Source: a virus
Lineage: Duplodnaviria > Caudoviricetes
Virus record (IMG/VR): IMGVR_UViG_3300044213_000090
Span: 519 to 64,518 of that record
Length of the DNA: 64,000 bases
Reading direction: 5' to 3' (one strand)
Shown here: piece after piece, positions 1 to 64,000 of the stretch
Layout of the letters: every line of letters begins with the position of its first letter
Position numbering within the stretch: position 1 is the first letter of the stretch
Translations under genes and position numbers: made by a program
The notes under the pieces: model-generated
Database searches by the model: none
The model's input: only the letters and a program-made list of their open reading frames with translations
Told to the model about the DNA's origin: nothing

Positions 1-387
1 ATCAAAGTTGGATTGGTTGTTCTGGCTGCTTGCATTTGTTTTTATGGTGGCTTTCATATCGGTAACAATAGATATTTGGAATACAAGGCGCGTGTTGAAT
101 CCGCCGCCAAAGAACAAGAAGAAAAAAACAAATCAGTAGAAGCACAACAAGCGCTAATAACTAAAGGAATCATAAATGAATATGAAGCTAAACTCGCTGC
201 TGTTCGCAACTTTTATTCTATCGGGGTGCGCAACACCGGTGGCCGTACAATGTCCGGCATATCCCCAACCCCCAAAGGAACTGATGCAGAAACCGCCTAC
301 CCAATACTTGCTGAACAATGCGCTAGGACAACCGCACAACTAACATCACTTCAGGATTGGGTAAACGAGCAGGTCGGAATTAAATGA
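1..387 (+). CDS. Rz-like spanin / lysis accessory protein (5' partial)
   Basis: Frame open from base 1; N-terminal hydrophobic segment then coiled coil; overlaps endolysin start. Confidence 0.6.
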   Translation: MKVGLVVLAACICFYGGFHIGNNRYLEYKARVESAAKEQEEKNKSVEAQQALITKGIINEYEAKLAAVRNFYSIGVRNTGGRTMSGISPTPKGTDAETAYPILAEQCARTTAQLTSLQDWVNEQVGIK

Positions 388-974
388 ACGGGCAAGAAAA
401 GTTACAAGCTCTTGGTATAGACCCTAAATGGGTGACGCCCCTTGATATGACGTTTGCTAAATATGACATCAGTACACCCCTCCGTCAAGCAGCGTTTATA
501 GGGCAATGTCAGCATGAATCTAATAATTTTACTAGGCTTGAGGAAAACCTTAACTACAGCCCAGAACGACTAATGCAGGTGTGGCCTTCTAGATTCCCGA
601 ATTTAGAACAAGCAATCAAATACGCACATCAACCGCAACTGTTGGCAAACAAAGTCTATGCTGGGCGCCTTGGAAACAATCAAGAAAATGACGGTTTTGC
701 ATACAAAGGTAGGGGTTTACTTGGTTTGACAGGTAGGGACGCTTATGAGCGATGTGGAAAAGCAATTGGCGTTGACCTTATTGGGCAACCTAGTCTTTTG
801 GCGCAGCCTGATTATGCTGCTCTGTCTGCGGGGTGGTTCTGGAACAAAGCGGGACTAAATGCCTTGGCGGATAGCAAGGATTACGATACAATGACTAAGC
901 GTATAAATGGCGGTTTAAATGGATTAGATAGCCGCAAAGCTCATATTGCCAAAGCACTGTCCGTATTAGGGTAA
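384..974 (+). CDS. endolysin, glycoside hydrolase family 19
   Basis: Motifs AAFIGQCQHES, ENLNY, YKGRG, SAGWFW and TKRINGGLNG typical of phage GH19 lysins. Confidence 0.9.
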   Translation: MNGQEKLQALGIDPKWVTPLDMTFAKYDISTPLRQAAFIGQCQHESNNFTRLEENLNYSPERLMQVWPSRFPNLEQAIKYAHQPQLLANKVYAGRLGNNQENDGFAYKGRGLLGLTGRDAYERCGKAIGVDLIGQPSLLAQPDYAALSAGWFWNKAGLNALADSKDYDTMTKRINGGLNGLDSRKAHIAKALSVLG

Positions 975-977
975 ACC

Positions 978-3104
978 ATGCCATTACAGAAACTACAATT
1001 TAGACCCGGACTAAACCGAGAAGGTACTGACTACTCAAACGAGGGTGGCTGGTATGACGGCGATAAAGTGCGCTTTCGTTCAGGGTTTCCAGAAAAAATT
1101 GGTGGCTGGACGCAAGTTTCTTCACAGCAATATAACGGCGTGTGTCGTTCAATATGGGTTTGGTTAGACGCAGACGCCGGTGCTGGCAACACCTATATTG
1201 GTGTAGGCACAAACACAAAATACTATATTTACTCGGCTGGTGCATATAACGACATAACGCCAATCGTAAAAACAGACACACTATCAAACCCATTTGCAAC
1301 AACACTTGGCTCTACCTCAGTTACCGTAACAGATGCTACTTATAACCCGACTGTAAGTGATTTTGTTACTTTTTCTGGCGCATCCGCTGTTGGTGGCATT
1401 ACGATTAACGGTGATTATCAGGTTAAAACAGTTTTATCTTCAACAACATACACAATCACTGCGGCTACGGCGGCAACTTCAACAGCTACAGGCGGCGGTA
1501 CGGTTACGGCTGCTTATGAATACCCATCAGGATTAAACGTATATTCGATTGGTACCGGCTGGGGTGCGGGTCCTTGGAACGCTGGCTCTAGTTCAGATCC
1601 TTGGGCGCACGGCTGGGGAACTGCTTATTCTTCTGGTATTGGTGAACAGTTACGTCTTTGGTCAAACGATAACTTTGGTGCGGACCTTGTTATTGCTCCT
1701 CGCGGCGGCCCTATTTTTTACTGGCAGGACTCTAGTGGCGTATCAACACGCGCCCAGTATTTAAGTTCTTTAGCTAACTCGGCAACGCTTCTTACAGACG
1801 CAACAACTTTCAGTTCGGGTTCTACAACAATTAATTTAACTACGGCAAATGCTCCGTATGTTTACCCATACTCTTATATTACGGGCACAGGGATTCCAGC
1901 GGGTACATATGTAACAGCAATAAACAATGTTACAGGCGTGGCAACCATTTCAAATACAACAACTGCTAATAGCTCCGGTAACTATAGTTTTTCTTATTCT
2001 GGCGCATTTGTGCCCAATCAGACCTATCAAGTTAATACTTCCGCTATTCAAGAATTTGTGGTTGCGTTTGGAGCCAACCCGTACACACCCGGAGTACCTA
2101 ATAGTACATTTAACCCTCTTCTAGTACGTTGGTCTGATCAAGCAAATGCGTATCAATGGATTCCAGAAGTAACAAATCAATCAGGTGAATTTACGCTTAC
2201 TAATGGCTCTTATATTATGGGCGCTCGTGCAACACGCCAAGAGATTTTAGTATGGACTGATTCTGCTCTATATTCTATGCAGTATATTGGCGCTCCGTAT
2301 GTTTGGGGCTTCCAGATTTTGATGGACAACATTTCTGTGATGTCGCCAAATGCAATGGTTACAGTAAATAACGTAACGTACTGGATGGGTCGAGATCGTT
2401 TCTATATGTACTCAGGCCGTGTAGAAGTTTTACCTTGTGCCTTACGCCAATACATTTTTGATGACATTAATGAGAACCAAGCGTATCAGGTATTTGCTGG
2501 CGCTAACGAAGCGTTTAACGAGGTCTGGTGGTTCTATGTAAGTGACTCAAGCGCGGGTTCTACTGTTGATAAGTATGTAATTTATAACTATTTGGATAGG
2601 GTTTGGTACTACGGTACTTTAGGACGTTCTGCTTGGTTCCAATCTGGCACACAACCTTACCCTATTGCCGCTGACTATAATGGACGACTCTTATATCATG
2701 AAAACGGCTGCGATGACAATTCAACTTCTGCAACAGCGCCTATATATGCGTATGTGCAGTCTTCAGATTTTGATATCGGGGATGGACACAACTTTGGCTT
2801 TGTGTGGCGCATATTGCCTGACGTAAACTTTAACGGGTCTACAACGAATCAGCCATCAGTGGTTATGACGGTTAAGCCTAGAGAAAACTCTGGTACTGCT
2901 TATGGCACTGCAGACTCCCCACAGATTCAATCGGCACAAAACTATACTAGTGTTCCGGAATACACAATTCAGCAATTTACGGGGCAGGTCTATACAAGGC
3001 TTAGAGGTCGTCAAATGGCGTTTAGGATTGAATCTAGTGGTATTGGTGTGGCTTGGCAGTTAGGCAGCCCTCGTATTGATATTAGACCAGATGGGCGTAG
3101 ATAA
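978..3104 (+). CDS. tail hub / DNA stabilisation protein (P22 gp10-like)
   Basis: 708 aa; N-terminus ..EGGWYDGDKVRFRSGFPEKIGGW, VRWSDQ, C-terminal PDGRR; beta-rich; precedes ejection genes. Confidence 0.65.
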   Translation: MPLQKLQFRPGLNREGTDYSNEGGWYDGDKVRFRSGFPEKIGGWTQVSSQQYNGVCRSIWVWLDADAGAGNTYIGVGTNTKYYIYSAGAYNDITPIVKTDTLSNPFATTLGSTSVTVTDATYNPTVSDFVTFSGASAVGGITINGDYQVKTVLSSTTYTITAATAATSTATGGGTVTAAYEYPSGLNVYSIGTGWGAGPWNAGSSSDPWAHGWGTAYSSGIGEQLRLWSNDNFGADLVIAPRGGPIFYWQDSSGVSTRAQYLSSLANSATLLTDATTFSSGSTTINLTTANAPYVYPYSYITGTGIPAGTYVTAINNVTGVATISNTTTANSSGNYSFSYSGAFVPNQTYQVNTSAIQEFVVAFGANPYTPGVPNSTFNPLLVRWSDQANAYQWIPEVTNQSGEFTLTNGSYIMGARATRQEILVWTDSALYSMQYIGAPYVWGFQILMDNISVMSPNAMVTVNNVTYWMGRDRFYMYSGRVEVLPCALRQYIFDDINENQAYQVFAGANEAFNEVWWFYVSDSSAGSTVDKYVIYNYLDRVWYYGTLGRSAWFQSGTQPYPIAADYNGRLLYHENGCDDNSTSATAPIYAYVQSSDFDIGDGHNFGFVWRILPDVNFNGSTTNQPSVVMTVKPRENSGTAYGTADSPQIQSAQNYTSVPEYTIQQFTGQVYTRLRGRQMAFRIESSGIGVAWQLGSPRIDIRPDGRR

Positions 3105-3406
3105 TGGCTGTAGCAAAACAATTTACCTATAACGGGCTACCGTTAGCGCCAACACCGCCTAACTTACCTATTGCGCCTACTGACTATCAACAGGCTTTTC
3201 AAGATCAGTTTTCAAACGCACTGCGTCTTTATTTTACGCAGCTGAACAACTTTTCACAGGCGATATTAACGCCTGATTCCGGTACAAAAACTCAACGCCC
3301 ACTTACTAATTTACAGGTCGGGCAACAGTTCTTTGACACTACTTTAGGCATTCCTATTTGGTGGAACGGAGCCCATTGGATAAACGCTTCCGGAACGACA
3401 GTTTAG
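3104..3406 (+). CDS. virion tail-associated protein
   Basis: Coupled TAATG start; C-terminal GQQFFDTTLGIPIWWNG motif seen in phage tail proteins. Confidence 0.5.
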   Translation: MAVAKQFTYNGLPLAPTPPNLPIAPTDYQQAFQDQFSNALRLYFTQLNNFSQAILTPDSGTKTQRPLTNLQVGQQFFDTTLGIPIWWNGAHWINASGTTV

Positions 3407-3439
3407 GTGCTAAAATCGAGAAAAAGTAAAGGATAGAAT

Positions 3440-4627
3440 ATGTCTGGTGGCGGTGGAGGAGGCGGAGGCCTTTTTAATAATCCCTTAGAACTGGCTCTTG
3501 TAGCCGGTACGGCTATTGCTGCTCCTTACGCAGCTCCAGCATTGTTTGGTGAAGGCGCCGCACTTGGCGGTCTTGGTATTGCTGGAGATAGTGCTTTAGC
3601 CTCGGGGTTAACTGGCGCTGGAATAGGCGCTTTAGGCGGGGCTGTGGCTGGCTATAATCCGGTACAAACAGGTTTAATGGGCGGTTTAGGTGGAGCTGCT
3701 GCAGGTGCTATGGGAGTTGGTGGTGCTGGTGCAGGCGCTACAGGAAATATGGCTAATGCGGGTTTAGAGTCTGGTATGGCTGGTACCGCTATGTCTAATC
3801 CAGCCGCCACAGCTGCTACCACTTCTCTTATTCCCGGCATTTCAAACACAGCTTTGGGCGTAGGTGCTGGCGGTGTCGGCTTAGCTGCTTTGATGGCTAA
3901 CGAACAGAAAAAATATGGCGTTCCTTCTCCTCAAAGTGTGACATATACAGGCGGTAATTTAGCTAAGTTTAAATACGACCCTAATCAATATACACCCGAT
4001 GTAGTAACTCCCCCTAACCCTGTATATCAAGCACAGTACGCTCAAGGTGGTCTGACAGCTGGAGGTCCAGCTAACGTCGATTTTATGGGCGGTGACATGT
4101 ATCCACAAAGCCAACAGCAGCGTTCATACTATGCCACCCCAACCCAAGCGCCTACAAGTGCCCAAGAAGTAGGTTCTCTATACGAGCCTAAGACCAATCC
4201 GCTAACCGGCGAAGAAGTAGCTCAAATGGCTGATGGCGGTAGCGTTTCTTATGACCCTAATGCAGAGCTTCAGCAACAGGCTATGCTGGCAAGACTATCT
4301 GGTTTGCCTTCGTTAACTCCAACAGCTAGCGCTGCTGGTGGCAAGATTGAGTCTTTGGGTTCTTATTCTGATGGGGGTCAAATGCTAAAAGGACCCGGTG
4401 ACGGCATGAGCGATAGTATTCCAGCTAAGATTGGCGCTAATCAACCGGCTCGTCTTGCAGATAATGAGTTTGTTGTTCCGGCTGATGTTGTCAGCCATTT
4501 AGGTAATGGTTCTAGCGATGCTGGTGCTAAAAAGCTTTACTCCATGATGGACAAAGTACGTAAAGCACGTACCGGTAAAAAAGCACAAGCCCCAAAAATT
4601 AACGCAGACAAATACATGCCAGCATGA
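3440..4627 (+). CDS. DNA ejection protein (Gly/Ala-rich)
   Basis: Hydrophobic Gly-rich N-half; C-terminal GPGDGMSDSIPA..RLADNEFVVPADVVS domain; SD AAAGGA. Confidence 0.6.
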   Translation: MSGGGGGGGGLFNNPLELALVAGTAIAAPYAAPALFGEGAALGGLGIAGDSALASGLTGAGIGALGGAVAGYNPVQTGLMGGLGGAAAGAMGVGGAGAGATGNMANAGLESGMAGTAMSNPAATAATTSLIPGISNTALGVGAGGVGLAALMANEQKKYGVPSPQSVTYTGGNLAKFKYDPNQYTPDVVTPPNPVYQAQYAQGGLTAGGPANVDFMGGDMYPQSQQQRSYYATPTQAPTSAQEVGSLYEPKTNPLTGEEVAQMADGGSVSYDPNAELQQQAMLARLSGLPSLTPTASAAGGKIESLGSYSDGGQMLKGPGDGMSDSIPAKIGANQPARLADNEFVVPADVVSHLGNGSSDAGAKKLYSMMDKVRKARTGKKAQAPKINADKYMPA

Positions 4628-5037
4628 CACTTGAGGTAAAACATGTTCCTGTACAGTACGTTCATCAAGCTTGGCCAATGGTTGAGCGATTCATTGCAGA
4701 TGCTGTGGAATTCGGTGGAGACGATTATACGTTGGACCAAGTACGCGTTTACGTCTCTTCGGGGCAATGGCTGTTGGTGGTAGCAGTAGATTTAGAAGGT
4801 GTAATAAAAGGTGCAGCGACAGTTAATTTTATTAACTATCCAAACGACAGAATAGCTTTCATTACATTTATAGGCGGTAGGTTAATCTCTAATAAAGAGA
4901 CTTTTAAACAATTAAGTGATTTACTAAAGGCTAACGGAGCTACTAAAATACAGGGTGCAGCTAGAGAATCAATCGCCCGTTTATGGAGCCGTTATGGGTT
5001 TGAAGAGCGTTACAGAATTGTAGAGACAAAGATATGA
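4624..5037 (+). CDS. virion assembly protein, acetyltransferase-like (P22 gp14-like position)
   Basis: 137 aa between ejection genes; GATKIQG..R..RYGF resembles a GNAT C-terminus. Confidence 0.45.
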   Translation: MTLEVKHVPVQYVHQAWPMVERFIADAVEFGGDDYTLDQVRVYVSSGQWLLVVAVDLEGVIKGAATVNFINYPNDRIAFITFIGGRLISNKETFKQLSDLLKANGATKIQGAARESIARLWSRYGFEERYRIVETKI

Positions 5038-6404
5038 AAACAAATTACTCAAGACGTGAGCTATACGCTTTAGGCGAACCCTTAGGCAATTCTGCTACGT
5101 ATAAAAAAGCCACAGGCGGCTATGTTCTTGGTGGTGGCGGTGGTGGTTCTCCTCCCCCTCCTCCTGCTTCTCCAACGACTACTACCGTTCAAAACACAAG
5201 TATTCCAGAATATGCTCAGCCATACGTTGAGACAATGCTTGGCGCTACTCAACAACAATTATTTAATACCTCTACAAACCCAGACGGCTCTGTACAAATA
5301 ACTGGTGTTAAACCTTACGTTCCATATAGCCAAAATCCTTCAGACTACATAGCTGGCTTTAGTCCAATGCAACAGCAGGCGTTCAATACTACTGCAAATA
5401 TGCAAGTACCCGGACAATACGGCGCAGCTACCGGTATGGCTATGGGCGCTGGTATGCAGTCTATGGGTTTAGCTGGACAAGAAGCGCAAGCGGGCAACCG
5501 TTACAATCAAATGGCAACTAACCCCGGCGCTGTTGGCGCTTTCATGAACCCATATGTGCAGCAATCGTTAGCCCCTCAACTACAGCAGCTAGCACAACAA
5601 ACAGGTATTAATACTGCAGCTGAACAAGGTGCTGCTACTTCTGCTGGTGCTTTTGGTGGCTCACGTGAAGCCTTAATGAATTCATTGCAGCAACAACAAG
5701 GTAACTTAGCCGCGCAACAAGCAATCGGTCAAGGATATAACACCGCATATAACAACGCTATGCAAAACATGCAGTATGGTGCTGGCTTAGGTTTACAAGG
5801 TCAACAAGCTGCTATGCAAGGTATTGGGCAAGGTTTAAGTGCCGCTAATCAATTAGCGGGTATTGGTGGTCAACAATTAGCGGCTCAACAAGGCATTGCT
5901 GCGGCACAAATGCAAGCGGGCACTGCACAACAACAGCAACAACAAAACATTATTAATCAAGCAGTTCAAAACTACGCTACTGCGCAACAATACCCAGAAC
6001 AACAGTTGTCGTTTATGAACGCTATGCTACGTGGTCTGCCAACACAACAGATGACAACGCAAGGCTACCAAGCAGCTCCAAGTTCTTTAAGTCAGCTAAC
6101 CGGTTTAGGCTTGGCGGGTCTTGGCGCATATAATGTGTTCGGTGGTGCAGGCGGGTCAAGCGGCACTTCGGGTTCAGATATTAACTTAAAAGAAAACATA
6201 GCTAAGTTGTGGCAAGCAGCTAACGGCTTAAATGTTTATGAGTTTGAATATAAGCCTGAGTTTAAAGATCATCCGCTTTGTGGTCACGGTAGATTCCTTG
6301 GCTATATGGCGCATGAAGTTGAGAAGGTTATGCCTGATGCAGTGGTCATTATGGACAACGGCTTTAAAGCTGTTAACTACGATATGATTGGGAGGGCTGC
6401 ATAA
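5034..6404 (+). CDS. DNA ejection protein with C-terminal peptidase S74-like autocleaving chaperone domain
   Basis: Gln/Gly/Ala-rich body with GAFGGSR; C-terminus SDINLKENI...GYMAHEVEKVMPDAV..AVNY. Confidence 0.7.
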   Translation: MKTNYSRRELYALGEPLGNSATYKKATGGYVLGGGGGGSPPPPPASPTTTTVQNTSIPEYAQPYVETMLGATQQQLFNTSTNPDGSVQITGVKPYVPYSQNPSDYIAGFSPMQQQAFNTTANMQVPGQYGAATGMAMGAGMQSMGLAGQEAQAGNRYNQMATNPGAVGAFMNPYVQQSLAPQLQQLAQQTGINTAAEQGAATSAGAFGGSREALMNSLQQQQGNLAAQQAIGQGYNTAYNNAMQNMQYGAGLGLQGQQAAMQGIGQGLSAANQLAGIGGQQLAAQQGIAAAQMQAGTAQQQQQQNIINQAVQNYATAQQYPEQQLSFMNAMLRGLPTQQMTTQGYQAAPSSLSQLTGLGLAGLGAYNVFGGAGGSSGTSGSDINLKENIAKLWQAANGLNVYEFEYKPEFKDHPLCGHGRFLGYMAHEVEKVMPDAVVIMDNGFKAVNYDMIGRAA

Positions 6405-8239
6405 TGCTCGGCATGGAACAAATGTATCAAATGGCGCTTGATCCGCGCATCTTCCCTGATTCTCGTCTATTGGCTGTTTTACAAGGTAAAGATAATTCAC
6501 TGCCTATGGCTGTCGCCATGTCTGCTAAACAGCAACGGGATAAACTAGAAGCAGCTAGTAAAGCACAACAAGCTCAAATGGGGGCTAAACAACCTACCGT
6601 TCGTGATCAGATGTTGGCTAAAGATTTACCACGTGAAATGCCTCAAGGTGGCATTGATCAACTTCCTGCGCCGAATATGGAGTCTATGGGTGAACCTGCT
6701 ATGGGCGCTGCTGGTGGTTTGGTGTCTTTTGCTACCGGTGGCTTTACTGACCCTGACGATGAAGATGAGGATACTGAACAAGATGAGCTTGATGCACTAA
6801 TTGCACGTCAAGGTGATTTGGGTGGACTAGGCGCTGGCATTATGTCAGTAGCAAACCCACAAGCAACCCCATATAGTTCTTTTACCGGTATTTCTCCAGA
6901 AAGCGGACCTACAGGTAAGTTTAGGGATATGGCAGCCGAAGCTGCTAAAAAACATGGCGCATCTTGGGATTTAGTGCAACACGTTATGCACAAAGAAACC
7001 GGCGGTATGAAAGACCCCGCTAATGCCGTATCTAAAGCTGGCGCTGTTGGGGTAATGCAGTTAATGCCTAAGACAGCAAAAGAACTTGGTGTTAAAGACT
7101 CAACTAATCCAGCAGAGAACATTGATGCAGGTGTGCGTTACATTGCACAGCTGGAAAGCAAATATAAAGACCCTAAGTTAGCTGCTATGGCGTACAACTG
7201 GGGTCCGGGCAACGTAGATAAGTGGCTCAAACACGGCTCAAAAGAAAACGCTGTGCCTAAAGAAACGCGCATGTATGTTGCTGGCTTGGCTCAAGGCGGT
7301 ATTGTCGCTTTTAAAAATAAAGGTACAGTAACCGACAACGATATCGCCAACACGGAAGACATGGAAGACTTAGAGTATGGTAACGCAATGCGCCCTCAAG
7401 CAGACGATGCTGCTACAGAGTTAGGTTTACCTAGTTTAAATGCCCCGTCTTTATTTAAACGTAACAAAATTATCAACCCTCTTAAACCCGGAGTAAACCC
7501 ACTTCAGTCCGCGCTTGGCATCCCACAATTAGGTGCGCAATTACCACCACCAGCAGCAGCGCCTGCACAACCTCCAGCAGCAGCACCAGCTGCAGCACCA
7601 TCACAAGCTCCGAGTTCACACGATCAAGCAAAAGCAGATCAAGGCGACACGGGACCAACTAGAGATCAGCTAACTTCTTCATTCCCATCATCAGACCGCT
7701 CACAAAGCATGTTAGATCAATATTTAGCAGGACTCGAGCAATCTAGAAAGCAGGCACCCGGTTTAGCTATGATGGCAGCTGGTTTAGGTATTGCTGGTCA
7801 ACGATCTCCGTATGCGTTATCTAATATAGGTGCTGGTGGTTTACAGGGTCTACAATCTTACGAACAGGCTCAGAAACAAGATCAAGCGGGCCAAGCTGCT
7901 GCCCTATCTGCGCAAGCTGCTTTGGAGAAAAACAAGACACTGCAAGACTATTACAGCACCCTAAAACCAGCTGCTTTAACGCAGCAACAAAACACAGCGT
8001 TTAGTAAACAACTTGGGCAATTTAATAAAACTATTGACGACGAAATTAAAAATAGCTCCAAGTATAAATATAATGATGCCGCTGCTACCGCCTATAGACA
8101 ACAAAGATTAAGAGAGCTTATTAGCCAAGATCCTAACATGGCTAAATGGTATACTAACAGCGGTATGTCATTAGAAGCACCCGGTTTGCAATACGATAAA
8201 CCAGATGGAAATGTATTGGGCGTAGTAAAACCAAAATAG
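6404..8239 (+). CDS. DNA ejection protein with lytic transglycosylase (SLT) domain
   Basis: ETGG..AVSKAGAVGVMQLMP, ENIDAGVRY, AYNWGPG, PKETRMYV. Confidence 0.85.
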   Translation: MLGMEQMYQMALDPRIFPDSRLLAVLQGKDNSLPMAVAMSAKQQRDKLEAASKAQQAQMGAKQPTVRDQMLAKDLPREMPQGGIDQLPAPNMESMGEPAMGAAGGLVSFATGGFTDPDDEDEDTEQDELDALIARQGDLGGLGAGIMSVANPQATPYSSFTGISPESGPTGKFRDMAAEAAKKHGASWDLVQHVMHKETGGMKDPANAVSKAGAVGVMQLMPKTAKELGVKDSTNPAENIDAGVRYIAQLESKYKDPKLAAMAYNWGPGNVDKWLKHGSKENAVPKETRMYVAGLAQGGIVAFKNKGTVTDNDIANTEDMEDLEYGNAMRPQADDAATELGLPSLNAPSLFKRNKIINPLKPGVNPLQSALGIPQLGAQLPPPAAAPAQPPAAAPAAAPSQAPSSHDQAKADQGDTGPTRDQLTSSFPSSDRSQSMLDQYLAGLEQSRKQAPGLAMMAAGLGIAGQRSPYALSNIGAGGLQGLQSYEQAQKQDQAGQAAALSAQAALEKNKTLQDYYSTLKPAALTQQQNTAFSKQLGQFNKTIDDEIKNSSKYKYNDAAATAYRQQRLRELISQDPNMAKWYTNSGMSLEAPGLQYDKPDGNVLGVVKPK

Positions 8240-8268
8240 CAGCACCTGCAAACAGCTAGGAAAAATTT

Positions 8269-11200
8269 ATGCCGTATTTGAAATTGCCCACAGGGGCATT
8301 TGTTGAAGTTCCAAGTGGACTAACTGACGCCGAAGCTCTAAGCCTTGCTAAAGAACAATTCCCTGAAGGTTTTGAAGATTACGCAGCGCATAAAGAAAAG
8401 ACTGGTGGTTTCTCAGCTCTCAAGGCGGGATTAAAAGGAGGCGCTGGTTCCGCACTTGAAGGTCTTGGCAATTTAGTTGGTAGCGACGAGTTTGCCAAAT
8501 ACGGCAAAGATATTAAAGACGAAGCCGCACAGCAATACCAAGCAACAACACCGCAAGATATTGATGTTGCAAAACGTCAAGGCATTACATCTTTACTTAG
8601 TACGGGAATTAATAGATACATCACTGAACCCGTAGGCTCAGCTGTCGGTAGTGTAGTGGGGCGTTATGGTGCTCCTATTGCCGCTGGCGCGGCTGCTGGC
8701 GTTGCTGCTCCCGAAGCTGCTTTAGCGGCTCCTATTGCTTTTGCTGCAACTAACTTTCCTATTCACTTCGGTGAAGACATTACAGCCCAAAAAGCTGCTG
8801 GACAAGAACCTGATTATGGACGCGCATTAATTTCGGCTGTTGCGCAAACAGCAGTTGATTCTCTAGGCGGTGAGATTGTAGGCGGGGCTATGAAAGGCTT
8901 TGCTTTAAAAACCGCTACACAAGAAGCCCAGTTACTTGCCCCTAAAGTATTAAGTGGTGAACTAGCTGCTAAAGATGCTGCAGCGCAGATTAGTGGGAAG
9001 TTAGCTAGCGTAGTAAAAGGCACAGTAGAAGCCGCTGGTGCGGGTACATTGATGTCCACAGTCGGCACAGCCGGTCAAAGATTTGCCGCTGGTCAAGATA
9101 TTTTTAGTCCCGAAGCGTTAGATCAATATACTCAAGCTGCTAAAGAGCTGGGCTTGGTTGCTCCGTTCTTTGGTTTACTTCATGCTGGACAGCCTGCACG
9201 TGCTAAAGCATTAATTGATAATGCCGCAAAAACAGGTGAAGCACAAAGATTAGATATTGCAAAAGAGCAACAAGCAGGTAACGCACAAATTATGGCTGAG
9301 CATTATGCCAGTCCAGAAGGCCAGCTAGAATTAAAGCAAGCTCGTGAACCTATCGTTCAGGAGATGAACGACCTTAAAGAAGTATTAAAAGGTAAAGGCT
9401 TAGCTAAAAAAGAAAAGCAGGCTGGTAAAGATAGGCTTAACGAATTACAAAAGCAACTTGAAGAAATTAACAATCGAGTTGGCGTTCCTAAAGCCGAGTT
9501 GCCTGAAGGCGAAGTACCACAAACTATTCAAGGCCGCCTAGAAGCACTACGTCAAAAGCGTGCAGAAGATGCAGCCGCACAAGAAGAAGTGTTAAGAAAA
9601 GCTCGTGCTGGTTTAGAGCTTGGGGAAGAAGTAAAAGCGCAACCGATTAAAAGCGGTTTGCAAAAAACAGGTACGTACCTAAACGAAAAAGGCGAAGAAG
9701 TACCTCAATATTCTCAAACAGCCCCAAGCACATTAACTGTTAGCGAAAAAGAAGCGCAAGCTAGAGAACTCCAATCTCACCGTGAGATGTTGGCTAATTC
9801 CATACCGCGTATGGAGGACATGGTTGACAATATTCAGAAGCAGTTAGACGGCGCTATTGCTAAAGGCGATACCGAAACCTACCGCAAACTAGTGGGCGAC
9901 AGAGCTAAGATTGTAGATGCGCTAGATGCCGCTAAGAAACAACAAGAAGCGCTGCCTAAACTGCCTGAAGAAGAGCGTGCTGCGTTAGAGAAAGAAGTTA
10001 AGACATTAACTAAAGAAGCTTCTAAATATACCGGCCCAGCTTTTGACCAAGAAAAAGTAGATAAGATTGTTACTAAGTTAGAAGCCGCTAAGAAACGTCT
10101 TGGTGAATTACCTGAACCAGAGCAAGAGAATTTATTTGCGCCTAAACAGCAAGGCTTGGCATTTGAGCCAACTAAAGAAGAGAAAGCACACGCAGAACGT
10201 CAAAAAGATTTGGAAGAAGCGTTTAGCAAAACCGATGAGCATTTGCTTGATAAAATCTTTGATGCAATCGGAGCTAGCGGCGAAGATAGGGGTTTACCGG
10301 AGACACCCACAGAACAGGCGCTTAGTCCACGTAATCGTATCGCACACGCACAGGAAAAACAGCGCCTTGCGCATGACAACTTAGCGGATGCTGTTGAAGA
10401 TATTAGGGCAAACCCTGAAAGTGCTATGCGGCACACACTTGTGCCATCTGCCAAAGCTAGATACATTAAATCTGCGATTGCTGAAGTAGGGGCCATTCGT
10501 GAAGAGAACAAACAAAAGCCGCTAACTAATGATGAGAAGTTAAAGCTTGCCTACGATGTACAAGACACGCTTAATAAAGTAGTTGAAAATAAGAATGCGT
10601 CTGTATTAAACCGCATTAGCGGTACAGAGCCTACCCAGCTTGAAAAACAATTGGGACAAATTAAAGCTAAGTATCAGCAAGGTGAAAGCAGATTCCGTCC
10701 TGTTGAAGACTTTTATTTACGCCAAGAGCGTGACGCTACGTTGGCTCTTAAAGAAGAGATGGCTAAGAAAAAGCCAAACCTTGAAAGAGTTAAAGCATTG
10801 CGTCGTGAAGTTGAAGCGGGTCGCAAAGAAAACGCTAGACTTGAAGCTGAACGTGCTAAGCAAGAAGCTGTTGATATGGAGCGTTATGCTCCGTCTGGCG
10901 TAAACCCAGACCAATATAGTTTGTTTGGCGCTAAAGAATTAGAGCCTATTGCTACAGTGCGTGCTACCCCAGCCAACTTTATGAAGTTTGTTGGCATCCA
11001 AAGAACTAAGTTACAACACGCTATTAAACAAGCTAAAGCTGCAATCGAAGCAGCTAAAGCAAAAGGCACATCCGCCGCCGAAGATAGAGCACGTGTAGAA
11101 GCTATTGCAGCTAAAAAAGGCCCGTTGATTGAGCGCCTTACTGACCGCTTAGAAGAATCGTTTGCTGCCAATAAAGAAAATGCTATGGATCGCAGCGCTA

Positions 11201-14200
11201 AGTTGCGTGAAATGTTTAGCAAGCCTTTAGAGTACAAGTTGTTATTCGATATTGCGCAGACTAAAGAAAAGATTGCTCAATATAAAGAGATTGCCGCCGG
11301 TGAAAAAGGCAAGTTTAAAGCAGGCTACCTTAAGTATGTTAAGGAGTTAGAGAAGACTATCGAGCAGGCTGAGAAGTATCTTGATGATATTCGTGCTCGT
11401 GAGACTGAGTATTTTACTATTGAAGGTGAGAACAATAAGCGTTCAGTGCAGATGACTCGTAAGATTCTCAAAGAAGCACTAGATGAGAACAAGGTAACTG
11501 AAGAACAAGCCGCTCCAGTACGTAGAGAGATTGATCGTATTGAGGCCGAGAACCAAGCTGAGTTAGAGCAACGTATTAAAGAGCGCCGTATTGCTGAGCA
11601 AGAAGCGCTTGAAAAACAAGCTGCACAACCTACGATACGTCAAGAAGTTATTGGCAGTAATGTGGTATTGCCCGGTACTAAAGATGTAGTTTTACAAAAG
11701 AAAATTGTAGAAAAGAAAAAGCCATTAACAGCAGAAGAAAAACAAGCTAAGTTATACAAAGAAAGCGCTGAAGGCGCTAAAGATATGCAGGCTATCCGCA
11801 AACAGCTTGGACTAGATAAGCCTAACCGCAAAGATGTGATTGCTGATTCTAAAGCATATATTAAGGCATTGGAAGAGCGTATTGAAGTTAACGACAAGAA
11901 GCGTCGTGTAACTAATCCTAAGAGCGAAGCTCGTGCCAAGTTTGAAGGTGTTGTTGATGCGCTTACTAAAGAGCTAGAAAATGAGAAAAAAAACCTAGCT
12001 GAGCTACAAAAATTAGCAAAAGCCGAACGTGCCTTGGCGGTTGCTGGAAATGAACCCGGCCGCAAACAAAGACTTAAGCCATTAAAGCGTGGTCAAGTTG
12101 ATCTAGCTAAAAAATTTGAAGAAGGCGTAAAAGCCGAAAAAAGTTACGAGCCTGATTACAGTCCGCGTGTAAGTAGAGACGAGAATGGAAGCTATATTTT
12201 TAGGCAAACTGAAGGCGATATAGGCAGTTCGCTATTTAGGCGTGATGAAGGTAAAGTCGGAGCTGTTGATATAGCTGAAACCGCTAAACGTGCTGAGCAG
12301 TTTAAATCTGCTTTGCCTGAAGGAGTTAAGTTTGAGTACGCCGATACTTCTGAGCAGTTGCCTGATTACGTAAAAGCGCAACTTTCTGAAAGTTCCCTAA
12401 ACAATATGAAAGGCGCTTTGTTGCCTGATGGCACTATCGTAGTTGTCGGCGATAAGCACGCTAACATGTTGGACTTTGAAAAGACATTAGCACACGAAGC
12501 TATTGGTCACTATGGTGTAGAGCGTATCCTTGGCAAAGAAGGCCTTGTAAATCTTATTACTAAGATTGATGCGCAAAAAGGTGGATTCCATAAACTAGCT
12601 AGCGAGATGGGCGTTTTAGACGCCGTGCTTAAAGAAATTCGCGAAGAAAAAGAAGAGCGTGGTACGTTAACTCCACAGCAAGAAAAAATGATTGCTGTCC
12701 GAGAAATGATTGCCCGCTTTGAAGAAAAGCGTTTAGACGACACAGGGTTTATCAAAAAAGCTGAGCGCTTTATAAAAGAACTTATCGGTACGATGCGTCA
12801 GTGGATACGCAAGAGCGGGTTATCTAAGCTTGAAAATATCACAGATACAGACATGCTCTATTTATTAAAGCAGTCTAGAGAAGCGCTAAAAGGCAATCGT
12901 GAATTTACGTATACTCATATCGGCGGTGAAACAGCATTCCGTAAAGCTAAGTTTGAGAATGAGAATGATCCGCTTGCCCAGTTATCAGAGAAGTTAGTAG
13001 CTAAGCCAAAAGGAATTAAAGATACGTTGAAAGGCAACCTAGCTGCTTTCAATACGCAGTTCGTTGACCGCTTAGCTCCGTTAAAAGAGATTTGGCGTCG
13101 TATGGGCGAAACAGGCCTAGCTTCGCAGATGATTTATAACTTATTGGCGCACGGTCAACGCACAAACATTACTAGTGAAACCGTTACAAATGGCGCTAGA
13201 GTGTTTTATAAAGACCCCGTAACCGGTGAAGTTACTATTCGTGCTTCGGGTGGTCCGGGTATGAAGCAGGTATTGCAAGAGTTACTGCAATCTACTAAGG
13301 GTAATGCCCAAGCATTAAATGAAATGTTTACCGCATATGCTGCGGCTAAACGTGCTGAACTTGTTGGATATAAGAAGTTGGTAGCTGACGGAGAAATTAG
13401 CGCTAATATTACTCCTGCTATGTTGGAAGCGGCCAAAAAGTCTGGCGATGCTGACCCAGCTTTTGTTAAAGCATTTAAGACATACCAAGAATATAACAAC
13501 GGCTTGATTGATAATTTAGCGCAGTCAGGCTACATATCGGAAGCTAAAGCCAAAGAGTTTAAGAACAGAAACTATATTCCATACTATCGTTCACGTGGCG
13601 GAAATGTGGATTTGATTATTGGTTCTGAAAGCCCTATCCGTATTGGTACATTAAAAGACCAGCCTTACTTACATGAGTTAGTTGGCGGCGATCAAAAAAT
13701 TCAAGACTTCTTCAAGTCTGCTGTTGCTAACACCAATATGATTACCGAAATGGCTTTGCGTAATAACGCAACTGCCAGCGTAGCTAGAACACTACAAGAC
13801 TTGGGTATTGCCGAGATTCGTAAAGGCGAAGGCGCTATGGGGCCTGATGTTATCCGCTTTAAGTCTAACGGCAAAGATTATCACGCTATTATTGATACAT
13901 CTAAGAACGCAGAGTTTAGCGATATCAGTCCGCAACTTTTAGTCAAGGGTATGGAAGGTATTCCAACCCAGCTTCCGGGTATCGTGCGTTTAATGGGAAT
14001 GCCGGCAAATTGGCTACGTAAGGGCGTTACACGCAATCCTTTCTATGCCTACAAGCAGTTAGTTCGTGATCCAATGTCCGCTTGGTTAACAACAGGGGGC
14101 GAGTTCACACCGATTCTGTCATCACTTAAGGAAGTTAGTAACGCTTTTGGTAAAGGCTCCGATACGGCTAGACATTTACAAGAGTCAGGTATTTTGGGTG

Positions 14201-15525
14201 GGGAAGTTTACACAGGACGTGCTGAAGATTTAAACCAAATTGTTACTCGCTTGCAATCAGGCAAAGCAAACGTAACCGGCGCTTTGGCATTTATGGATAG
14301 GGTTGCTACTGAAGCTGACGCTTCTACCCGTTCTGTTCTTTATGATAGCTTCCGCAAACAGGGTTTGACGGATATGGAAGCGCAGATTGCCACAATGGAG
14401 TCCATGAACTTTAATACTCGTGGCGCTTCTCCGTCTATGCACTGGGTTAATACAATGGTGCCGTTCTTTAATTCGGCTATCCAAGGCTACAACGTAATGT
14501 ACAAAGCGTTTACCGGCAAGATGCCGTACGCTAAGAAACTAGACTTGCAAAACAAGTTAATCAAACGTGGTGCCATGATTGCGGGTATGTCGATTCTGTA
14601 CGCGATTGCACAACAAGATAACGAAGCCTATAAGAACGCTACACCTGAACAGAAGTATTTGAATTGGTTTGTACCCGGAATGGGTAAAGATGGGAAAGAG
14701 GCGTTTAGACTGCCTATCCCGTTTGAAGCAGGCTATATTTTCAAAGCGCTGCCCGAAGCCGTAGTAAACATGGCTTACAGTGATGAGAAAGCTAGAGAAG
14801 GTCTTGATGCGATTAGAACAGTATTGAACGCCACTAATCCTTTGGGTATTCCTACCGCTGTTAAGGCCCCTATTGAACTGGCTATGAACCGGTCTATCTA
14901 TACAGGTCGTGATATTGAAAGCCAGCGTATTCAACAGTTAGAACCCGGCAAGCGTGCCTACGATACAACCAGCGAGCCAGCTAAGATGCTTGGTGATATG
15001 TTAGGGATTTCCCCTATTACACTGGACTACTTGGCTAAGAGCTATCTCGGCGGTATTTTTACAACCGTTGCTTCCGTAGTTAATCCTATGCTTGCGTCTA
15101 ACGAAAACGTGAAACCTGACGGCACTATGTCTGATTTGCCTGTGTTTGGTCAGATGTTCCAGCCTGAAGACGCTGGCGGCATTTCTATGCGTGCCTACGA
15201 CGTACTACAACAAGCTGCGCAACGCTCAGCTACTTACAAAGATTTGGTTGCAAGAGGCGCCACAAAAGAGGCTGAATCGTACGGTAAAGAGTACGCTCAA
15301 GAGATCGGTGTTGGCAATATGGCGGCTAGCATGAAGGCTGATTTGGACCAGTTATCGGGCGAAATTCGCAAGGTTAAAGAACAGCGCTTACCCCCCGGCA
15401 TGAGTCCACAGCAGTTTGCGGTTCAAAAACGTCAACAGCTAACTAAGTTGCAAGAACAGCGTGCCAAGCTAGCACAAGACTTCCTCAAGCAAGTCGCCGA
15501 AACAAAACGCCAAGCTTCCCGTTAA
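8269..15525 (+). CDS. giant polyvalent ejected protein (coiled coil, HExxH metallopeptidase-like domain, LPD38-like C-terminus)
   Basis: 2418 aa; LAHEAIGHYG; C-terminal PFFNSAIQG, FRLPIPFE, PIELAMNRSIYTGRDI. Confidence 0.7.
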   Translation: MPYLKLPTGAFVEVPSGLTDAEALSLAKEQFPEGFEDYAAHKEKTGGFSALKAGLKGGAGSALEGLGNLVGSDEFAKYGKDIKDEAAQQYQATTPQDIDVAKRQGITSLLSTGINRYITEPVGSAVGSVVGRYGAPIAAGAAAGVAAPEAALAAPIAFAATNFPIHFGEDITAQKAAGQEPDYGRALISAVAQTAVDSLGGEIVGGAMKGFALKTATQEAQLLAPKVLSGELAAKDAAAQISGKLASVVKGTVEAAGAGTLMSTVGTAGQRFAAGQDIFSPEALDQYTQAAKELGLVAPFFGLLHAGQPARAKALIDNAAKTGEAQRLDIAKEQQAGNAQIMAEHYASPEGQLELKQAREPIVQEMNDLKEVLKGKGLAKKEKQAGKDRLNELQKQLEEINNRVGVPKAELPEGEVPQTIQGRLEALRQKRAEDAAAQEEVLRKARAGLELGEEVKAQPIKSGLQKTGTYLNEKGEEVPQYSQTAPSTLTVSEKEAQARELQSHREMLANSIPRMEDMVDNIQKQLDGAIAKGDTETYRKLVGDRAKIVDALDAAKKQQEALPKLPEEERAALEKEVKTLTKEASKYTGPAFDQEKVDKIVTKLEAAKKRLGELPEPEQENLFAPKQQGLAFEPTKEEKAHAERQKDLEEAFSKTDEHLLDKIFDAIGASGEDRGLPETPTEQALSPRNRIAHAQEKQRLAHDNLADAVEDIRANPESAMRHTLVPSAKARYIKSAIAEVGAIREENKQKPLTNDEKLKLAYDVQDTLNKVVENKNASVLNRISGTEPTQLEKQLGQIKAKYQQGESRFRPVEDFYLRQERDATLALKEEMAKKKPNLERVKALRREVEAGRKENARLEAERAKQEAVDMERYAPSGVNPDQYSLFGAKELEPIATVRATPANFMKFVGIQRTKLQHAIKQAKAAIEAAKAKGTSAAEDRARVEAIAAKKGPLIERLTDRLEESFAANKENAMDRSAKLREMFSKPLEYKLLFDIAQTKEKIAQYKEIAAGEKGKFKAGYLKYVKELEKTIEQAEKYLDDIRARETEYFTIEGENNKRSVQMTRKILKEALDENKVTEEQAAPVRREIDRIEAENQAELEQRIKERRIAEQEALEKQAAQPTIRQEVIGSNVVLPGTKDVVLQKKIVEKKKPLTAEEKQAKLYKESAEGAKDMQAIRKQLGLDKPNRKDVIADSKAYIKALEERIEVNDKKRRVTNPKSEARAKFEGVVDALTKELENEKKNLAELQKLAKAERALAVAGNEPGRKQRLKPLKRGQVDLAKKFEEGVKAEKSYEPDYSPRVSRDENGSYIFRQTEGDIGSSLFRRDEGKVGAVDIAETAKRAEQFKSALPEGVKFEYADTSEQLPDYVKAQLSESSLNNMKGALLPDGTIVVVGDKHANMLDFEKTLAHEAIGHYGVERILGKEGLVNLITKIDAQKGGFHKLASEMGVLDAVLKEIREEKEERGTLTPQQEKMIAVREMIARFEEKRLDDTGFIKKAERFIKELIGTMRQWIRKSGLSKLENITDTDMLYLLKQSREALKGNREFTYTHIGGETAFRKAKFENENDPLAQLSEKLVAKPKGIKDTLKGNLAAFNTQFVDRLAPLKEIWRRMGETGLASQMIYNLLAHGQRTNITSETVTNGARVFYKDPVTGEVTIRASGGPGMKQVLQELLQSTKGNAQALNEMFTAYAAAKRAELVGYKKLVADGEISANITPAMLEAAKKSGDADPAFVKAFKTYQEYNNGLIDNLAQSGYISEAKAKEFKNRNYIPYYRSRGGNVDLIIGSESPIRIGTLKDQPYLHELVGGDQKIQDFFKSAVANTNMITEMALRNNATASVARTLQDLGIAEIRKGEGAMGPDVIRFKSNGKDYHAIIDTSKNAEFSDISPQLLVKGMEGIPTQLPGIVRLMGMPANWLRKGVTRNPFYAYKQLVRDPMSAWLTTGGEFTPILSSLKEVSNAFGKGSDTARHLQESGILGGEVYTGRAEDLNQIVTRLQSGKANVTGALAFMDRVATEADASTRSVLYDSFRKQGLTDMEAQIATMESMNFNTRGASPSMHWVNTMVPFFNSAIQGYNVMYKAFTGKMPYAKKLDLQNKLIKRGAMIAGMSILYAIAQQDNEAYKNATPEQKYLNWFVPGMGKDGKEAFRLPIPFEAGYIFKALPEAVVNMAYSDEKAREGLDAIRTVLNATNPLGIPTAVKAPIELAMNRSIYTGRDIESQRIQQLEPGKRAYDTTSEPAKMLGDMLGISPITLDYLAKSYLGGIFTTVASVVNPMLASNENVKPDGTMSDLPVFGQMFQPEDAGGISMRAYDVLQQAAQRSATYKDLVARGATKEAESYGKEYAQEIGVGNMAASMKADLDQLSGEIRKVKEQRLPPGMSPQQFAVQKRQQLTKLQEQRAKLAQDFLKQVAETKRQASR

Positions 15526-15679
15526 CAATACCAAGTTCGGCTTTGGCTTTGACTTGGTGGTAGACGGCAGCTTTTAATCCAGCTTCTCGGGTTTCGGCTA
15601 GCTTGAGCGAAGGAACGAAGAACGCCCCACGTGGGGGCGTTGTGAGCCAAGGGTAATGCACTCTAATTTTCCTGCTCAT
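15485..15679 (-). CDS. hypothetical protein
   Basis: Last gene of the leftward arm; overlaps primase stop; YPW...GAFFVP motif. Confidence 0.55.
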   Translation of the reverse strand: MSRKIRVHYPWLTTPPRGAFFVPSLKLAETREAGLKAAVYHQVKAKAELGIVNGKLGVLFRRLA

Positions 15680-18530
15680 CTTCGTCTTCTACACGTCGGC
15701 TAATCTGCATCACGTTCACACGCATGCTTGGGCCTTTTGTTTTAGACAGCATGTTTTTCTTTTCTATATAGTTAACCTTAAAGCCTTTGAGCGCTTCCAT
15801 CTGTTTCTTAAATACGGAATATCCAAAGCTCATAGATACACAATGTGAACGTAGCAGTTGTTCTTCAATATAGTAATCAATCCAGCCGGGGTTCATGTTT
15901 CTATCAATGCGCCCAGCTACTTGCGAACGAGTAATAGATTGGTCCACTACACCGCCTTCTCCTAGTGATGCCTCGATTACTCCATTGAAGTTCTTAACCA
16001 CAATAAACTTGCCGTAGTTCTCACGAGTGTAAGCGTTAAGCACATCTTCCGCAGATTTCCTAGAACCAAAGACTACCGCCCTAGCCCGATCAACCATTCC
16101 ACGAAGGACTTCAATGACAGGGCTAACAGGAATATCAATAATATTAGCGTACTTCCTACCCAAAAGAATGGCAATACTAACCACAGCAGCGTTTCCAGCA
16201 CTCCAGTAGCGCTCGTCATTCGTTGTATTGAACTCTTTCTTGAGCATCTCGTGCGTCTTCTTGAATACATCTTTAACAATCTCCTGATTCTGTACCATCC
16301 AACTAATGAGCATTTCACCCGCTACACCGTAATTGGTTTTAAGCTGGTCTAGGACTGCGGATTCTACATCACTCCATTCCAGTTTGACTGTTGGGCACTC
16401 TTCCAAAACACGAAGCATTTCAGCCTGTGATGCGTGCTTACGCATACCACCCAAGAAGTCAAACACGTGCGTATTAGAAGTTAACAAGGCGGTGGATTTC
16501 CAGTTCAGTACGTTCAATCTTTCCTTGTTAGCGTTGCTCTCCATACGCTCCTTACCCTTACCTTGTGATTGGTCTAGTAAGAATGTAGGAAGCCACTCAA
16601 AATCACCCCGGTTCTTAGCGGTAATCTCGTCGGTTACTAAAGGCAAGCTACCTAAAATACCCTGACGTTGTTGCAAAGCCACCGCTGAAGTTGCCTGACC
16701 TACACGATACATGCCGGGTTGACCAAAGAAACTTTCAGCAATAGACAGCGCTAACGATTTACCTGTACCTGATTCACTAGAGCCCAAGTGGTATGTCATA
16801 CCATTAAATCCTGAGAACTCCATAAGCAACGATGCTGGACCAACTAAACCCATAGTCAAGATATTCCAAATCTCTCGCTTAATAAAAAGATTGATAACGT
16901 CTTTCCAGCCATCAACTGTTCCTGATGGTTGTGTATGCTGATTGACGTTTTCAAGACCGGGTGTAGGAACAAATATCTTCTTGCCTGTCGGGGTATAGAT
17001 ATGACTGTTATAAACGAATGTCTTGTCTTCTTGCCATCCGCAGTTGTTTGGCACTTTAATTGCTTTCTTATTAGCACTAGCCTGTTCAACACAAGCCCGC
17101 ACATAATCAGATAGGTTCTTATCATTGCCAGCGCCAAACGCCGCAATGATGTTTTGGTTTGCCAAAGCTTTAACTGTTTCATCTTTACTTACCACAGCTC
17201 GTTGTGGAAGCAGAATATCAATTGCCCCTTCGGGTCTACAAGCTACCATGTGCACAATGTGGTCGCCATTACGGTTCAATATATCTACCACAAATAAGTC
17301 ATACGGCAGTAGCATGATCTGCTTCCGCGTTTTGTTTCCCTGAGAATCTTCCTCAGTTTTATCTACATAAATACCGCCGCTTTGCCCGTAGCTATATCCT
17401 CTAGGTGGAACTGGTTTGGTAACTGTCGGCGCTTGAATCTCCGCCGCTTCTTCCTCAGCCGCCATGCGTTCCATGACAATTTCTTTTTCAGTATTGTCGG
17501 TCTTTAATTCTCTGCCCCAGATGAGCGGGTTTGTTATCTTGCCATTAAAGTGCGGACAGCTTGTGCATACCCCCGGATTTACTTCATCCATCTTAAGGCA
17601 TGGGCTTGGGCCTTTAGTGCTATTCCATTTGGCGTTGATGCGGTCTTCATCGTATGGGTGCATAGCACCTAACTTTTGTGCCCACTCGTAGCCATCATCG
17701 CAACGCTTAGCCCATGAAACTATATTGAAGAACAACGGCTCCATGCCGTCGTCGCTTGCGTGTTCCTGATAGTATTTTAACTGCGCACAGCCGTCAGCTT
17801 TTTTAATTATGTTTTTGAAGAAAGTGCTGGAGTTTTCAAGAAGCTTGACACTGGTTGCCCCTGTTTCTTTTGGGCGTTTGCCGGGTATGTTTAAAGAAGT
17901 TTCTTCGTACGTAGTAGTCAGGTGGTCTTTAATGATGGCGTTGATTTGTTCAAGCTCAAAAGTTATGCCTTCCACTTTAATGCGGACTTTGCGTGGCTTT
18001 TCTTTCTTGTAGTTGTTGGTGTCGGGCACCCGCAGTACCCTTGACGCATCGCCTGTTACGCCAAAGTCAATATTAAAACCTTTTTGTTTGCATAGACGCT
18101 TAAGGTTCTCTGCAACGGGTTTCCATACTGCTATGTCTGCGTCTTCAGTTAGAGGCCAGTAGACGTGTAATCCGCCACCACTATCATTGACGTATGGCTC
18201 GCCGAGGTCTATTAGCGAAGTTTCGGACAAAAAGGTACCCAATGCCGCCACAGCCGCCTGTTGACTATCATAATCCTTTCCATCGCCACAATCAATATCC
18301 AAGAATAGCGAACGCATCTTGACAGCGTTCTTGGAAAGCCTACTAGATTCACCAAATGATGCTAACGCAAAGTATGCGTCCAAGCCCCGTTGACTAAAAT
18401 CAACGGCAACTTTATATAAGCTGTCAATGTCATCGACAAAGACATGTTCTTTTTTGTCTGTACTCAGTTCACAGGCGCAATACTTACCTGAGGACGGAAG
18501 CACAGTCGCTAGGAACTCCTGCGACTTCAT
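15663..18530 (-). CDS. DNA primase-helicase (RepB/AEP-like primase + DUF927 + P-loop)
   Basis: LFLDID, SGGGLHVYW, RVLRVP primase motifs; C..C..C cluster; SESGTGKS Walker A; LVTDE Walker B. Confidence 0.85.
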   Translation of the reverse strand: MKSQEFLATVLPSSGKYCACELSTDKKEHVFVDDIDSLYKVAVDFSQRGLDAYFALASFGESSRLSKNAVKMRSLFLDIDCGDGKDYDSQQAAVAALGTFLSETSLIDLGEPYVNDSGGGLHVYWPLTEDADIAVWKPVAENLKRLCKQKGFNIDFGVTGDASRVLRVPDTNNYKKEKPRKVRIKVEGITFELEQINAIIKDHLTTTYEETSLNIPGKRPKETGATSVKLLENSSTFFKNIIKKADGCAQLKYYQEHASDDGMEPLFFNIVSWAKRCDDGYEWAQKLGAMHPYDEDRINAKWNSTKGPSPCLKMDEVNPGVCTSCPHFNGKITNPLIWGRELKTDNTEKEIVMERMAAEEEAAEIQAPTVTKPVPPRGYSYGQSGGIYVDKTEEDSQGNKTRKQIMLLPYDLFVVDILNRNGDHIVHMVACRPEGAIDILLPQRAVVSKDETVKALANQNIIAAFGAGNDKNLSDYVRACVEQASANKKAIKVPNNCGWQEDKTFVYNSHIYTPTGKKIFVPTPGLENVNQHTQPSGTVDGWKDVINLFIKREIWNILTMGLVGPASLLMEFSGFNGMTYHLGSSESGTGKSLALSIAESFFGQPGMYRVGQATSAVALQQRQGILGSLPLVTDEITAKNRGDFEWLPTFLLDQSQGKGKERMESNANKERLNVLNWKSTALLTSNTHVFDFLGGMRKHASQAEMLRVLEECPTVKLEWSDVESAVLDQLKTNYGVAGEMLISWMVQNQEIVKDVFKKTHEMLKKEFNTTNDERYWSAGNAAVVSIAILLGRKYANIIDIPVSPVIEVLRGMVDRARAVVFGSRKSAEDVLNAYTRENYGKFIVVKNFNGVIEASLGEGGVVDQSITRSQVAGRIDRNMNPGWIDYYIEEQLLRSHCVSMSFGYSVFKKQMEALKGFKVNYIEKKNMLSKTKGPSMRVNVMQISRRVEDEDEQEN

Positions 18531-18545
18531 AAATAACCCCTTAAA

Positions 18546-18701
18546 TTAGTAAACTCGTTCGTACAATCTGTGTACTATCTCTTGCTGGAATGACTCAGGC
18601 ATACTGCTATGCGCCGTTAAAAATCGTTCAGCGTAGTTAACTAATTCTCGGTCGGTTAATATACGTGGGTTAATCGGTGATGTTACTTGCTCTTGTTGCA
18701 T
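18546..18701 (-). CDS. small hypothetical protein (51 aa, MQQEQVTSPINPRILTDREL...)
   Basis: Read manually; fills the gap between the HTH gene and the primase. Confidence 0.55.
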   Translation of the reverse strand: MQQEQVTSPINPRILTDRELVNYAERFLTAHSSMPESFQQEIVHRLYERVY

Positions 18702-18949
18702 TTTCTCATTGCCTCCTCTGCTGTACTGCTTGATTGTAGGATGGCCAGTAAATTCTCTACACTTCTGCGGTATGCTGGCGATACTTCTGAACCACCAAAC
18801 CAGTTATAAATAGACTGACGTGTTGCTCCGGTGTAATCGGATATTTTTATTACTGGGAAGTCGAGCTTAACCGCCCATCTTCCTAAAAGGTTTCCCAAAC
18901 TCTTGGGAGCCTTAGATGTTTCTGCAATTATCTTGTCTGAATACGGCAT
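18683..18949 (-). CDS. HTH DNA-binding protein
   Basis: VIKISDYTGATRQSIYNWFGG helix-turn-helix. Confidence 0.75.
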   Translation of the reverse strand: MPYSDKIIAETSKAPKSLGNLLGRWAVKLDFPVIKISDYTGATRQSIYNWFGGSEVSPAYRRSVENLLAILQSSSTAEEAMRKCNKSK

Positions 18950-18994
18950 TGTTATTTTTCTCGTTAGGTAGGGGGGACAAGCCCCCCATGTTTA

Positions 18995-19885
18995 TCACTC
19001 GTCGTCTGTTTCCCACTCGCCAATTACTTCTGCTAGTTTGCCAGCCTTCTTAGCTGGGACTGCGTTTGGTTTTGTTGCAGGCTTACGTACTTCGGGTTCA
19101 TCAACATCGTCGCTAGCCGCTTCTACTTTAGCCTTTGGTTTTTCACCGGCTAGTTGTAGCGGTTCGTCTTTCTTCTTAGCAACAGTCATAGTAACTGCTT
19201 GCTTGGCTTCAGGCGATGCACCTTTCTTAGCGCATACAGCGTACTCATCATCGGTCAACCAGCGCATAGGTTGGAAGAACAACTTAGGTACCGCCGCCTT
19301 AGTATCGAAGCGCATACGAGTTACAAGTGTCTCAGGGTTAATGCTTTGAGCCGCAAGATAACGTGCGTAGGCTTGTAGTGGTCGCTTGTCACCATCCTCT
19401 TTACCGAAGATAGAAGTAGCCGCTAGAGTCAACTGCATAACGTCGCCTTCCATATCGTTAGCCAAAACAACTGCTAAACGCTGACTAAAACGGCACGCAC
19501 GTGAATCACCTAGACCTGAGCCTTTGGCATTTTGTGGGCAGTTTGCGCATGATGGCGCTTGTGGTTCGGCAAGGCTTGCATCAGGTGTATCGCCATCAGC
19601 AGACCAGCAAGTAGGTGCTGAGTTAGCGCCTTCCTCATAAGTGCCAGCATAGTAAGTACGGCTAATCTTTGGGGCAGCTTGAACAATAACTACGTCAAGG
19701 TGTCTGTCATCAATCGCAGCAACTTCTTTACCGCCAGCAATTAAACGGAATACTCCGCCTTTCGTTGAGATACGTTTTTGTGAGACCCCGACACCGCCAG
19801 CTAAGCTCTTAGCTAATGAAGATAATTCTGCGCTCTTAGCAAACGCTGGTAGTTTTGAGGGGTTAAATGTAGTGAGTTCACTCAT
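18995..19885 (-). CDS. putative ssDNA-binding / replication protein
   Basis: PTCWS..CANCPQN..G..RACR core; acidic C-terminal tail EWETDDE; in replication module. Confidence 0.55.
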   Translation of the reverse strand: MSELTTFNPSKLPAFAKSAELSSLAKSLAGGVGVSQKRISTKGGVFRLIAGGKEVAAIDDRHLDVVIVQAAPKISRTYYAGTYEEGANSAPTCWSADGDTPDASLAEPQAPSCANCPQNAKGSGLGDSRACRFSQRLAVVLANDMEGDVMQLTLAATSIFGKEDGDKRPLQAYARYLAAQSINPETLVTRMRFDTKAAVPKLFFQPMRWLTDDEYAVCAKKGASPEAKQAVTMTVAKKKDEPLQLAGEKPKAKVEAASDDVDEPEVRKPATKPNAVPAKKAGKLAEVIGEWETDDE

Positions 19886-19896
19886 TTCTTATTTCC

Positions 19897-20307
19897 TTAT
19901 TTAGTTGGTTTACGTACTGTTACTGCAAAATCTTGTAGAGAGTTTAACCCTGCTGGAACTAACCCCGGGTTTTCCTCTAGAAACAAGGCCATGTTCTTCT
20001 GCGATATACGTCGCTCGAACAAATCTAAAGCATCGTTGTCTACGGCAAACTGCTTGAAGGAATCCCAGTCGTCTGTGTAGTAACGAGTCTTTTGCGACAG
20101 GATGATAGTACCTTCATCAGTCTTCACCGAATTAGTACCGAGCGCTACCATCTGATCTTTCATAGCGTTCTTTAATTCATCTTGTTGCGCTTTGAGCTTT
20201 TCTACTTCGCTTTCGTACTCACGAGTTAGCTCTTGAACTCTTGAGTATATCTTTCGGTAAATCCTCGCCAGTTTGTCTAGCGGTACTACTTCTATTTCAT
20301 CAGACAT
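19897..20307 (-). CDS. conserved phage coiled-coil protein
   Basis: Start moved to MSDEIEVV after SD GAAAGGAG; SVKTDEGT..DWDSF motif. Confidence 0.65.
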   Translation of the reverse strand: MSDEIEVVPLDKLARIYRKIYSRVQELTREYESEVEKLKAQQDELKNAMKDQMVALGTNSVKTDEGTIILSQKTRYYTDDWDSFKQFAVDNDALDLFERRISQKNMALFLEENPGLVPAGLNSLQDFAVTVRKPTK

Positions 20308-20388
20308 TTGATTTCTCCTTTCAACGTCTATGTCAAATACTTTACAACAGTAGAGGCACGAATACAACCCAAACTAGGGTTTTTATTT

Positions 20389-21948
20389 TTACTGATTTAC
20401 TTCTTCTTTATACAAGCTTAACAGAATATCGTGACCTCTAACCCGCTTTTCTAATTGGGTAAACATCTTCTTTTCTATCTCGCTACCTTGTAAGTGTATC
20501 ACAGTTACTTTTGTGGAATCTTGACCAATTCGGTCAGCTCTAGCAATACACTGCAAGTACGTCTCAACCGACATTACAGGCCCATAAAAGACTACTGTAT
20601 CTGCGGCAGTTAGCGTTACACCATGACTTGCCGCTTGTGGTTGAACTACTAGTATACGAGGTTCGGGGAGCGTTTGAAAGCGCTTAAATATATCGGTTCT
20701 TTTGGATACCGACACATCCCCATGAATGACCTCGGATGCTACGTTGTGCTTTAGTAAGTGGTTATGGATAGTATCTATGCTGTGGCGGAATGGCGCAAAA
20801 ACGATTACTTTGCGATTGGTTTCCTCTAGTACTTCCAGTAGTACCGACAAGCGTGGAGCACAGTCAAACTCAACAACTTCTTGCCCATCTGTATAAGCCG
20901 CCCCCGCAGATATTTGTAGCAACTTTGATACACCAGCCGCCGCATTAACTGCAGTAATTGTTTCACCAGCCGCTTCCATAACCATCTTATCTTTGAGCAA
21001 GCGATAGTATTTAACTTGCTGGGGTGTCAGGGGTATTTCTCGGGTCTCTGTGAGGACTGGCGGTAGATCGGTACATTCTTCTTTGGTAAAGCGTATAGCG
21101 GGTTGTAGTGCGTCAAAAACAGCCTCAGCCGCCCCATGCTTGGGAACCCACTTAAACTGGGTTAATTTCTGCATAACTTTATCCCGCCATGCGGTAGCGA
21201 ATTTAGGTACTCCACTAGGGTTTACCAGCTTAGCCAAACCATAGGCATCCACAGGCGATTGTGAGGCTGGTGTGCCCGTCATCATCCACAGTAGGGTGTT
21301 GGGGTTCAGAATCTTATTTAAAGACTTCCAGCGCTTTGTAGAGGGGTTCTTGTAGGCATTAGCCTCATCGACTATCACCAAATCAAACTTCCCATTAGCA
21401 ACCACCTCGTCAGCTATCAGGTTCAAGCCGTCATAATTCACCACTACAAACTCATAGTTGCCCTGTACCATTTCAATACGTCTTGTGGCTTGGGCATGGT
21501 GCGCTACGATAACCGACCTATGGATAATGCTCTTGCCAATGCCGTTCATCCAAGCGTCGTGCATGATAGACAACGGACACAAGATTAAACAACGACGAAC
21601 TTTCCCTAACTTCATAAGGTAGTCAGCCGCCCATAAAGCACTAAGGGTTTTCCCTGTACCGGGGTCATTAAACACGAAAGCTCTTGAATGTAGCGTAAGA
21701 AATTCTGCGGTCTCTACTTGGTGCTCAAACGGCTTATACATACCCGGCCAGTTATACCTAGCGCGGATGGGTGAAGGCACATTCTTAACACCTAGGTTGC
21801 GGAGCACACGCACTTCGTCTAAGCCCCATTTCACAGCGACTTTAGATATATTGCCGTTTGTTTCCACAATGGCGTGTTTAGGTATCACGCTGTATTTTTC
21901 AGGGTTGCGGGTGGTAAACACCAGCGCCTTATCTTCTATGATTTGCAT
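20389..21948 (-). CDS. SNF2-like superfamily 2 helicase
   Basis: DPGTGKT, VIVDEA, MTGTP, HGVTLTAA, QCIARADRIGQ. Confidence 0.9.
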   Translation of the reverse strand: MQIIEDKALVFTTRNPEKYSVIPKHAIVETNGNISKVAVKWGLDEVRVLRNLGVKNVPSPIRARYNWPGMYKPFEHQVETAEFLTLHSRAFVFNDPGTGKTLSALWAADYLMKLGKVRRCLILCPLSIMHDAWMNGIGKSIIHRSVIVAHHAQATRRIEMVQGNYEFVVVNYDGLNLIADEVVANGKFDLVIVDEANAYKNPSTKRWKSLNKILNPNTLLWMMTGTPASQSPVDAYGLAKLVNPSGVPKFATAWRDKVMQKLTQFKWVPKHGAAEAVFDALQPAIRFTKEECTDLPPVLTETREIPLTPQQVKYYRLLKDKMVMEAAGETITAVNAAAGVSKLLQISAGAAYTDGQEVVEFDCAPRLSVLLEVLEETNRKVIVFAPFRHSIDTIHNHLLKHNVASEVIHGDVSVSKRTDIFKRFQTLPEPRILVVQPQAASHGVTLTAADTVVFYGPVMSVETYLQCIARADRIGQDSTKVTVIHLQGSEIEKKMFTQLEKRVRGHDILLSLYKEEVNQ

Positions 21949-22292
21949 TTGTATTTTCCGTTTATCTCTGACCCATCAGTTTCAAATAGTCCAGCCCAAA
22001 ACAATTTGTTTCCTATTTCCCAAGTTAAGTCATCTTGTTGAATAAGTTCGCTTGTGTCTACCCACTCATCACCATAACGTACAAGCCACATAGCACGACA
22101 AGTTTCTATATCTAAATCTTTTGCTTCTGTTTTGTATTCGTGTGCGTCTACTTTTTTCTTGGGCATTATAGGAGACCCCCATTTTCTTTCGTATTTATGT
22201 TCTGCCCCATACAGTTTGTCATCAATTTGTATAGCATGCCCAAAAATACTACGAACATCAGTCCACCCTTCTGCGTATCGTTCATGCCTCAT
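21936..22292 (-). CDS. hypothetical protein, paralog family member 3
   Basis: RAMWLVRYGDEWVDTSEL motif. Confidence 0.65.
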   Translation of the reverse strand: MRHERYAEGWTDVRSIFGHAIQIDDKLYGAEHKYERKWGSPIMPKKKVDAHEYKTEAKDLDIETCRAMWLVRYGDEWVDTSELIQQDDLTWEIGNKLFWAGLFETDGSEINGKYKCKS

Positions 22293-22557
22293 GTTTTTTC
22301 AACCTGTATACCAGACCGCTATTACCATCTGGGGCAGTGACAATTCTGTGTGACTCAAGTTTATCTGCATTAGTTAAGCGCATGAAGGCGCCTGTCCAAA
22401 ACTTATCTTTTTCAAATTCTTCTACTGGCACCCATTCATTTGCCCACTTGACTTGCCACATAGCTTCAATTACGTGTAGTGGGGTATCATAAATTGGGTC
22501 TGCGTTTTCTGAGAACACTTTGCCAAAGTCGTCGAATAGATTTTTTAGTATTTCCAT
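22282..22557 (-). CDS. hypothetical protein, paralog family member 2
   Basis: EAMWQVKWANEWVPVEEF motif. Confidence 0.65.
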   Translation of the reverse strand: MEILKNLFDDFGKVFSENADPIYDTPLHVIEAMWQVKWANEWVPVEEFEKDKFWTGAFMRLTNADKLESHRIVTAPDGNSGLVYRLKKHEA

Positions 22558-22609
22558 GTTATTTACCTATTGCTGTGTTATTCGAACTCGTAGTATTCAT
22601 GGTGCAAAT

Positions 22610-22936
22610 TTAATCTTCGATGATTCTATATACGGGTTTATCAGTAGACGGCATGTATAGACGCTCCATCCTACCCGCTTTGTGCATCCTAAGAGCCGCT
22701 ACATATTGAAAACCATCTAGCTCTGACTGCGGTACCCATCTGTTGCTATATGCCGCCAGCCAAATATTCTTTAGCGTTTCAAGACTAGCTTGCATAGCTT
22801 CGTGATCTATTTCAAAACTAGGTGCGTCAGGGTCGACTTCTACAAACGCTTTGGCTTTTATTATGCCGGGGGCAGTAGTAATTGTAGTTGAACTCCACGT
22901 AGAGCTTGTCCCACTGCTAGTTAATAGCGTACTCAT
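22610..22936 (-). CDS. hypothetical protein, paralog family member 1
   Basis: KNIWLAAYSNRWVPQSEL motif; strong SD. Confidence 0.65.
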   Translation of the reverse strand: MSTLLTSSGTSSTWSSTTITTAPGIIKAKAFVEVDPDAPSFEIDHEAMQASLETLKNIWLAAYSNRWVPQSELDGFQYVAALRMHKAGRMERLYMPSTDKPVYRIIED

Positions 22937-22963
22937 TTTCTTTTCCTTTCGTTGTTGTCGATT

Positions 22964-23200
22964 TTATTTTTTATTATCTGACATATTAGCTTTGGGAGAT
23001 CGCAGTCTTAAGTTGCCGCTTGTTGATTTCCCGCCTGACTTTAAGGGCTTGATATGGTCTATCTGTTTACCCTTGCGGTCGATGCCTTCTTTGTCGTACT
23101 TACGTCTTGCACGCTGGCGCTCGAGTTGGTCTTCGGTTTCACCGCTTGCTTTTTGTAACTTGTATGCGTGTTTGTAGTCACGTTTGCCGTTCTTTTGCAT
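22964..23200 (-). CDS. small HNH endonuclease-like protein
   Basis: IDHIKPLKSGG..SGNLRLRS..AN. Confidence 0.75.
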   Translation of the reverse strand: MQKNGKRDYKHAYKLQKASGETEDQLERQRARRKYDKEGIDRKGKQIDHIKPLKSGGKSTSGNLRLRSPKANMSDNKK

Positions 23201-23208
23201 AGTCTTTC

Positions 23209-23883
23209 CTAATGTTTAGGGTTATGTTCACAAGACTTAACTTGGCACCATCCGCATAGAGGTGTACTTGTAGGGTTCCAAACCCCAGTAGCGTGGCTAT
23301 TAGCTAGCTTAGCTACTCTTTCTCTATACAACTGCCAATGAAAGTCTTTTTCATCTGCCATCATTTTACTCTTAACCATACTGTTTTTAACCACGAAAAG
23401 CAAAGATGAGTTAACTTGGCGTATGTGGGGGAAGTGAGCGAACACCATCAAAGACATCAGAATTAGCTGGTCTCGGTCAGGGTATTTATCGTTGCCTGTT
23501 TTATAGTCAACTACCCAAGCCTTTAAGCCGTCGTCATCAATGATTACTAAGTCAGCAATACCTCTAGCCCAAACATCATCAGCGTCAAATGCACAGGGTG
23601 TTAAGTCTTCCCTTACACCCATCTCGAGCTCAGGTAGTTTTCTACCCTTTATGCCCATCAATCTTTCCACAATCGGTTCCATAAAGGCGTACTCGGGTGG
23701 GATTGGTGTGCCGTTTTTAACATAAAGCTCAGCCGCTTCATGCACTTGCTTGCCATACTTAGTATGAACAGTTTCTTGGAATGGGTAGTTCTTAAGCACG
23801 TTTACTTCATAGAATCTTCTAGCACACCCTTCGTAATTTTTGAGACCGCTGTGTGACCATTTAATTTTTTTGATTTCGCTCAT
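23209..23883 (-). CDS. PD-(D/E)xK Cas4-like exonuclease
   Basis: WSHS..C, G..VH, GIAD, VVDYKTG, C-terminal C..C...C. Confidence 0.85.
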   Translation of the reverse strand: MSEIKKIKWSHSGLKNYEGCARRFYEVNVLKNYPFQETVHTKYGKQVHEAAELYVKNGTPIPPEYAFMEPIVERLMGIKGRKLPELEMGVREDLTPCAFDADDVWARGIADLVIIDDDGLKAWVVDYKTGNDKYPDRDQLILMSLMVFAHFPHIRQVNSSLLFVVKNSMVKSKMMADEKDFHWQLYRERVAKLANSHATGVWNPTSTPLCGWCQVKSCEHNPKH

Positions 23884-24374
23884 AGGGTTCCTGCTGGATG
23901 GAGTATTCTTTTTGCTGTTACGTATGCCGCATGCGCCTCTTCTGCGGTGTTAAAATAGCCTAGATGTTTTGGTTTTCCGTTGATTTTTATTTTGGCTATG
24001 TATTTATTGTTTAGTTTATGCCAACTAACCCCTAGTAAATGCGACGATTTATTATTTGGTCTGTGCGCACGTTGGTTTTGTCCGTTTAATATATGATTTG
24101 ATAACCGCAAATTGCAAAACCTATTGTCTAGGGGGTTGCCATTTATATGGTCAAGCATGTCGGTAGGCCACTTTCCTGTTTCAAACAGCCATACAAGTTT
24201 GTGCGTGAATATCTGTTTTTTATTAACGCCAATTTGTGCTCTACCCAAAGCGTTTATGCGCCCAGCTTTCATACCTTTTCTAGCCTTTGGGTGTTTGTTA
24301 TCCACAAGCCAGTAAAACGCACCTTCATCGGGTGCGTACCGTAGTATGCTTTTTAAATATTTTAGCGTCGTCAT
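23880..24374 (-). CDS. free-standing HNH-AP2 homing endonuclease
   Basis: HKLVW..LDHINGNPLDNRFCNLR plus AP2 domain GVSW..YIAKI..HLGYFNTAEEAHAAY; start at 24374 or 24380. Confidence 0.9.
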   Translation of the reverse strand: MTTLKYLKSILRYAPDEGAFYWLVDNKHPKARKGMKAGRINALGRAQIGVNKKQIFTHKLVWLFETGKWPTDMLDHINGNPLDNRFCNLRLSNHILNGQNQRAHRPNNKSSHLLGVSWHKLNNKYIAKIKINGKPKHLGYFNTAEEAHAAYVTAKRILHPAGTL

Positions 24375-24380
24375 AAACAT

Positions 24381-24409
24381 AGTATAAAAGATTAAAGCGT
24401 GTTATGCAA
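24381..24409 (-). promoter_or_regulatory. sigma70 promoter of HNH-AP2 gene
   Basis: TTGCAT (24409-24404), 17 nt spacer, TATACT (24386-24381). Confidence 0.65.
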
Positions 24410-24413
24410 TCTT

Positions 24414-27251
24414 TTATTTTGCGTCTCCGTATCTTTTAGCATAGCTTGAGTCTGCGTCAAGTGGTATGCCCTTCATATATGGCGGTTCTTTAATCATCTG
24501 CGCATGAACCCATGTTTCCGCTATCTCAGCTTCATTCTCAGGTACAAGCACTACAACTTCATCGTGAACAGTCAACACACAAGGGTATCTTTCCTGTATC
24601 CGTAACATTCCATCAGTCATCACGCAACGGGCAACGGCCTGAACAATGTTTTCTACCAGCTTACCGCCGTATAGTTTTTTATTGTCAGACCCATAAGACC
24701 ACTGCGCTCTGCCTTTATCGTCATATGCAACTGTTAAATTCGGATAACGCAAAGACAAACCACTAGGTAGGATTATACGCTCTTTTTCAAATTTTAGACA
24801 CTTGTATTCATAAGTATTTCCCTTATACAAACTGTGCTCTATCAGCGAACCACACAACTCCCAAAAGCTAACGACTGGGTGTGACTTCTCTCTGTAAATC
24901 TCAATAATCTTTTTAGCCGCTAGGCTGTGGACGGCAAGCTCTCTGTCGGTACAAGTGTGCGGTATTTTGTTAAGTAATTCCACGTTCCTATCCCAACCCA
25001 TAAAGTCCGCCGCATCTTGTTGGGTTACTCCAAGTTGTTTAGCAAATGCCTTATCGTATAGAGTAGGCGGTGCGCCGAGAAACCCAGTCAATAACTGGGC
25101 AGAAAAGCTAGCCCAACCCATACCATAGCCACAGTTATGTACAATCATTGGACCCGCTTCAGTAAGAACCATATATCTATTTCTTGGACCCGCATAAGCG
25201 ATGTCGTAAGTCTGCATTTTCTGCTTCAAGAAGTTTGATTGTTTTTCTAAGCTCTTCGACGTCTCGTGCTTTGATTTTTCTTTTATTTGACATGTTGACG
25301 CTCCTAGAACAGAACCGCAAATTGTTTGGTTCATATCCTTTATCATTGTCGATTCTGTCAAGCTGGTACTCGGGGACGTCCCAACCATCAAGGGTGACAA
25401 GATATTTAAGAAATGCAACCCTGTCTTTAATCCATCCCGGATATACGCCGATACCTCTTCCACCGTAGTCCGGATAGATTTTACTTTTTGGATTGGTACA
25501 TCGGACAATAATCGAGCTGATTCTGTCAAGTAGTCTGTCCCTGTGGTTTCTGTCAGGGCAAATGGCGTGATACCCCTTCTGTTCCCAACGAGTCTCGACA
25601 GCTTTTCTTTTAGCACACACGTTACATCTTGTAGTTTTCTGCCTCTTGAAGTTGTGCCTATCAACTCTTCCCTTCCAACCACATGAACAGGCGACGTACG
25701 GGTGAAATCCTTTGTTGTGGTTGACCCATCCGACGATGGTAAGCTCGCCTTGTTTATAGCCGATAGGAAACGGAGCGGGTTTGTACATACCTCTTTCCAT
25801 TCCTGCCATCCATGTTCCGTCAGGATTTCGTGGTCCTGCGTAGCGCTTATGCCCCATGCTGTCAGTACTTCCTTTTCCCCTTGAGGAAGCAGTCCTTGAT
25901 GTTTTACCCATTCTTCACCATCCCATAACAAATCCGTATCCTGAACACTTATTATGGACTTCCATCCGGCATCGGTCAACACTTTAGTGTCTGCGCCAAA
26001 ACAACCTAGCAGCGCCGATTTGGCCGACTGTCTAAGAGTCGGATGTGTTTCCTTACTGAGGTTCGGGATACCGAACATTTGCGCTCCGAACGCCGAATAC
26101 GCATCCTGTCCCGAATTGAAAATGTCAAGTAGCGCTTGATAATCTGCGAGGTACGCCAAGACCCTAGGCTCAATTTGGGAGAGGTCGCAGACCACAAGGG
26201 TGTAGCCTTTCGGCGCTTTGATAGCTTTGCGTAAGAAAGAGTTCCGTTTAAGGTTTTGTAGATTAAGCCCCGAGCCCTTGCTCGCCGACCAACGACCGGT
26301 ATGCGCTCCGTAATAATTAAGTGGGACAGGGAGCGTACCTCTTTGAGCAATATCTGCGAATCTCTGTGCTCTTGTTCGTTCCAGCGTAGATTTAACCTTG
26401 AGCCTAGCTTCACACAAGAGTGCCACATCCTCATTGTCAGAATTGAGTAGCGCTTGGAAGAGTGCGTCGTTTTTAGCAAATGCGAAAGTTTCTTTATTGG
26501 TCGTTTTGCTAATCTTTTTCGGCGGGCTAACTCCAAGCGTTTCCAAAATAACAGCGAACTTATCGTTACTAGCCAACGACGATTCTTCAATGCCAATTTT
26601 TTGTAAGAGCGCTTCTCTTTTGGTGCGTTCGTCCTCAATCGCATTTTGTAATATCTCCTTGTCTAGCTCAAGCGTAGGGAATACAAACATCTTGAGCGTC
26701 ATGTCAATCAATTTTAGCTCGTCGTTAGGGAACCCGCCGTCAACTTCACCCATCAGGTTTCTAAATATCTGAGCGCATAGCTCTACATCATGTTCGCAGT
26801 AGACGGCTAACTCTTGTTCAATTTCATATGTTATCTCGGCCAAGCCGTTAGTGCTATGCACCGCTTGTCCTTTAGGTGGTAGCCCATAATACTCGGCTAA
26901 CGTCGCCAAGCTGTTGCCCACTTCCACACCACGTAAAGCACGAGCCATAGAAAGAGAATCAAGAATAAAGGCAGGGCGAGCACCATATACCCAACAAAGG
27001 ATAGAGACATCAAACTGAGCGTTATGTGCAAGGACATTTACATTCTCCCAATCAATCGAGCTAATCCACGCTGGTATATCGTCATGCGTAACCCAATATG
27101 TTAAGTCTTCGTCAAGCCACTTATACCCAACGCCAAACGCTTTAAACATGGGGCTACGTACGTATTGTTCCGTAGTCATCTTACTTAGCGTGTAGTCTTT
27201 ACTGTCCCAACGAGTTTCAAAATCAACTACGAGTGTTCTTCTTCCGTACAT
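24414..27251 (-). CDS. family A DNA polymerase with 3'-5' exonuclease, intein-containing
   Basis: VVDFET, AHNAQFD (exonuclease); HTGRWS, NLQN, DLSQIEPR (motif A), RQSAK..LG|CGYG (motif B, split by intein), TVHDE (motif C). Confidence 0.95.
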   Translation of the reverse strand: MYGRRTLVVDFETRWDSKDYTLSKMTTEQYVRSPMFKAFGVGYKWLDEDLTYWVTHDDIPAWISSIDWENVNVLAHNAQFDVSILCWVYGARPAFILDSLSMARALRGVEVGNSLATLAEYYGLPPKGQAVHSTNGLAEITYEIEQELAVYCEHDVELCAQIFRNLMGEVDGGFPNDELKLIDMTLKMFVFPTLELDKEILQNAIEDERTKREALLQKIGIEESSLASNDKFAVILETLGVSPPKKISKTTNKETFAFAKNDALFQALLNSDNEDVALLCEARLKVKSTLERTRAQRFADIAQRGTLPVPLNYYGAHTGRWSASKGSGLNLQNLKRNSFLRKAIKAPKGYTLVVCDLSQIEPRVLAYLADYQALLDIFNSGQDAYSAFGAQMFGIPNLSKETHPTLRQSAKSALLGCFGADTKVLTDAGWKSIISVQDTDLLWDGEEWVKHQGLLPQGEKEVLTAWGISATQDHEILTEHGWQEWKEVCTNPLRFLSAINKASLPSSDGSTTTKDFTRTSPVHVVGREELIGTTSRGRKLQDVTCVLKEKLSRLVGNRRGITPFALTETTGTDYLTESARLLSDVPIQKVKSIRTTVEEVSAYIRDGLKTGLHFLNILSPLMVGTSPSTSLTESTMIKDMNQTICGSVLGASTCQIKEKSKHETSKSLEKQSNFLKQKMQTYDIAYAGPRNRYMVLTEAGPMIVHNCGYGMGWASFSAQLLTGFLGAPPTLYDKAFAKQLGVTQQDAADFMGWDRNVELLNKIPHTCTDRELAVHSLAAKKIIEIYREKSHPVVSFWELCGSLIEHSLYKGNTYEYKCLKFEKERIILPSGLSLRYPNLTVAYDDKGRAQWSYGSDNKKLYGGKLVENIVQAVARCVMTDGMLRIQERYPCVLTVHDEVVVLVPENEAEIAETWVHAQMIKEPPYMKGIPLDADSSYAKRYGDAK
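25134..26003 (-). mobile_element. intein (290 aa) in polymerase motif B
   Basis: Starts CFGADTKVLT (block A), TQDHEIL (block B), TYDI (block F), ends IVHN followed by Cys+1; removal restores SAKSALLG-CGYGMG. Confidence 0.93.
25177..25788 (-). CDS. HNH homing endonuclease overprinted out of frame inside the intein
   Basis: CSCG..RCNVC, RC.NP....YPDYGGRGI, LDRIDNDKGYEPNNLRF..N; frame open from 25911; candidate ATGs at 25857, 25809, 25800, 25788. Confidence 0.85.
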   Translation of the reverse strand: MYKPAPFPIGYKQGELTIVGWVNHNKGFHPYVACSCGWKGRVDRHNFKRQKTTRCNVCAKRKAVETRWEQKGYHAICPDRNHRDRLLDRISSIIVRCTNPKSKIYPDYGGRGIGVYPGWIKDRVAFLKYLVTLDGWDVPEYQLDRIDNDKGYEPNNLRFCSRSVNMSNKRKIKARDVEELRKTIKLLEAENADLRHRLCGSKK

Positions 27252-27429
27252 TCTTCGCTTTCGTTTTTGTTTTAGCCTGTGCTTCTTTTTTGCACTGTTC
27301 TATATATTGTTTGAGGATTGCCAGCACGCCCTCTTGAACTAGAAAGCCTAGCCCTTCTGCATCAAACCTTACTAAGCAGTCGGCAGAGCCGTCAGGATTC
27401 TCTGTGGTTTTAATAATTGTGATGTTCAT
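27223..27429 (-). CDS. hypothetical protein
   Basis: ENPDGSA motif; overlaps polymerase start. Confidence 0.6.
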   Translation of the reverse strand: MNITIIKTTENPDGSADCLVRFDAEGLGFLVQEGVLAILKQYIEQCKKEAQAKTKTKAKNVRKKNTRS

Positions 27430-27545
27430 TCGTTTCTCCAGTAAACATTGTTAGGGTTAGCTAGCATGGACTTAACTAACTCTTCTGCATTTTTAAACCA
27501 TTGAATCACTTTTAGGCCGTCATCCTGAAAAATAGTAAAGCTCAT
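27426..27545 (-). CDS. small hypothetical protein (39 aa, MSFTIFQDDG...)
   Basis: Read manually; ATGA overlaps at both ends. Confidence 0.55.
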   Translation of the reverse strand: MSFTIFQDDGLKVIQWFKNAEELVKSMLANPNNVYWRNE

Positions 27546-28177
27546 TTCTCTCCCCTTACTTTAGCTTCTATTGCCCTAGCAAAATTCAAAACCATACTTC
27601 TACCCCAAAAGAAAACTTGTTCAGTTAGATTTTCTCCACCGCTTATTTCCATAATTTCCTCATCACTTAATGGAGATACTTCGTGCTTTGTTTGTGGTGT
27701 GGTGTAGAGTGGTTCTGCATCTTTAATTCGTGTTTCCCAATCTGACCCACTACCGCTATCAATGTATTTGTAGCCATAACCATCAAAGTCATAGCGCATT
27801 GCTATTGGTTCATTTTGATTTTCTTGCAGTATTTCAACGCATTTATGGTGTGCGTTCTTGTGTAGATTTAATTGCTTTTCCAACTCCGCTATTTTGTCTG
27901 CTTGCGTCTTGAAAAGAATCGACATTGTTTTGACTCTTTCTTCTTGAGCCTTGTAAAGTGCGTTCATACTTTCAAGCCCGTCAAATCCATCTTTCATACA
28001 TTTCTCGTATGTAGTGGATAACGCTACAATCTGCGACTCCAACTCCGCTATTCTGTCTGCTTGTTGGCGAAGCATTACCTTTGCATCTGCCACAGTAGAA
28101 CGAATATGTCCCATAGCGTGTGCTTCAGCCTTATCTTCAACAATCTGTAATTCATCTGCTAATTCTAAAGCGTTCAT
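27542..28177 (-). CDS. modular hypothetical protein
   Basis: MNALELADEL, QADRIAELE, PLYTTPQ, LSDEEI, FARAIE micro-modules. Confidence 0.65.
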   Translation of the reverse strand: MNALELADELQIVEDKAEAHAMGHIRSTVADAKVMLRQQADRIAELESQIVALSTTYEKCMKDGFDGLESMNALYKAQEERVKTMSILFKTQADKIAELEKQLNLHKNAHHKCVEILQENQNEPIAMRYDFDGYGYKYIDSGSGSDWETRIKDAEPLYTTPQTKHEVSPLSDEEIMEISGGENLTEQVFFWGRSMVLNFARAIEAKVRGEK

Positions 28178-28485
28178 ACAATCTCCCAATCAATATCACC
28201 ATCATCAGACAATTTTGTAATACGCACCGTTACATTTGGTAATCGTATTGCCCTATGAATTTCAATTTCTTGACCCAATTCAATATCAAATGCGTTTTGG
28301 TATTCCTCAAGTACAACATCCGAAATAGAGTAGTAAGAAAACTCAGGGTCATTATCATTCCAAAATAAATTAGGCTCTAATTGTTTCTCAAGTTCCACTA
28401 TTCTGTCTGCTTGTTTGTCTAGCTTTTGAAGTGCGTAGTGGTGGGTATCCCGTAGCTTCTCGTATTCTTCTTTCCAGTCTTTCAA
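28174..28485 (-). CDS. hypothetical protein
   Basis: Operon-coupled ORF with QADRIVELEK module. Confidence 0.55.
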   Translation of the reverse strand: MKDWKEEYEKLRDTHHYALQKLDKQADRIVELEKQLEPNLFWNDNDPEFSYYSISDVVLEEYQNAFDIELGQEIEIHRAIRLPNVTVRITKLSDDGDIDWEIV

Positions 28486-28640
28486 AATAATGCCTCCTCG
28501 AAGGTATATTGAGGTTGGGGGGCGTTACGTACACCTTTGTATGACCAGCCACTTCTTAGGGCGCACGTTGCTATTGCTTCTTCTTTGCGGTGTGTAACCC
28601 GCATTAGTTCTCCGTCCTCGTTGTAGATTTTGTATCTCAT
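28482..28640 (-). CDS. small hypothetical protein (52 aa, MRYKIYNEDG...FEEALF)
   Basis: Read manually; TAATG coupling with upstream gene. Confidence 0.55.
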   Translation of the reverse strand: MRYKIYNEDGELMRVTHRKEEAIATCALRSGWSYKGVRNAPQPQYTFEEALF

Positions 28641-28876
28641 TAATTTATTGTCCTGTCGTTAAGTTGATCTAGAACTCTATGCCCAATTTCAGCCGCAGTT
28701 TCAGTAAGTAATATAGGAACTTCCATTTCGTCAATGTTCAAACCGCAAACTTTAACGCTACTTGTTTCGCTATTAGCTACTACTAAGATCATGGAAATAT
28801 TTGGGTCATCTGCGCCTTCTTCAATCAAACCATAAATCGCTTCAAGGGCGCTGTCGTGTGTTGTTCTTTCCGTCAT
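28640..28876 (-). CDS. hypothetical protein
   Basis: SD AAAGGA; ORF track. Confidence 0.6.
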   Translation of the reverse strand: MTERTTHDSALEAIYGLIEEGADDPNISMILVVANSETSSVKVCGLNIDEMEVPILLTETAAEIGHRVLDQLNDRTIN

Positions 28877-28900
28877 TTATTTTTTCCTTTATTTGTTTTT

Positions 28901-29227
28901 TCAGTCATACAGTCTTTCTCGTATATGGTCTACTTCGTCAATCGTTGCTATGGTCATTTCTACTGTATCTAAATTCTGCTCGTTAATAACGAGCCCATAC
29001 CCGCCAGCATCCTCAATCTTCTTGAGTTCTGCCTCTTGTAAAGCCGTTACTGTATTGTTTCCAGCCTTACATTCTATCGCAATAAATCGGCCTTGATGAC
29101 ACGCAATAATATCGGGAATACCCGAACGCCCATACCCGCCCATTACTGGATAAAAGTAGTAAACGCTACGTGCCTTTAGGATTTTTGTTACTGCGTCTTT
29201 TACCTTTTTCTCGGGTGTTTGTGCCAT
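28901..29227 (-). CDS. VRR-NUC domain nuclease
   Basis: TPEKKV..GIPDII..FIAIECKA..LQ. Confidence 0.85.
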   Translation of the reverse strand: MAQTPEKKVKDAVTKILKARSVYYFYPVMGGYGRSGIPDIIACHQGRFIAIECKAGNNTVTALQEAELKKIEDAGGYGLVINEQNLDTVEMTIATIDEVDHIRERLYD

Positions 29228-29606
29228 TTGTTAACTCCTTTGTTAGTTCTTCAGATCGCTTTTCGTATTCCTCATCAAAGACCTTGTTCAGTATGTTAGC
29301 CGCCAGCGTTTCTTTAGTATTCTGCATAGCCTGTGCAAGTCTACCCGCCATGCTATCACCCCACTTTGGTAGGCCGTTCATAAACTCATCGAACTCTTCG
29401 TCTTTCAAGTAGCGCATACCTTCGGGGGTTTCTATCATTACCCCGTTAGTCTTTAGCCAGCCTAGCTTATGGCTATCTGCGTTTAGTTCCGTTACTTGTT
29501 GCTTAAGCCCTTTTATTAAAGCGTCTCTACTATCTATGACGTTTTTTAGCCTTTCAATCTCAGCCCCTTTCGGGTCAATCGCTTTCAGTATTTCCTTCGA
29601 GTCCAT
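29166..29606 (-). CDS. hypothetical protein containing a major-capsid-like helix
   Basis: SD AAGGAG; aa 90-110 match capsid aa 110-130 at 11 of 21 positions. Confidence 0.65.
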   Translation of the reverse strand: MDSKEILKAIDPKGAEIERLKNVIDSRDALIKGLKQQVTELNADSHKLGWLKTNGVMIETPEGMRYLKDEEFDEFMNGLPKWGDSMAGRLAQAMQNTKETLAANILNKVFDEEYEKRSEELTKELTNGTNTREKGKRRSNKNPKGT

Positions 29607-29784
29607 TTATTTCTCCTTCGTTATAACTTAATTCCAACTCACTCATTGGTAGCTCTATTGTCGTTAATCTAAAGCCACAGTCAGCCGTACAAACCTTTCT
29701 TCTACGCACCCAGTCAGGGTGTTGGCTTGCCGTTCGTGTCTGCGTTATCTTTAGCTTGGCTCCGCAGTCGGGGCAGTTGCGCAT
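29575..29784 (-). CDS. zinc-ribbon protein resembling the NrdR N-terminus / Ogr-like
   Basis: CPDCG..TR..VRRRKVC..CGFRLTTIE resembles the NrdR Zn-ribbon pattern CP.C..SR..RRRR.C..C..RFTT.E. Confidence 0.65.
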   Translation of the reverse strand: MRNCPDCGAKLKITQTRTASQHPDWVRRRKVCTADCGFRLTTIELPMSELELSYNEGEINGLEGNTESD

Positions 29785-29976
29785 TTAAAACTCCCATGTC
29801 TTGTTGATTGTTATTTGTTGGTCGTCGTTTGTTGCTTCGACTTTGATCTCTATACTGCTATCGGTTTTGGTCTTGTCTTTCTTACCAAATATCAAATCAA
29901 AGTTTCTATCAAACTCTTCCATACTTACACCTAATGGGCGAGGTGCATCACCTTTACCGCCGTCATGGTTACTCAT
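29785..29976 (-). CDS. hypothetical protein
   Basis: DGGKGDAPRPL..FD.IFGK small phage family. Confidence 0.6.
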   Translation of the reverse strand: MSNHDGGKGDAPRPLGVSMEEFDRNFDLIFGKKDKTKTDSSIEIKVEATNDDQQITINKTWEF

Positions 29977-30112
29977 CTCTATCTTCCTCAATTCGTTTCT
30001 GTATTAGCCTCACTAGACGCTCGTATTTAACAACGTCTTTCATAACTTCGTGCCTACCAAAGTTAGCCTCTAGCGCCAGCTTAACTACTTCTTCCCTACT
30101 TAGTTCTTCCAT
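29969..30112 (-). CDS. small hypothetical protein (47 aa, MEELSREEV...)
   Basis: Read manually; fills operon gap. Confidence 0.5.
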   Translation of the reverse strand: MEELSREEVVKLALEANFGRHEVMKDVVKYERLVRLIQKRIEEDRDE

Positions 30113-30288
30113 ACTGGTTCCTTATCGCATACTGTAACCCCACCACACGTAGAGCATACTACAGTTTTGCCATCTATGATCAGTATTTCCTGTTCGCAAG
30201 CGTGTGCCATAGGTGGGAAGAAATAAAAGATAACCGCTACAAAAATAACGGCTCCAATTAACATCCACACTTCTTCTCTTATGTTCAT
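30100..30288 (-). CDS. small membrane or secreted Cys-containing protein
   Basis: Hydrophobic segment, AHA signal-like motif, four Cys. Confidence 0.5.
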   Translation of the reverse strand: MNIREEVWMLIGAVIFVAVIFYFFPPMAHACEQEILIIDGKTVVCSTCGGVTVCDKEPVWKN

Positions 30289-30482
30289 TTGTCCTTTCCT
30301 TCCCAGTAAATGCGTTGTTCTTCAATTTCTTTCTCTAGCTTAGCTTTGTACTCGTTGCGTGCTTTGCCTAGGTTCTCGAATGTTTTTAATCCCACTACCA
30401 ACCAAAAGGCAGCCCACCACCAGCCACCAGCGTCAGACTCATACAGAAAGTAACCTACAAATAAAGCTAGCATTTCAAACAT
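30285..30482 (-). CDS. small membrane protein
   Basis: Hydrophobic, WWW; SD AGGAG. Confidence 0.5.
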   Translation of the reverse strand: MFEMLALFVGYFLYESDAGGWWWAAFWLVVGLKTFENLGKARNEYKAKLEKEIEEQRIYWEGKDK

Positions 30483-30861
30483 TTCGTTTCTCCTCTCGAA
30501 CTGCAATCTCATCTTGTAAATACCACATGGCTTTCTTTAAATCTTCTAAGTCTTTATCGGTAACTTCAGCATCTTTCAATCCCGCACGCCAAATATACTT
30601 CATCACATTACCTAGATTGAATCCCATATGCCTTGTGATTTCGATACACTCCACTCCGCTTGGATGTGAGGTGTAGTGCTTGGGGTGGTTAACTGGGTCG
30701 TGTTTTGTTTTGTTAATGTGTTTGGTAAGTTGGTCTGCTATGTCTTGTTGAATTTTTCTAGCGTCGGCGGGGTCATAAACCATCGCCACAGTATCATCAC
30801 TAAACTGAACCCAACCCCCAAACGGCACAGGCTCACCGCTACATTCATCTATCTTGCTCAT
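30475..30861 (-). CDS. DUF3310 / SaV-like protein
   Basis: DPVNHPKHYT..ECI..FNLGNVMKYIWRAGLK..EDLKKAMWYL. Confidence 0.85.
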   Translation of the reverse strand: MSKIDECSGEPVPFGGWVQFSDDTVAMVYDPADARKIQQDIADQLTKHINKTKHDPVNHPKHYTSHPSGVECIEITRHMGFNLGNVMKYIWRAGLKDAEVTDKDLEDLKKAMWYLQDEIAVREEKRNV

Positions 30862-31121
30862 TTCTTCTTTCCTTTCTTTGGTTGTTCTGCTACTAGCGTA
30901 GCTCTATGGTGCTTCATTACTTCTTCGCCTAACTTCTCTAAGTCGTCAACATATTTCTCTAGCATTTCCCGAGCCGCCCATGCCGCACCGCTTTCGGGTT
31001 CATTGATAATACTTGACGCAACCATTTCAACTACATTAGCTACGCTATCAATCTTATATGCTACCGACTCAATCTCGTTAGCCAAATCCCACAGTTCTTT
31101 AGTACAAGTCTTGTTTTCCAT
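30858..31121 (-). CDS. hypothetical protein
   Basis: SD GAAAGGAAG; coupled ORF. Confidence 0.6.
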   Translation of the reverse strand: MENKTCTKELWDLANEIESVAYKIDSVANVVEMVASSIINEPESGAAWAAREMLEKYVDDLEKLGEEVMKHHRATLVAEQPKKGKKK

Positions 31122-31251
31122 CTATCTTCCTTTCCAGTTTTGCGTATGCGGTAAGCGCTCTATCAAAGGCTGTGCGCCAGTAGAACACCTCGTCTTTCAG
31201 TTTTAATACTTCTGCTTCTAGCTCTTTAACTTTTGCTTCTAGCTCGTTCAT
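31099..31251 (-). CDS. small coiled-coil protein (50 aa, MNELEAKVKELE...)
   Basis: Read manually. Confidence 0.5.
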   Translation of the reverse strand: MNELEAKVKELEAEVLKLKDEVFYWRTAFDRALTAYAKLERKIDGKQDLY

Positions 31252-31453
31252 TTTTCTTACTCTCGTATTTCCTACTACTCTTTCGTTCCTTACATGTACT
31301 ACATAGCCACCGCTTGATGTTCTTGTTTGCGGTGGCTACCATGCCCCCTTGATCTTCGGGTTTATACGCATGACAAGACGAGCAGTATCTCTTGTGCGTT
31401 ACCTTTACTGCCGCCTTGCGTATATCTTCCCGAGTCTTTGTTAAATCACCCAC
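31226..31453 (-). CDS. zinc-finger-like protein
   Basis: CSSC...WLCSTC. Confidence 0.6.
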   Translation of the reverse strand: MGDLTKTREDIRKAAVKVTHKRYCSSCHAYKPEDQGGMVATANKNIKRWLCSTCKERKSSRKYESKKNERARSKS

Positions 31454-31665
31454 TAATTACCTCTCCTTGCGCTTGTTACATAGAGCGACTCCATACGGAC
31501 TCTACCGCCAGCCATAAGCAAATCGCTTTCTATATACTTGCGCCCGCATGGGCCGATATAAATACCCGCTTCGTTGTAGGTGGGGACATAGAGAACTCCT
31601 TTCACTTCGTAGCATTTAAACATATCCTTCTCGTGTTTGGTTTGATTGTTTGTGTTGAACGACAT
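31453..31665 (-). CDS. hypothetical protein
   Basis: ORF track; SD inside the 17-bp repeat. Confidence 0.6.
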   Translation of the reverse strand: MSFNTNNQTKHEKDMFKCYEVKGVLYVPTYNEAGIYIGPCGRKYIESDLLMAGGRVRMESLYVTSARRGN

Positions 31666-31683
31666 TATTTATACACCTTTCTA

Positions 31684-31875
31684 TTATTGATCTAAAAACG
31701 GAATTGTTGGCTGATCTCCACGAAGTGCGTGATACTCTAGTTGCACCTTAGCCGAGCCAATCATTTTACCCGCTATGTTTGCAAGTTCTGATGCCGCTTT
31801 TACTTCTACTGTGCCGTTGCGTAGTTCTGTAAATACTTCTGATAGTTGGTCACGTAGTTCTGTGATATTTTTCAT
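31684..31875 (-). CDS. small helical hypothetical protein (cassette gene 2)
   Basis: MKNITELRDQL..LRNG..A..LAN.AGK.I.SAKVQLEY. Confidence 0.65.
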   Translation of the reverse strand: MKNITELRDQLSEVFTELRNGTVEVKAASELANIAGKMIGSAKVQLEYHALRGDQPTIPFLDQ

Positions 31876-32621
31876 TGTGCTACTCCTTGTTGTTTAAGTT
31901 TAAGTTTAAGTTTACGTTTTGCTACTGCCGCTCTTGCCAAAGCATTTATATGTGCCCTTTGTTCAGGCGTTATATTTCTACGCTTAGCGTTAATTACTTC
32001 TTTGTTTTCATGATATTTTGCTCTTCGTTTTGCCTTTAACTCCTCTCTGTTTTTCTCTTGATACATTTGGTTTTTTTGTCTGTGCTTTTCTAAGTTAGTG
32101 TGATACCTTTGACGAGCCTGTTCTTTTCTCCTTTCGATAGTTGCTTTCTTTTGCTCTGCAATTTTAGCGGCACGAAGTAAAGCTTTCTCCGCTTTTTCCA
32201 TGGCTTTTCTTTTAGCTGGCGGGATTATTTCATCAACAAGGCGCTTGAGTTTTATCTCTGCTTGTTTAGCCTCAAGCAATGCAATCGGTATGTCCCTACC
32301 CACTAAGGCTTTACTGCTTTTAACCAAAAGTTCTCTAGCATAACGAAGCTCTACATCTTTAGCTTTTTTGCGCCCATTCTCTTTGCCTTTGTGTAAATAC
32401 CATTCTTTTCTTTTTTTCTTTAGCTTTTCTTGAACTTCGGGACGTTGATTGTATATTTTCATGCGTGCCGCTATCTTGTCTTTGTTGCGCCGATAGTAGT
32501 CACGACATTGTTTGCGGTTTGCCTCAGCTACTTCGGGGTTGTTAGCGTATCTTTCCCTTTCTCTTGCTAGATACTCAGGTGTTTTGCGCATAGCATCGTA
32601 TAGTTGTCTAGCTGTTTGCAT
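31872..32621 (-). CDS. Lys/Arg-rich helical protein (cassette gene 1)
   Basis: 249 aa, very basic; repeated Y..N.E/K patterns. Confidence 0.65.
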   Translation of the reverse strand: MQTARQLYDAMRKTPEYLARERERYANNPEVAEANRKQCRDYYRRNKDKIAARMKIYNQRPEVQEKLKKKRKEWYLHKGKENGRKKAKDVELRYARELLVKSSKALVGRDIPIALLEAKQAEIKLKRLVDEIIPPAKRKAMEKAEKALLRAAKIAEQKKATIERRKEQARQRYHTNLEKHRQKNQMYQEKNREELKAKRRAKYHENKEVINAKRRNITPEQRAHINALARAAVAKRKLKLKLKQQGVAQ

Positions 32622-32622
32622 T

Positions 32623-32865
32623 TTATTTATACACCTTTCCGTCTTTACGTTGAATAAAATTATCAGGGTGGCATAGGTATTTATTTCCCATAGCCAAAAT
32701 CATTTCTTCTGCACGTGCTTGATTGTGCATTTGCAAAGCTTCAATGATGTCGTCGCTGACGACCCCACGCAAATCTGCCCTTGACACTGGTTGCCCATGC
32801 CTTGTTAGGGGTGGGGACATTTTAATTAACGCACGACTGTTGCTGATTCTAATTACTGAGTTCAT
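32623..32865 (-). CDS. hypothetical protein
   Basis: MGNKYLCHPDN motif; SD AAGGA. Confidence 0.6.
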   Translation of the reverse strand: MNSVIRISNSRALIKMSPPLTRHGQPVSRADLRGVVSDDIIEALQMHNQARAEEMILAMGNKYLCHPDNFIQRKDGKVYK

Positions 32866-32874
32866 GGTGTTTCC

Positions 32875-33747
32875 TTAAAAGTTAAAGTTGGATAGGATTG
32901 CATCAACGTCTTTCTTAACTGCCTCACGTGTATCTAAGTCCTTACGCAAGTCGGCTACATCTAATCCGTTAATACTTTCATATAACTTAATCCTAGCTTG
33001 TTCTAGTTCTGCGTCTTGTGTGATGTTCAAGTCCTTAGCTAGAGTGCATAACTCATGCGCTGTTTCTAACAAGCTATCTCTAAACACACGAGGCTGTGCC
33101 ATGTTGCCTACGTAATCTACCGCCAGTCTATCTGACATACGCTTGAGGTGCTCTTTGAGTCTTGTCTTGATGTCACTCATAGCGTTCTCGATACGCTCGT
33201 CTGCTAGCTTGGCTAACTTCTTACGTAGTTCTTCCTGTGCATCATTACCTACGTCAACCCTAAAGTCACCCGAGGTAGGCACAGGCATATAGTTCACTCG
33301 GAAACCAAAGCGGTGTTTAAGGCTGTCAGGGGTTGGATACTCGTTGCGGTTAAACATATCACCAAGAGCCATAGCTTGCGCCGTAATCAGGTGAGGGTAT
33401 GCTTCAACAAAGTCATCTACTAGCTGATTGAACTTGTCCTCATACTCTGAGATACGCTGATTGAACTCCATGAACTTAGCGGTAGTCAATAGTCTTAATC
33501 CGTTATCCGACCATGGCAAAGTCACTTCGTTAACCCACGTGCGCACCGAGCCTATGAACAGGGTAATACTCTCTAACTCAGGGCGACCAGCTAGCAAGTG
33601 TTTGTTAACACGAGCCGCACCCTTACTACCCGCTTGCTTGTAGGCAAGCACTTCGTCTGTTGTTGATTTGTCTAGCTTGCGTGCTGTCCATTGGTGCATA
33701 TTAACTTCTACCAACATAGCGCAAGTGTCTAAGTTATAACGTGTCAT
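32875..33747 (-). CDS. DUF3150-like helical protein
   Basis: WTARKLD, TLPWSDNGLRLL, LGDMFNRNEYP; typically beside phage AAA-vWA genes. Confidence 0.6.
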   Translation of the reverse strand: MTRYNLDTCAMLVEVNMHQWTARKLDKSTTDEVLAYKQAGSKGAARVNKHLLAGRPELESITLFIGSVRTWVNEVTLPWSDNGLRLLTTAKFMEFNQRISEYEDKFNQLVDDFVEAYPHLITAQAMALGDMFNRNEYPTPDSLKHRFGFRVNYMPVPTSGDFRVDVGNDAQEELRKKLAKLADERIENAMSDIKTRLKEHLKRMSDRLAVDYVGNMAQPRVFRDSLLETAHELCTLAKDLNITQDAELEQARIKLYESINGLDVADLRKDLDTREAVKKDVDAILSNFNF

Positions 33748-33765
33748 GTGATTCTCCTTTGTTGT

Positions 33766-34968
33766 TTATGAATAAATACGAACAGTCTTACCCTTGTTGC
33801 TAACGAATTGATCGTTGTCAACTACACCGAATAGGATAGGGCAGTCAGGTAATACATAGTCTGATTCAATGTAGCCATCAGATAAAACAATGCAAGCTTT
33901 GGGCTTGAGTTTGTGCTTGGTAAAGTATTCTGATACGCAAGTCAAGCGTGTGCCACCACCACCTTTGGGTTGAAGCATTTCAGGTATGCGGTGGTAGTCC
34001 TGCGGTTTGAAGATTTGCTCACCCTCAATGTCGCACTCCCACCATAGGACACGCACTTGCTCAGGCTTGACGTTCTCGCAGATACGAGCAATCTCACCAA
34101 AGACTGTGCCATACAGACCCATCATAGAACCCGAGGTATCGCAAGCTACAACTAACTCGCCTGTTGATTCCGAGAAGTGTGATGGCATGAGTATGCCTTG
34201 CGGTAGCAAGCGTTTGTTAGGTGGGGCAAAGCGGGAATAGTCGTCGCCTTCGCATAGTTGTGTAACGAACTCACGTAGATGTTCACGCCAGTTGGTGTCA
34301 CGTTTCTGTGTTAGCTTGTCGAGTGGGCTACCACCCCTAGCATTACCTCGTTCTTGTATGCGCTTGGCTAGCATCTTGCCTTGATGTAGTGCCTCGCTGA
34401 TCTCGGTTGCAGTCTTAGCTTCGATTGCTTCGGCAAGTTTACCTAGTATGTGTCCGTCAAGCGTGCCGTCACCATCACCGCTACCCGCAGTTGGGTCGCC
34501 ACCTGATTCCTCACACTCCTTGATTAAGTCTTGCAATACTTCAACAAACGACCAGCCAAAGTATTTCTTATCGAGTAAAGGTGCGACTGCTGTTGGGTGT
34601 TCGATAAAGCTATGCGTTGGGTCTGTTTCCTCTATCGTGCCGTTGACTACGTAATCCATAGCCTGATTGCACAACATAGGATACTTCTCGCATAACGCTT
34701 TATACGCAGTGCAGTGATGTAGTGCTTTGTGTAACGACTCATGCAAAACAAGAAAGCGTAGTTGTTTCCTAGATAAAGGTTCGATAAAGCTAGGCGCATA
34801 GATAACATTACGACCATCAGTTGCGGCAGTCTTGATGTCCTCGTCTAGCTTTACGTCACCGACATAAACAATACCCGATAGGGTAGCGAAGCTAGCGTTG
34901 TTACTGATGTCAACGTGGCACGCAATAATGCGGTCGTTCAAAGACATCTTATCCCATATGCTTGACAT
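33766..34968 (-). CDS. DUF2201-type metallopeptidase + vWA domain protein
   Basis: TAATDG, LHESLH (HExxH), DTSGSM (MIDAS), GGGGT, SDG. Confidence 0.85.
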   Translation of the reverse strand: MSSIWDKMSLNDRIIACHVDISNNASFATLSGIVYVGDVKLDEDIKTAATDGRNVIYAPSFIEPLSRKQLRFLVLHESLHKALHHCTAYKALCEKYPMLCNQAMDYVVNGTIEETDPTHSFIEHPTAVAPLLDKKYFGWSFVEVLQDLIKECEESGGDPTAGSGDGDGTLDGHILGKLAEAIEAKTATEISEALHQGKMLAKRIQERGNARGGSPLDKLTQKRDTNWREHLREFVTQLCEGDDYSRFAPPNKRLLPQGILMPSHFSESTGELVVACDTSGSMMGLYGTVFGEIARICENVKPEQVRVLWWECDIEGEQIFKPQDYHRIPEMLQPKGGGGTRLTCVSEYFTKHKLKPKACIVLSDGYIESDYVLPDCPILFGVVDNDQFVSNKGKTVRIYS

Positions 34969-34989
34969 ATGTTTTCCTTTCGTTGTTGA

Positions 34990-36111
34990 TTACTTGCCAG
35001 TAAAGTAAATCTTGTTATCTTGCAACATGGTTTGGAACGGCTTGACAGTAACGAAACTGGAAACCCTAGAGGACTGAGCAAGATTGTGGCAGAACATAGA
35101 CTGCATCTCCCGTCTCATTCTTAAAATATACTCACATACTGCCTCGGCTTCCTCACGTCCATTGGTTTGTGTAATACACTTGAGAACGGTAATGATCTGC
35201 GCCATAGGATTCTCAGGGACAGGGCAAGTCTTAGGTTCTTTCAAGATACGTGGGAACGGAGGGGTTTGCTCACCGAACTGAATGAAAGCCTTAAGCGATT
35301 CAGCGCCAGCCTCACCCATAGTGCCTGACAAAGACGCAAGCAAAGTTTCTAAGTCCATGCCATCCTTGCTATACACAATGTCCGAACCAGCGTGCAAGCT
35401 ACGAGGTGTAACGTATGAAGTCTGCGCTACTGATGGGTTGAAGATGTAGGGATTGTGTGCTTCCATGCGTTGCCCATCATACTTACCGCCTGATTGGTAA
35501 TCGAGAAAGCTATCGAACAACTGCTGACCTAGCTCGTCAGTCCATGCAATAACCTCGGGCGCTAAGCCACGATCAATAGCCCACTCACGCCACTCAGTCT
35601 GAGTAGGCTTACGCATTTTGACAAACACCAAGCGGTTACGTAAGTGCGCTTGAATAGAATCGCCTAGGCCCTCGACTGATAAGTTAGTTGCACAAAACAC
35701 TACGCTACCCTCGGGCATATGGTAGTTGCCGACACGTCGCTCGTAAACGATTGGTGCTAGCACGTCCTTGATATACTGCCGAGCCTTTGCAATCTCGTCT
35801 AAGAACACGAGTGCGGGACGTGAACCATTGATACCTTTCTGATTGTCCTTGTGAACACCAAAGCGTTCGTTAGGTAATTCTCTAGACACACCAAGCTCAC
35901 GATCAATGTCAGGCATCCACACCGAGCCGTCAGATAACTGGGTGCAATCAATCGGGTCAACGTGAACGTGGTTAGCAAAGAATGGGTCGTTAGCTAAGTG
36001 ATAGAACAAGCCAGTCTTACCGATACCGTTTTCTCCTTCTACGATAATCGTTCTCTTATGTCCTACTGCCTTGATGAGTTGTGTTACTTGTTTGAATGAA
36101 AGCATTGTCAT
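34990..36111 (-). CDS. MoxR-like AAA+ ATPase
   Basis: GENGIGKT, VFLDE, ATN, LRNR, TPRS; start moved to MTMLSF after SD AAAGGA. Confidence 0.85.
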   Translation of the reverse strand: MTMLSFKQVTQLIKAVGHKRTIIVEGENGIGKTGLFYHLANDPFFANHVHVDPIDCTQLSDGSVWMPDIDRELGVSRELPNERFGVHKDNQKGINGSRPALVFLDEIAKARQYIKDVLAPIVYERRVGNYHMPEGSVVFCATNLSVEGLGDSIQAHLRNRLVFVKMRKPTQTEWREWAIDRGLAPEVIAWTDELGQQLFDSFLDYQSGGKYDGQRMEAHNPYIFNPSVAQTSYVTPRSLHAGSDIVYSKDGMDLETLLASLSGTMGEAGAESLKAFIQFGEQTPPFPRILKEPKTCPVPENPMAQIITVLKCITQTNGREEAEAVCEYILRMRREMQSMFCHNLAQSSRVSSFVTVKPFQTMLQDNKIYFTGK

Positions 36112-36222
36112 ACGATTTCCTTTACGTTTGTTAAGTTGTTTATATACTGCGGAAGGTCTGCGCCCTCTTGGAACTATCAATGATAAAACTACTAGGGGTG
36201 AACTACATAGGGACATACCCTG

Positions 36223-36258
36223 ATACTACATATAGTGCTTAGATACTAGATGTAGTTG
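36223..36258. promoter_or_regulatory. tandem NrdR-box-like operators
   Basis: ATACTACATATAGTGC (36223-36238) and ATACTAGATGTAGTTG (36243-36258) fit acaCwAtATaTwGtgt. Confidence 0.5.
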
Positions 36259-36261
36259 GGT

Positions 36262-37239
36262 TTAATAAAAAGATTTGCGAGGTAGCGTGTCCATGAACTG
36301 ACCCCATGCGGTTTTAACTGTGCCTGTCTTGAGATTGACCATGCTAAGTATGCGATTGGTTAACGACTTCTTAAACTCCTCGGCAGTAACTTCGCTAGCT
36401 ATCTCACGTTGCTTATCGTGCATTTCTTTAATCTGCTCTGCCGTTTTATTCCATGTGCGGAACAGACTGCCTTGCCAACGCTCATCTTCGGGGACATAGT
36501 TGTAAACCCTGTGGCTAGCAAGAATGTCGAACACCGCTTGACCCATATCAAGGAAGGCTTCTATGTAACGTGGGTCTTCCGTATTCCCTGAGCCTACGTT
36601 CCTAATGACTTTGGCAAACTCATCAATCTGACGTGGAGAAATTCTCCACGCTGTGCCAAAGGGTTCGCCTAGTGATGAGTTAATTTCTACATTAGCTCGA
36701 TACTCAGGTAGCCTGAACATGGCAAGCGTCATAAGCACATCAACTTTCTTCTTGAACTCCTTGCGCTTAGCTTTGTCCTCGTCTGATGACTTGAATGTAT
36801 AGATGTCCCTGTGTTGTGAGAGTTTTGTTATTAGTTTGTGGTCTTTGTTAAACCATAGAACTGCGCTTGGTTTGTGGATTCCCTCTGCTCTATCCCAGCT
36901 AGGCACATACGGCACACGCACTCGCTTACCCTCTGTTGTTTCTAGTTCGCTAAAGTTCAAACCATTCTCATACATAAAGATGTTGGTAGTTTGGCTAGCG
37001 TAGTAGTTTGTTACAACTTTGTAGTCGCCGTTAGGTTCAGGTGGGTAGAACTTGGCTACTTGTGTGTTGTATAGGCGGTAGTAGATTGCGCCTGTTGCGC
37101 TTTCTTTGTGGATACCCATATGGTCTGCTGATACGTTGCGTAGGTATCTTGGACTGTCGGGCATATTCAACCACTTCTTACTGCGGGTTGGTGCTTTGCT
37201 GTTTTCGTAGCGTTGTAATGCGTGTTCATATGTAATCAT
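36262..37239 (-). CDS. hypothetical early protein
   Basis: 325 aa; SD AAAGGA. Confidence 0.7.
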   Translation of the reverse strand: MITYEHALQRYENSKAPTRSKKWLNMPDSPRYLRNVSADHMGIHKESATGAIYYRLYNTQVAKFYPPEPNGDYKVVTNYYASQTTNIFMYENGLNFSELETTEGKRVRVPYVPSWDRAEGIHKPSAVLWFNKDHKLITKLSQHRDIYTFKSSDEDKAKRKEFKKKVDVLMTLAMFRLPEYRANVEINSSLGEPFGTAWRISPRQIDEFAKVIRNVGSGNTEDPRYIEAFLDMGQAVFDILASHRVYNYVPEDERWQGSLFRTWNKTAEQIKEMHDKQREIASEVTAEEFKKSLTNRILSMVNLKTGTVKTAWGQFMDTLPRKSFY

Positions 37240-37274
37240 CTTTACTTTTCCTTTACTTTGTTTGTGTTGTTTAT

Positions 37275-37475
37275 TTATTTGTTGCGTTTGATAGCGACAC
37301 TCTTGCCGTTATTGCTTACTTCTACTGTTGCGTTGCCTTCTCCTATCTCTTTGATTATTTCAGCCGACCATATTAACAACTCCTTTAAGCGCAGAGTTTT
37401 TATATACATCTGCGTCGCTACCCACGTAGCACCTACGCACCACAGGCATAAGCCAAATAGAACTGCATCACTCAT
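37275..37475 (-). CDS. small membrane protein
   Basis: N-terminal TM segment; ATGA coupling. Confidence 0.55.
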   Translation of the reverse strand: MSDAVLFGLCLWCVGATWVATQMYIKTLRLKELLIWSAEIIKEIGEGNATVEVSNNGKSVAIKRNK

Positions 37476-38158
37476 ACTAATCCTCTCCCTTCGTCATCAA
37501 ATCTCCAATCGTTTATCTCGCACATCTCTATTAAGTTTGCTTCGCTTGTAATGTATTCGTATTCGTTTTTCAGCAAGTCATATATCTCATCAGCATAATC
37601 TCGTGCGCTTTGTTCGATAGCTTCCGCTAGGTCTGCCATGCTCTTGTATTCAAAGTCGCTGGTTGTTATTAAATTTAAAAGGTCGAGTGCGTTCATGCCT
37701 TGAAAGATAGACTCTCGTTGCATGAGTCTATCTTCTTCTTTTATATTTTTAATACTGTCAGGGTCGCCGATCAAACCCTCCCAATAACCTACTGACATAG
37801 TGCCTGAATGAGAGTAGTGACTGTTGCCGTAACCGATTGTCATATTCTTATCTGCCCAACCCTCGCTGATAAGTTGAATCCAAGCCTCTCTAGCTATGCT
37901 GTCCTCGGTGTGCGTTCTGAGCCACTCCACAATATCAACATGACCTGACCAACAAGCGCCATCACCCTGACTATAAAAACCTGAGAAGTTAATGCGCCCA
38001 ACACCAAAGCCTAAGTCTTTCCCATTCTCCGTAGCGCACTCATAAACATTCTCATACCAGTCATGCTCTGCGCCATGCTCATACCACCATTGTCTGACTC
38101 TCTCTTGTGCTTCTTCGTCTAGGTCTTCGTATTTATATCTTGTTTGTTCTTCTACCAT
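37472..38158 (-). CDS. acidic hypothetical early protein
   Basis: INFSGFYSQGDGA, L..EYEY..S..N.W.FD..G phage family. Confidence 0.65.
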   Translation of the reverse strand: MVEEQTRYKYEDLDEEAQERVRQWWYEHGAEHDWYENVYECATENGKDLGFGVGRINFSGFYSQGDGACWSGHVDIVEWLRTHTEDSIAREAWIQLISEGWADKNMTIGYGNSHYSHSGTMSVGYWEGLIGDPDSIKNIKEEDRLMQRESIFQGMNALDLLNLITTSDFEYKSMADLAEAIEQSARDYADEIYDLLKNEYEYITSEANLIEMCEINDWRFDDEGRGLV

Positions 38159-38166
38159 ATAACCCC

Positions 38167-38742
38167 CTATCCAAAAGTAATCGTTGCTGTTCTCAACTTG
38201 TCGTCTAGTATTTCGCTTAACTTCTCCTCTACGATTTCATCAATAACCGACTCGACTCTATCCTGAACCAAATCCCCAAAGTCTACATGATCATTTGCAT
38301 CAAACTGATTACGCATATACCTTTCTACCTGATCGCCAATCTCGTATTCAAAATCTTTATCTCTAACTGCATCATCTAACTGCTCGTCAACCATTTCTCT
38401 AAACCATTCAGCCTGTTGTAAAACAATCCCTACTGCCTCCGCTAAATCCCCCGAAGAAGATGACACTGGTTGTTTGGGTTGTAGTTCGAGAAGGGCATTG
38501 ACTAATTGATTAAAGGATTGTGTAAGTTGTTGTGCTAGTTGGGTGATGTCTGTCGTGGAGATTTTCTCCACTTGTATTACCCCGCCTTGCGGTGCTTCAA
38601 ACTTCTTAAAATCAATAGCCTCATATTGCGCCCCAGTTGCGCCTTGTATAATTTGATTCTGCTCTTGGTTTTGTATTGCGTCCATCGCTTCTTTCTCCTC
38701 AGGTGTTTCGGTTGTTAAGTCTTGCATTGTGAATGTTGTCAT
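38167..38742 (-). CDS. highly acidic hypothetical protein
   Basis: MTTFT..DL start; Asp/Glu-rich C-half. Confidence 0.65.
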   Translation of the reverse strand: MTTFTMQDLTTETPEEKEAMDAIQNQEQNQIIQGATGAQYEAIDFKKFEAPQGGVIQVEKISTTDITQLAQQLTQSFNQLVNALLELQPKQPVSSSSGDLAEAVGIVLQQAEWFREMVDEQLDDAVRDKDFEYEIGDQVERYMRNQFDANDHVDFGDLVQDRVESVIDEIVEEKLSEILDDKLRTATITFG

Positions 38743-39179
38743 GTTGTTTCGCTTTCTGTTAGTTCGTTGTTTTCATTTAAGATTGGTTTGGTATTGCCTA
38801 CATCAATACAGATACTCGGGCGGTTCACGCTAATGTAGTCATACAAGTCCCAACAGTCATCGCCGTTGCCGTCTTCTTCTAGGTCATCAGCTTGTTCACC
38901 GCACCTGATAAACAATGATGCCGTTTCTTCATAGTCTTCTACTGCATCTTCTAACAGCTTTTGGTGTGCCTTAACATCAGGGTAATCGTCATACCACTTC
39001 ACTTCTTGGGCGTAGAAATATAGGTATTGCTCTGTCTGTGTCGTTTGTATTTGATGTAGTTCGCCTAGTGCTTGGGTTATGTGTTCGTCTTTCTTGCACA
39101 GTTGCACCCCTATGAATGTATCTAACTGCTCTTTATCCCTGAACCTAATTACATACGCTACCTCTGATCTATACCCCAT
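38739..39179 (-). CDS. hypothetical protein
   Basis: MGYRSEV, KWY, FIRCGE..DD.E motif. Confidence 0.7.
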   Translation of the reverse strand: MGYRSEVAYVIRFRDKEQLDTFIGVQLCKKDEHITQALGELHQIQTTQTEQYLYFYAQEVKWYDDYPDVKAHQKLLEDAVEDYEETASLFIRCGEQADDLEEDGNGDDCWDLYDYISVNRPSICIDVGNTKPILNENNELTESETT

Positions 39180-39270
39180 AAACCCCCCTGATTGATAAGC
39201 GAATAACAGAAACTAAAATAATAAATGCGACTAAAACTACTGCAAACACAATTCTATCTGCCAACATCAT
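39169..39270 (-). CDS. small TM peptide (33 aa, MMLADRIVFAVVLVAFIILV...)
   Basis: Read manually; TGATG coupling; SD GGAGG. Confidence 0.45.
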   Translation of the reverse strand: MMLADRIVFAVVLVAFIILVSVIRLSIRGVYGV

Positions 39271-39365
39271 CACCTCCCCAAAAACCAAATGAAATGCCCC
39301 AAAAAATAAAGGCTACCGAGAACGATAGCCACCCTAAATACCCAATCTAAATCAAACCACCTCAT
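39270..39365 (-). CDS. small TM peptide (31 aa, MRWFDLDWVF...)
   Basis: Read manually; ATGA coupling; SD AGGAGG. Confidence 0.45.
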   Translation of the reverse strand: MRWFDLDWVFRVAIVLGSLYFLGHFIWFLGR

Positions 39366-39577
39366 AGTAAAACCTCCTGTAATCGTAGTGCGTGTAATGT
39401 TTGTGTTGTGTATAAGTAGCCATCGTCCCCCGTTAAATACCGCACCCTTGCTGTGCCGTCATCATAGAACTTCAATATCTCATACCTACTGTATAGTCCT
39501 CGTTTGTCTTTCAATGTAACCCATTGATTCTCAAATACTTCTTGCCCTGTCTTCTTGTTGATGATGATGGTTTTCAT
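39362..39577 (-). CDS. hypothetical protein
   Basis: SD AAGGAGG. Confidence 0.6.
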   Translation of the reverse strand: MKTIIINKKTGQEVFENQWVTLKDKRGLYSRYEILKFYDDGTARVRYLTGDDGYLYTTQTLHALRLQEVLL

Positions 39578-39774
39578 TTGATTAGTCCTCCTTTGTTGTT
39601 GATACCTTTGAGATCGTCTGTATTAAACATCGCCACATAGTTGCTCTTGTGCATCGGCACCACCGTAAACTTCCTTTTCTTCGCCTCAACATCACCGCAC
39701 TTTAAACAAACCCTATACCCTAGCCTGTATCTTTCAATACTTATTTCCTCTTTTCCGCACTCGCATTCAATCAT
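39574..39774 (-). CDS. small zinc-finger protein
   Basis: CECG..R..LGY..CLKCG..PMHKSNY. Confidence 0.65.
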   Translation of the reverse strand: MIECECGKEEISIERYRLGYRVCLKCGDVEAKKRKFTVVPMHKSNYVAMFNTDDLKGINNKGGLIK

Positions 39775-40264
39775 CTTGGTTCTCCTTTAGTTTTGGTCGT
39801 GGGAATATGGCTTTCCTCTTTGCTTTGTAGCAATAAGGTATTGAATCGTATAGTTTTATTAGTTCTTCCTTTTCTTTTGGGTTTACCCAATCTACCCATG
39901 TTCTTTTCTCCCTGTCTGTGTTGATTGGTGTTGCCTTGCGTTCTAGTTTGTGTTTGGTAAGCGTGATGCGGGTATCTAGTAGGGCATCGAGGTATTGGCG
40001 GTAGAAGTCGGCAGTCTGAGGGTTTGCCTTTGCGTGATAGACGATGTTTGCCCTGACCACGTTGATCTCCTTAGTTAGCGGTCGTATCATTTCGAGCCAC
40101 CTCTTATACCTGATCTTGTTCTCGACTCGGGTTTGGTTTATCTGTTTCTTGCGTAGTGCTACTTGTTCTTTGATTTGATCTACTGTGTAGTCAGGTAAGT
40201 TTCGTTTCATCAATAGGTTGTGTAGTTGATTACGTGATAGCTTGGTGTATGTTGAGTGTCGCAT
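39767..40264 (-). CDS. basic hypothetical protein
   Basis: SD GAAAGGA; WVDWV motif. Confidence 0.65.
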   Translation of the reverse strand: MRHSTYTKLSRNQLHNLLMKRNLPDYTVDQIKEQVALRKKQINQTRVENKIRYKRWLEMIRPLTKEINVVRANIVYHAKANPQTADFYRQYLDALLDTRITLTKHKLERKATPINTDREKRTWVDWVNPKEKEELIKLYDSIPYCYKAKRKAIFPRPKLKENQDD

Positions 40265-40299
40265 TGTTGTCCTTTCGTGGAGGTTTTCTCCACTTTGTC

Positions 40300-40600
40300 C
40301 TACTTGTTTGTGATTTTGTCCACTTGATACCTCGGTTTAATTAAACTCTCTGTATCTGTCGGACGACCGCTAAGCCTTATAGTATTTGAGTTTGCCATGG
40401 TTGTGTCCCGATGTCCATTAAAATTTGGGAAAATATGAAAGCCAAAGGAAGAACCAAGTTCTGAAGATGTCCACTTATATAAGCCTATATATATAAATAT
40501 CTTTATCTTTAATTATATATATACATTGTGGACAGAAGTGGACAGGACTCATATAGCATAAGGCTTAGCGGTCGACCATTGCGGTTCCACCACTATAAAA
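40300..40600. other. putative replication origin / non-coding control region
   Basis: AT-rich TATATA core (40477-40524) flanked by inverted TGTCCAC motifs and a perfect 17-bp inverted repeat (40364-40380 / 40558-40574). Confidence 0.5.
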
Positions 40601-40619
40601 TAAGGTGATTTTGTCGGAC

Positions 40620-40639
40620 TACTGTATATAACACCAGTA
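40620..40639. promoter_or_regulatory. LexA (SOS) box-like site
   Basis: TACTGTATATAACACCAGTA matches taCTG-N10-CAGta. Confidence 0.6.
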
Positions 40640-40652
40640 GCCCCCTCATCTA

Positions 40653-40895
40653 TCAAGACCTCGCTTCCTCCCATTGTGTTTTATGGTTCATAGCAAGCTG
40701 ATACGTGGTCATCATGAGCCATTCGCCACCTAGTTGATAGCTAGCCCTCATCTCATTCCATGCGTGCTTAGCGGTGTTGTATGACAGGAATGGTTGGGGT
40801 TGTTTCTTGGTGTTGCGCTTGAACTCAATGATTACCCCATCACGCTTGCATACTACATACCAGTTGTTAGGGTTACGTTGTGCTTTGTTTTTCAT
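40653..40895 (-). CDS. hypothetical early protein
   Basis: Start moved to MKNKAQ after SD AAAGGAG. Confidence 0.6.
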   Translation of the reverse strand: MKNKAQRNPNNWYVVCKRDGVIIEFKRNTKKQPQPFLSYNTAKHAWNEMRASYQLGGEWLMMTTYQLAMNHKTQWEEARS

Positions 40896-40971
40896 GTTGA
40901 TTCTCCTTTGGTTTGACATGATATGAAACTGCGTAGAAGCCTCGCACTCCCACGCTTTTCCTGATAACACC

Positions 40972-41385
40972 TTAAATCTTTGCGAGGAATTGTTTGCGCT
41001 GTGTTGCTGTGAGAGCTTTGAATTGCTTGAGTAGTTGCTCTACTTTGTTTGGCTTAGCCTTAGTAGCTTTCTTCGTGGAGGTTTTCTCCACTTGGCTTGG
41101 CATATAGTATTTGAGCATGGCTCTCGCTTGCTCGCTTGCATCACTACCACCATTCTGCTTAGCCTCAAAGCCTAGCGAGCCTGCATAGTTGCCTTTGGTA
41201 ATTTCGATTGTGGGAACTCGTTTCTTAATGCTAATCAGGCGTGCTATGTTGCTACGCACCTCTAACTGTTGTGCAATCTTCATGGCGTTGAACACAGGTG
41301 CGAACTTCTGCATGGCATCACCGAGATTAAAGCCTGACTCAATGTGTTGCTCGACCGCGTTGATGTAGTTAGTTACTTGTTTCAT
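40972..41385 (-). CDS. first early gene, hypothetical
   Basis: Start moved to MKQVTNY after GAAAGGT; C-terminal LTATQRKQFL. Confidence 0.65.
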   Translation of the reverse strand: MKQVTNYINAVEQHIESGFNLGDAMQKFAPVFNAMKIAQQLEVRSNIARLISIKKRVPTIEITKGNYAGSLGFEAKQNGGSDASEQARAMLKYYMPSQVEKTSTKKATKAKPNKVEQLLKQFKALTATQRKQFLAKI

Positions 41386-41439
41386 GATATTACCTTTCGT
41401 TGTGTATCGGCTTGGCACTATGCCTTACTCGATAACTCT

Positions 41440-41470
41440 ATTATACCAAATGGACTACTATATCTAGTAT
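41440..41470 (-). promoter_or_regulatory. early leftward extended -10 promoter with overlapping NrdR-box-like site
   Basis: TG-G-TATAAT (41448-41440); CTACTATATCTAGTAT at 41455-41470. Confidence 0.55.
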
Positions 41471-41824
41471 GGATTTGGCTTATTCTGACCCCACCCTACC
41501 CCCACCAAGCCATATTTGGCTGACCATGCCCACGGTGCCCATACACTATTTGTCTGGCGCAAACTAAAAAATGTCAAAATTTTGTAAAATTTTCTATAAA
41601 ATCAATCACTTCCATGTCAAATATTTGACCAAAAATAGGACATCACCTGCTTATTAAAGGACTCATTAATAAGGCCTTAACCTACTTAAAGACTCTTTAA
41701 TAAGGCAATAAAAACGCACATAAACCAAACAACATGTTAAAAATGTCAACAAAACGGTAAATAGACCCAAAAGCCGTCAATAAAAACGCAAATAAAAAGG
41801 TTCCAAAACGGAACCTAAAAAATA

Positions 41825-41853
41825 TTGCAGTGCAACAAAATGTAGCGTATACT
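41825..41853 (+). promoter_or_regulatory. sigma70 promoter with TGCAGTGCAACA (PhaR-box-like) over the -35
   Basis: TTGCAG, 17 nt, TATACT; palindrome TTGCA-G-TGCAA. Confidence 0.5.
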
Positions 41854-41914
41854 TTACAAAAACCCGGAATTGTAAAGTTTTGGGATCATCAATGTAAACT
41901 TAAAAGGAAACGCT

Positions 41915-42043
41915 ATGTACGATTTTTATAAACCGCTAGAACTAAACAAAACTTACCAACAGGTTGAGGGCTGGGTAAAAACCGCCTATGACTTCTGGTT
42001 AGATGTTGCAATCGACACCATCAAGATGATCAAAACCAAGTAA
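41915..42043 (+). CDS. small amphipathic protein (42 aa, MYDFYKPLEL...)
   Basis: Read manually; SD AAAAGGA; own promoter upstream. Confidence 0.55.
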   Translation: MYDFYKPLELNKTYQQVEGWVKTAYDFWLDVAIDTIKMIKTK

Positions 42044-42047
42044 CCAT

Positions 42048-42135
42048 AAAAAAAAAAACCCCCGGGCGTTTTAAGTCCGGGGGCTAACCTCACACCGACG
42101 CCACAACGAAAGGAGAAGTAAAAACGCCGGTAAGT
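42048..42135 (-). ncRNA. candidate small regulatory RNA with anti-SD loop and intrinsic terminator
   Basis: Minus-strand stem 42123-42131/42094-42102 needs G-U pairs; loop UUUACUUCUCCUUUCGUUGU; GC hairpin followed by 11 U. Confidence 0.5.
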
Positions 42136-42168
42136 GAAAGTATACAGAAAAAATTAAAAAACAAAACC

Positions 42169-42197
42169 TAGCAAAATCAAAAAAAGTAGCATATACT
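42169..42197 (+). promoter_or_regulatory. promoter of terminase/late operon
   Basis: TAGCAA, 17 nt, TATACT. Confidence 0.45.
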
Positions 42198-42250
42198 ACG
42201 CAAAATCGTGGGCCCATCCACGCAACCAAAAGGGATTAAAACTTATCACA

Positions 42251-42874
42251 ATGCTACTAGACCATCTAGTTTCAGCAAAAGCGGCAGACTACGCTCCGGA
42301 AACACTACCGGACGAGACTCTCTTCGTCCCCATTAAAGACGCCAGCGTAAAAGAAACCATCGACGCCCAAGTAAACACAGCGGATTGGCTAAAAACCATA
42401 ACCGACGATGACGAAGAATTATTGGATAGGGCTCAGGAACAAAGAGTTGGCGAAGCATTTGGCGCGTTAATAACAAACAACCCCCAAGCCAAGGAAAAGC
42501 TGCTCGAACTCGAGCTCCCCGAAGAAGTAAAGTCAGCCGTATCCATGGTGACAGCCTATCAGTGGAAGTTCGTAGAGCAAGCGCAAGAGCTGCGCAGTAT
42601 GAGCGTAGCTAAAATCGTAAAAGAAACCGACCATCCGGATGCAAGAATAAGACTTAAAGCATTGGAACTATTAGGAAAAGTGACAGAGGTCGCCCTGTTT
42701 ACAGACAGGGTAGAAGTTAAAAAGACTGAGATGAGCGACGAGGAGCTTGAAGCCCAGATCAAGAAAAAGCTAGAAAGATACATGGGCGTGGTGGATGTAG
42801 TTGAGGCGGAAGCCAAGCCAGTAGAAGACGATGAAGACGTTGGAATCGTAAAAGAAGTTAAGCCTAAAGACTAA
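42251..42874 (+). CDS. terminase small subunit (putative)
   Basis: RLKALELLGK..LFT motif; directly upstream of the large terminase. Confidence 0.7.
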   Translation: MLLDHLVSAKAADYAPETLPDETLFVPIKDASVKETIDAQVNTADWLKTITDDDEELLDRAQEQRVGEAFGALITNNPQAKEKLLELELPEEVKSAVSMVTAYQWKFVEQAQELRSMSVAKIVKETDHPDARIRLKALELLGKVTEVALFTDRVEVKKTEMSDEELEAQIKKKLERYMGVVDVVEAEAKPVEDDEDVGIVKEVKPKD

Positions 42875-42884
42875 AACAAAACGG

Positions 42885-44405
42885 ATGAATCTCGACTTCC
42901 TAACCCCCGAAGAAGCGATGGCTGCACGCCTAGCGCTAAAGGATATGACAACCGCTGAGAAGGAAGCGTACTTGGCGTTGTTAGATGAGAAGGAAAGACG
43001 GCACGAATTAAAGCTAGCGCAACAAAACCCCATCTCATTTGCTAAATACGTCTACCCCGGATTCAAAGTAGGACCGCACCATAAAAAGCTCGCCAAGATA
43101 TTTGAGGATGTGATCGCAGGTAAGAAAAAGCGTGTAATCATAAATATTGCACCACGTATGGGAAAGTCTGAGTTTTCTAGCTATCTGTTTCCTGCATACT
43201 TTCTAGGTAAATACCCTAATAAAAAAATCATTATGGCTACGCATACGGCGGGTTTGTCTGAGGATTTTGGTAGAAGAGTCAGGAATTTAATTGACAGTGA
43301 AGAATACCACGAAGTGTTTCCGGGAACGGTGGTTGCCGACGATCAAAAAGCCGCAGGTAAATGGAGCACTGGTGCTGGCGGGCAGTATTACGCTGTTGGT
43401 GTTGGGGGAGCCTTGGCAGGACGAGGCGCTGACTTGTTTGTTATTGACGACCCTCATTCTGAACAAGATATAAAAGCGAACTCTAGGGCTACGTTTGATA
43501 ATGCGTGGTCTTGGTTTCAGACTGGTCCGTTGCAGCGTTTGATGCCGGGTGGTGCAATTATTGTCATTATGACAAGGTGGAGTCTTGTTGATTTAACAGG
43601 GCGGTTGGTGAACTTCACTATGCAGAACCCCGAAGCAGAACCATGGGAAGTGGTAGAGCTACCAGCGATCCTCCCATCAGGCAAATCATTGTGGCCAGAG
43701 CAATGGCCGTTAGAACAACTAGAAGCTAAAAAACTTCAGATGGACCCGCGGTACTGGAACGCTCAGTACATGCAAAACCCCACAGGGGATACAAGCGCAT
43801 TAATAAAAAGGTCGGACTGGAGAATCTGGGAAGCAGAAAGTCCCCCGGAAGTAAAGTACGTAATACAGTCTTGGGATACGGCGTTTGAAACAAAGACAAC
43901 ATCTGACTATAGCGCCTGCACAACTTGGGGTGTTTGGTATAACGAGGAAGAGGGCAATGCCCCGCAGTTAATTTTGTTAGATGCGTTCAAAGATCGGATG
44001 ACATTCCCAGAACTCAAAGCCACAGCGCTAAAACACTACAAAGAGTGGGAGCCAGACGCCTTCATAGTGGAGAAAAAAGCATCGGGAGCGCCGCTAATAC
44101 AAGAACTTAGAAGAATGGGGATACCTGTGGACGAGTTCACCCCCAGCAGAGGAAACGACAAAATTGCTAGGGTTAATTCGATATCAGACCTTTTTGCTTC
44201 AGGGATTGTTTGGGCTCCAGATAGGCGGTGGGCCAAGGACGTGATAGAAGAAGTGGCTGCGTTCCCAGTTGGCGAGCATGATGACTTTGTGGATACGGTA
44301 TCTCAGGCGTTAATCCGATACAGAAACGGCGGGTTTATTAGCTTAGATACTGATGAGAAAGATGATTTGACGTACAAGTACCGCCGTCGAGCGGCGTATT
44401 ACTAA
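42885..44405 (+). CDS. terL: terminase large subunit
   Basis: APRMGKS, GRGADLFVIDDPH, MTRW, SWDTA, IVEKKASG, HDDFVD. Confidence 0.95.
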   Translation: MNLDFLTPEEAMAARLALKDMTTAEKEAYLALLDEKERRHELKLAQQNPISFAKYVYPGFKVGPHHKKLAKIFEDVIAGKKKRVIINIAPRMGKSEFSSYLFPAYFLGKYPNKKIIMATHTAGLSEDFGRRVRNLIDSEEYHEVFPGTVVADDQKAAGKWSTGAGGQYYAVGVGGALAGRGADLFVIDDPHSEQDIKANSRATFDNAWSWFQTGPLQRLMPGGAIIVIMTRWSLVDLTGRLVNFTMQNPEAEPWEVVELPAILPSGKSLWPEQWPLEQLEAKKLQMDPRYWNAQYMQNPTGDTSALIKRSDWRIWEAESPPEVKYVIQSWDTAFETKTTSDYSACTTWGVWYNEEEGNAPQLILLDAFKDRMTFPELKATALKHYKEWEPDAFIVEKKASGAPLIQELRRMGIPVDEFTPSRGNDKIARVNSISDLFASGIVWAPDRRWAKDVIEEVAAFPVGEHDDFVDTVSQALIRYRNGGFISLDTDEKDDLTYKYRRRAAYY

Positions 44406-44413
44406 AGGAGAAG

Positions 44414-44713
44414 ATGATGTATATGTTAAGCACATTAGATGTTTTGTATGGGGAAGTACAGCGGGCTAAACGCATAGAAGCGTACTGTGAAGAAGAGCCA
44501 AAAATGCAGATTCGTTGGAAAAACAGTTCTAGAGAAGGTATGGGACGCGGCGATTGGGAGAAACGGTTTGCTAAAGAGGCACTAAGCGCCTACCCAGACA
44601 TTAAAGATTATGTAGCGGCTGTTGAAGCTAAAAACATAATGCTGGAAGAAACGGTGCGTGAACTGCGGGTAAAAATACTAGAGCTAGAAGAAGGTAAAAC
44701 CGATGCTAAATAA
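44414..44713 (+). CDS. hypothetical coiled-coil protein
   Basis: SD AAAGGAG. Confidence 0.55.
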   Translation: MMYMLSTLDVLYGEVQRAKRIEAYCEEEPKMQIRWKNSSREGMGRGDWEKRFAKEALSAYPDIKDYVAAVEAKNIMLEETVRELRVKILELEEGKTDAK

Positions 44714-45254
44714 CTTTTTTTGGGTGTATCCGGGTGTAATTTCGGGTGTTTTATGCGATTACATGGTCAAATCTGCGCCATGGAAAGACAAATACAGCGC
44801 AGAACTATCAAAGGATAATAAAAATTTATTTGTGGATGACGACATTCGCAAAACAGAGGTCACATTTACAAACCCCTACACACCGTTAGGCTGCATGCTG
44901 CAGACCTATACCAACTTAGCTAACAAAGAAGCGGGTTGGAATTTTGATATTACGGATTTTGAGCAAATTCAAATAGGAAAATATGAAGACGGCGGCCATT
45001 ATGATTGGCATATTGATAGTTTTACTCCCGATGCGGCTAATAAACAGCGTAAACTATCGGCAGTAGCGTTCTTAAGTGACCCAGACACCTATGAAGGCGG
45101 CGTTTTTGAATTTAAAATAGCAGCATTACCGGAAAAAATGCCGAAAGGTACGCTTATTGTTTTTCCTTCGGTATTGGAGCACAGAGTTACTGCCGTAGAT
45201 GACGGCATACGATACACCGCAGCATGCTGGGCTTCAGGTCCAGCTTTTAGATAG
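44703..45254 (+). CDS. 2OG-Fe(II) oxygenase (prolyl-4-hydroxylase-like)
   Basis: YDWHID, RKLS, YEGG, FPS..HRV, G.R. Confidence 0.9.
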   Translation: MLNNFFWVYPGVISGVLCDYMVKSAPWKDKYSAELSKDNKNLFVDDDIRKTEVTFTNPYTPLGCMLQTYTNLANKEAGWNFDITDFEQIQIGKYEDGGHYDWHIDSFTPDAANKQRKLSAVAFLSDPDTYEGGVFEFKIAALPEKMPKGTLIVFPSVLEHRVTAVDDGIRYTAACWASGPAFR

Positions 45255-45262
45255 GATAGATT

Positions 45263-47770
45263 ATGTCAGTAGATAAGGGTTTATACCAAGCACCTAAAGG
45301 TTTAGAAGAATTGACGCAGAATCAAGCGCCAGATATTGAGATTGAGATTGAAGACCCAGAAGCAATGCACATTAGTGCTGATGGTTTTGAACTTGATATT
45401 GAAAAGATGGACGAAGTCGACGGCAGTGAAGAGTTTAATGAAAACCTAGTCGAGCACATGGACGATGGCGACATTGAGTCTTTAGCTTCTGAATTAGCAG
45501 GCGATATTGATAACGACATTGCAGCCCGTAAAGACTGGGAGCAAATGTATAAAGATGGTATTACTCTGCTCGGCTTAAAATTTGAAGAGCGCGTTGAACC
45601 ATGGGACGGCGCTTGCGGTGTATTCCACCCGATGATTACTGAGGCGGTTGTACGTTTTCAAGCTGAAGCAATTATGGAGACTTTCCCAGCAGCAGGTCCA
45701 GTACGCACCCAGATTATCGGTAAAGAAACCCGTGAGAAAGTAGAAGCAGCGCAACGTGTTGAGCAAGATATGAACTATCAGCTCACAGAGAAAATGCCTG
45801 AGTTTAGAAACGAGCATGAAAGAATGCTTTGGAATTTGCCATCTGCGGGTTCTGCGTTTAAGAAAGTCTACTACGACCCAAGTATCGGACGTCAAATCTC
45901 AATCTTTATTCCTGCTGAAGACATCATTATTCCTTACGGCGCTAGCGAGATCGCATCATGCCATCGTGTTACACACCGCATGCGCAAGACAAAACAAGAA
46001 CTGATCAAGCTACAAAAAGCTGGGTTCTATAGAGACTTTGATCTTGGTGAACCACAAAAATTCCGTACAGAAATTCAAGAAAAGAAAGATAAAGAAACCG
46101 GCTTTAGCGCATCATACGATGATCGCTTTGAGCTGTATGAGGCTCACGTAGATTTAGATTTACCGGGCTTTGAAGATAAAGACGACAGCGGCGAGATGAC
46201 TGGTATTGCTTTGCCATACGTCGTAACTATGGTTAGGGGCACAAATGAGATTCTTGCAATTCGTAGAAACTGGAAAGAGGAAGATCCGCTTCGCCTTAAA
46301 CGCCAGCACTTCGTACATTATCAATATATCCCCGGATATGGTGCTTATGGCTTTGGTTTGTTTCACCTTATTGGAGGATTTGCTAAGTCCGCTACTTCCA
46401 TATTGCGTCAATTGGTTGATGCCGGTACTCTTTCCAATTTACCGGGTGGATTAAAGTCTAGAGGGTTGCGCATTAAAGGTGACGATACTCCAATCGCACC
46501 GGGTGAATTCCGTGACGTTGATGTTGGTAGCGGCACAATTCGTGATAACATTCTTCCATTACCATACAAAGAGCCATCTGCAGTTTTAGCCGGCTTAATG
46601 GATAAGATCATTGAAGAAGGACGTCGCTTTGCGGCTACTTCGGATATGCAGGTCTCTGATATGAGCGCTAATGCGCCTGTTGGAACAACGCTTGCAATTT
46701 TGGAAAGAACCTTGAAGGTGATGTCTGCCGTTCAAGCTCGAGTACATTACGCCTTAAGACAAGAACTCAAGCTGCTTGCTGGCATTATTAGAGACTACAC
46801 TGATGATGACTACAACTACGAACCAGAAAGCGGAGACTTCCAAGTCAAAAAATCTGACTACAGTCACGTGGATGTGTTGCCTGTATCCGATCCTAATGCG
46901 GCAACCCTATCGCAACGAGTGGTCCAGTACCAAGCTGTTATCCAGTTGGCGCAAAGTGCCCCCCAGATTTATAACCTACCCGAGCTCCACAGGCAGATGC
47001 TTGACGTTCTTGGAATTAAAAACGCCGACAAACTGGTGCCTTTGGAGGATGACCAAAAACCACGCGACCCTGTAAGCGAGAACATGAATGCGCTAAAGGG
47101 CAAACCGCTCAAGGCGTTTATCTACCAAGACCACGAAGCACACATCAAAGTGCATCAGATGGCGATGCAGGATCCACTAGTCCAGCAGATGATTGGCCAG
47201 AATCCACAAGCTCAAGCCATTCAGGGAGCGATGATGGCGCATATTGCCGAGCATTTAGGGTTTGCATACCGTCAAAAGATCGAGCAGGCTATGGGCGCAG
47301 CATTACCAGCCCCAGACGCAGAAATGCCAGAAGACATGGAGATTCAGATTTCTCAGCTTGTCGCACAAGCTGCTCCACAAGTATTGGCCCAGTCCCAAGC
47401 AGTCGTTGCGCAGCAACAAGCACAACAAAACGCACAAGACCCAGTCATGCAAGCGCAGCTTATTGACCAGCAAGTCAAGCAAGGCGAACTCGAGCGTAAG
47501 AAACAGAAAGACGCCCAAGACGCCATCTTCAAACAAAGAGAGCTCATGCTCGAGGAACAGAAGATTAAGCAAGACGCCCTTGGCAAGACAGCAAACATCA
47601 TGCTCCAAGCTGAAGATAAACGTGTTGGCAGACATAAAGCCACAGCCGATGTTGCGATGCAAGCCGCACAATTGCAGCAAAACGATAAGCAACATAAGGC
47701 CGATACAGCCAGCGACTTATTTAAGCATCAATCAACCCTACTTAACCAACAAGGAGGCACTGAAGAGTGA
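45263..47770 (+). CDS. portal protein
   Basis: 835 aa after terminase; FKKVYYD, LRQLVDAGTLSNLPGG; Gln-rich C-terminal barrel as in P22-like portals. Confidence 0.85.
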   Translation: MSVDKGLYQAPKGLEELTQNQAPDIEIEIEDPEAMHISADGFELDIEKMDEVDGSEEFNENLVEHMDDGDIESLASELAGDIDNDIAARKDWEQMYKDGITLLGLKFEERVEPWDGACGVFHPMITEAVVRFQAEAIMETFPAAGPVRTQIIGKETREKVEAAQRVEQDMNYQLTEKMPEFRNEHERMLWNLPSAGSAFKKVYYDPSIGRQISIFIPAEDIIIPYGASEIASCHRVTHRMRKTKQELIKLQKAGFYRDFDLGEPQKFRTEIQEKKDKETGFSASYDDRFELYEAHVDLDLPGFEDKDDSGEMTGIALPYVVTMVRGTNEILAIRRNWKEEDPLRLKRQHFVHYQYIPGYGAYGFGLFHLIGGFAKSATSILRQLVDAGTLSNLPGGLKSRGLRIKGDDTPIAPGEFRDVDVGSGTIRDNILPLPYKEPSAVLAGLMDKIIEEGRRFAATSDMQVSDMSANAPVGTTLAILERTLKVMSAVQARVHYALRQELKLLAGIIRDYTDDDYNYEPESGDFQVKKSDYSHVDVLPVSDPNAATLSQRVVQYQAVIQLAQSAPQIYNLPELHRQMLDVLGIKNADKLVPLEDDQKPRDPVSENMNALKGKPLKAFIYQDHEAHIKVHQMAMQDPLVQQMIGQNPQAQAIQGAMMAHIAEHLGFAYRQKIEQAMGAALPAPDAEMPEDMEIQISQLVAQAAPQVLAQSQAVVAQQQAQQNAQDPVMQAQLIDQQVKQGELERKKQKDAQDAIFKQRELMLEEQKIKQDALGKTANIMLQAEDKRVGRHKATADVAMQAAQLQQNDKQHKADTASDLFKHQSTLLNQQGGTEE

Positions 47771-47979
47771 TCGACCTACTAACGGCTGATTTCATAGCCG
47801 CACTGCGTGACAAGTTGCGCACAGATATGAATAACTACACTGATGATTTGGCAAATGGTCAGTGCACCACTTTTGAGCAGTACAAAGAGCTCTGCGGCGT
47901 GATTCGAGGCCTAGCGTTTGCAGAGCGCCATTTACTTGACCTCGCTGAGTATTTACAGAAAGAAGACGACGATGAGTGA
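47767..47979 (+). CDS. hypothetical head-module protein
   Basis: Y..LCG.IRGL motif commonly found after such portals. Confidence 0.6.
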   Translation: MIDLLTADFIAALRDKLRTDMNNYTDDLANGQCTTFEQYKELCGVIRGLAFAERHLLDLAEYLQKEDDDE

Positions 47980-48421
47980 TACCATCGCATTACCACCGGA
48001 AGGATTGATACTCCCACCGGGCGTAGTACCAACGAAAGCCAATGCACCAACTGAAGAAGAGTTGGCAACCATGGATGCTATCGAAAAAGCAACGCAAGTA
48101 CCCACCCCATCAGGGCATAAGATTCTGTGCGCCTTAGTTGACGCTACGGATAAATATGACAGCGGTATTGTAAAAGCCGAAGAAACAAAGATGGTCGAGG
48201 AATTAACTTCTCCGGTCTTGTTTGTTATCAAGCTAGGTGAATCAGCGTATAAAGACAAAGACCGTTTTCCAGACGGACCTTGGTGTAAAGAAGGTGACTT
48301 TGTGCTTACTCGCCCGTACACCGGCACTCGGATCAAGATTCACGGTAAGGAGTTTCGCATTATCAACGACGACCAAGTTGACGGTACTGTGATGGACCCC
48401 CGTGGTATTTCACGCGTTTAA
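47972..48421 (+). CDS. GroES-like co-chaperonin
   Basis: P.GHKILC..SGIV..V.KLG..AY..PWCKEGDFV..Y.G..I.G..FRIINDD. Confidence 0.85.
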   Translation: MSDTIALPPEGLILPPGVVPTKANAPTEEELATMDAIEKATQVPTPSGHKILCALVDATDKYDSGIVKAEETKMVEELTSPVLFVIKLGESAYKDKDRFPDGPWCKEGDFVLTRPYTGTRIKIHGKEFRIINDDQVDGTVMDPRGISRV

Positions 48422-48433
48422 TAAGGAGCTACC

Positions 48434-49411
48434 ATGGCTGATAATTTTAAATTTCCGGACGAAGATCCTAACTTCGATGCTGCACCGGAAGACAAAGTAG
48501 ATTTACAAGTAGCAGCAGAAGGCGATAATGAGCCAGAACTTATCATTGAAGACGACACACCGGAGCGTGACCGTAAGGCACAACCTCTAAATCGTGAAGT
48601 CGAAGACCCTTCTGAAGAAGAAATTGATGGCTACACTAAAGGTGTACAGGCTCGTATCAAAGAGCTAACCCATGCCCGTCATGACGAGCGCCGTGCTAAA
48701 GAAGCTGCATTGCGTGAGCGCGAGGAGGCTTTGCGTTTGGCGCAAACAGCGATTGAAGAAAACAAAAAACTGAAGCAGTATGTTCAGACTGGCGAAACTT
48801 CATACCAAGAGATGTTGCAGAAATCCGCTGAAGGCGAGCTAGAAATGGCACGCCGTAAGTTGAAAGAAGCACAAGAATCTTTTGATGCTGACGCTATTAT
48901 TGAGGCACAAGAAGCTTTGACTTCTGCAATGTTTAAGAGAGAGGCTGCGAAAAATTTTAAGCCAACCCCTTTACAAACAGAAGAAAAGAATGTAACAATA
49001 CAACCATCGGTACAAGAAGTCCCACGGCCCGACGAAAAAACCTTGCGCTGGCAAGCCAAAAACCAGTGGTTCGGTAGCCCGGGATATGAAGAGATGACAG
49101 CCTTCGCACTTGGACTGCACCAAAAACTTGTCGCCACGGGTGTTGACCCGCGTAGTGAAGAATATTTCGAGCGCATTGATGCTCGCTTAAAGACGGTGTT
49201 TCCTGATGTATTTGAGGATTCGACACCTAGCCGTAAACAAACGGAACCTGCTAAAAAGCCAGCAACAGTGGTAGCTTCAGCGTCCCGAACTACGGGTGCT
49301 AAGAAAACCGTCAAGTTAACAACAACGCAGGCAGCGTTGGCTGACAAACTTGGAATCCCCCGTGAATTGTATGCTCAGGAATTTTTAAAACAGGAGGCCC
49401 GAAATGGCTAA
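48434..49411 (+). CDS. capsid scaffolding protein (putative)
   Basis: Acidic N-terminus, coiled coil, W..KN.WFG; upstream of capsid. Confidence 0.65.
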   Translation: MADNFKFPDEDPNFDAAPEDKVDLQVAAEGDNEPELIIEDDTPERDRKAQPLNREVEDPSEEEIDGYTKGVQARIKELTHARHDERRAKEAALREREEALRLAQTAIEENKKLKQYVQTGETSYQEMLQKSAEGELEMARRKLKEAQESFDADAIIEAQEALTSAMFKREAAKNFKPTPLQTEEKNVTIQPSVQEVPRPDEKTLRWQAKNQWFGSPGYEEMTAFALGLHQKLVATGVDPRSEEYFERIDARLKTVFPDVFEDSTPSRKQTEPAKKPATVVASASRTTGAKKTVKLTTTQAALADKLGIPRELYAQEFLKQEARNG

Positions 49412-49856
49412 TAGTCGTACACCACGTGATCTTGAAACACGTGAAAAAAATCAAGCTCGTGCAGTTTATCAACCTGCAGCAACATTACCTACTCCAGCTC
49501 CTCAGGACGGATATACGTTCCATTGGGTAGCAACCCATGTGAACGGACAAGCTGTTCCTACGAACGTGTCACAAAAGTTCCGTGACGGTTACGAGCCTTG
49601 CAAGGCGGAAGACCACCCAGAACTGATGCTCCCGGGGAATGCAGACGGTAATATTGAGGTCGGCGGATTAATGTTATGTAAGATTCTTGAAGAAAGATAT
49701 TACGCACGAAAAGAGTATTACGAAAAGCAAGCTATGGACCAAATGAACTCGGTAGATAACCATTTCATGCGGAACAATGATGCTCGTATGCCTTTATTCT
49801 CTGAGCGTAAAAGTTCAGTTAGCAAGGGCGGCGGGTTCGGTAGTGGTACAAAATAA
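49404..49856 (+). CDS. head-module hypothetical protein
   Basis: IEVGGLMLCK motif. Confidence 0.65.
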   Translation: MANSRTPRDLETREKNQARAVYQPAATLPTPAPQDGYTFHWVATHVNGQAVPTNVSQKFRDGYEPCKAEDHPELMLPGNADGNIEVGGLMLCKILEERYYARKEYYEKQAMDQMNSVDNHFMRNNDARMPLFSERKSSVSKGGGFGSGTK

Positions 49857-49873
49857 TTTTTTAGGAGGCTTTT

Positions 49874-50530
49874 ATGAGCACAGTGTCAGCCCCGTACGGG
49901 CTAAAGCCGATTAGTTTAATCGGCGGTCAATCATTTACTGGCGGTACAATCCGTGAGTATCTGCTGACCACAAACAACACAGCACCTATTTACACCGGCG
50001 ACTTAGTTCAGCTCGGTGCATCTGTTGCTGGTCAACCAACCGTTGTATCTTCAACCCCAACTACTAGCACTGCTGGTATTGCGGGTGTTTGCGTAGGCGT
50101 TCGCTACCAGTTATCTGGTCAGCAACTAGGTTATCCTTTGTATGCAGAATATTTGCCTGCAAATGCTGTAACCTCTGGCTACACAAACATTTTCATTCGC
50201 GTAGTAGAAGATCCAGATCAACTGTATCAAGTACAGTCTTTGGGTTCTGTAGGCTATGGTTCTATTGGTAAAACAGTTGCTTTGGCAAACTTTACTGCTG
50301 GTACAGGCTCTACAACTGGTAATAGCACTTCTGGTAACTCAGTTGTTGCATTGTCGGCTACCATCGCTAACACAAACGCGCTTGCAGTTAAGATTGTTGA
50401 TTTGGTTAACTCCAGCTCCACTTTTGGCGGCAACTTCCCATCTAACCCCGGTGACGCATATACCGATTGCATCGTTAAATTAAACTTTGGCGTGCATCAG
50501 TACTATCAGTCTGCTGGTACAGCTAACTAA
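49874..50530 (+). CDS. capsid decoration / minor head protein (putative)
   Basis: APYGLKP start; beta-rich; directly before capsid. Confidence 0.6.
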   Translation: MSTVSAPYGLKPISLIGGQSFTGGTIREYLLTTNNTAPIYTGDLVQLGASVAGQPTVVSSTPTTSTAGIAGVCVGVRYQLSGQQLGYPLYAEYLPANAVTSGYTNIFIRVVEDPDQLYQVQSLGSVGYGSIGKTVALANFTAGTGSTTGNSTSGNSVVALSATIANTNALAVKIVDLVNSSSTFGGNFPSNPGDAYTDCIVKLNFGVHQYYQSAGTAN

Positions 50531-50545
50531 TAAAGGAGCTTAATA

Positions 50546-51457
50546 ATGGCTATTTCACGTTCACAACTCCTTAAAGAGTTACTACCGGGTCTAAACGCTT
50601 TGTTCGGATTAGAATATAAGCGCTATGGCGAAGAGCACAAAGAGCTCTACGAAACAGAAACTTCTGAGCGTTCATTCGAAGAAGAAACAAAACTGTCTGG
50701 TTTCTCGGCTGCTCCAGTCAAGAACGAAGGCGGTGCAATTTCTTACGATAATGCGCAAGAAGCTTTCACAGCTCGCTACTCACACGAAACCATCGCTTTG
50801 GGCTTCTCTATCACTGAAGAAGCAATTGAAGATAACTTGTATGACTCTTTGTCTGCTCGTTACACCAAAGCATTGGCTCGTGCAATGGCTTACACCAAAC
50901 AGGTTAAAGCTGCATCTGTATTGAACAACGGTTTTAACTCTAGCTACGTAGGTGGCGATGGTCAACCATTGTTTAGCAATGCACACCCATTGGTATCTGG
51001 CGGCACAAACAGCAACGTTCCTCCTACATCAGTTGACTTGAATGAGACTTCTTTGGAAGCAGCTACAATTCAAATCGCTGCTTGGACAGATGAGCGCGGT
51101 CTCTTGATCGCTGCTAAGCCACGTAAGTTGGTAATCCCTCCAGCTTTGATGTTCGTTGCAACTCGTTTGCTAGAAACTAACCTCCGTGTTGGTACTAACA
51201 ACAACGATATCAACGCCATCAAAAACAATGGTACCGTTCCAGAAGGTTACACAGTTAACCACTTCTTGACCGACGTTAACGCATGGTTCTTGTTAACCGA
51301 CGTTCCAAACGGCTTGAAGCACTTCGAGCGTACCCCATTGCAAAACAGCATGGACGGTGACTTCGACACAGGTAACGTACGTTACAAGTCACGTGAGCGT
51401 TATAGCTTCGGTTGGTCTGATCCACTCGGAGCATGGGGCTCAAGCGGTTCGTTCTAA
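50546..51457 (+). CDS. major capsid protein (Mu gpT-like)
   Basis: MAISRSQLLKELLPGLNALFG, KPRKLVIPP, DFDTGN.RYK.RERYSFG.SD. Confidence 0.9.
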   Translation: MAISRSQLLKELLPGLNALFGLEYKRYGEEHKELYETETSERSFEEETKLSGFSAAPVKNEGGAISYDNAQEAFTARYSHETIALGFSITEEAIEDNLYDSLSARYTKALARAMAYTKQVKAASVLNNGFNSSYVGGDGQPLFSNAHPLVSGGTNSNVPPTSVDLNETSLEAATIQIAAWTDERGLLIAAKPRKLVIPPALMFVATRLLETNLRVGTNNNDINAIKNNGTVPEGYTVNHFLTDVNAWFLLTDVPNGLKHFERTPLQNSMDGDFDTGNVRYKSRERYSFGWSDPLGAWGSSGSF

Positions 51458-51473
51458 TCGGAACAAACCCAAT

Positions 51474-51504
51474 AAAAACCCAGCTCAAAAGGCTGGGTTT
51501 TTTT
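51474..51504 (+). terminator. intrinsic terminator after capsid gene (possibly bidirectional)
   Basis: AAAAACCCAGC-loop-GCTGGGTTTTTTT. Confidence 0.8.
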
Positions 51505-51521
51505 AAATACAGGAGATAAAA

Positions 51522-51728
51522 ATGGAAGAAAACTTTCAAATTAAATCGAGCACCGTAGCTTTTGCTGATGAAGTTAAATCAAAAGTAGAAGCGGTTGTGC
51601 AAAAAGTCGAGGCCGCTGCAGCGCCCGTGGTTGAAAAAGTAGAAGCCGTAACTGAGTCTTTAGCAGATAAAGTAATGGATGCTGTTGAATCAGTATTCCA
51701 TATTGGTGATACGGAAGTTAAAGAGTAA
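51522..51728 (+). CDS. small acidic amphipathic protein
   Basis: SD AGGAG; repeated KVEA. Confidence 0.6.
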   Translation: MEENFQIKSSTVAFADEVKSKVEAVVQKVEAAAAPVVEKVEAVTESLADKVMDAVESVFHIGDTEVKE

Positions 51729-51735
51729 GCATTGG

Positions 51736-51757
51736 ACCCCACTTCGGTGGGGTTTTT
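51736..51757 (+). terminator. intrinsic terminator
   Basis: ACCCCAC-TTCG-GTGGGGT-TTTT. Confidence 0.8.
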
Positions 51758-51800
51758 CTTTCCCGTTCGGGAACTTTTTCCTACATTTGCTCACTTTTTC

Positions 51801-52160
51801 TTACATTCTTCCCGTTCGGGAAACTTTTTCTTCGTAGTGATGCACTCTGTGGCAGTTGGCGCATAGGACTATGCACTTTTTTACTTCTTCGTACGCCTTG
51901 GCAAAGCGTTTATTAGAGATTAGATTGCTGATGCTATCTTCTTTTTCATCTGGGTTTTCATGGTGAAAGTCTAGTGCTGCTGGATGCGAAAAGCTGCACT
52001 TCGTGCACTTTAAATCTTTCTTATACTCGTCCCATAGTTTTTTGCCAGACTTGCGTTGCTTTGCAGAGCGCTCTATTATTTCTTCTCTATTGTTTACATA
52101 ATGCTTACGGCTGTACTCCGCATGTTTGGCTTTTCTTACGTTCGCGTCTTTGTACGGCAT
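51801..52160 (-). CDS. HNH endonuclease
   Basis: CTKC..ALDFHH..K...EVKKCIVLCANCHRVHH; start MPYKD. Confidence 0.85.
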   Translation of the reverse strand: MPYKDANVRKAKHAEYSRKHYVNNREEIIERSAKQRKSGKKLWDEYKKDLKCTKCSFSHPAALDFHHENPDEKEDSISNLISNKRFAKAYEEVKKCIVLCANCHRVHHYEEKVSRTGRM

Positions 52161-52593
52161 CTGGCTGGACCTTATATTTCCAATAGATTGCGTTGCGAAA
52201 GCCCCAAGGCTGTCCGGGCTGATAGATTTTGAAACCCGCATTGATAAGCGAGTTTGATGATGCTGGATTTTTTGTTGTATCGGTGACTAGCCAATTCCAT
52301 CCCAACTTCCTAGCTTGTTTGATTCGCGCTAGTATAAGACGTTTTTGTAAACCGTGTCCAGTATACCCATCCATTACACCTGCTCTACATAAGTAACCTG
52401 TATCGCTCCAACGCATCGACCGAACTAAACCCGCAAATCCCACAGGCTTTCCATCTTCCGCATAAGCAATCCACCAATGGCCTCTGTCCGGTTGGTATGG
52501 AGAGTCCGCGGGCAATATCACTTTTTGTAAATGTATTAGCAGCGAGCGAATCGCTTGATTTCTTATGTCCACTTTTTTTACCGTAAAGTTCAT
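52105..52593 (-). CDS. GNAT acetyltransferase
   Basis: PVGFAG..YLCRAGV...GHGLQKRLI..N.AS.NSL..AGF. Confidence 0.85.
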   Translation of the reverse strand: MNFTVKKVDIRNQAIRSLLIHLQKVILPADSPYQPDRGHWWIAYAEDGKPVGFAGLVRSMRWSDTGYLCRAGVMDGYTGHGLQKRLILARIKQARKLGWNWLVTDTTKNPASSNSLINAGFKIYQPGQPWGFRNAIYWKYKVQPDAVQRRERKKSQTCGVQP

Positions 52594-52647
52594 GTCCCAT
52601 AACCCCCCAAAATTTTTGCCGTTTTAGATTATTTTACTGAAAAATCC

Positions 52648-52675
52648 TTGCACAAATATAAAAAAAGAGTAAACT
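52648..52675 (+). promoter_or_regulatory. sigma70-like promoter
   Basis: TTGCAC, 16 nt, TAAACT. Confidence 0.5.
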
Positions 52676-52681
52676 AGCACT

Positions 52682-52752
52682 AACTGGGTGATTAGCCATA
52701 CCACCACTGCCCCAGCAGACGATGCAACGATCGGTATGGTACTTTTGCATAA
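52682..52752 (+). ncRNA. pseudoknotted leader RNA, possibly the Mu-gpT-DE motif
   Basis: Three interleaved stems (CTGGG/CCCAG, GCCATACC/GGTATGGT, ATGCAA/TTGCAT) downstream of a gpT-like capsid gene. Confidence 0.5.
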
Positions 52753-52763
52753 GGAAACTTAAC

Positions 52764-53441
52764 ATGGCACGTAGTACTTTTGACGGTCCCATTCTATCTG
52801 GTGACCAGCGTTTCGGCGCACTTCGCAACGTAGGTTATGCTGCATTAGCACAATTTGCTTCTTTAAATTTTACAAACACCACTGCTAATTCTGCTGGCTA
52901 CGCCGGTACTTCTGGCCAGTTTGTTGATTCTAACGGTATTCCTAACGGAAACGGTGTGGTTTATAGCCCGTCTTCTTCTGTTTATCCCCCTGTAGTAGTA
53001 ACCCCAACAGCGGATTCTGCTACTGTTGTATATCGTGGTTTTGTGGCTTATTTGCCTATTAATGCCCGTATTGAAGACCTTATTGTTGACGTTGGCGTAG
53101 TACCAACAGAAACAGGCGCTACTAGCACTTCTTTGTATATTTCTAACGGTTTTAACACCGGTACTAGCCCACAATACGGTTCGATCTCTAGCTTGACTAC
53201 TGGCCGTAACGCTGTGACTGTAACCGCTACTCAATTAGCTGCATGGCAAGCTACTACTGCCGATATCACAAACAGCCCAGCACCAAGCGAATTTTCACAA
53301 GTTGTATTTACATTCGCAATCAACGGTACAGGCATGAGCGGCGGGCCTACAGCCGGCCAAGTTTATTTGACTATCCGCTATACACAAGCTGATAATCAGA
53401 TTGGTTCTACAACAGCTTACCCATACGGTAACTTTGATTAA
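52764..53441 (+). CDS. virion structural protein
   Basis: Start MARSTFDGP after SD AAGGA; beta-rich. Confidence 0.65.
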   Translation: MARSTFDGPILSGDQRFGALRNVGYAALAQFASLNFTNTTANSAGYAGTSGQFVDSNGIPNGNGVVYSPSSSVYPPVVVTPTADSATVVYRGFVAYLPINARIEDLIVDVGVVPTETGATSTSLYISNGFNTGTSPQYGSISSLTTGRNAVTVTATQLAAWQATTADITNSPAPSEFSQVVFTFAINGTGMSGGPTAGQVYLTIRYTQADNQIGSTTAYPYGNFD

Positions 53442-53451
53442 TTGATCCCCG

Positions 53452-53472
53452 GGGGTCTTCGGACCCCTTTTT
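53452..53472 (+). terminator. intrinsic terminator
   Basis: GGGGTC-TTCG-GACCCC-TTTTT. Confidence 0.8.
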
Positions 53473-53492
53473 AAAAATTTAGGAGATTAATT

Positions 53493-53777
53493 ATGACAAT
53501 GCAAACCGATGTATTAAATTCAAGCCTAACAGCTTCAGGGCAGTTGTTTACTGGGCGTCAGCGTATTCGTCAGATTACTTTTGTCGGTAATACAACTGCG
53601 GGTAGTATTGCTATATACGACAATACAGTGGGTTCTGGGCGTGTTGTATGGAGCATTAATTTTCATACCTCTAACGTACCATGTTCAATAGACATCCCGG
53701 GTGAAGGCATTTTGTGCTATAACGGCGCATACGCTACTTTGTCTAATGTTGTTGGTATTAGTATCTGCTATGGCTAA
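53493..53777 (+). CDS. small virion protein
   Basis: MQTDV..IPGEGI motif; SD AGGAG. Confidence 0.65.
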   Translation: MTMQTDVLNSSLTASGQLFTGRQRIRQITFVGNTTAGSIAIYDNTVGSGRVVWSINFHTSNVPCSIDIPGEGILCYNGAYATLSNVVGISICYG

Positions 53778-54033
53778 AAAAGGTGTTTCTCTTGCCGTTG
53801 GACGTGGCGAAAAGTTACCAGTATCTAAGGGTGCTGGGCTTACCGCTAAAGGACGTGCTAAGTACAATAAGGCTACTGGATCAAACTTAAAGGCTCCACA
53901 ACCTGAAGGTGGCCCACGCAAGAAATCATTTTGTGCTCGTATGTCTGGCATGCCCGGTCCAATGAAAGATGAGAAAGGCCGTCCTACTCGTAAAGCAGCT
54001 AGTCTTAAACGCTGGAATTGTGGATCAAAATGA
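53770..54033 (+). CDS. small basic protein
   Basis: GLTAKGRAKYN..GSNLKAP..RKKSFCARM..W.C. Confidence 0.7.
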   Translation: MAKKGVSLAVGRGEKLPVSKGAGLTAKGRAKYNKATGSNLKAPQPEGGPRKKSFCARMSGMPGPMKDEKGRPTRKAASLKRWNCGSK

Positions 54034-54278
54034 GTGATATTGACCCAATCCAAACTGCAAGAGAATTAGCAACACACGCTAATGACATTGAACATCTACA
54101 GGAAGATATGGATAAGATGGTAAAAGAAATGCAAGAAATTAAACTTGCCGTTCAAGCTATTCAAAAAACCCTATCAGAAGCGCATGGTGGTTGGAGAATG
54201 TTGTTGGGTGTAGGCGGCGCTGCTGCATTAGTTGGAGCTATTGTTGCTAATCTGTTTCAAGGATTTTGGAGTAAGTAA
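54030..54278 (+). CDS. coiled-coil protein with C-terminal TM segment (XhlA/holin-like)
   Basis: Coiled coil then GGW and a hydrophobic helix. Confidence 0.5.
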   Translation: MSDIDPIQTARELATHANDIEHLQEDMDKMVKEMQEIKLAVQAIQKTLSEAHGGWRMLLGVGGAAALVGAIVANLFQGFWSK

Positions 54279-54757
54279 TGCCTAGCAAGTCTAAAAAACA
54301 ACACAACTTAATGGCCATGGTTGCGCATAATCCTGAGAAGGCAAAACAGCTAGGGATTAAACAGTCAGTTGGCGAAGAGTTTTTGAAGGCTGATAAAGGG
54401 CGTAAGTTTGGTACTGGTGGTAGCCCCACTATTACTCGCGGCGGCAAAGGAATGATTAACCGTCAGGCTACAAGATATGGCAGCATACTAGGCGAAGAAA
54501 AGAACGTTCCTAACGTTAATTTGAACAAGTACATTGGCAAGAAAGAAGGCGGTATGGTTGAGTCAAAAGCTGAAGAACGTAAAGAAATGTCTGAAGATAA
54601 GAAGCAAGATGTTGCTTTGATTAAAAAGGCATTTAAACAACATGATAAGCAAGAGCACAAAGGCGGTAAAGGCACTACGCTCAAACTTAAAAAGGGCGGC
54701 TCTGTAAAGGGCTGTGGTATTGCATCTAAAGGTTTAACAAAAGGAAGAATGGTATGA
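54278..54757 (+). CDS. small basic protein
   Basis: MPSKSKKQHNLM; xGG motifs; G.A.KG.TKG. Confidence 0.65.
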   Translation: MPSKSKKQHNLMAMVAHNPEKAKQLGIKQSVGEEFLKADKGRKFGTGGSPTITRGGKGMINRQATRYGSILGEEKNVPNVNLNKYIGKKEGGMVESKAEERKEMSEDKKQDVALIKKAFKQHDKQEHKGGKGTTLKLKKGGSVKGCGIASKGLTKGRMV

Positions 54758-54948
54758 AAAACGATCACGCACCACTAGAAGCTGGCGTAGAGCCAATCAA
54801 ACACGAGACAATGGCTAAAGCGTTAACTATGCATGCATCTGGTCACAAGCCTCATGCAGAAGTTTTTGGTGAGCACGCTGCTGGCCACGTACGTCATGAC
54901 GACCACGTAGAAAAACTATGCGGCGGTGGAATGGCTAAAGGCAAATAA
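54754..54948 (+). CDS. His-rich small protein
   Basis: Coupled ORF; ends LCGGGMAKGK. Confidence 0.55.
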   Translation: MKNDHAPLEAGVEPIKHETMAKALTMHASGHKPHAEVFGEHAAGHVRHDDHVEKLCGGGMAKGK

Positions 54949-55178
54949 TGAAAGCCAGTCGCGGAATGGGCGCTGTACGTCCTTCCAAAAGACCTCAGTC
55001 GGGTAAGTCCGCTGTGCTGTTAAAAAAAGGTGGGGAAGTTTGGGATAAACCCAACCCCGTCAAGAAGCACACAAAACTTACACCCGCTAAAAAGTCCGCA
55101 GCAAAAGCGATGGCTAAAGCTGCCGGCAGGCCTTATCCTAATATGGTAGATAACATTAGAGCTGCGAGGAAAAAATAA
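54948..55178 (+). CDS. small basic protein
   Basis: M.ASRGMG; AAGRPYPNMVDN. Confidence 0.6.
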   Translation: MKASRGMGAVRPSKRPQSGKSAVLLKKGGEVWDKPNPVKKHTKLTPAKKSAAKAMAKAAGRPYPNMVDNIRAARKK

Positions 55179-55357
55179 TGGCAGAAAAGTGGATTCAAAA
55201 AGCAATTAAGAAACCCGGCGCATTACGTGCTGAATTAGGCGTAGCTAAAGACAAAAAGATTCCGTCAAGCAAACTAGCTGCAGCTGCAAAGAAACCCGGT
55301 GTCGAGGGTAAGCGGGCTAGGCTTGCGGAAACCTTAAAAGGGATAAAAAAGAAATGA
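55178..55357 (+). CDS. small basic protein (59 aa, MAEKWIQKAIKKPGALR...)
   Basis: Read manually; TAATG and ATGA coupling. Confidence 0.7.
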   Translation: MAEKWIQKAIKKPGALRAELGVAKDKKIPSSKLAAAAKKPGVEGKRARLAETLKGIKKK

Positions 55358-55587
55358 TTAAAAAACTGCTTGCATGGATAGCAAAGCTACCCGGCCATCC
55401 TAAGAAAGAAGAAGTTATTTTTAGTAAAGCAGAGATAGCTGTTTGGCCTTTTCCTGTTCCTGAACCAGAGCCAAAAATTAAACCGGCGAAGAAACGTGGA
55501 CGTCCTGCTTTAAAAAAAGCAACCACTCGTAAGACAGCAACAAAAACAGCGGTAAAAACAGCTAAACCAAAGGCTAAAAAGAAATGA
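55354..55587 (+). CDS. histone-like Lys/Ala-rich small protein
   Basis: WPFP motif then KKA/TAK repeats. Confidence 0.55.
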   Translation: MIKKLLAWIAKLPGHPKKEEVIFSKAEIAVWPFPVPEPEPKIKPAKKRGRPALKKATTRKTATKTAVKTAKPKAKKK

Positions 55588-56339
55588 CAACAACCGGTAC
55601 CTCGTCGTTTAATTTAGATCTAGGCGATATTGTCGAAGAAGCGTTTGAGCGCTGTGGGCAAGAGCTTAGGTCTGGCTACGACTTTAGAACCGCACGTCGT
55701 TCTTTGAATTTGCTTACTATTGAGTGGGCAAATAGAGGTATTAATCTATGGACTATTGAGCAAGGGCAGATTACTTTAGTTCAAGGCACTAACACGTACG
55801 ATTTACCGATTGATACGATTGACCTTTTAGAGCACCAGATTCGCACAAATGCTGGGCAGCAGGCTACGCAAACAGATATCAACATTTCTAGAATTTCAGT
55901 ATCAACCTACGCCACAATCCCAAACAAATTAAGTCAGGGACGCCCTATCCAAGTATGGGTACAGCGCATGTCTGGAGCACAATACCCTAGCACAACAAAC
56001 CCAAATGGCGTTAATTCAGCTGGTGTAGATGCTCCCAAAATTACAGTATGGCCTACACCTGATGGATCTCAAACATATACTTTTGTTTATTGGCGTTTAC
56101 GTCGTATGCAGGATGCCGGTAATGCAGTTAATACTCAAGATATTCCGTTCCGTTTTGTAACAGCTATGGTCGCTGGATTGGCGTATTATTTATCTATTAA
56201 ACTCCCCGGAGTTGACCCCAATCGAGTTGCTGCGCTTAAAGCGGATTATGAACAGCAGTTCCAACTGGCTGCAGACGAAGACAGAGAGAAAGCCCCAGTT
56301 AGATTTGTACCACGTAGGATGTTTATTGGGGGTGGCTAA
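55584..56339 (+). CDS. head-tail adaptor-like protein
   Basis: EEAFERCG..ARRSLNLL..EWANRG.NLW; WPTPD; GLAYYL. Confidence 0.6.
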   Translation: MTTTGTSSFNLDLGDIVEEAFERCGQELRSGYDFRTARRSLNLLTIEWANRGINLWTIEQGQITLVQGTNTYDLPIDTIDLLEHQIRTNAGQQATQTDINISRISVSTYATIPNKLSQGRPIQVWVQRMSGAQYPSTTNPNGVNSAGVDAPKITVWPTPDGSQTYTFVYWRLRRMQDAGNAVNTQDIPFRFVTAMVAGLAYYLSIKLPGVDPNRVAALKADYEQQFQLAADEDREKAPVRFVPRRMFIGGG

Positions 56340-56716
56340 TGCCTAATAAATTTTCTTCGGGTAAGTATGCGATTGCCGAATGTGATAGATGCGCTTTTAG
56401 GTATAAGTTAACTGAGCTGCGTACGGAAATTATTAAAACCAAGCCATATCAGTTAAAAGTTTGTAAAACCTGTTGGGACCCAGATCAACCGCAGTTACAA
56501 TTAGGTATGTATCCAATCAACGACCCACAAGCTGTACGGGAACCGAGACGGGATTTGAGTTATGTAGCATCAGGACTAACAGCAAACGGGTTTCAAGGTG
56601 GTGGTAGTAGAGATACGCAGTGGGGTTGGAATCCTGTAGGACAAGGGTACGATTATAATGAAACGCCCAACTATTTAGTAGCACAAGGGCAAGTTGGACA
56701 AGTAACAATTAACTAG
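56339..56716 (+). CDS. Zn-binding virion-module protein
   Basis: CDRC...C..CWDPDQPQL. Confidence 0.65.
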   Translation: MPNKFSSGKYAIAECDRCAFRYKLTELRTEIIKTKPYQLKVCKTCWDPDQPQLQLGMYPINDPQAVREPRRDLSYVASGLTANGFQGGGSRDTQWGWNPVGQGYDYNETPNYLVAQGQVGQVTIN

Positions 56717-56725
56717 GAGTATGAT

Positions 56726-56911
56726 ATGGGATATAGAAGCGCAGCCGACGGCATTACGCACAAAGGCAAAACAAAAGGACGTAATCTAGGCGATTCAGGT
56801 CCAAACGATAAAATTGAAATGGGTAAGAAAAGCTCAACCGGCGGCATCAATCAAGATAAGATGGAAGCTGTTGGACGTGGTTTGGCTAAAGTAGCAGCTA
56901 ACGGGAAATAA
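56726..56911 (+). CDS. small basic protein
   Basis: DG...KGKTKG; SD AGGAG. Confidence 0.55.
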   Translation: MGYRSAADGITHKGKTKGRNLGDSGPNDKIEMGKKSSTGGINQDKMEAVGRGLAKVAANGK

Positions 56912-56913
56912 TC

Positions 56914-57156
56914 ATGGCTAAGAATAATAAACCTGCTGAAGTTTATGCTAAACCGCATACTATGAGCGGTAAGCCTGTAGGCAATGAACTGCCTGCTGAA
57001 GCTGTTGAAACCGGTGCTGAGTATATGAACAATGCTAACATCGGTGCTGGTACGGTCACTAAAGGTAACTACGCTAAAACTAAAACTGATGGCGTTGCAC
57101 AACGCGGCCATGGCGCAGCTACTAAAGGCTTTACTTCTAGAGGACCAATGGCGTAA
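56914..57156 (+). CDS. small protein
   Basis: RG.GAATKG...GPMA. Confidence 0.6.
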   Translation: MAKNNKPAEVYAKPHTMSGKPVGNELPAEAVETGAEYMNNANIGAGTVTKGNYAKTKTDGVAQRGHGAATKGFTSRGPMA

Positions 57157-57323
57157 TGGATGCAAACATAGCAATCACGTTAAATGTCACGCTTAATGAA
57201 GTAGAAGGTATTTTGGCGGGGCTTGGCGAGTTACCAACTAAAACTGGAGCTTTTGCGTTGCTAATGAAAATTCGTGCGCAAACGGAAGCCCAACTTCCAA
57301 AAGAAGAACCTAAAGAGCAATAA
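57156..57323 (+). CDS. small hypothetical protein (55 aa, MDANIAITLN...)
   Basis: Read manually; TAATG coupling at both ends. Confidence 0.55.
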   Translation: MDANIAITLNVTLNEVEGILAGLGELPTKTGAFALLMKIRAQTEAQLPKEEPKEQ

Positions 57324-58270
57324 TGAATTACGAACAGTTATATAACAACATTCAGGCGTACGCTGAAAATACTGAGCAGCTTTTTGTTGCCAGTATTCCT
57401 GTGTTTATTCAGGAAGCCGAAGACCGCATATATAACTCTGTAAATCTTCCGTCATTGCGTAAAAACGTGACAGGCACCGTTACAGCCGGTAATCAGTATC
57501 TTTCTTTGCCGACTGATTGGTTAGCCAATTATTCAATAGCTGTTATAGATTCCACAAATAACTATAACTATCTTTTAAATAAAGACGTTAACTTTTTACG
57601 TGAAGCCTATCCATCGGTTGTCTATACAGCGCCAACATACCAAGGCACACCCGGCGGAGTTCCAAGATATTACGCATTATTTGGATCCCAGTTATCAAAT
57701 GTTAACGACATGACTTTGATGTTGGCCCCCACCCCAGATCAAAACTACACGGTGGAAATGCACTATTTCTACTACCCGCCGACTATTGTTCAAGGTCAAA
57801 TCGCTACTCTCGGCGCTTTTACTGGTGGTTCGCTATATACCAATGGTGTATATCAAAACGTTGCTTTAACGGGAGGTTCAGGTGCAAACGCTACTGCAGA
57901 TATTGTCGTTTCCGGCGGAGCCGTCACAAGCGTTAGCCTTAAGTTTGGCGGTAATTTTTATGTCGTGGGCGATATTCTTTCTTGCGCTTCCCTTGGTTCT
58001 ACTGGTACTGGCTTTAGTATTCCAGTAGCCTCTATATCCAACGCCACGGGAACTAGCTGGCTTGGCGATAACTATGATCCAGTTCTTTTTTACGGGGCTA
58101 TGCGTGAAGCTATGCTTTTTATGAAGGGTGAAGCTGATTTAGTTAAGTACTATGAAGATAAATACCAAGAGTCCTTAATGCAGCTTAAACGCCTTGCTGA
58201 CGGCCTTGACCGCGGTGACTTCTATAGAGATGGTCAAGCTAAAATAAACGTTGGTGGTAGAGGCTCGTAA
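57323..58270 (+). CDS. head-tail adaptor / neck protein
   Basis: MNY.QL..I..Y.E, FI..AE.RI, P.YYA, PTPD..Y..E.HYFY, LFYG. Confidence 0.6.
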   Translation: MNYEQLYNNIQAYAENTEQLFVASIPVFIQEAEDRIYNSVNLPSLRKNVTGTVTAGNQYLSLPTDWLANYSIAVIDSTNNYNYLLNKDVNFLREAYPSVVYTAPTYQGTPGGVPRYYALFGSQLSNVNDMTLMLAPTPDQNYTVEMHYFYYPPTIVQGQIATLGAFTGGSLYTNGVYQNVALTGGSGANATADIVVSGGAVTSVSLKFGGNFYVVGDILSCASLGSTGTGFSIPVASISNATGTSWLGDNYDPVLFYGAMREAMLFMKGEADLVKYYEDKYQESLMQLKRLADGLDRGDFYRDGQAKINVGGRGS

Positions 58271-58710
58271 TGTCTAATATTGTTCAGGGTCAAACCACCA
58301 CATTTAAAGTTAATCTTCTTAGCGGAGTTGAGAATTTTGCTGTTGGTACACCTTATACGTACAACATCGCTTTATATACAGGTAATGCCGTTTTAAACAA
58401 CGCTACGACCGCCTACACGCCTTCAAATGAGGTAATTGGTGGCGGATATACGGCTGGCGGAAAAGCGCTTACTATTTCACAGGCGCCTGTTGGAGATGTT
58501 ATCTCTAATACCGCCTATATTTCTTTTGCCCCAGTAACATGGACTGGAGCGACCTTTACTGCTCGTTGCGCTTTAATTTATAATAGTACAACTGGTGCGT
58601 CTATAGCAGTTTTAGATTTTGGCTCGGATAAAAACACAACCGCGGCAAATACTTTTACTGTTACTTTTCCAACCCCTACGGCGACAACCGCCATTATTAG
58701 AACTTCTTAA
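58270..58710 (+). CDS. tail-associated structural protein
   Basis: IALYT, Y..GG..L, ALIYN, VLDFG.DK. Confidence 0.6.
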   Translation: MSNIVQGQTTTFKVNLLSGVENFAVGTPYTYNIALYTGNAVLNNATTAYTPSNEVIGGGYTAGGKALTISQAPVGDVISNTAYISFAPVTWTGATFTARCALIYNSTTGASIAVLDFGSDKNTTAANTFTVTFPTPTATTAIIRTS

Positions 58711-58719
58711 GGAGTAGTT

Positions 58720-59328
58720 ATGCAAAAAGAATTAGCAAGTTGTGGCGACAAGGCAGAAATTACTCTGCAAGCTGGCGCTGTACAAGATGAAACCGTTGGT
58801 ATTGAAGGCGCGTACCACGTTGTTTGCCGTGATAAAGACGGTAGTGTTAAATGGGAAGAATCTTTCCCTAACCTAGTCAATGCTGTTGGTAAACAGTTGA
58901 TGCTTGACACTTTATTGCGCACTTCTGGTACATACACAACTACTGGTCCATACCTTGGTTTAATTGGTACAACTAGCCCAACATTTAGTGCGTCTGACAC
59001 GATGACTAGCCATACAGGCTGGACAGAGTTTGTTAACTACACAGTTGGCGGTTCTGCTGTTCGTGGTACTGCAGCTTTTGGCGCTTCTAGCTCAACTGGT
59101 TCCTCACCGTCTAACGTAACAACTTCTTCTGCTACCGCTATTACATACACTATTACTGGCGCTGGTGGTAACGTAACAGGTTGTTTCTTGACCTTAGGTT
59201 CTGGCGCTTCTTCCACACAGAATAATACTGGTGGTACTTTATATAGCGCAGGTGCTTTTGCAACGGCTAAAACTACAACTGCTGGCGATACTGTAAGCGT
59301 TACATATTCAACAACTGCTACAAGCTAA
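58720..59328 (+). CDS. tail-associated structural protein
   Basis: NLV..G, GW.E, GTLYSA, GD..VTY. Confidence 0.6.
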   Translation: MQKELASCGDKAEITLQAGAVQDETVGIEGAYHVVCRDKDGSVKWEESFPNLVNAVGKQLMLDTLLRTSGTYTTTGPYLGLIGTTSPTFSASDTMTSHTGWTEFVNYTVGGSAVRGTAAFGASSSTGSSPSNVTTSSATAITYTITGAGGNVTGCFLTLGSGASSTQNNTGGTLYSAGAFATAKTTTAGDTVSVTYSTTATS

Positions 59329-59338
59329 GGAGTCTTAA

Positions 59339-61954
59339 ATGGCTCTGGTAGTTTATGACCGTATTCAAGAGACTACGGCTACTACTGGTACGGGTTCTAT
59401 TACTCTTGCTGGTGCTGTAGCCGGGTATCAATCTTTTGCTGCCGTAGGTACTGGCAATACTACTTACTACACAATCCTTAATGGAACGCAGTGGGAAGTT
59501 GGTATTGGCACGTACTCAACTACTGGACCCACTTTAGCTCGTACAACAATTCTTTCCAATTCAAACGGAAACACATCGCCAATCACGTTGTCCGGCGCAT
59601 CAAATGTATGGTGTGATTACCCAGCAGAGCAGGCTGTATATTTAAACGCTTCAGGAAACGTTACTCCGCTTGGAACTATTTCTTCTGGTACTTGGCAAGG
59701 CTCTACTATTGCTACTGCTTATGGCGGTACTGGCGTAACTAGCTCTTCTGGCGCAAATTCTGTTGTATTACGTGATGCTAACCAAAATATAACTGCAAAT
59801 AATTTATTTTTAAACTTTACTAGTACAGCTACAGCGGCAGGAACAACTACTCTAACAGCGGCTTCTTCTAGCTACCAACGTTTTACTGGTACCTCTACAC
59901 AAACAGTTAAATTACCCGATGCCACAACTCTTACTACAGGCATTATTTTTATCATTGATAATGATTCTTCACAAACAATTACGGTAGTAGATAACGCTTC
60001 TGCTACATTAGACACTATACCTTCTGGTGGCGTAGACCAATGGGTTTTATTAGCGAATGGAACTTCTGCCGGTTCTTGGGTTGCGTATAGCTCAGTACCA
60101 TCTGCTTTTGACTTTGGTACTAACCTTGCTAGTTTTAACAATGCCCCGATCACTAACGCTGTATGGAATGGTACAACTATTGCTTCTGGGTATGGTGGTA
60201 CAGGTTTAACTACATTTACTGGTGCCAATAACGCTCTTTACTCTACGTCAGCCTCTGCCTTAACTGCGGGTACTTTGCCTGTTGCAGCTGGTGGTACAGG
60301 CGTTACAACATCTACTGGTTCTGGGTCGGTTGTTTTAAATACTTCTCCTTCATTAGTAACTCCTGCTTTAGGTACACCGTCTTCTGGTAACTTTAGTTCT
60401 GGTACGTTTACTTGGCCCACATTTAACCAAAACACAACGGGTCAAGCTGGGTCAGTTGCAAACTCTCTCACTGCCGGTACAGGCTTAAGCGGTTCTTCAT
60501 TTAATGGGTCTGCTGCAGTAACTTGGAACATAGCTAACACAACTGTAACTGCTGGTTCATACACAAATGCTTCAATTACAGTTAATGCTCAAGGGCAGTT
60601 AACAGCAGCGTCTAGTGGAACAGCCCCAGTAACTTCTGTATCTGGCACTTCACCAGTAAGCTCTTCCGGCGGTACTACTCCAGCAATCAGTCTTGCTTCT
60701 GGTTATGGTGATACTCAAAACCCATACGCTTCTAAGACCGCAAACTATTTTTTAGCTGCACCTAATGGTTCTTCTGGAACTCCATCATTTAGGGCGGTTG
60801 TTGCTGCAGACATTCCTACGCTAAACCAAAACACAACGGGTACTGCTGGTGGTTTATCGGGCACTCCAAATATTACTGTTGGTACAGTAAACGGCACAAC
60901 CATTACAGCTTCTTCTCAGTTTAGCGGTCCCGGTACAGGTTTAACAGGTACAGCCTCTAGTTTAAATATTGGTGGGAATGCTGCAACAGCTACATCTGCT
61001 ACCTCAGCTACAACAGCCACTAACTGGGGAACATATGGCGGTGTTCCTGCAGCGGGCACAAGTTTTGGTATCGCTAATACGATTGGTCGTTCAGATGGTA
61101 ATGGATATACTTATTTTGGTTACATAAACTCAAGTACTGGCAACTCAGAAAATCCATCAGTAAGCCAAGTTATTGTTACTAACGGTTCGGATAACTTCTA
61201 TCGTAAGTCTAGTATTGCTTCGTTTACTACGTATTTAACTGGAACAGCCTCAGGATTAACTGCTGGCTCTGCCACTACCGCAACAACGGCAACAACGGCA
61301 ACAACGGCTAATGCTTTAAATACTTCTAATAGTTATACCGTTGCTGGATTAACAGTAAGCGGAACTTTTACACAAAGCAATGGCTTTGGAACAATAGGTC
61401 AATTTAATACTCAAAGTTACCCTTCATACGGTGGTTTAGGAACAGTATTTTCTTGGAATTTTACTGGTGGTGCGGCAGAACAAAATATTTGGAATACTAT
61501 AAATCCAACAACCTATACCAGCACAGGCTTTAGGTTTATGCAAATGACTGGTTCTGCCAGTTATAGAGATTTAGTATTTTTTAGGCAAGATGGTGCTGTT
61601 GGTTTTGGCGGCACGGGAAATGTAGGAACATCAGGACAGCTTTTGCAATCCGCTGGCGGCGCATCGCCAACTTGGGTAAATCAATCATCTATTGCGGCTG
61701 GATCAGCTACAACGGCTACAACGGCTACAACTGCAAATGCGTTAAATACTTCAAATGCTTACACAGGTGCAGGGTTCACTTCAACCGCTGGTTTTACTGC
61801 TACTTCTAACAACCCGTTTATTTATAATGCAAATACTGTGGCTGCTAATGTAACTATTCCTACAAATTACAATGCTCATGCAGCAGGTAAAATCACGGTA
61901 AATACAGGCGTTACAGTAACAGTTTCAACTGGTTCTCGTTTGGTTATTGTGTAA
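59339..61954 (+). CDS. tail fibre protein
   Basis: DR.QET..T.GTG N-terminus, GGTG repeats, Thr/Ser/Gly-rich. Confidence 0.75.
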   Translation: MALVVYDRIQETTATTGTGSITLAGAVAGYQSFAAVGTGNTTYYTILNGTQWEVGIGTYSTTGPTLARTTILSNSNGNTSPITLSGASNVWCDYPAEQAVYLNASGNVTPLGTISSGTWQGSTIATAYGGTGVTSSSGANSVVLRDANQNITANNLFLNFTSTATAAGTTTLTAASSSYQRFTGTSTQTVKLPDATTLTTGIIFIIDNDSSQTITVVDNASATLDTIPSGGVDQWVLLANGTSAGSWVAYSSVPSAFDFGTNLASFNNAPITNAVWNGTTIASGYGGTGLTTFTGANNALYSTSASALTAGTLPVAAGGTGVTTSTGSGSVVLNTSPSLVTPALGTPSSGNFSSGTFTWPTFNQNTTGQAGSVANSLTAGTGLSGSSFNGSAAVTWNIANTTVTAGSYTNASITVNAQGQLTAASSGTAPVTSVSGTSPVSSSGGTTPAISLASGYGDTQNPYASKTANYFLAAPNGSSGTPSFRAVVAADIPTLNQNTTGTAGGLSGTPNITVGTVNGTTITASSQFSGPGTGLTGTASSLNIGGNAATATSATSATTATNWGTYGGVPAAGTSFGIANTIGRSDGNGYTYFGYINSSTGNSENPSVSQVIVTNGSDNFYRKSSIASFTTYLTGTASGLTAGSATTATTATTATTANALNTSNSYTVAGLTVSGTFTQSNGFGTIGQFNTQSYPSYGGLGTVFSWNFTGGAAEQNIWNTINPTTYTSTGFRFMQMTGSASYRDLVFFRQDGAVGFGGTGNVGTSGQLLQSAGGASPTWVNQSSIAAGSATTATTATTANALNTSNAYTGAGFTSTAGFTATSNNPFIYNANTVAANVTIPTNYNAHAAGKITVNTGVTVTVSTGSRLVIV

Positions 61955-63102
61955 TGTTTGGTTTATCTACCTTTGCACAAACACCTTTTGCTGCATTAGG
62001 CGGTGGTAATCAGTACGCATTAAATATCACAGAGGCTTTTACTTCTGGCGATTCAAACGTCAATACGTTTGCTTTTTTACAAAACTTAACTGAGCCTTTT
62101 ACAATAATTGATAATAACTCAGAGGCGGCTTTATTTATTGAGGCTATTACAGAGAGTTGGAGCGCCGCCGATTCTTCTACGCAACAGTCGACATTTTTAC
62201 AAAGTCTTACGGAAAACTATAATCCCGCCGACTCCGAATCCATAGCCGCTCAGTTTGCTGCATCACAAACAGAAAACGCAAACTTAGCAGACTCCAGCGT
62301 TCAGTATTTTGCCGCCTTGGAAAGCCTAAGTGAACCTATTAGCCCAGTTTTAGATTCCAGCACTCAGCAAACCGCTTTTGGTCAAACTATTAGTGAAAAC
62401 GCTAACTTAGCTGAAACCGACTCAATCACTGCTCAGTTTGCTTCTAGTTTGACTGAGCCTTTTACATCTGCCGAAACCGAGTCTACAACTGCCCAGTTTG
62501 CCGCTAGTAAAGCCGAGAATGTGAATATGGCGGATGTAAACTCCGTTGCTTCTGTGTTCTTGTTTACCGATACGGAAAATATCAATTCTGCGGATTCTGA
62601 GTCTATCACTGCCCAATTTGCACAAAGCGTTAATGAGCCAAGCTACATACTGGAAGCCGAGACAATTGCCGCCCAGTTTGCCTCTAGTATTACTGAAAGC
62701 CTTACGGTTACTGACCTTATTTCTATAGCCGCCCAGTTTGCCACTACTATTTCTGAAAATGCTGGTTTGGCTGATGTTTTGGTTATTGTTGAAAACTTCT
62801 TCCTTACTATTACTGAAAACCTAAGCGCCGCAGCACTACAATCAATTACCGCCCAGTTTGCCCAAAGCGTAACTGAAAAACTAACTTCTGGCGATGCTGC
62901 TTCAGTTCGGGCTGCGTTTAAAGAAACTATCGTAGAAAATACCTACCTACTAGACTCGCTTATTGCTCGTGGATGGGTTAAAATCAACGACAATCAGGCA
63001 GCAAATTGGGCTAATATTAATAATGCTGGTGGCGGTTCTTGGACTCAGGTTAACGATGTGCAGAACCCCGGTTGGACCCAAATCAATGATTTTCAAGGAT
63101 AA
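61954..63102 (+). CDS. tail-associated protein with 20-aa tandem repeats
   Basis: MFG...FAQTPFA start; SITAQFAxSxTE repeats with 60-nt period. Confidence 0.7.
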   Translation: MFGLSTFAQTPFAALGGGNQYALNITEAFTSGDSNVNTFAFLQNLTEPFTIIDNNSEAALFIEAITESWSAADSSTQQSTFLQSLTENYNPADSESIAAQFAASQTENANLADSSVQYFAALESLSEPISPVLDSSTQQTAFGQTISENANLAETDSITAQFASSLTEPFTSAETESTTAQFAASKAENVNMADVNSVASVFLFTDTENINSADSESITAQFAQSVNEPSYILEAETIAAQFASSITESLTVTDLISIAAQFATTISENAGLADVLVIVENFFLTITENLSAAALQSITAQFAQSVTEKLTSGDAASVRAAFKETIVENTYLLDSLIARGWVKINDNQAANWANINNAGGGSWTQVNDVQNPGWTQINDFQG

Positions 63103-63105
63103 ATT

Positions 63106-64000
63106 ATGGCGAGTTCGTACACAACTAGCTTAAAAATTCAGCAGATTGGCAACGGCGAACAGTCGGGCGTCTGGGGTTCTGCAACCAATACAAACTGGAA
63201 TCTGATTGAACAGGCGGTATCTGGTGTACAAACCATTACCATGTCAAATGCCAACTACACCCTAAGCAATTTAAACGGGGTATTGGACGAAGCCCGTAAT
63301 ATGGTTCTTGTTGTGCAAGGCACAAATTCAGGTATTTACCAAGTCATTATTCCGTTAAACCAGTCTAAGATGTATGTAGTATCAAATCAGACTACTGGTG
63401 GTTATGCGATTACGATTGGCTCTTCTAGCGGTTCTGTAGTATCTATTCCTAACGGAGTAACGGCGCAGGTTTATACGGACGGTACTAACTGCTTTTCTGC
63501 CCAAACGGGTTCAGCTGGCCCTTTTGTTGTAAACGGTACTTTAACTGCTTCTGGTATCGCTGACGTTGGTAACTTAAATGTTACTGGTGCTGTAACGGCT
63601 AATGCTATTTCTGGTACAACAATCACCGCTTCTAGCCAATTCTCTGGTGCGGGCACAGGATTAACTGGTACGGCTGCGGGTCTTTCTATTGGGGGTTCTG
63701 CTGCTTCGGCTACAACCTCTACAACGGCAACTAATATTGCTGGTGGTTCTGCTAATCAAATCGTTTACCAAACCGTTGCTGGCGCTACTTCATTTATTAC
63801 TGCCCCATCAAGCAATACAGTCCTATTTTGGAACGGCTCGGCTTATACATGGATTACTGGCGGAGCACCTGTGGCTAACGGTTGCGTCTACGAAAATAGA
63901 CAAACAATCACTTCTAACTATACAATGACTACTGGAAATAATGGTGAATCTGCAGGCCCTATTCAAGTGGCGACAGGTGTTACAGTAACCATTCCAACTG
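63106..64000 (+). CDS. tail fibre protein (3' partial)
   Basis: MASSYTTSLKIQQIGNGEQSGVWG..TN.N; SD AAGGA; open to window end. Confidence 0.75.
   Translation, partial: MASSYTTSLKIQQIGNGEQSGVWGSATNTNWNLIEQAVSGVQTITMSNANYTLSNLNGVLDEARNMVLVVQGTNSGIYQVIIPLNQSKMYVVSNQTTGGYAITIGSSSGSVVSIPNGVTAQVYTDGTNCFSAQTGSAGPFVVNGTLTASGIADVGNLNVTGAVTANAISGTTITASSQFSGAGTGLTGTAAGLSIGGSAASATTSTTATNIAGGSANQIVYQTVAGATSFITAPSSNTVLFWNGSAYTWITGGAPVANGCVYENRQTITSNYTMTTGNNGESAGPIQVATGVTVTIPT

What the first reader, a model, noticed from the sequence alone, without database searches (positions are those of the whole stretch)
25134..26003. Intein whose homing endonuclease is overprinted in a different reading frame
Seen: the polymerase ORF carries a 290-aa intein (CFGADTK.., TQDH, YDI, IVHN|C) inserted in motif B between LLG and CGYG. 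In the polymerase frame its central ~200 aa show no LAGLIDADG or HNH motif and read as Ser/Thr-rich filler, yet contain no stop codon. On the same strand in the -1/+2 frame there is a complete ORF (25788-25177, open from 25911) with Cys pairs, YPDYGGRGI and LDRIDNDKGYEPNNLRF..N. It has its own ATGs and its own TAG, and lies wholly within the intein, overlapping block F. Established: inteins normally carry the endonuclease in frame between the splicing blocks. Inference: a free-standing HNH gene invaded a mini-intein out of frame. Because the insert is spliced out, the polymerase frame only has to stay stop-free. The result is a dual-coding mobile element whose nuclease could be translated independently of the polymerase.
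Basis: partly seen in the sequence, partly recalled or inferred. Interest (0 to 1): 0.93.

Follow-up and report, generated by a model that had tools for sequence, protein, structure and literature searches.

The report
Polymerase intein with out-of-frame nuclease gene
A self-splicing protein insert (intein) in this phage's DNA polymerase gene carries its likely homing nuclease as a separate gene written one base out of step over the same DNA; the layout is real, under selection and common in phages, but this kind of intein was first described in 2025.

Summary
The PolA-type polymerase ORF (24414-27251, minus strand) holds a 290-codon class-1 intein (25134-26003) in motif B. A 244-codon HNH-like ORF (25177-25911) lies inside it, same strand, -1 frame.

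It is not an assembly artefact:
- A second assembly of a run holding the stretch is identical, with no gaps.
- The same two-frame layout and offset occur in 84 of 84 related loci.

Selection switches frame along the intein. It follows the polymerase frame in the splicing blocks and the HNH frame in the centre. The polymerase frame has no stop in 76 of 76 HNH cores, against 4.8% of synonymous shuffles.

AlphaFold folds the polymerase-frame product as a mini-intein with a 166-residue disordered loop, and the HNH-frame product as a confident domain.

The window's polymerase sits inside a clade of 65 intein-less alleles. Three other metagenome runs hold alleles lacking exactly these 870 bases. Both point to recent homing.

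Expression, splicing and cleavage are untested.

The kind is already in print (bioRxiv 10.1101/2025.01.02.630785). This scan noted it before on other DNA, 57 findings. Verdict: new member of a known kind, moderate interest.

The parts
24414..27251 (-). DNA polymerase precursor ORF, family A, with 3'-5' exonuclease. 945 codons, intein included.
   Evidence: PF00476 E 3.6e-25; phrog_17 E 3.8e-72.
25134..26003 (-). Class-1 intein, 290 codons in the polymerase frame. It sits in motif B between ...SALLG and CGYGMG.
   Evidence: Cys1, TQDH, YDI and HN|C are read. Intein-less alleles lack exactly these columns or bases. Foldseek gives mini-inteins only among the top hits.
25737..26003 (-). N-terminal splicing lobe of the intein (residues 1-89, blocks A and B plus two helices).
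   Evidence: pLDDT 96-98 (81 in the last block). Polymerase-frame conservation is 0.46-0.71 here.
25239..25736 (-). Polymerase-frame 'filler' (intein residues 90-255). Stop-free, Ser/Thr-rich, predicted disordered.
   Evidence: pLDDT below 50 over residues 90-255. Conservation 0.26-0.46. S+T make up 23% against 10% in the extein.
25134..25238 (-). C-terminal splicing lobe (residues 256-290, blocks F and G, ending HN).
   Evidence: pLDDT 96-97. Conservation 0.62-0.77.
25177..25911 (-). HNH-like endonuclease ORF in the -1 frame, 244 codons plus TAG. Candidate starts at 25911, 25809, 25800 and 25788.
   Evidence: (188 homologs). The frame is kept open from here in 67 of 74 loci, against 15% of shuffles.
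25273..25764 (-). Folded core of the HNH-like protein (residues about 50-213). It has an N-terminal beta domain with invariant Cys75/77/96/99, YGGRGI, and LDRIDN..GY.P.N.R.
   Evidence: pLDDT 87-97. Invariant columns. Variation peaks at HNH codon position 3.
25189..25269 (-). C-terminal helix of the HNH-like protein (residues 215-241). Its end overlaps intein block F.
   Evidence: DSSP H215-241. In the overlap, variation follows the polymerase frame.

Best explanation
This is a mobile class-1 intein in motif B of a phage family-A DNA polymerase. Its homing nuclease is not a domain of the intein protein. It is a separate gene overprinted in the -1 frame of the same strand.

Translating the polymerase frame gives a precursor in which the two halves of a mini-intein are joined by a disordered loop of about 166 residues. 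That loop is only the out-of-frame reading of the nuclease gene. Splicing is inferred to remove all of it, so this stretch need only stay free of stop codons.

Translating the -1 frame gives a protein of about 200-244 residues, HNH-like, with a four-Cys beta domain, a nuclease-like core and a C-terminal helix. Translation most likely starts internally, at one of the NTG codons created by polymerase-frame Trp codons (25911, 25809 or 25800). This protein is inferred to cut or nick intein-less polymerase alleles near the SALLG/CGYG codons. Repair then copies the whole element in.

Shown: the anatomy, selection on both frames, the predicted folds, the patchy distribution and the exact intein-less alleles. 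Inferred: splicing, independent translation, nuclease activity and target, and origin from a free-standing HNH gene.
For: 1. Both frames are open with the same offset in 84 of 84 loci: the window, the 80 best IMG/VR hits, Sodalis phage SO-1, Salmonella phage Ent2 and EBPR siphovirus 2. HNH identity to the window falls as low as 38%.
2. Conservation switches frame. The polymerase frame scores 0.62-0.77 in the splicing blocks and 0.26-0.46 in the centre. The HNH frame scores 0.58-0.80 over most of the centre (0.41-0.49 in three bins).
3. Entropy by HNH codon position is 1.00/0.82/1.60 in the core. It is 1.31/1.00/0.91 and 1.04/0.66/0.69 where the ORF overlaps blocks B and F.
4. There are 0 polymerase-frame stops in 76 of 76 distinct cores. 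Synonymous shuffles give a mean of 2.9 stops and only 4.8% are stop-free. 0 of 116 Met are followed by K/N/T/I/M, the pairs that cannot avoid a stop.
5. In AlphaFold the intein residues 1-89 and 256-290 score pLDDT 96-98 and residues 90-255 score below 50. Top Foldseek hits are mini-inteins, for example Ssp DnaB 6frg at E 3.6e-4, prob 1.00. The HNH ORF scores a mean pLDDT of 82, and above 87 for residues 50-210.
6. Splicing residues are kept. C1 and terminal HN|C are each present in 81 of 84 rows. T55 and H58 are invariant in 36 of 36.
7. Mobility. Of 120 polymerases in the tree, 55 carry the intein and 65 lack it. The window is nested, with support 96-99, inside the clade of 65 intein-less alleles. 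Its nearest relative, P0124, is 87% identical.
8. Contigs in three other freshwater runs skip exactly the 870 nt.
9. Free-standing homologs exist, for example Escherichia phage U1G gp49, which lies between two halves of a split polymerase gene.
10. The HNH frame is kept open from intein nt 92 in 67 of 74 loci, against 15% of shuffles.
Against: - No expression, splicing or cleavage data exist. No RNA holder was listed.
- The nuclease label rests on PHROG profiles alone. Pfam and NCBIfam gave nothing. The PDB sequence-profile search gave only five chance-level matches at E 0.57 or more, none a nuclease.
- The best fold match is weak and tied with an unrelated chain: PacI HNH, Z 5.6.
- The motif reads LDRID, with Arg invariant in 21 of 21. 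From recall, typical HNH proteins have His there, so catalysis may be atypical or absent.
- The Shine-Dalgarno-like sequence before 25911 is fully explained by the conserved VWDGxEW codons. Resampled codons give -6.81 against -6.92 observed. It is therefore no independent evidence for that start.
- The tree used FastTree and only the 120 best hits. Its root is unknown. 'Regain' is a parsimony inference, with 2 changes as the minimum.
Confidence: 0.8

Rival explanations
1. Assembly or sequencing artefact. The HNH domain is really in frame, and two compensating indels in the contig create the apparent frame change.
For: None found. It is a reasonable prior for a single metagenome contig.
Against: Logan's separate assembly of run X1 gives a 4107-nt contig identical over 24900-26300, with 0 other letters and 0 gaps, at depth 81. 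That run may be the source sample. 83 other loci from separate assemblies and cultured phages show the same offset. Chance would not keep the polymerase frame open over 166 codons.
Confidence: 0.01
2. The -1-frame ORF is a relic. The intein still splices, but the nuclease is inactive or unexpressed, and the element is now inherited only vertically.
For: The Arg in LDRID sits where, from recall, typical HNH proteins have His. Curated nuclease profiles give no hit. L042 has its HNH frame cut to 160 codons, so decay does occur.
Against: Purifying selection follows the HNH frame across relatives only 38-68% identical. 42 columns are invariant in 21 of 21 sequences. The window's intein lies inside a clade of 65 intein-less alleles. 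A dead ORF would gather stops, since the polymerase frame does not protect it.
Confidence: 0.07
3. The nuclease is made by -1 ribosomal frameshifting from the polymerase frame, as a fusion with the N-extein and the N-lobe of the intein. It is not made by internal initiation.
For: The HNH frame is the -1 frame. It is kept open well upstream of the folded core, over block B.
Against: Canonical slippery heptamers occur in only 8 of 74 loci, at no conserved place. NTG codons stand at the column of 25911 in 64 of 68 loci, and at the column of 25809 in 69 of 75. APSE-4 carries a homologous ORF in the other (+1) offset, which a -1 shift could not serve.
Confidence: 0.07
4. The -1-frame protein serves something other than homing, such as DNA binding, regulation or phage competition. 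It is merely housed in the intein's dispensable loop.
For: The catalytic motif is atypical. The N-terminal domain gives weak matches to Tudor/SH3-like nucleic-acid or RNA-polymerase binding domains, Z 4.0-4.6. The window holds further free-standing HNH genes.
Against: The ORF always travels with the intein: 84 of 84 loci. The patchy presence of the intein, with precise intein-less alleles, fits homing. Homologs lie in or beside polymerase genes in unrelated phages.
Confidence: 0.05

Closest known systems
[quoted passage not shown] I read the abstract, sections 8 and 15, and passages.
   Same: A same-strand nuclease ORF sits in frame 3 (-1) inside the endonuclease slot of an otherwise normal intein. 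The in-frame reading gives no recognisable structure. Related alleles without the intein exist. The authors propose invasion of an intein by a free-standing endonuclease.
   Different: - Different nuclease family: best PHROG hits here are HNH families, and the endonuclease VII family scores only E 0.00098.
- Different host gene and site.
- Different phages: uncultured freshwater phages, Jerseyvirus, Dhillonvirus.
[quoted passage not shown]
ShiLan domain: 'hidden' out-of-frame HNH inside a mycobacteriophage DNA methylase gene (PMC11855218). I read the abstract, section 4.3 and passages.
   Same: An HNH ORF overprinted in frame 3 of a host gene whose own frame stays free of stops. The in-frame reading is predicted to be a loop. 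How the nuclease is translated is an open question in both cases.
   Different: ShiLan has no splicing domains, so the insert stays in the host protein. Here complete splicing blocks flank the insert.
Canonical full-length inteins with an in-frame homing endonuclease domain (LAGLIDADG or HNH). Recalled general knowledge, also cited.
   Same: A Hint splicing domain interrupted at the same general slot by the mobility function. Insertion at a conserved catalytic motif of a replication protein.
   Different: The nuclease here is not part of the intein polypeptide. A search for longer fused forms found 1 protein only, unrelated in architecture (695 aa, PF12705). That is weak evidence that no in-frame version exists.
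Fractured genes: split inteins flanking a free-standing endonuclease gene (Dassa et al. 2009, PMC2677866). I saw the search listing and the start of the abstract only.
   Same: Intein plus a separately translated endonuclease gene at one locus. The same evolutionary model applies.
   Different: The polymerase ORF here is continuous. The intein is not split, and the two genes overlap instead of lying side by side.
GenBank annotation of Sodalis phage SO-1 (NC_013600): gp39 HNH endonuclease nested in gp38 DNA polymerase.
   Same: It is the same family. The window HNH is 38% identical, with the same offset and the same polymerase site.
   Different: That record calls it a 'type I self-splicing intron'. 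The Ent1-3 records annotate only an intein 'encoding splicing domains'. Neither record states the dual coding.

Membership tests
Class-1 intein (Hint domain) | N-terminal Cys/Ser nucleophile and block B TxxH | tested here: met
   Cys1 and TQDH are in the window. C1, T55 and H58 are invariant in 36 of 36. C1 is present in 81 of 84 rows; the 3 exceptions are 2 rows cut by contig ends (L030, L031) and WIN, for which the script printed the wrong strand, while its Cys1 is read.
Class-1 intein (Hint domain) | C-terminal His-Asn followed by Cys/Ser/Thr +1 | tested here: met
   IVHN|CGYG in the window. HN|C is present in 81 of 84 rows. L060 has SN, L030 is misaligned or cut, and L066 is cut.
Class-1 intein (Hint domain) | Hint fold | tested here: met
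   The AF2 model scores pLDDT 96-98 for residues 1-89 and 256-290. Foldseek top hits are all inteins, with 7 at E <= 0.001 and prob 1.00.
Class-1 intein (Hint domain) | In-frame insertion in a conserved host-protein site, with intein-less alleles | tested here: met
   65 of the 120 relatives listed lack exactly the 290 residues. Contigs in 3 runs skip exactly 870 nt.
Class-1 intein (Hint domain) | Protein splicing activity | not testable with these tools
   Needs expression and a gel or mass spectrometry.
HNH / beta-beta-alpha-Me endonuclease | Significant match to curated HNH profiles | tested here: inconclusive
   PHROG families annotated as HNH match strongly: phrog_374 E 2.8e-29, phrog_3377 E 6.3e-21. 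Pfam (E <= 0.1) and NCBIfam (E <= 1) give nothing. The PDB sequence-profile search (E <= 10) gave only five chance-level, non-nuclease matches.
HNH / beta-beta-alpha-Me endonuclease | Beta-beta-alpha-metal fold | tested here: inconclusive
   VIA-align gives PacI HNH (3m7k_A) at Z 5.6, rmsd 2.6, 76 residues aligned, tied with an unrelated chain. Foldseek finds no match at E <= 0.001.
HNH / beta-beta-alpha-Me endonuclease | Catalytic His ... Asn ... His/Asn residues | tested here: inconclusive
   D185, R186, D188, N197, N206 and N209 are invariant in 21 of 21. The motif reads LDRID. That His is usual at the Arg position is recalled; I did not align to a canonical profile.
HNH / beta-beta-alpha-Me endonuclease | Site-specific DNA nicking or cleavage | not testable with these tools
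   Needs purified protein and an intein-less allele as substrate.
Inteins with an out-of-frame, same-strand homing endonuclease (Gosselin et al. 2025 preprint) | Endonuclease ORF within the intein, same strand, different frame, with the host frame open | tested here: met
   (84 of 84).
Inteins with an out-of-frame, same-strand homing endonuclease (Gosselin et al. 2025 preprint) | Endonuclease VII-like nuclease (IPR004211) | tested here: inconclusive
   Only a weak hit to phrog_1035 'endonuclease VII' (E 0.00098), against E 2.8e-29 for HNH families. I made no direct comparison with the preprint's sequences, whose supplements are closed.
Fractured gene / split intein with free-standing endonuclease (Dassa et al. 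2009) | Host gene split into two ORFs, each carrying an intein half | tested here: not met
   One continuous 945-codon ORF.

The most novel reading that the evidence does not exclude
The nuclease gene is locked into the splicing domain, not merely housed in its loop. Its translation start would lie inside the Hint-coding sequence. There the conserved VWDGxEW codons supply both a Shine-Dalgarno-like purine run and an NTG start (25911). About 45 N-terminal codons and about 17 C-terminal codons of the nuclease are overprinted on splicing blocks B and F.

Selection keeps the nuclease frame open across block B: 67 of 74 loci, against 15% of shuffles. If so, neither part can recombine away from the other, which would explain why this two-frame design has stayed stable across phage lineages whose nuclease is only 38-68% identical to the window's.

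Together with the APSE-4 intein (homologous ORF, other offset, other polymerase site) and U1G (a free-standing homolog splitting a polymerase gene), the family would show living stages of how inteins acquire endonucleases.
Probability: 0.3. Interest if true: 0.6.

Novelty: new member of a known kind. Interest (0 to 1): 0.45.

Why it matters
Inteins are usually taught as one polypeptide that both splices and homes. This family shows the two jobs can be written in two reading frames of the same DNA and stay so across deep divergence.

- It supports the 'splicing first, endonuclease captured later' view of intein origin.
- It is a clean natural case of overlapping genes in which one frame needs only to avoid stops.
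- Cultured, easily handled carriers exist, such as Salmonella Jerseyvirus and E. coli/Shigella Dhillonvirus phages. Splicing, internal initiation and homing could be tested directly in them.
- For annotation: gene callers miss the nested gene or mislabel it. SO-1 calls it an 'intron', and the Ent1-3 records say 'splicing domains' only.

Tried and rejected
- **DNA search of the phage collection.** blastn of the polymerase gene against 'phages' found no match. Relatives are only detectable at protein level.
- **Nuclease identification.** Pfam and NCBIfam gave nothing for the HNH ORF. The PDB sequence profile gave only five chance-level, non-nuclease matches at E 0.57 or more, and Foldseek against the PDB gave no match at E <= 0.001. 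VIA-align gave only Z 5.6 to PacI. The nuclease label therefore stays provisional.
- **Shine-Dalgarno signal as evidence for the 25911 start.** Duplex energy is <= -6 in 98% of 64 loci. I rejected it as evidence because resampling synonymous codons gives the same energy, -6.81 against -6.92, and 0 of 64 loci fall below 5%.
- **Selection for a soluble filler.** I tested for avoidance of T at HNH third positions, which are polymerase second positions. None was seen: T3 is 0.241 against 0.190 in the extein, and lower in only 17 of 72 loci.
- **-1 frameshift signals.** Slippery heptamers occur in 8 of 74 loci and are not conserved in position.
- **In-frame fused forms.** The 'longer' search found 1 protein, 695 aa with PF12705. 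This is weak evidence of absence.
- **RNA evidence.** No RNA holder was listed, so nothing can be said on expression.
- **Runs X2-X4.** They hold only small shares of the stretch. I use them only for the contigs that bridge the 870-nt skip.
- **Literature searches for this family.** Searches found no paper describing an out-of-frame HNH in PolA inteins of Jerseyvirus, Dhillonvirus, APSE or uncultured phages. Subscription papers and all supplements, including Gosselin et al. Supplemental Table 1, were not visible and may bear on this.
- **Rows dropped.** Duplicate HNH proteins (84 reduced to 76). Loci cut by contig ends or lacking Cys1 in the segment (76 reduced to 74; to 72). P0121, which is the window's own protein, was dropped from the tree.


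Full report
**What is there**

The window is nearly all of a 64,518-base virus record, judged 97% complete. Bases 15.6-28 kb hold a replication module on the minus strand:
- primase/helicase (15663-18530)
- helicase (20389-21948)
- a Cas4-like exonuclease (23209-23883)
- a free-standing HNH gene (23880-24380)
- a 945-codon family-A DNA polymerase (24414-27251)

The polymerase frame reads ...RQSAKSALLG / CFGADTKVLT...TQDH...YDIAYAGPRNRYMVLTEAGPMIVHN / CGYGMGWA.... So a 290-codon element with the hallmarks of a class-1 intein interrupts motif B at 26003-25134.

Inside it, on the same strand and 92 nt after the intein's first base (the -1 frame), runs a 244-codon ORF (25911-25177) with its own ATGs and a TAG.

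**It is not an artefact**

Logan's separate assembly of a run that holds the stretch gives a 4107-nt contig identical over 24900-26300, with no gaps, at depth 81. That run may be the source sample.

The stronger argument comes from relatives. I took the 80 best IMG/VR hits to the -1-frame protein. These were chosen only by similarity to that protein, from 535 relatives reported. I added three cultured or named phages found by tblastn.
- In 84 of 84 loci, the window included, the frame one base further on is open right across the match, as part of a 425-1237-codon ORF. These are the polymerases; the shortest are cut by contig ends.
- The third frame is full of stops.
- The HNH frame is open for 225 codons or more in 82 of 84. 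L042 is cut to 160 codons, and L066 is cut by a contig end.
- In Sodalis phage SO-1 the nested ORF is annotated as gp39, HNH endonuclease, inside gp38. In Salmonella phage Ent2 the same stretch is annotated as an intein 'encoding splicing domains'.

**Both frames are under selection, in different places**

- Column conservation over the 84 loci. The polymerase frame scores 0.62-0.77 in the splicing blocks (26006-25797 and 25226-25107) but 0.26-0.46 in the centre. The HNH frame scores 0.58-0.80 in most of the centre (25766-25287), dipping to 0.41-0.49 in three bins.
- Entropy by codon position over 76 distinct sequences. In the HNH core it is 1.00/0.82/1.60 at HNH positions 1/2/3, a wobble pattern in the HNH frame. 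Where the ORF overlaps block B it is 1.31/1.00/0.91, and where it overlaps block F it is 1.04/0.66/0.69. HNH position 1 is polymerase position 3, so these are wobble patterns in the polymerase frame.
- The polymerase frame has no stop in 76 of 76 cores, and the third frame averages 11.9. Shuffling synonymous HNH codons within each sequence gives 2.9 polymerase-frame stops on average and leaves only 4.8% of shuffles open (1% for the window).
- None of 116 Met in the cores is followed by K, N, T, I or M. Those are the only dipeptides that cannot be encoded without a polymerase-frame TGA.
- Beyond stop avoidance I found no sign that the filler's composition is selected.

**What the two products look like**

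With an alignment of 36 polymerase-frame inteins, AlphaFold gives pLDDT 96-98 for residues 1-89 and 256-290, and below 50 for residues 90-255. The confident part matches only inteins in the PDB: Ssp DnaB mini-intein, gp41-1, Mtu RecA and others, with 7 hits at E <= 0.001. C1, T55, H58 and N290 are invariant in 36 of 36. HN|C is present in 81 of 84 rows.

The -1-frame protein, with 21 sequences, folds with a mean pLDDT of 82:
- residues 1-25 are disordered
- a small beta domain carries invariant Cys75/77/96/99
- a helical/beta core (to about residue 213) carries YGGRGI and LDRIDN..GY.P.N.R...N..N.R
- a long C-terminal helix follows

Its identity as a nuclease rests on strong matches to PHROG families annotated HNH and on a weak fold match to the HNH restriction enzyme PacI (Z 5.6, tied with an unrelated chain). 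Pfam and NCBIfam gave nothing, the PDB sequence-profile search gave only chance-level non-nuclease matches, and Foldseek gave nothing at E <= 0.001. The motif has Arg where I recall typical HNH proteins having His, so the chemistry may be atypical.

**Mobility**

The 120 best polymerase relatives listed, plus the window, split into 56 with the 290-residue insert and 65 with none of it. The 56 include the window's own database entry, P0121. Dropping P0121 leaves 55 with the insert and 65 without in the tree.

On an extein-only FastTree, the window sits with local support of 96-99 inside the clade formed by all 65 intein-less alleles. Its nearest neighbour is 87% identical. The other 54 intein carriers lie outside that clade. 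The minimum is two changes, against about 40 in label shuffles. One gain into an intein-less lineage is far simpler than seven or more precise losses. This is still parsimony on an unrooted quick tree.

Independently, contigs from three other freshwater runs, from three studies, join 25130 to 26001 or 25134 to 26005, skipping exactly the 870 nt. These are natural empty sites in close relatives.

Free-standing homologs of the nuclease are common in phages. In Escherichia phage U1G one lies between the two halves of a split polymerase gene, at another site. I recognised no intein halves there by eye and did not test this with profiles.

The APSE-4 polymerase has an intein at a different site, carrying a homologous ORF in the other offset (+1), again with the polymerase frame open. 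[quoted passage not shown]

**How the nuclease might be made**

All candidate starts are NTG codons created by polymerase-frame Trp codons (xxN TGG):
- column of 25911: 64 of 68 loci are ATG, GTG or TTG
- column of 25809: 69 of 75
- column of 25800: 52 of 75

The 25911 column is preceded by a Shine-Dalgarno-like stretch in 98% of loci. However, resampling synonymous codons reproduces that signal. It is therefore a by-product of the conserved VWDGxEW peptide and not independent evidence.

A better clue is that the HNH frame has no stop from intein nt 92 (= 25911) onward in 67 of 74 loci. Only 15% of synonymous shuffles of the splicing-domain codons stay open there, and real stops cluster just upstream, at nt 71, 86 and 89. 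This suggests translation starts at or near 25911, giving a disordered N-terminal extension of about 45 residues overprinted on block B.

Slippery heptamers for -1 frameshifting are rare and not conserved (8 of 74).

**Comparison with what is known**

[quoted passage not shown] It calls this unreported until then and proposes invasion of inteins by free-standing endonucleases.

A 2025 paper (PMC11855218) describes an out-of-frame 'hidden' HNH in a methylase gene, without splicing domains.

My four literature searches found no description of the present family: PolA motif B, a YGGRGI/LDRID HNH-like nuclease, in Jerseyvirus, Dhillonvirus and many uncultured phages.

This scan has already noted the same layout on other DNA: 57 findings in at least 50 genomes. 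One of them was later re-checked with 'what was seen stands'.

**Verdict**

Splicing, separate translation and homing cleavage remain inferences. In kind, this is a new member, from a large and undescribed family, of a recently described class. It is not a new class. Interest is moderate. Its main value is that cultured carriers make the open questions directly testable: the start site, whether the nuclease drives homing, and how inteins capture endonucleases.

Noticed in passing
window 23880-24380 (-): A free-standing HNH endonuclease gene (166 aa, phrog_99 E 1.2e-54) lies directly downstream of the polymerase gene, whose stop is at 24414. It also matches phrog_374 over another part of that profile (E 8.3e-14).
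   Followed up: partly
window 33766-34968 (-) and 22964-23200 (-): There are two more nuclease-like genes. One is a 400-aa protein matching phrog_1314 'HNH endonuclease' (E 2.9e-64). The other is a 78-aa ORF with an HNH-like ...DHIKPLKSGG...N motif (phrog_4590, unknown function). This phage carries several putative homing genes.
   Followed up: partly
L085 (APSE-4, EU794056.1), locus about 1150-2250: The P45 DNA polymerase has an intein (CLAKGT...IVHN|C) at a different polymerase site. It carries a homologous YGGRGI/LDRIN ORF in the +1 offset, not -1, and the polymerase frame is open across it. This may be an independent capture of the same nuclease family.
   Followed up: partly
L084 (Escherichia phage U1G, NC_070872.1), 1187-4606: DNA polymerase I is annotated as two CDS with a homologous free-standing HNH gene (gp49) between them. 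The split lies before motif A, not at motif B. I saw no intein halves by eye and did not test this with profiles.
   Followed up: partly
window 27149-27251 (-): The database protein for this polymerase (P0121) has 911 aa, 34 fewer than the longest ORF. That start would remove the VVDFET exonuclease motif near the N-terminus, so the called start is probably too far downstream.
   Followed up: no
L023 and L024 (IMG/VR loci): Two relatives have a longer intein (364 codons against about 290). The tblastn match to the HNH is displaced, so there is an extra insertion of about 75 codons upstream of the HNH core with both frames still open.
   Followed up: no
L002 (Salmonella phage Ent2), 4682-5681: The neighbouring helicase gene of Jerseyvirus phages is annotated with a second intein of the ordinary kind, with an in-frame LAGLIDADG. 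One genome therefore carries both architectures.
   Followed up: no

Follow-up and report, generated by a model that had tools for sequence, protein, structure and literature searches.

A predicted phage small RNA with an anti-Shine-Dalgarno loop complementary to leaders of the phage's own genes

Introduction

The minus strand of positions 42048-42144 in the genome of an uncultured freshwater phage of the Caudoviricetes (IMG/VR record IMGVR_UViG_3300044213_000090; the window analysed here is the 64,000-nt stretch from position 519 to 64,518 of that record) reads as a compact transcription unit, in which a -10 hexamer is followed by a stem-loop and then by a GC hairpin and 11 U. Does this unit encode a small RNA (sRNA), and if so, on which mRNAs would that RNA act? 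To our knowledge, very few regulatory RNAs have been described from virulent phages, and the known mechanisms come mostly from temperate coliphages and concern one gene each. Full-text term searches of the literature, which are not proof of absence, returned no phage sRNA for which it has been proposed that the ribosome-binding sites (RBSs) of an entire block of the phage's own genes are its targets.

Anatomy and promoter of the putative RNA gene

The -10 hexamer TATACT lies at 42144-42139 on the minus strand, with a TG directly 5′ of it (42146-42145) and a T-rich region upstream; transcription would likely start at about 42131-42133. Hairpin 1, for which folding and covariation both speak, consists of the 5′ arm ACCGGCGUU (42131-42123), a 20-nt CU-rich loop UUUACUUCUCCUUUCGUUGU (42122-42103) that carries the anti-Shine-Dalgarno (anti-SD) seed CUCCUUUC between flanks specific to the leaders of this phage, and the 3′ arm GGCGUCGGU (42102-42094). 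Its stem comprises 9 bp including three G-U pairs, which become A-C mismatches when the same DNA is read as plus strand. A GC-rich terminator hairpin, identified from the fold and from compensatory changes, occupies 42084-42059 on the minus strand, and the U11 tract at 42058-42048 would mark the end of the sRNA, as a T run follows this hairpin on the minus strand only. The predicted product has a length of about 85 nt and involves no ORF. Each of these elements (the minus-strand TATACT, the 9-bp stem with three G-U pairs, the loop, the GC hairpin and the 11 U) had been named in the original prediction and is present in the sequence.

The -35 region is weak, as had been pointed out, and a generic consensus scan of the window for promoters and terminators reported neither the sRNA promoter nor the sRNA terminator. 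The scan accepts terminator loops of 3-8 nt, and the loop of the sRNA terminator, at 10-11 nt, falls outside this limit. Three close relatives (L004, L005 and L006) have TTTACA-17-TACAAT as the sRNA promoter, which resembles a leftward promoter-like site in the early intergenic region of the window. The sRNA promoter looks like an ordinary sigma70-type promoter and, being akin to the early-region site, would fit early or constitutive synthesis equally as well as late synthesis. An own promoter and a Rho-independent terminator, both expected of a trans-encoded base-pairing sRNA, can thus be recognised by sequence, and the -10 hexamer and the terminator are kept in relatives.

Folding, covariation and strand

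When folded with RNAfold, the minus strand forms a two-hairpin structure at -30.4 kcal/mol. As 3 of 200 shuffles do equally well (z = -2.45), the advantage of the single sequence over shuffled ones is modest. The plus strand reaches -25.2 kcal/mol, with hairpin 1 reduced to a broken version of six interrupted pairs, in agreement with the earlier claim that the stem pairs on one strand only by virtue of its G-U pairs.

Covariation was assessed in an alignment of 12 distinct copies (A2) and in another of 21 rows that includes divergent relatives and was fitted to the model (A4). Helix 1 is 100% paired in A2, with both sides changed in 3 of 9 pairs; the terminator helix shows compensatory changes in 3 of 8. 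The covariation score of A2 is 0.260 against 0.100 ± 0.019 in shuffles, a value reached by 0 of 500. The wider alignment has both-sided changes in 8 of the 9 pairs of helix 1, where 96.7% of cells pair, and compensatory changes in 6 of the 8 terminator pairs; pairing over the whole structure amounts to 95.4%, against at most 58% when the partner is slid by 1-3 columns. By our own count from the table, 42 of about 183 helix 1 cells in A4 are G-U or U-G and would be mismatched if the plus strand were the functional one.

Four close relatives (L002, L003, L004 and L006), retrieved by way of the terminase gene and blastn, share the loop sequence without any change, while their stems and flanks differ, and CCTTCGTT does not vary among the 15 aligned sequences of the hairpin type. 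A TAnnnT hexamer (TATACT, TATAAT, TACAAT or TATGAT) stands 4-7 nt before the stem in 12 of the 12 hairpin-type variants read, and likewise in a further alignment of relatives (A1). Covariation in related phages, which had been suggested as a check, was found in the stem and in the retained terminator, around a fixed loop. Because the stem covaries with a fixed loop, its G-U pairs are strand-specific, the TAnnnT hexamer is kept upstream and the terminator is both kept and covarying, the comparison supports in silico a real minus-strand small RNA gene at this locus. Conserved structure together with a conserved single-stranded seed is also what characterises trans-encoded sRNAs.

On two further viral contigs, CACAACGAAAGGAGAAGTAA(A)TG serves as the leader of real genes, and the sRNA gene resembles such a leader copied in inverted orientation. 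As these leaders are identical to the loop complement, an origin of the sRNA by duplication appears likely, and shared descent would also give loop-leader complementarity without function. The locus could then be read as an intrinsic terminator beside a decayed inverted copy of a gene leader, devoid of any regulatory role, and the fold z-score taken alone is modest enough to agree with this. Decay does not account for compensatory substitutions in 3, and in the wider set 8, of the 9 pairs of helix 1, nor for the invariant loop beside variable flanks, the conserved position of the -10 hexamer, or the duplication of the CU-rich module within relatives, and we give this explanation almost no weight.

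Distribution among relatives

Of 80 terminase-linked loci examined, about 20 have the hairpin-type RNA, and most of the remaining ones have a CU-rich motif followed by a terminator; several relatives contain two or three CU-rich modules. When counted by synteny, a minus-strand terminator is present in 61 of 67 loci and a CU-rich motif lies within 75 nt in 60 of those 61, a count that is overstated because in some loci (L017, L022, L024 and L029) the complement of a genuine plus-strand RBS was picked. A common GCAA-capped 5′ hairpin, considered for the distant "type B" relatives, was rejected, as a contiguous stem of at least 5 bp around a GNRA loop occurs in only 9 of 27.

Megablast of 40000-46000 against GenBank phages gave no match. 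The eight holders listed for the sequence are freshwater or other metagenome DNA in the form of contigs, with no RNA holder among them. Judged by the terminase protein, the closest named phages, at 47-54% identity, are 023Pt_psg01, the Pelagibacter phages HTVC027P and HTVC023P, DSL-LC04 and Planktothrix/Synechococcus phages. The sRNA covariance model found nothing convincing on three named relatives (best score 9.6 bits), and inspection by eye of the 023Pt_psg01 intergenic region showed no such element. In genome bins, terminase relatives were met at 8 loci, on short contigs that had been assigned to phyla unrelated to one another, and no host was taken from them.

Predicted targets in the window

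With at most one mismatch, ACAACGAAAGGA occurs four times in the window, whereas shuffles lead one to expect 0.31 copies and 0 of 100 shuffles reach four. Three copies (22955-22944, 34986-34975 and 41403-41392) directly precede leftward genes on the minus strand, and the fourth is on the plus strand at 42103-42114. One predicted pairing, at -21.0 kcal/mol, is with ACAACGAAAGGA in the leader of a 108-aa gene (22944-22955, minus strand; start 22936). The same motif in the leader of a 400-aa DUF2201/VWA-like gene (34975-34986, minus; start 34968) gives -18.8 kcal/mol, and the first leftward gene, which encodes 137 aa from a start at 41385, offers in its leader CACAACGAAAGG, 12 nt complementary to the loop (41393-41404, minus; -18.6 kcal/mol). 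Further candidate targets are the leaders of a 136-aa gene (GAAAGGAGAA, 20313-20322, minus; start 20307; -18.3 kcal/mol), of a 290-aa gene (ACAAC-AAAGGAGAA, 33752-33765, minus; start 33747; -17.5 kcal/mol) and, more weakly, of a 165-aa gene (ACGAAAGGA, 40270-40278, minus; start 40264; -12.8 kcal/mol). All the loop-complementary leftward leaders previously listed (at 22944, 34975 and 41393, and before 40264, 33747 and 20307) are accordingly present. The leftward genes are best described as a replication or early-middle block rather than as proven early genes. The block also contains the gene of the 136-aa protein, which matches PHROG 13900, "minor head protein".

The mean duplex energy with the loop is -12.7 kcal/mol for 50 leftward leaders and -8.7 kcal/mol for 47 rightward ones (Mann-Whitney p = 9e-6). 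The SDs of leftward leaders are stronger as well (-7.7 versus -6.1 kcal/mol, p = 0.004), and much of the loop-leader complementarity is SD content. A duplex energy of -17 kcal/mol or better is attained with 13 of 50 leftward leaders, gene starts being taken from a crude in-house caller as in the other leader tests. In a control that kept the CUCCU core and shuffled the loop flanks, the number was 3.5 ± 2.2, and 0.4% of 500 shuffles did as well as the real loop. Only 1 of 42 rightward leaders reaches that threshold, no better than flank shuffles. The loop thus complements leftward leaders beyond what SD content and base composition give, without a comparable excess for the rightward structural genes, as supported in silico. 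Its flanks are the complement of the A/C-rich SD context of leaders in the leftward replication block, with a consensus of approximately ACAACGAAAGGAGAA.

Matching of sRNA variants to their own phages

A leftward leader was scored as matched when an uninterrupted stretch of 9 nt or more was complementary to the sRNA of the same phage. By this measure, own-sRNA matches number 8/42 in G000, 10/48 in G004, 7/38 in G005, 4/43 in G001 and 5/35 in G008, compared with 0-5 for the sRNAs of other phages on the same leader sets and 0-1 per genome for rightward leaders; in G006, the own sRNA matches 0 of 20 leaders. Complementarity of the seed to mRNAs encoded elsewhere, as expected of a trans-encoded sRNA, hence exceeds chance, with exceptions.

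The variants pair with different leader sequences: the window-type sRNA with ACAACGAAAGGAG, that of G008 with CATCAGGAGAA, and that of G001 with AAGGAGGATGT, which stands before two genes of 401 and 290 aa. Both of these G001 leaders match the G001 sRNA over 11 nt, and the two genes, judged by size and gene order, are likely counterparts of the 400-aa and 290-aa targets in the window. The leader of the 401-aa gene differs from that of the 400-aa gene in the window. The hairpin loop of the G001 sRNA matches 0 of 43 called leaders, and a whole-genome scan with it gave a single 10-nt match beside an ATG. In flank-shuffle controls for three variants, the observed counts were reached in 9-28 of 1000 shuffles. 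That each of the three sRNA variants matches the leaders of its own phage best is supported in silico, on three independent variants and with statistics that ignore phylogeny.

The leader of the first leftward gene was considered as a single conserved primary target and discarded, as the own-sRNA match of its orthologues varies from at most 6 to 13 nt: 12 nt in the window, 13 in L006, 10 in L003, 7 in L002, 6 in L004, and at most 6 in L029, L009 and L030. The L004 leader matches the sRNAs of other lineages over 11 nt, against 6 nt for its own.

Genomic neighbourhood and local alternatives

A putative -10 element of a rightward promoter for structural genes, TATACT at 42191-42196 on the plus strand, is divergent from the sRNA promoter. 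A plus-strand hexamer TATAAT, TACAAT or TATACT is found at the same place in L003, L002 and L007, and the sRNA promoter lies about 50 nt from this conserved element, which precedes the structural genes. The suggestion that the sRNA is divergent from the late promoter is borne out to this extent. On the other side, a conserved 42-aa plus-strand ORF (41915-42043) with its own promoter (TTGCAG-17-TATACT) heads toward the sRNA gene and ends 5 nt before the U tract.

This arrangement raises the alternative that the element acts in cis, either as an antisense or insulator that stops or processes plus-strand read-through from the 42-aa gene into the structural operon, or by interference with the divergent rightward promoter. 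Read-through is plausible, since the shared hairpin lacks a T run on the plus side, and the proximity of the two promoters would suit interference. The 42-aa ORF, though, has tblastn matches in only five other sequences (L026, L087, L003/L082 on one contig, and L019), compared with about 20 of 80 loci for the hairpin type, and no overlap with an opposite-strand RBS and start codon, as in cis-antisense RNAs, was found in the window. Local action also leaves unexplained the invariant loop on a covarying stem, the excess of matches to many distant leaders and their lineage-matched changes. We consider it unlikely.

The plus strand might instead be the functional one, as a leader-like decoy hairpin with A(N)GGA/SD in its loop that titrates ribosomes or an RBS-binding protein of the CsrA/RegA kind, or as the start of a tiny ORF. 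The consensus early leader is indeed present on that strand, and changes matched to the lineage would be expected of a decoy no less than of an antisense RNA. Distant relatives have a syntenic plus-strand SD followed by ATG at normal spacing, which in L058 opens a 30-codon frame. In the window, the SD-like motif has no ATG within about 20 nt, as had been noted, nor a GTG or TTG, and the tiny frames of the distant relatives, read by eye, differ in length and sequence and are not conserved. The G-U pairs that become mismatches, leaving a broken stem, also speak against a plus-strand hairpin, and the T run and the conserved -10 hexamers belong to the minus strand. A plus-strand function is very improbable in our view.

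Proposed mode of action

Taken together, the RNA-gene evidence, the excess at leftward leaders and the matching within each phage are best read as a trans-acting anti-SD sRNA aimed at the phage's own early or middle mRNAs, a reading that we put at a probability of roughly 0.55. Host sigma70-type RNA polymerase would transcribe the RNA leftward from TATACT up to the GC hairpin and U11, where the transcript would end. Hairpin 1 would expose the 20-nt loop, whose core CUCCUUUC we take to resemble the mRNA-binding tail of 16S rRNA. The loop may then pair in trans with the ribosome-binding region of several leftward mRNAs in competition with the 30S subunit, lowering their translation and perhaps their stability, and the leaders of the rightward structural genes, with a different SD context, would largely be spared. 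That the RNA is made, that pairing ends in repression, which leaders are genuine targets and when it acts are inferred from the features described above. The earlier suggestion that it shuts off early translation at the early-late switch would be a further conjecture.

Only tentatively can this be extended to an abundant clade of uncultured freshwater phages (terminase about 50% identical to that of HTVC023P-type pelagiphages) that would time expression by means of an RNA imitating the tail with which the ribosome binds mRNA. Their replication-block genes would have a dedicated class of RBS, with which a modular sRNA of one to three CU-rich seeds would co-evolve to switch down the whole block post-transcriptionally; distant relatives would have a rearranged form, with a seed long enough to cover the start codon as well (CAU). 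If true, the locus would be a compact example of RNA-based temporal control in a phage, its relatives would provide a natural series of co-varying sRNA-leader pairs open to direct swapping, and structured RNA genes in uncultured phage genomes would prove to be within reach of comparative analysis alone.

Comparison with known systems

No Rfam family was hit at its gathering score, and C4 was absent among the hits to the region up to E = 5. Against a gathering score of 50, the Betaproteobacteria toxic small RNA family (RF02278) gave 19.0 bits for the window and 22.5 bits for L030, and anti-hemB (Burkholderia RNA 7; RF02837) scored 17.6 bits in the window (gathering score 49.5) and 18.9-23.8 bits in L019, L022, L026 and L030. 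The rdlD antitoxin (RF01813) scored 26.5 bits (gathering score 50), with the aligned identity mainly in the terminator hairpin and U tract.

The nearest systems are the CU-rich "double-hairpin" sRNAs of Burkholderia (RF02278; ncS03, ncS05, ncS27 and ncS62), which are described as about 57-92 nt long with two hairpins, the second being the terminator (PMC5688073, PMC4603805), and the NmsR sRNAs of Neisseria, grouped with them on the account in PMC5688073. The RNA of the window is like these sRNAs in size, architecture and kind of seed. It differs from the Burkholderia RNAs in being phage-encoded, in having seed flanks tuned to the phage's own leaders, in its location where the replication and structural blocks diverge, and in scoring below the RF02278 gathering threshold.

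According to the same account, many RBS regions are predicted binding sites of the Burkholderia sRNAs, one of which attenuates growth when overexpressed (PMC5688073). By analogy, the phage RNA could be real and yet have host mRNAs as its main targets, mimicking the 16S tail on strong host SD sites so that host translation is shut off or re-programmed, with the match to phage leaders being secondary. The loop core is a generic anti-SD sequence, and the weak, sub-threshold Rfam resemblance is to such cellular families. A seed directed at the host would have no need of flanks that fit the phage's own leftward leaders and shift with them in three lineages, and we regard host mRNAs as improbable main targets.

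The translational repressor RegA and the endoribonuclease RegB of phage T4 shut down a set of early phage mRNAs post-transcriptionally through their ribosome-binding regions. The effectors in T4 are proteins, whereas the effector proposed here is an RNA and its effect is predicted only. A co-evolving block-wide switch, if real, would be an RNA counterpart of RegA/RegB.

Lambda OOP and P22 sar are small, terminator-ended cis-antisense transcripts of about 70-80 nt that act by pairing, which is also the predicted action of the RNA in the window. Each of them overlaps a single target gene on the opposite strand, whereas the RNA described here overlaps no plus-strand gene start and its candidate targets lie 0.7-22 kb away.

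In phages P1 and P7, the antisense RNA c4 is released by cleavage from the very transcript under its control. As described in PMC12197685, loop-exposed sequences of c4 pair around the ribosome-binding site of a phage mRNA, that of ant, and block its translation, and c4 controls immunity. The likeness lies in a phage RNA with a loop that pairs, here by prediction, around ribosome-binding sites. Unlike c4, the RNA of the window has a promoter and a terminator of its own and numerous candidate targets, and nothing points to a lysogeny module. The sRNA2 of phage PAK_P3 was also considered as an anti-RBS parallel and was dropped, as its paper reports an 11-nt match to tRNA T-loops.

Genomic setting and anatomy of the probable small RNA gene

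The source record in IMG/VR comprises 64,518 bases, of which the window covers 519-64518, with an estimated completeness of 97%. A first rightward gene block (1 to about 15,500, plus strand), which includes a single ORF of 2418 aa (8269-15525, plus strand), precedes a leftward block (15,663-41,418, minus strand) encoding a family-A DNA polymerase, a DUF927 primase/helicase-type protein, an SNF2 helicase, an ATPase and a DUF2201/VWA-like protein. Replication or early-middle block is the most fitting label for it; its gene at 19897-20307 matches a "minor head protein" PHROG. Second rightward genes follow from 41,915 onward (plus strand). The large terminase lies in the rightward block starting at 42,251, whose other genes are presumably structural.

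The candidate small RNA (sRNA) unit sits in the 830-nt gap separating the leftward and rightward blocks. Read on the minus strand, it consists of a -10 hexamer, TATACT (42144-42139), a 9-bp stem of ACCGGCGUU paired with GGCGUCGGU that includes three G-U pairs, a 20-nt loop (UUUACUUCUCCUUUCGUUGU), a GC hairpin (42084-42059) and eleven U (42058-42048). Re-reading of the window confirmed every coordinate and sequence of this unit in the original prediction, as well as the weakness of its -35. RNAfold recovered both minus-strand hairpins (-30.4 kcal/mol, z -2.45; 3 of 200 shuffles were equally good), and on the plus strand the first hairpin formed only as an interrupted 6-pair version. A generic promoter and terminator scan of the window listed neither the promoter nor the terminator of the sRNA; the terminator loop, at 10-11 nt, exceeds the limit of that scan.

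Conservation in related phages

At least 590 terminase relatives are present in IMG/VR, and the analysis used the 80 best loci. The element was detected by blastn at 85-90% identity in five relatives' loci (L002-L006). Their alignment shows one and the same loop throughout, on stems that have undergone paired substitutions (U-G to G-C, C-G to U-A and G-C to A-U). At an unchanged position, these close relatives have TATACT or TACAAT as the -10 hexamer, and L004, L005 and L006 carry a near-consensus sRNA promoter, TTTACA-17-TACAAT. When IMG/VR was scanned for exact copies of 18 nt of the loop, 18 stretches came back, 16 of them with stem and terminator; loop invariance within this set is by construction, since the stretches were picked by the loop sequence itself. 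The other two (L092 2781-2798 and L093 5886-5903) are ordinary gene leaders, CACAACGAAAGGAGAAGTAA(A)TG. Their identity, over at least 18 nt, to the complement of the window's loop suggests that an inverted copy of a leader of this kind gave rise to the sRNA seed.

Covariation in related phages had been named beforehand as a check on the structure. Among 12 distinct copies, helix 1 is 100% paired with both sides changed in three of nine pairs, and the terminator helix has both sides changed in three of eight. Sliding the partner strand abolishes pairing, and all covariation measures except "further pair types" lie above shuffles. A covariance model built from these copies and searched against 79 loci placed a minus-strand match in the majority of them, 650-900 nt upstream of the terminase; at E up to 10 there were 70 matches, almost all in syntenic position. 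From these matches, about 20 loci were read as carrying a hairpin-type sRNA (L002-L007, L009, L013, L015, L016, L017, L019, L020, L022, L024, L025, L026, L027, L029, L030, L032). Their stems are strongly divergent (e.g., GCGUGCGGC, ACCGUAGC, GCCGCAGU, GUCAACGC and AACACUGUC), and CCUUCGUU is kept in the loop of all 15 sequences compared. A TAnnnT hexamer stands 4-7 nt before the stem in 12/12 variants read. In a 21-row model-fitted alignment, which leans to the model's structure and includes one off-target and one misaligned row, eight of nine helix-1 pairs are changed on both sides and 96.7% of helix-1 cells are paired; over the whole structure, 95.4% of cells are paired, against at most 58% in slid controls. 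A sRNA region without function, a rival explanation, would have to accommodate these paired changes, and we consider a small structured RNA gene under selection at this site to be highly probable. Extra CU-rich modules (e.g., AUCCUCGUUUG, ACAUCCUCCUUGG and AUCUCCUUUGUUGUG) lie between the first hairpin and the terminator in L007, L019, L020, L026, L027 and L030.

The transcribed strand is the minus strand, as judged from the -10 hexamers, the position of the T run and the G-U cells in helix 1 (42 of about 183 by our own count in the 21-row table). That a plus-strand decoy is the functional form is a rival explanation of low probability. In the syntenic place of the more distant relatives, the remaining loci have the same kind of terminator after a single-stranded-looking CU-rich stretch that often reaches CAU (e.g., CAUUUGCUUCUCCUUUG), so that the plus-strand view is a Shine-Dalgarno (SD) sequence with an ATG behind it at normal spacing. 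The plus-strand frames opened in this way are tiny and vary in length and sequence; that of L058 has 30 codons, and the first structural gene has its true start 77 nt beyond. Upstream sequence of 1 kb or more was available for 67 loci; 61 have the minus-strand terminator and 60 of these the CU-rich motif, an upper bound because in a few loci the script took the complement of a genuine plus-strand ribosome-binding site. No common 5′ structure was found in the distant relatives, a contiguous stem of at least 5 bp around a GNRA loop occurring in only 9 of 27. Their elements are probable homologues.

No Rfam family reached its gathering score anywhere in the window. A re-search of the sRNA region at permissive thresholds gave only sub-threshold matches: rdlD (26.5 bits, mainly to the terminator; gathering score 50), RF02278 Betaproteobacteria toxic sRNA (19 bits in the window and 22.5 in L030; 50), RF02837 anti-hemB (17.6 bits, and at most 23.8 in relatives; 49.5), mmgR (RF00519; 24.0 bits in L022 and 18.4 in L030; 41) and NsiR1 (RF02399; 16.3 bits, and at most 21.5 in relatives; 39). 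The window's sRNA is not a member of RF02278. It is very probable that the gene is genuine and forms a new family.

Complementarity to leftward leaders

Duplexes of the loop were computed against positions -30 to +6 of each start, with genes from our own crude calling script. Mean duplex energy was -12.7 kcal/mol for leftward leaders (n = 50) vs -8.7 kcal/mol for rightward leaders (n = 47; Mann-Whitney p = 9e-6). This gap comes in part from SD strength, predicted SD pairing being stronger in leftward leaders (-7.7 vs -6.1 kcal/mol, p = 0.004). To remove SD strength and base composition, the CUCCU core was fixed and both flanks were shuffled 500 times. The real loop reached -17 kcal/mol or below with 13/50 leftward leaders, vs 3.5 ± 2.2 for flank shuffles (0.4% of which were as high); rightward leaders did so in 1/42, no better than flank shuffles (54% as high). 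The complementarity to leftward leaders that had been predicted thus extends beyond SD content. By eye, the leftward context is aCAAC(g/a)AAAGGAGaa, A/C-rich (aCAACgAAAGGAGaa), and the rightward context tAAGGAG(c/t)t. The 12-mer ACAACGAAAGGA, with at most one mismatch, occurs four times in the window (0.31 expected; 0 of 100 shuffles reached four), three times on the minus strand directly upstream of leftward genes and once as the plus-strand face of the sRNA loop; the shorter leader matches originally listed are also present. As a rival explanation, the sRNA would work in cis or as an insulator that guards against read-through from the plus-strand gene of 42 aa, which is conserved; this has to be weighed against the excess of leader complementarity.

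Five related phages (G001, G004, G005, G006 and G008) were added, and the single-stranded segments of their own and the others' sRNAs were compared with their leaders, a match being a contiguous complement of at least 9 nt. Own-sRNA matches, which represent only three independent sRNA variants and are counted irrespective of phylogeny, were found in 8/42 leftward and 1/38 rightward leaders of the window's phage (G000), 10/48 and 0/49 in G004, 7/38 and 1/49 in G005, 4/43 and 1/9 in G001, and 5/35 and 0/44 in G008. G006, with poor gene calls, had 0/20 leftward and 3/30 rightward matches. Foreign sRNAs gave 0-5 leftward matches, though two of them are longer. The observed counts were reached by 9, 11 and 28 per 1000 flank shuffles in the three window-type genomes, 14/1000 for the third module of G001 and 15/1000 for G008.

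The matched flanks differ by lineage: ACAACGAAAGGAG in the window type, CATCAGGAGAA in G008, and in G001 AAGGAGGATGT, before genes of 401 and 290 aa that, judging from their size and place in the gene order, are the likely counterparts of the window's DUF2201-like and 290-aa genes. A sRNA directed at the host, another rival explanation, would have to allow for these lineage-matched flanks. Other results count against a sRNA aimed at the phage's own leaders, as does the lack of leftward matches in G006. The hairpin loop of the G001 sRNA matched 0/43 called leaders, and a whole-record scan gave one 10-nt match beside an ATG. The first leftward gene was ruled out as a constant target: its leader in L004 has a 6-nt match to its own sRNA vs 11 nt to those of other lineages, and in L029, L009 and L030 the own-sRNA match is at most 6 nt.

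Proposed mode of action

The likeliest mechanism is anti-SD regulation of leftward genes of the phage itself, at slightly better than even odds (roughly 0.55), judging from sequence statistics and three lineage-matched variants. The sRNA would act in trans, its loop base-pairing over the SD regions of a number of leftward mRNAs, in competition with the 30S subunit; in relatives, linker modules may pair with leaders in place of the loop. Anatomy, conservation, strand and complementarity are established from the sequences; that the unit is transcribed and represses, which targets are true ones, and when it acts are inferred. Shut-off at the early-late switch had been proposed. The sRNA promoter is sigma70-like, and in its L004-type form resembles the window's early-intergenic leftward promoter-like site (AACTTTACAAT, 41879-41869), so early synthesis with gradual accumulation would fit just as well.

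The T4 proteins RegA and RegB are protein analogues of such an action. Among phage RNAs, c4 of P1/P7 is the nearest in principle (PMC12197685). Our literature search returned no phage sRNA described as aimed at the ribosome-binding sites of its own gene block; the sRNAs of PAK_P3 are described otherwise (PMC4933390).

Neighbouring elements

The 42-aa ORF (MYDFYKPLELNKTYQQVEGW...; 41915-42043, plus strand) has an AAAGGA SD and a promoter-like site, TTGCAG-17-TATACT (41826-41855, plus strand). The frame is oriented towards the sRNA gene, its stop lying 5 nt short of the U tract. Conserved copies sharing 40-71% identity occur in L026, L087, L003/L082 and L019, in each case directly ahead of the terminator, and the ORF has no Pfam or PHROG match.

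A possible second tiny leftward unit (41898-41790, minus strand) comprises TTTACA-18-TACAAT (41898-41869) and a terminator-like hairpin with T run (41816-41798). Lying some 400 nt ahead of the first leftward gene and antisense to the region with the promoter of the 42-aa gene, it could represent a further small RNA or an early promoter under attenuation; its AACTTTACAAT also occurs in the sRNA promoter of L004-type relatives.

The terminase relatives L120-L127 (56-79% identity) are on MAG-binned contigs, all but one shorter than 8 kb, from unrelated phyla (Elusimicrobia, Phycisphaerales, Terrimicrobiaceae, Rhodocyclaceae, Burkholderiaceae, Chitinophagales, Kaiserbacteria and Patulibacter). They are probably phage contigs swept into bins, and these bins gave no usable host signal.

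Ahead of the first leftward gene is a long gap (41440-41760, minus strand) with several TTTTGACATTTTT-like copies and an extended -10, TGgTATAAT (41448-41440, minus strand), both also found in L004 (4330-4900, minus strand); these are likely early promoters or operator repeats. Just 3′ of the putative rightward promoter lies a short hairpin, CGTGG-GCCCAT-CCACG (42207-42222, plus strand), followed by CAACC. In the alignment of close relatives it recurs in L002, L003 and L007, the L003 copy (CGTGA...TCACG) having a compensatory change, and it may be a 5′ stem-loop of the structural-gene mRNA.
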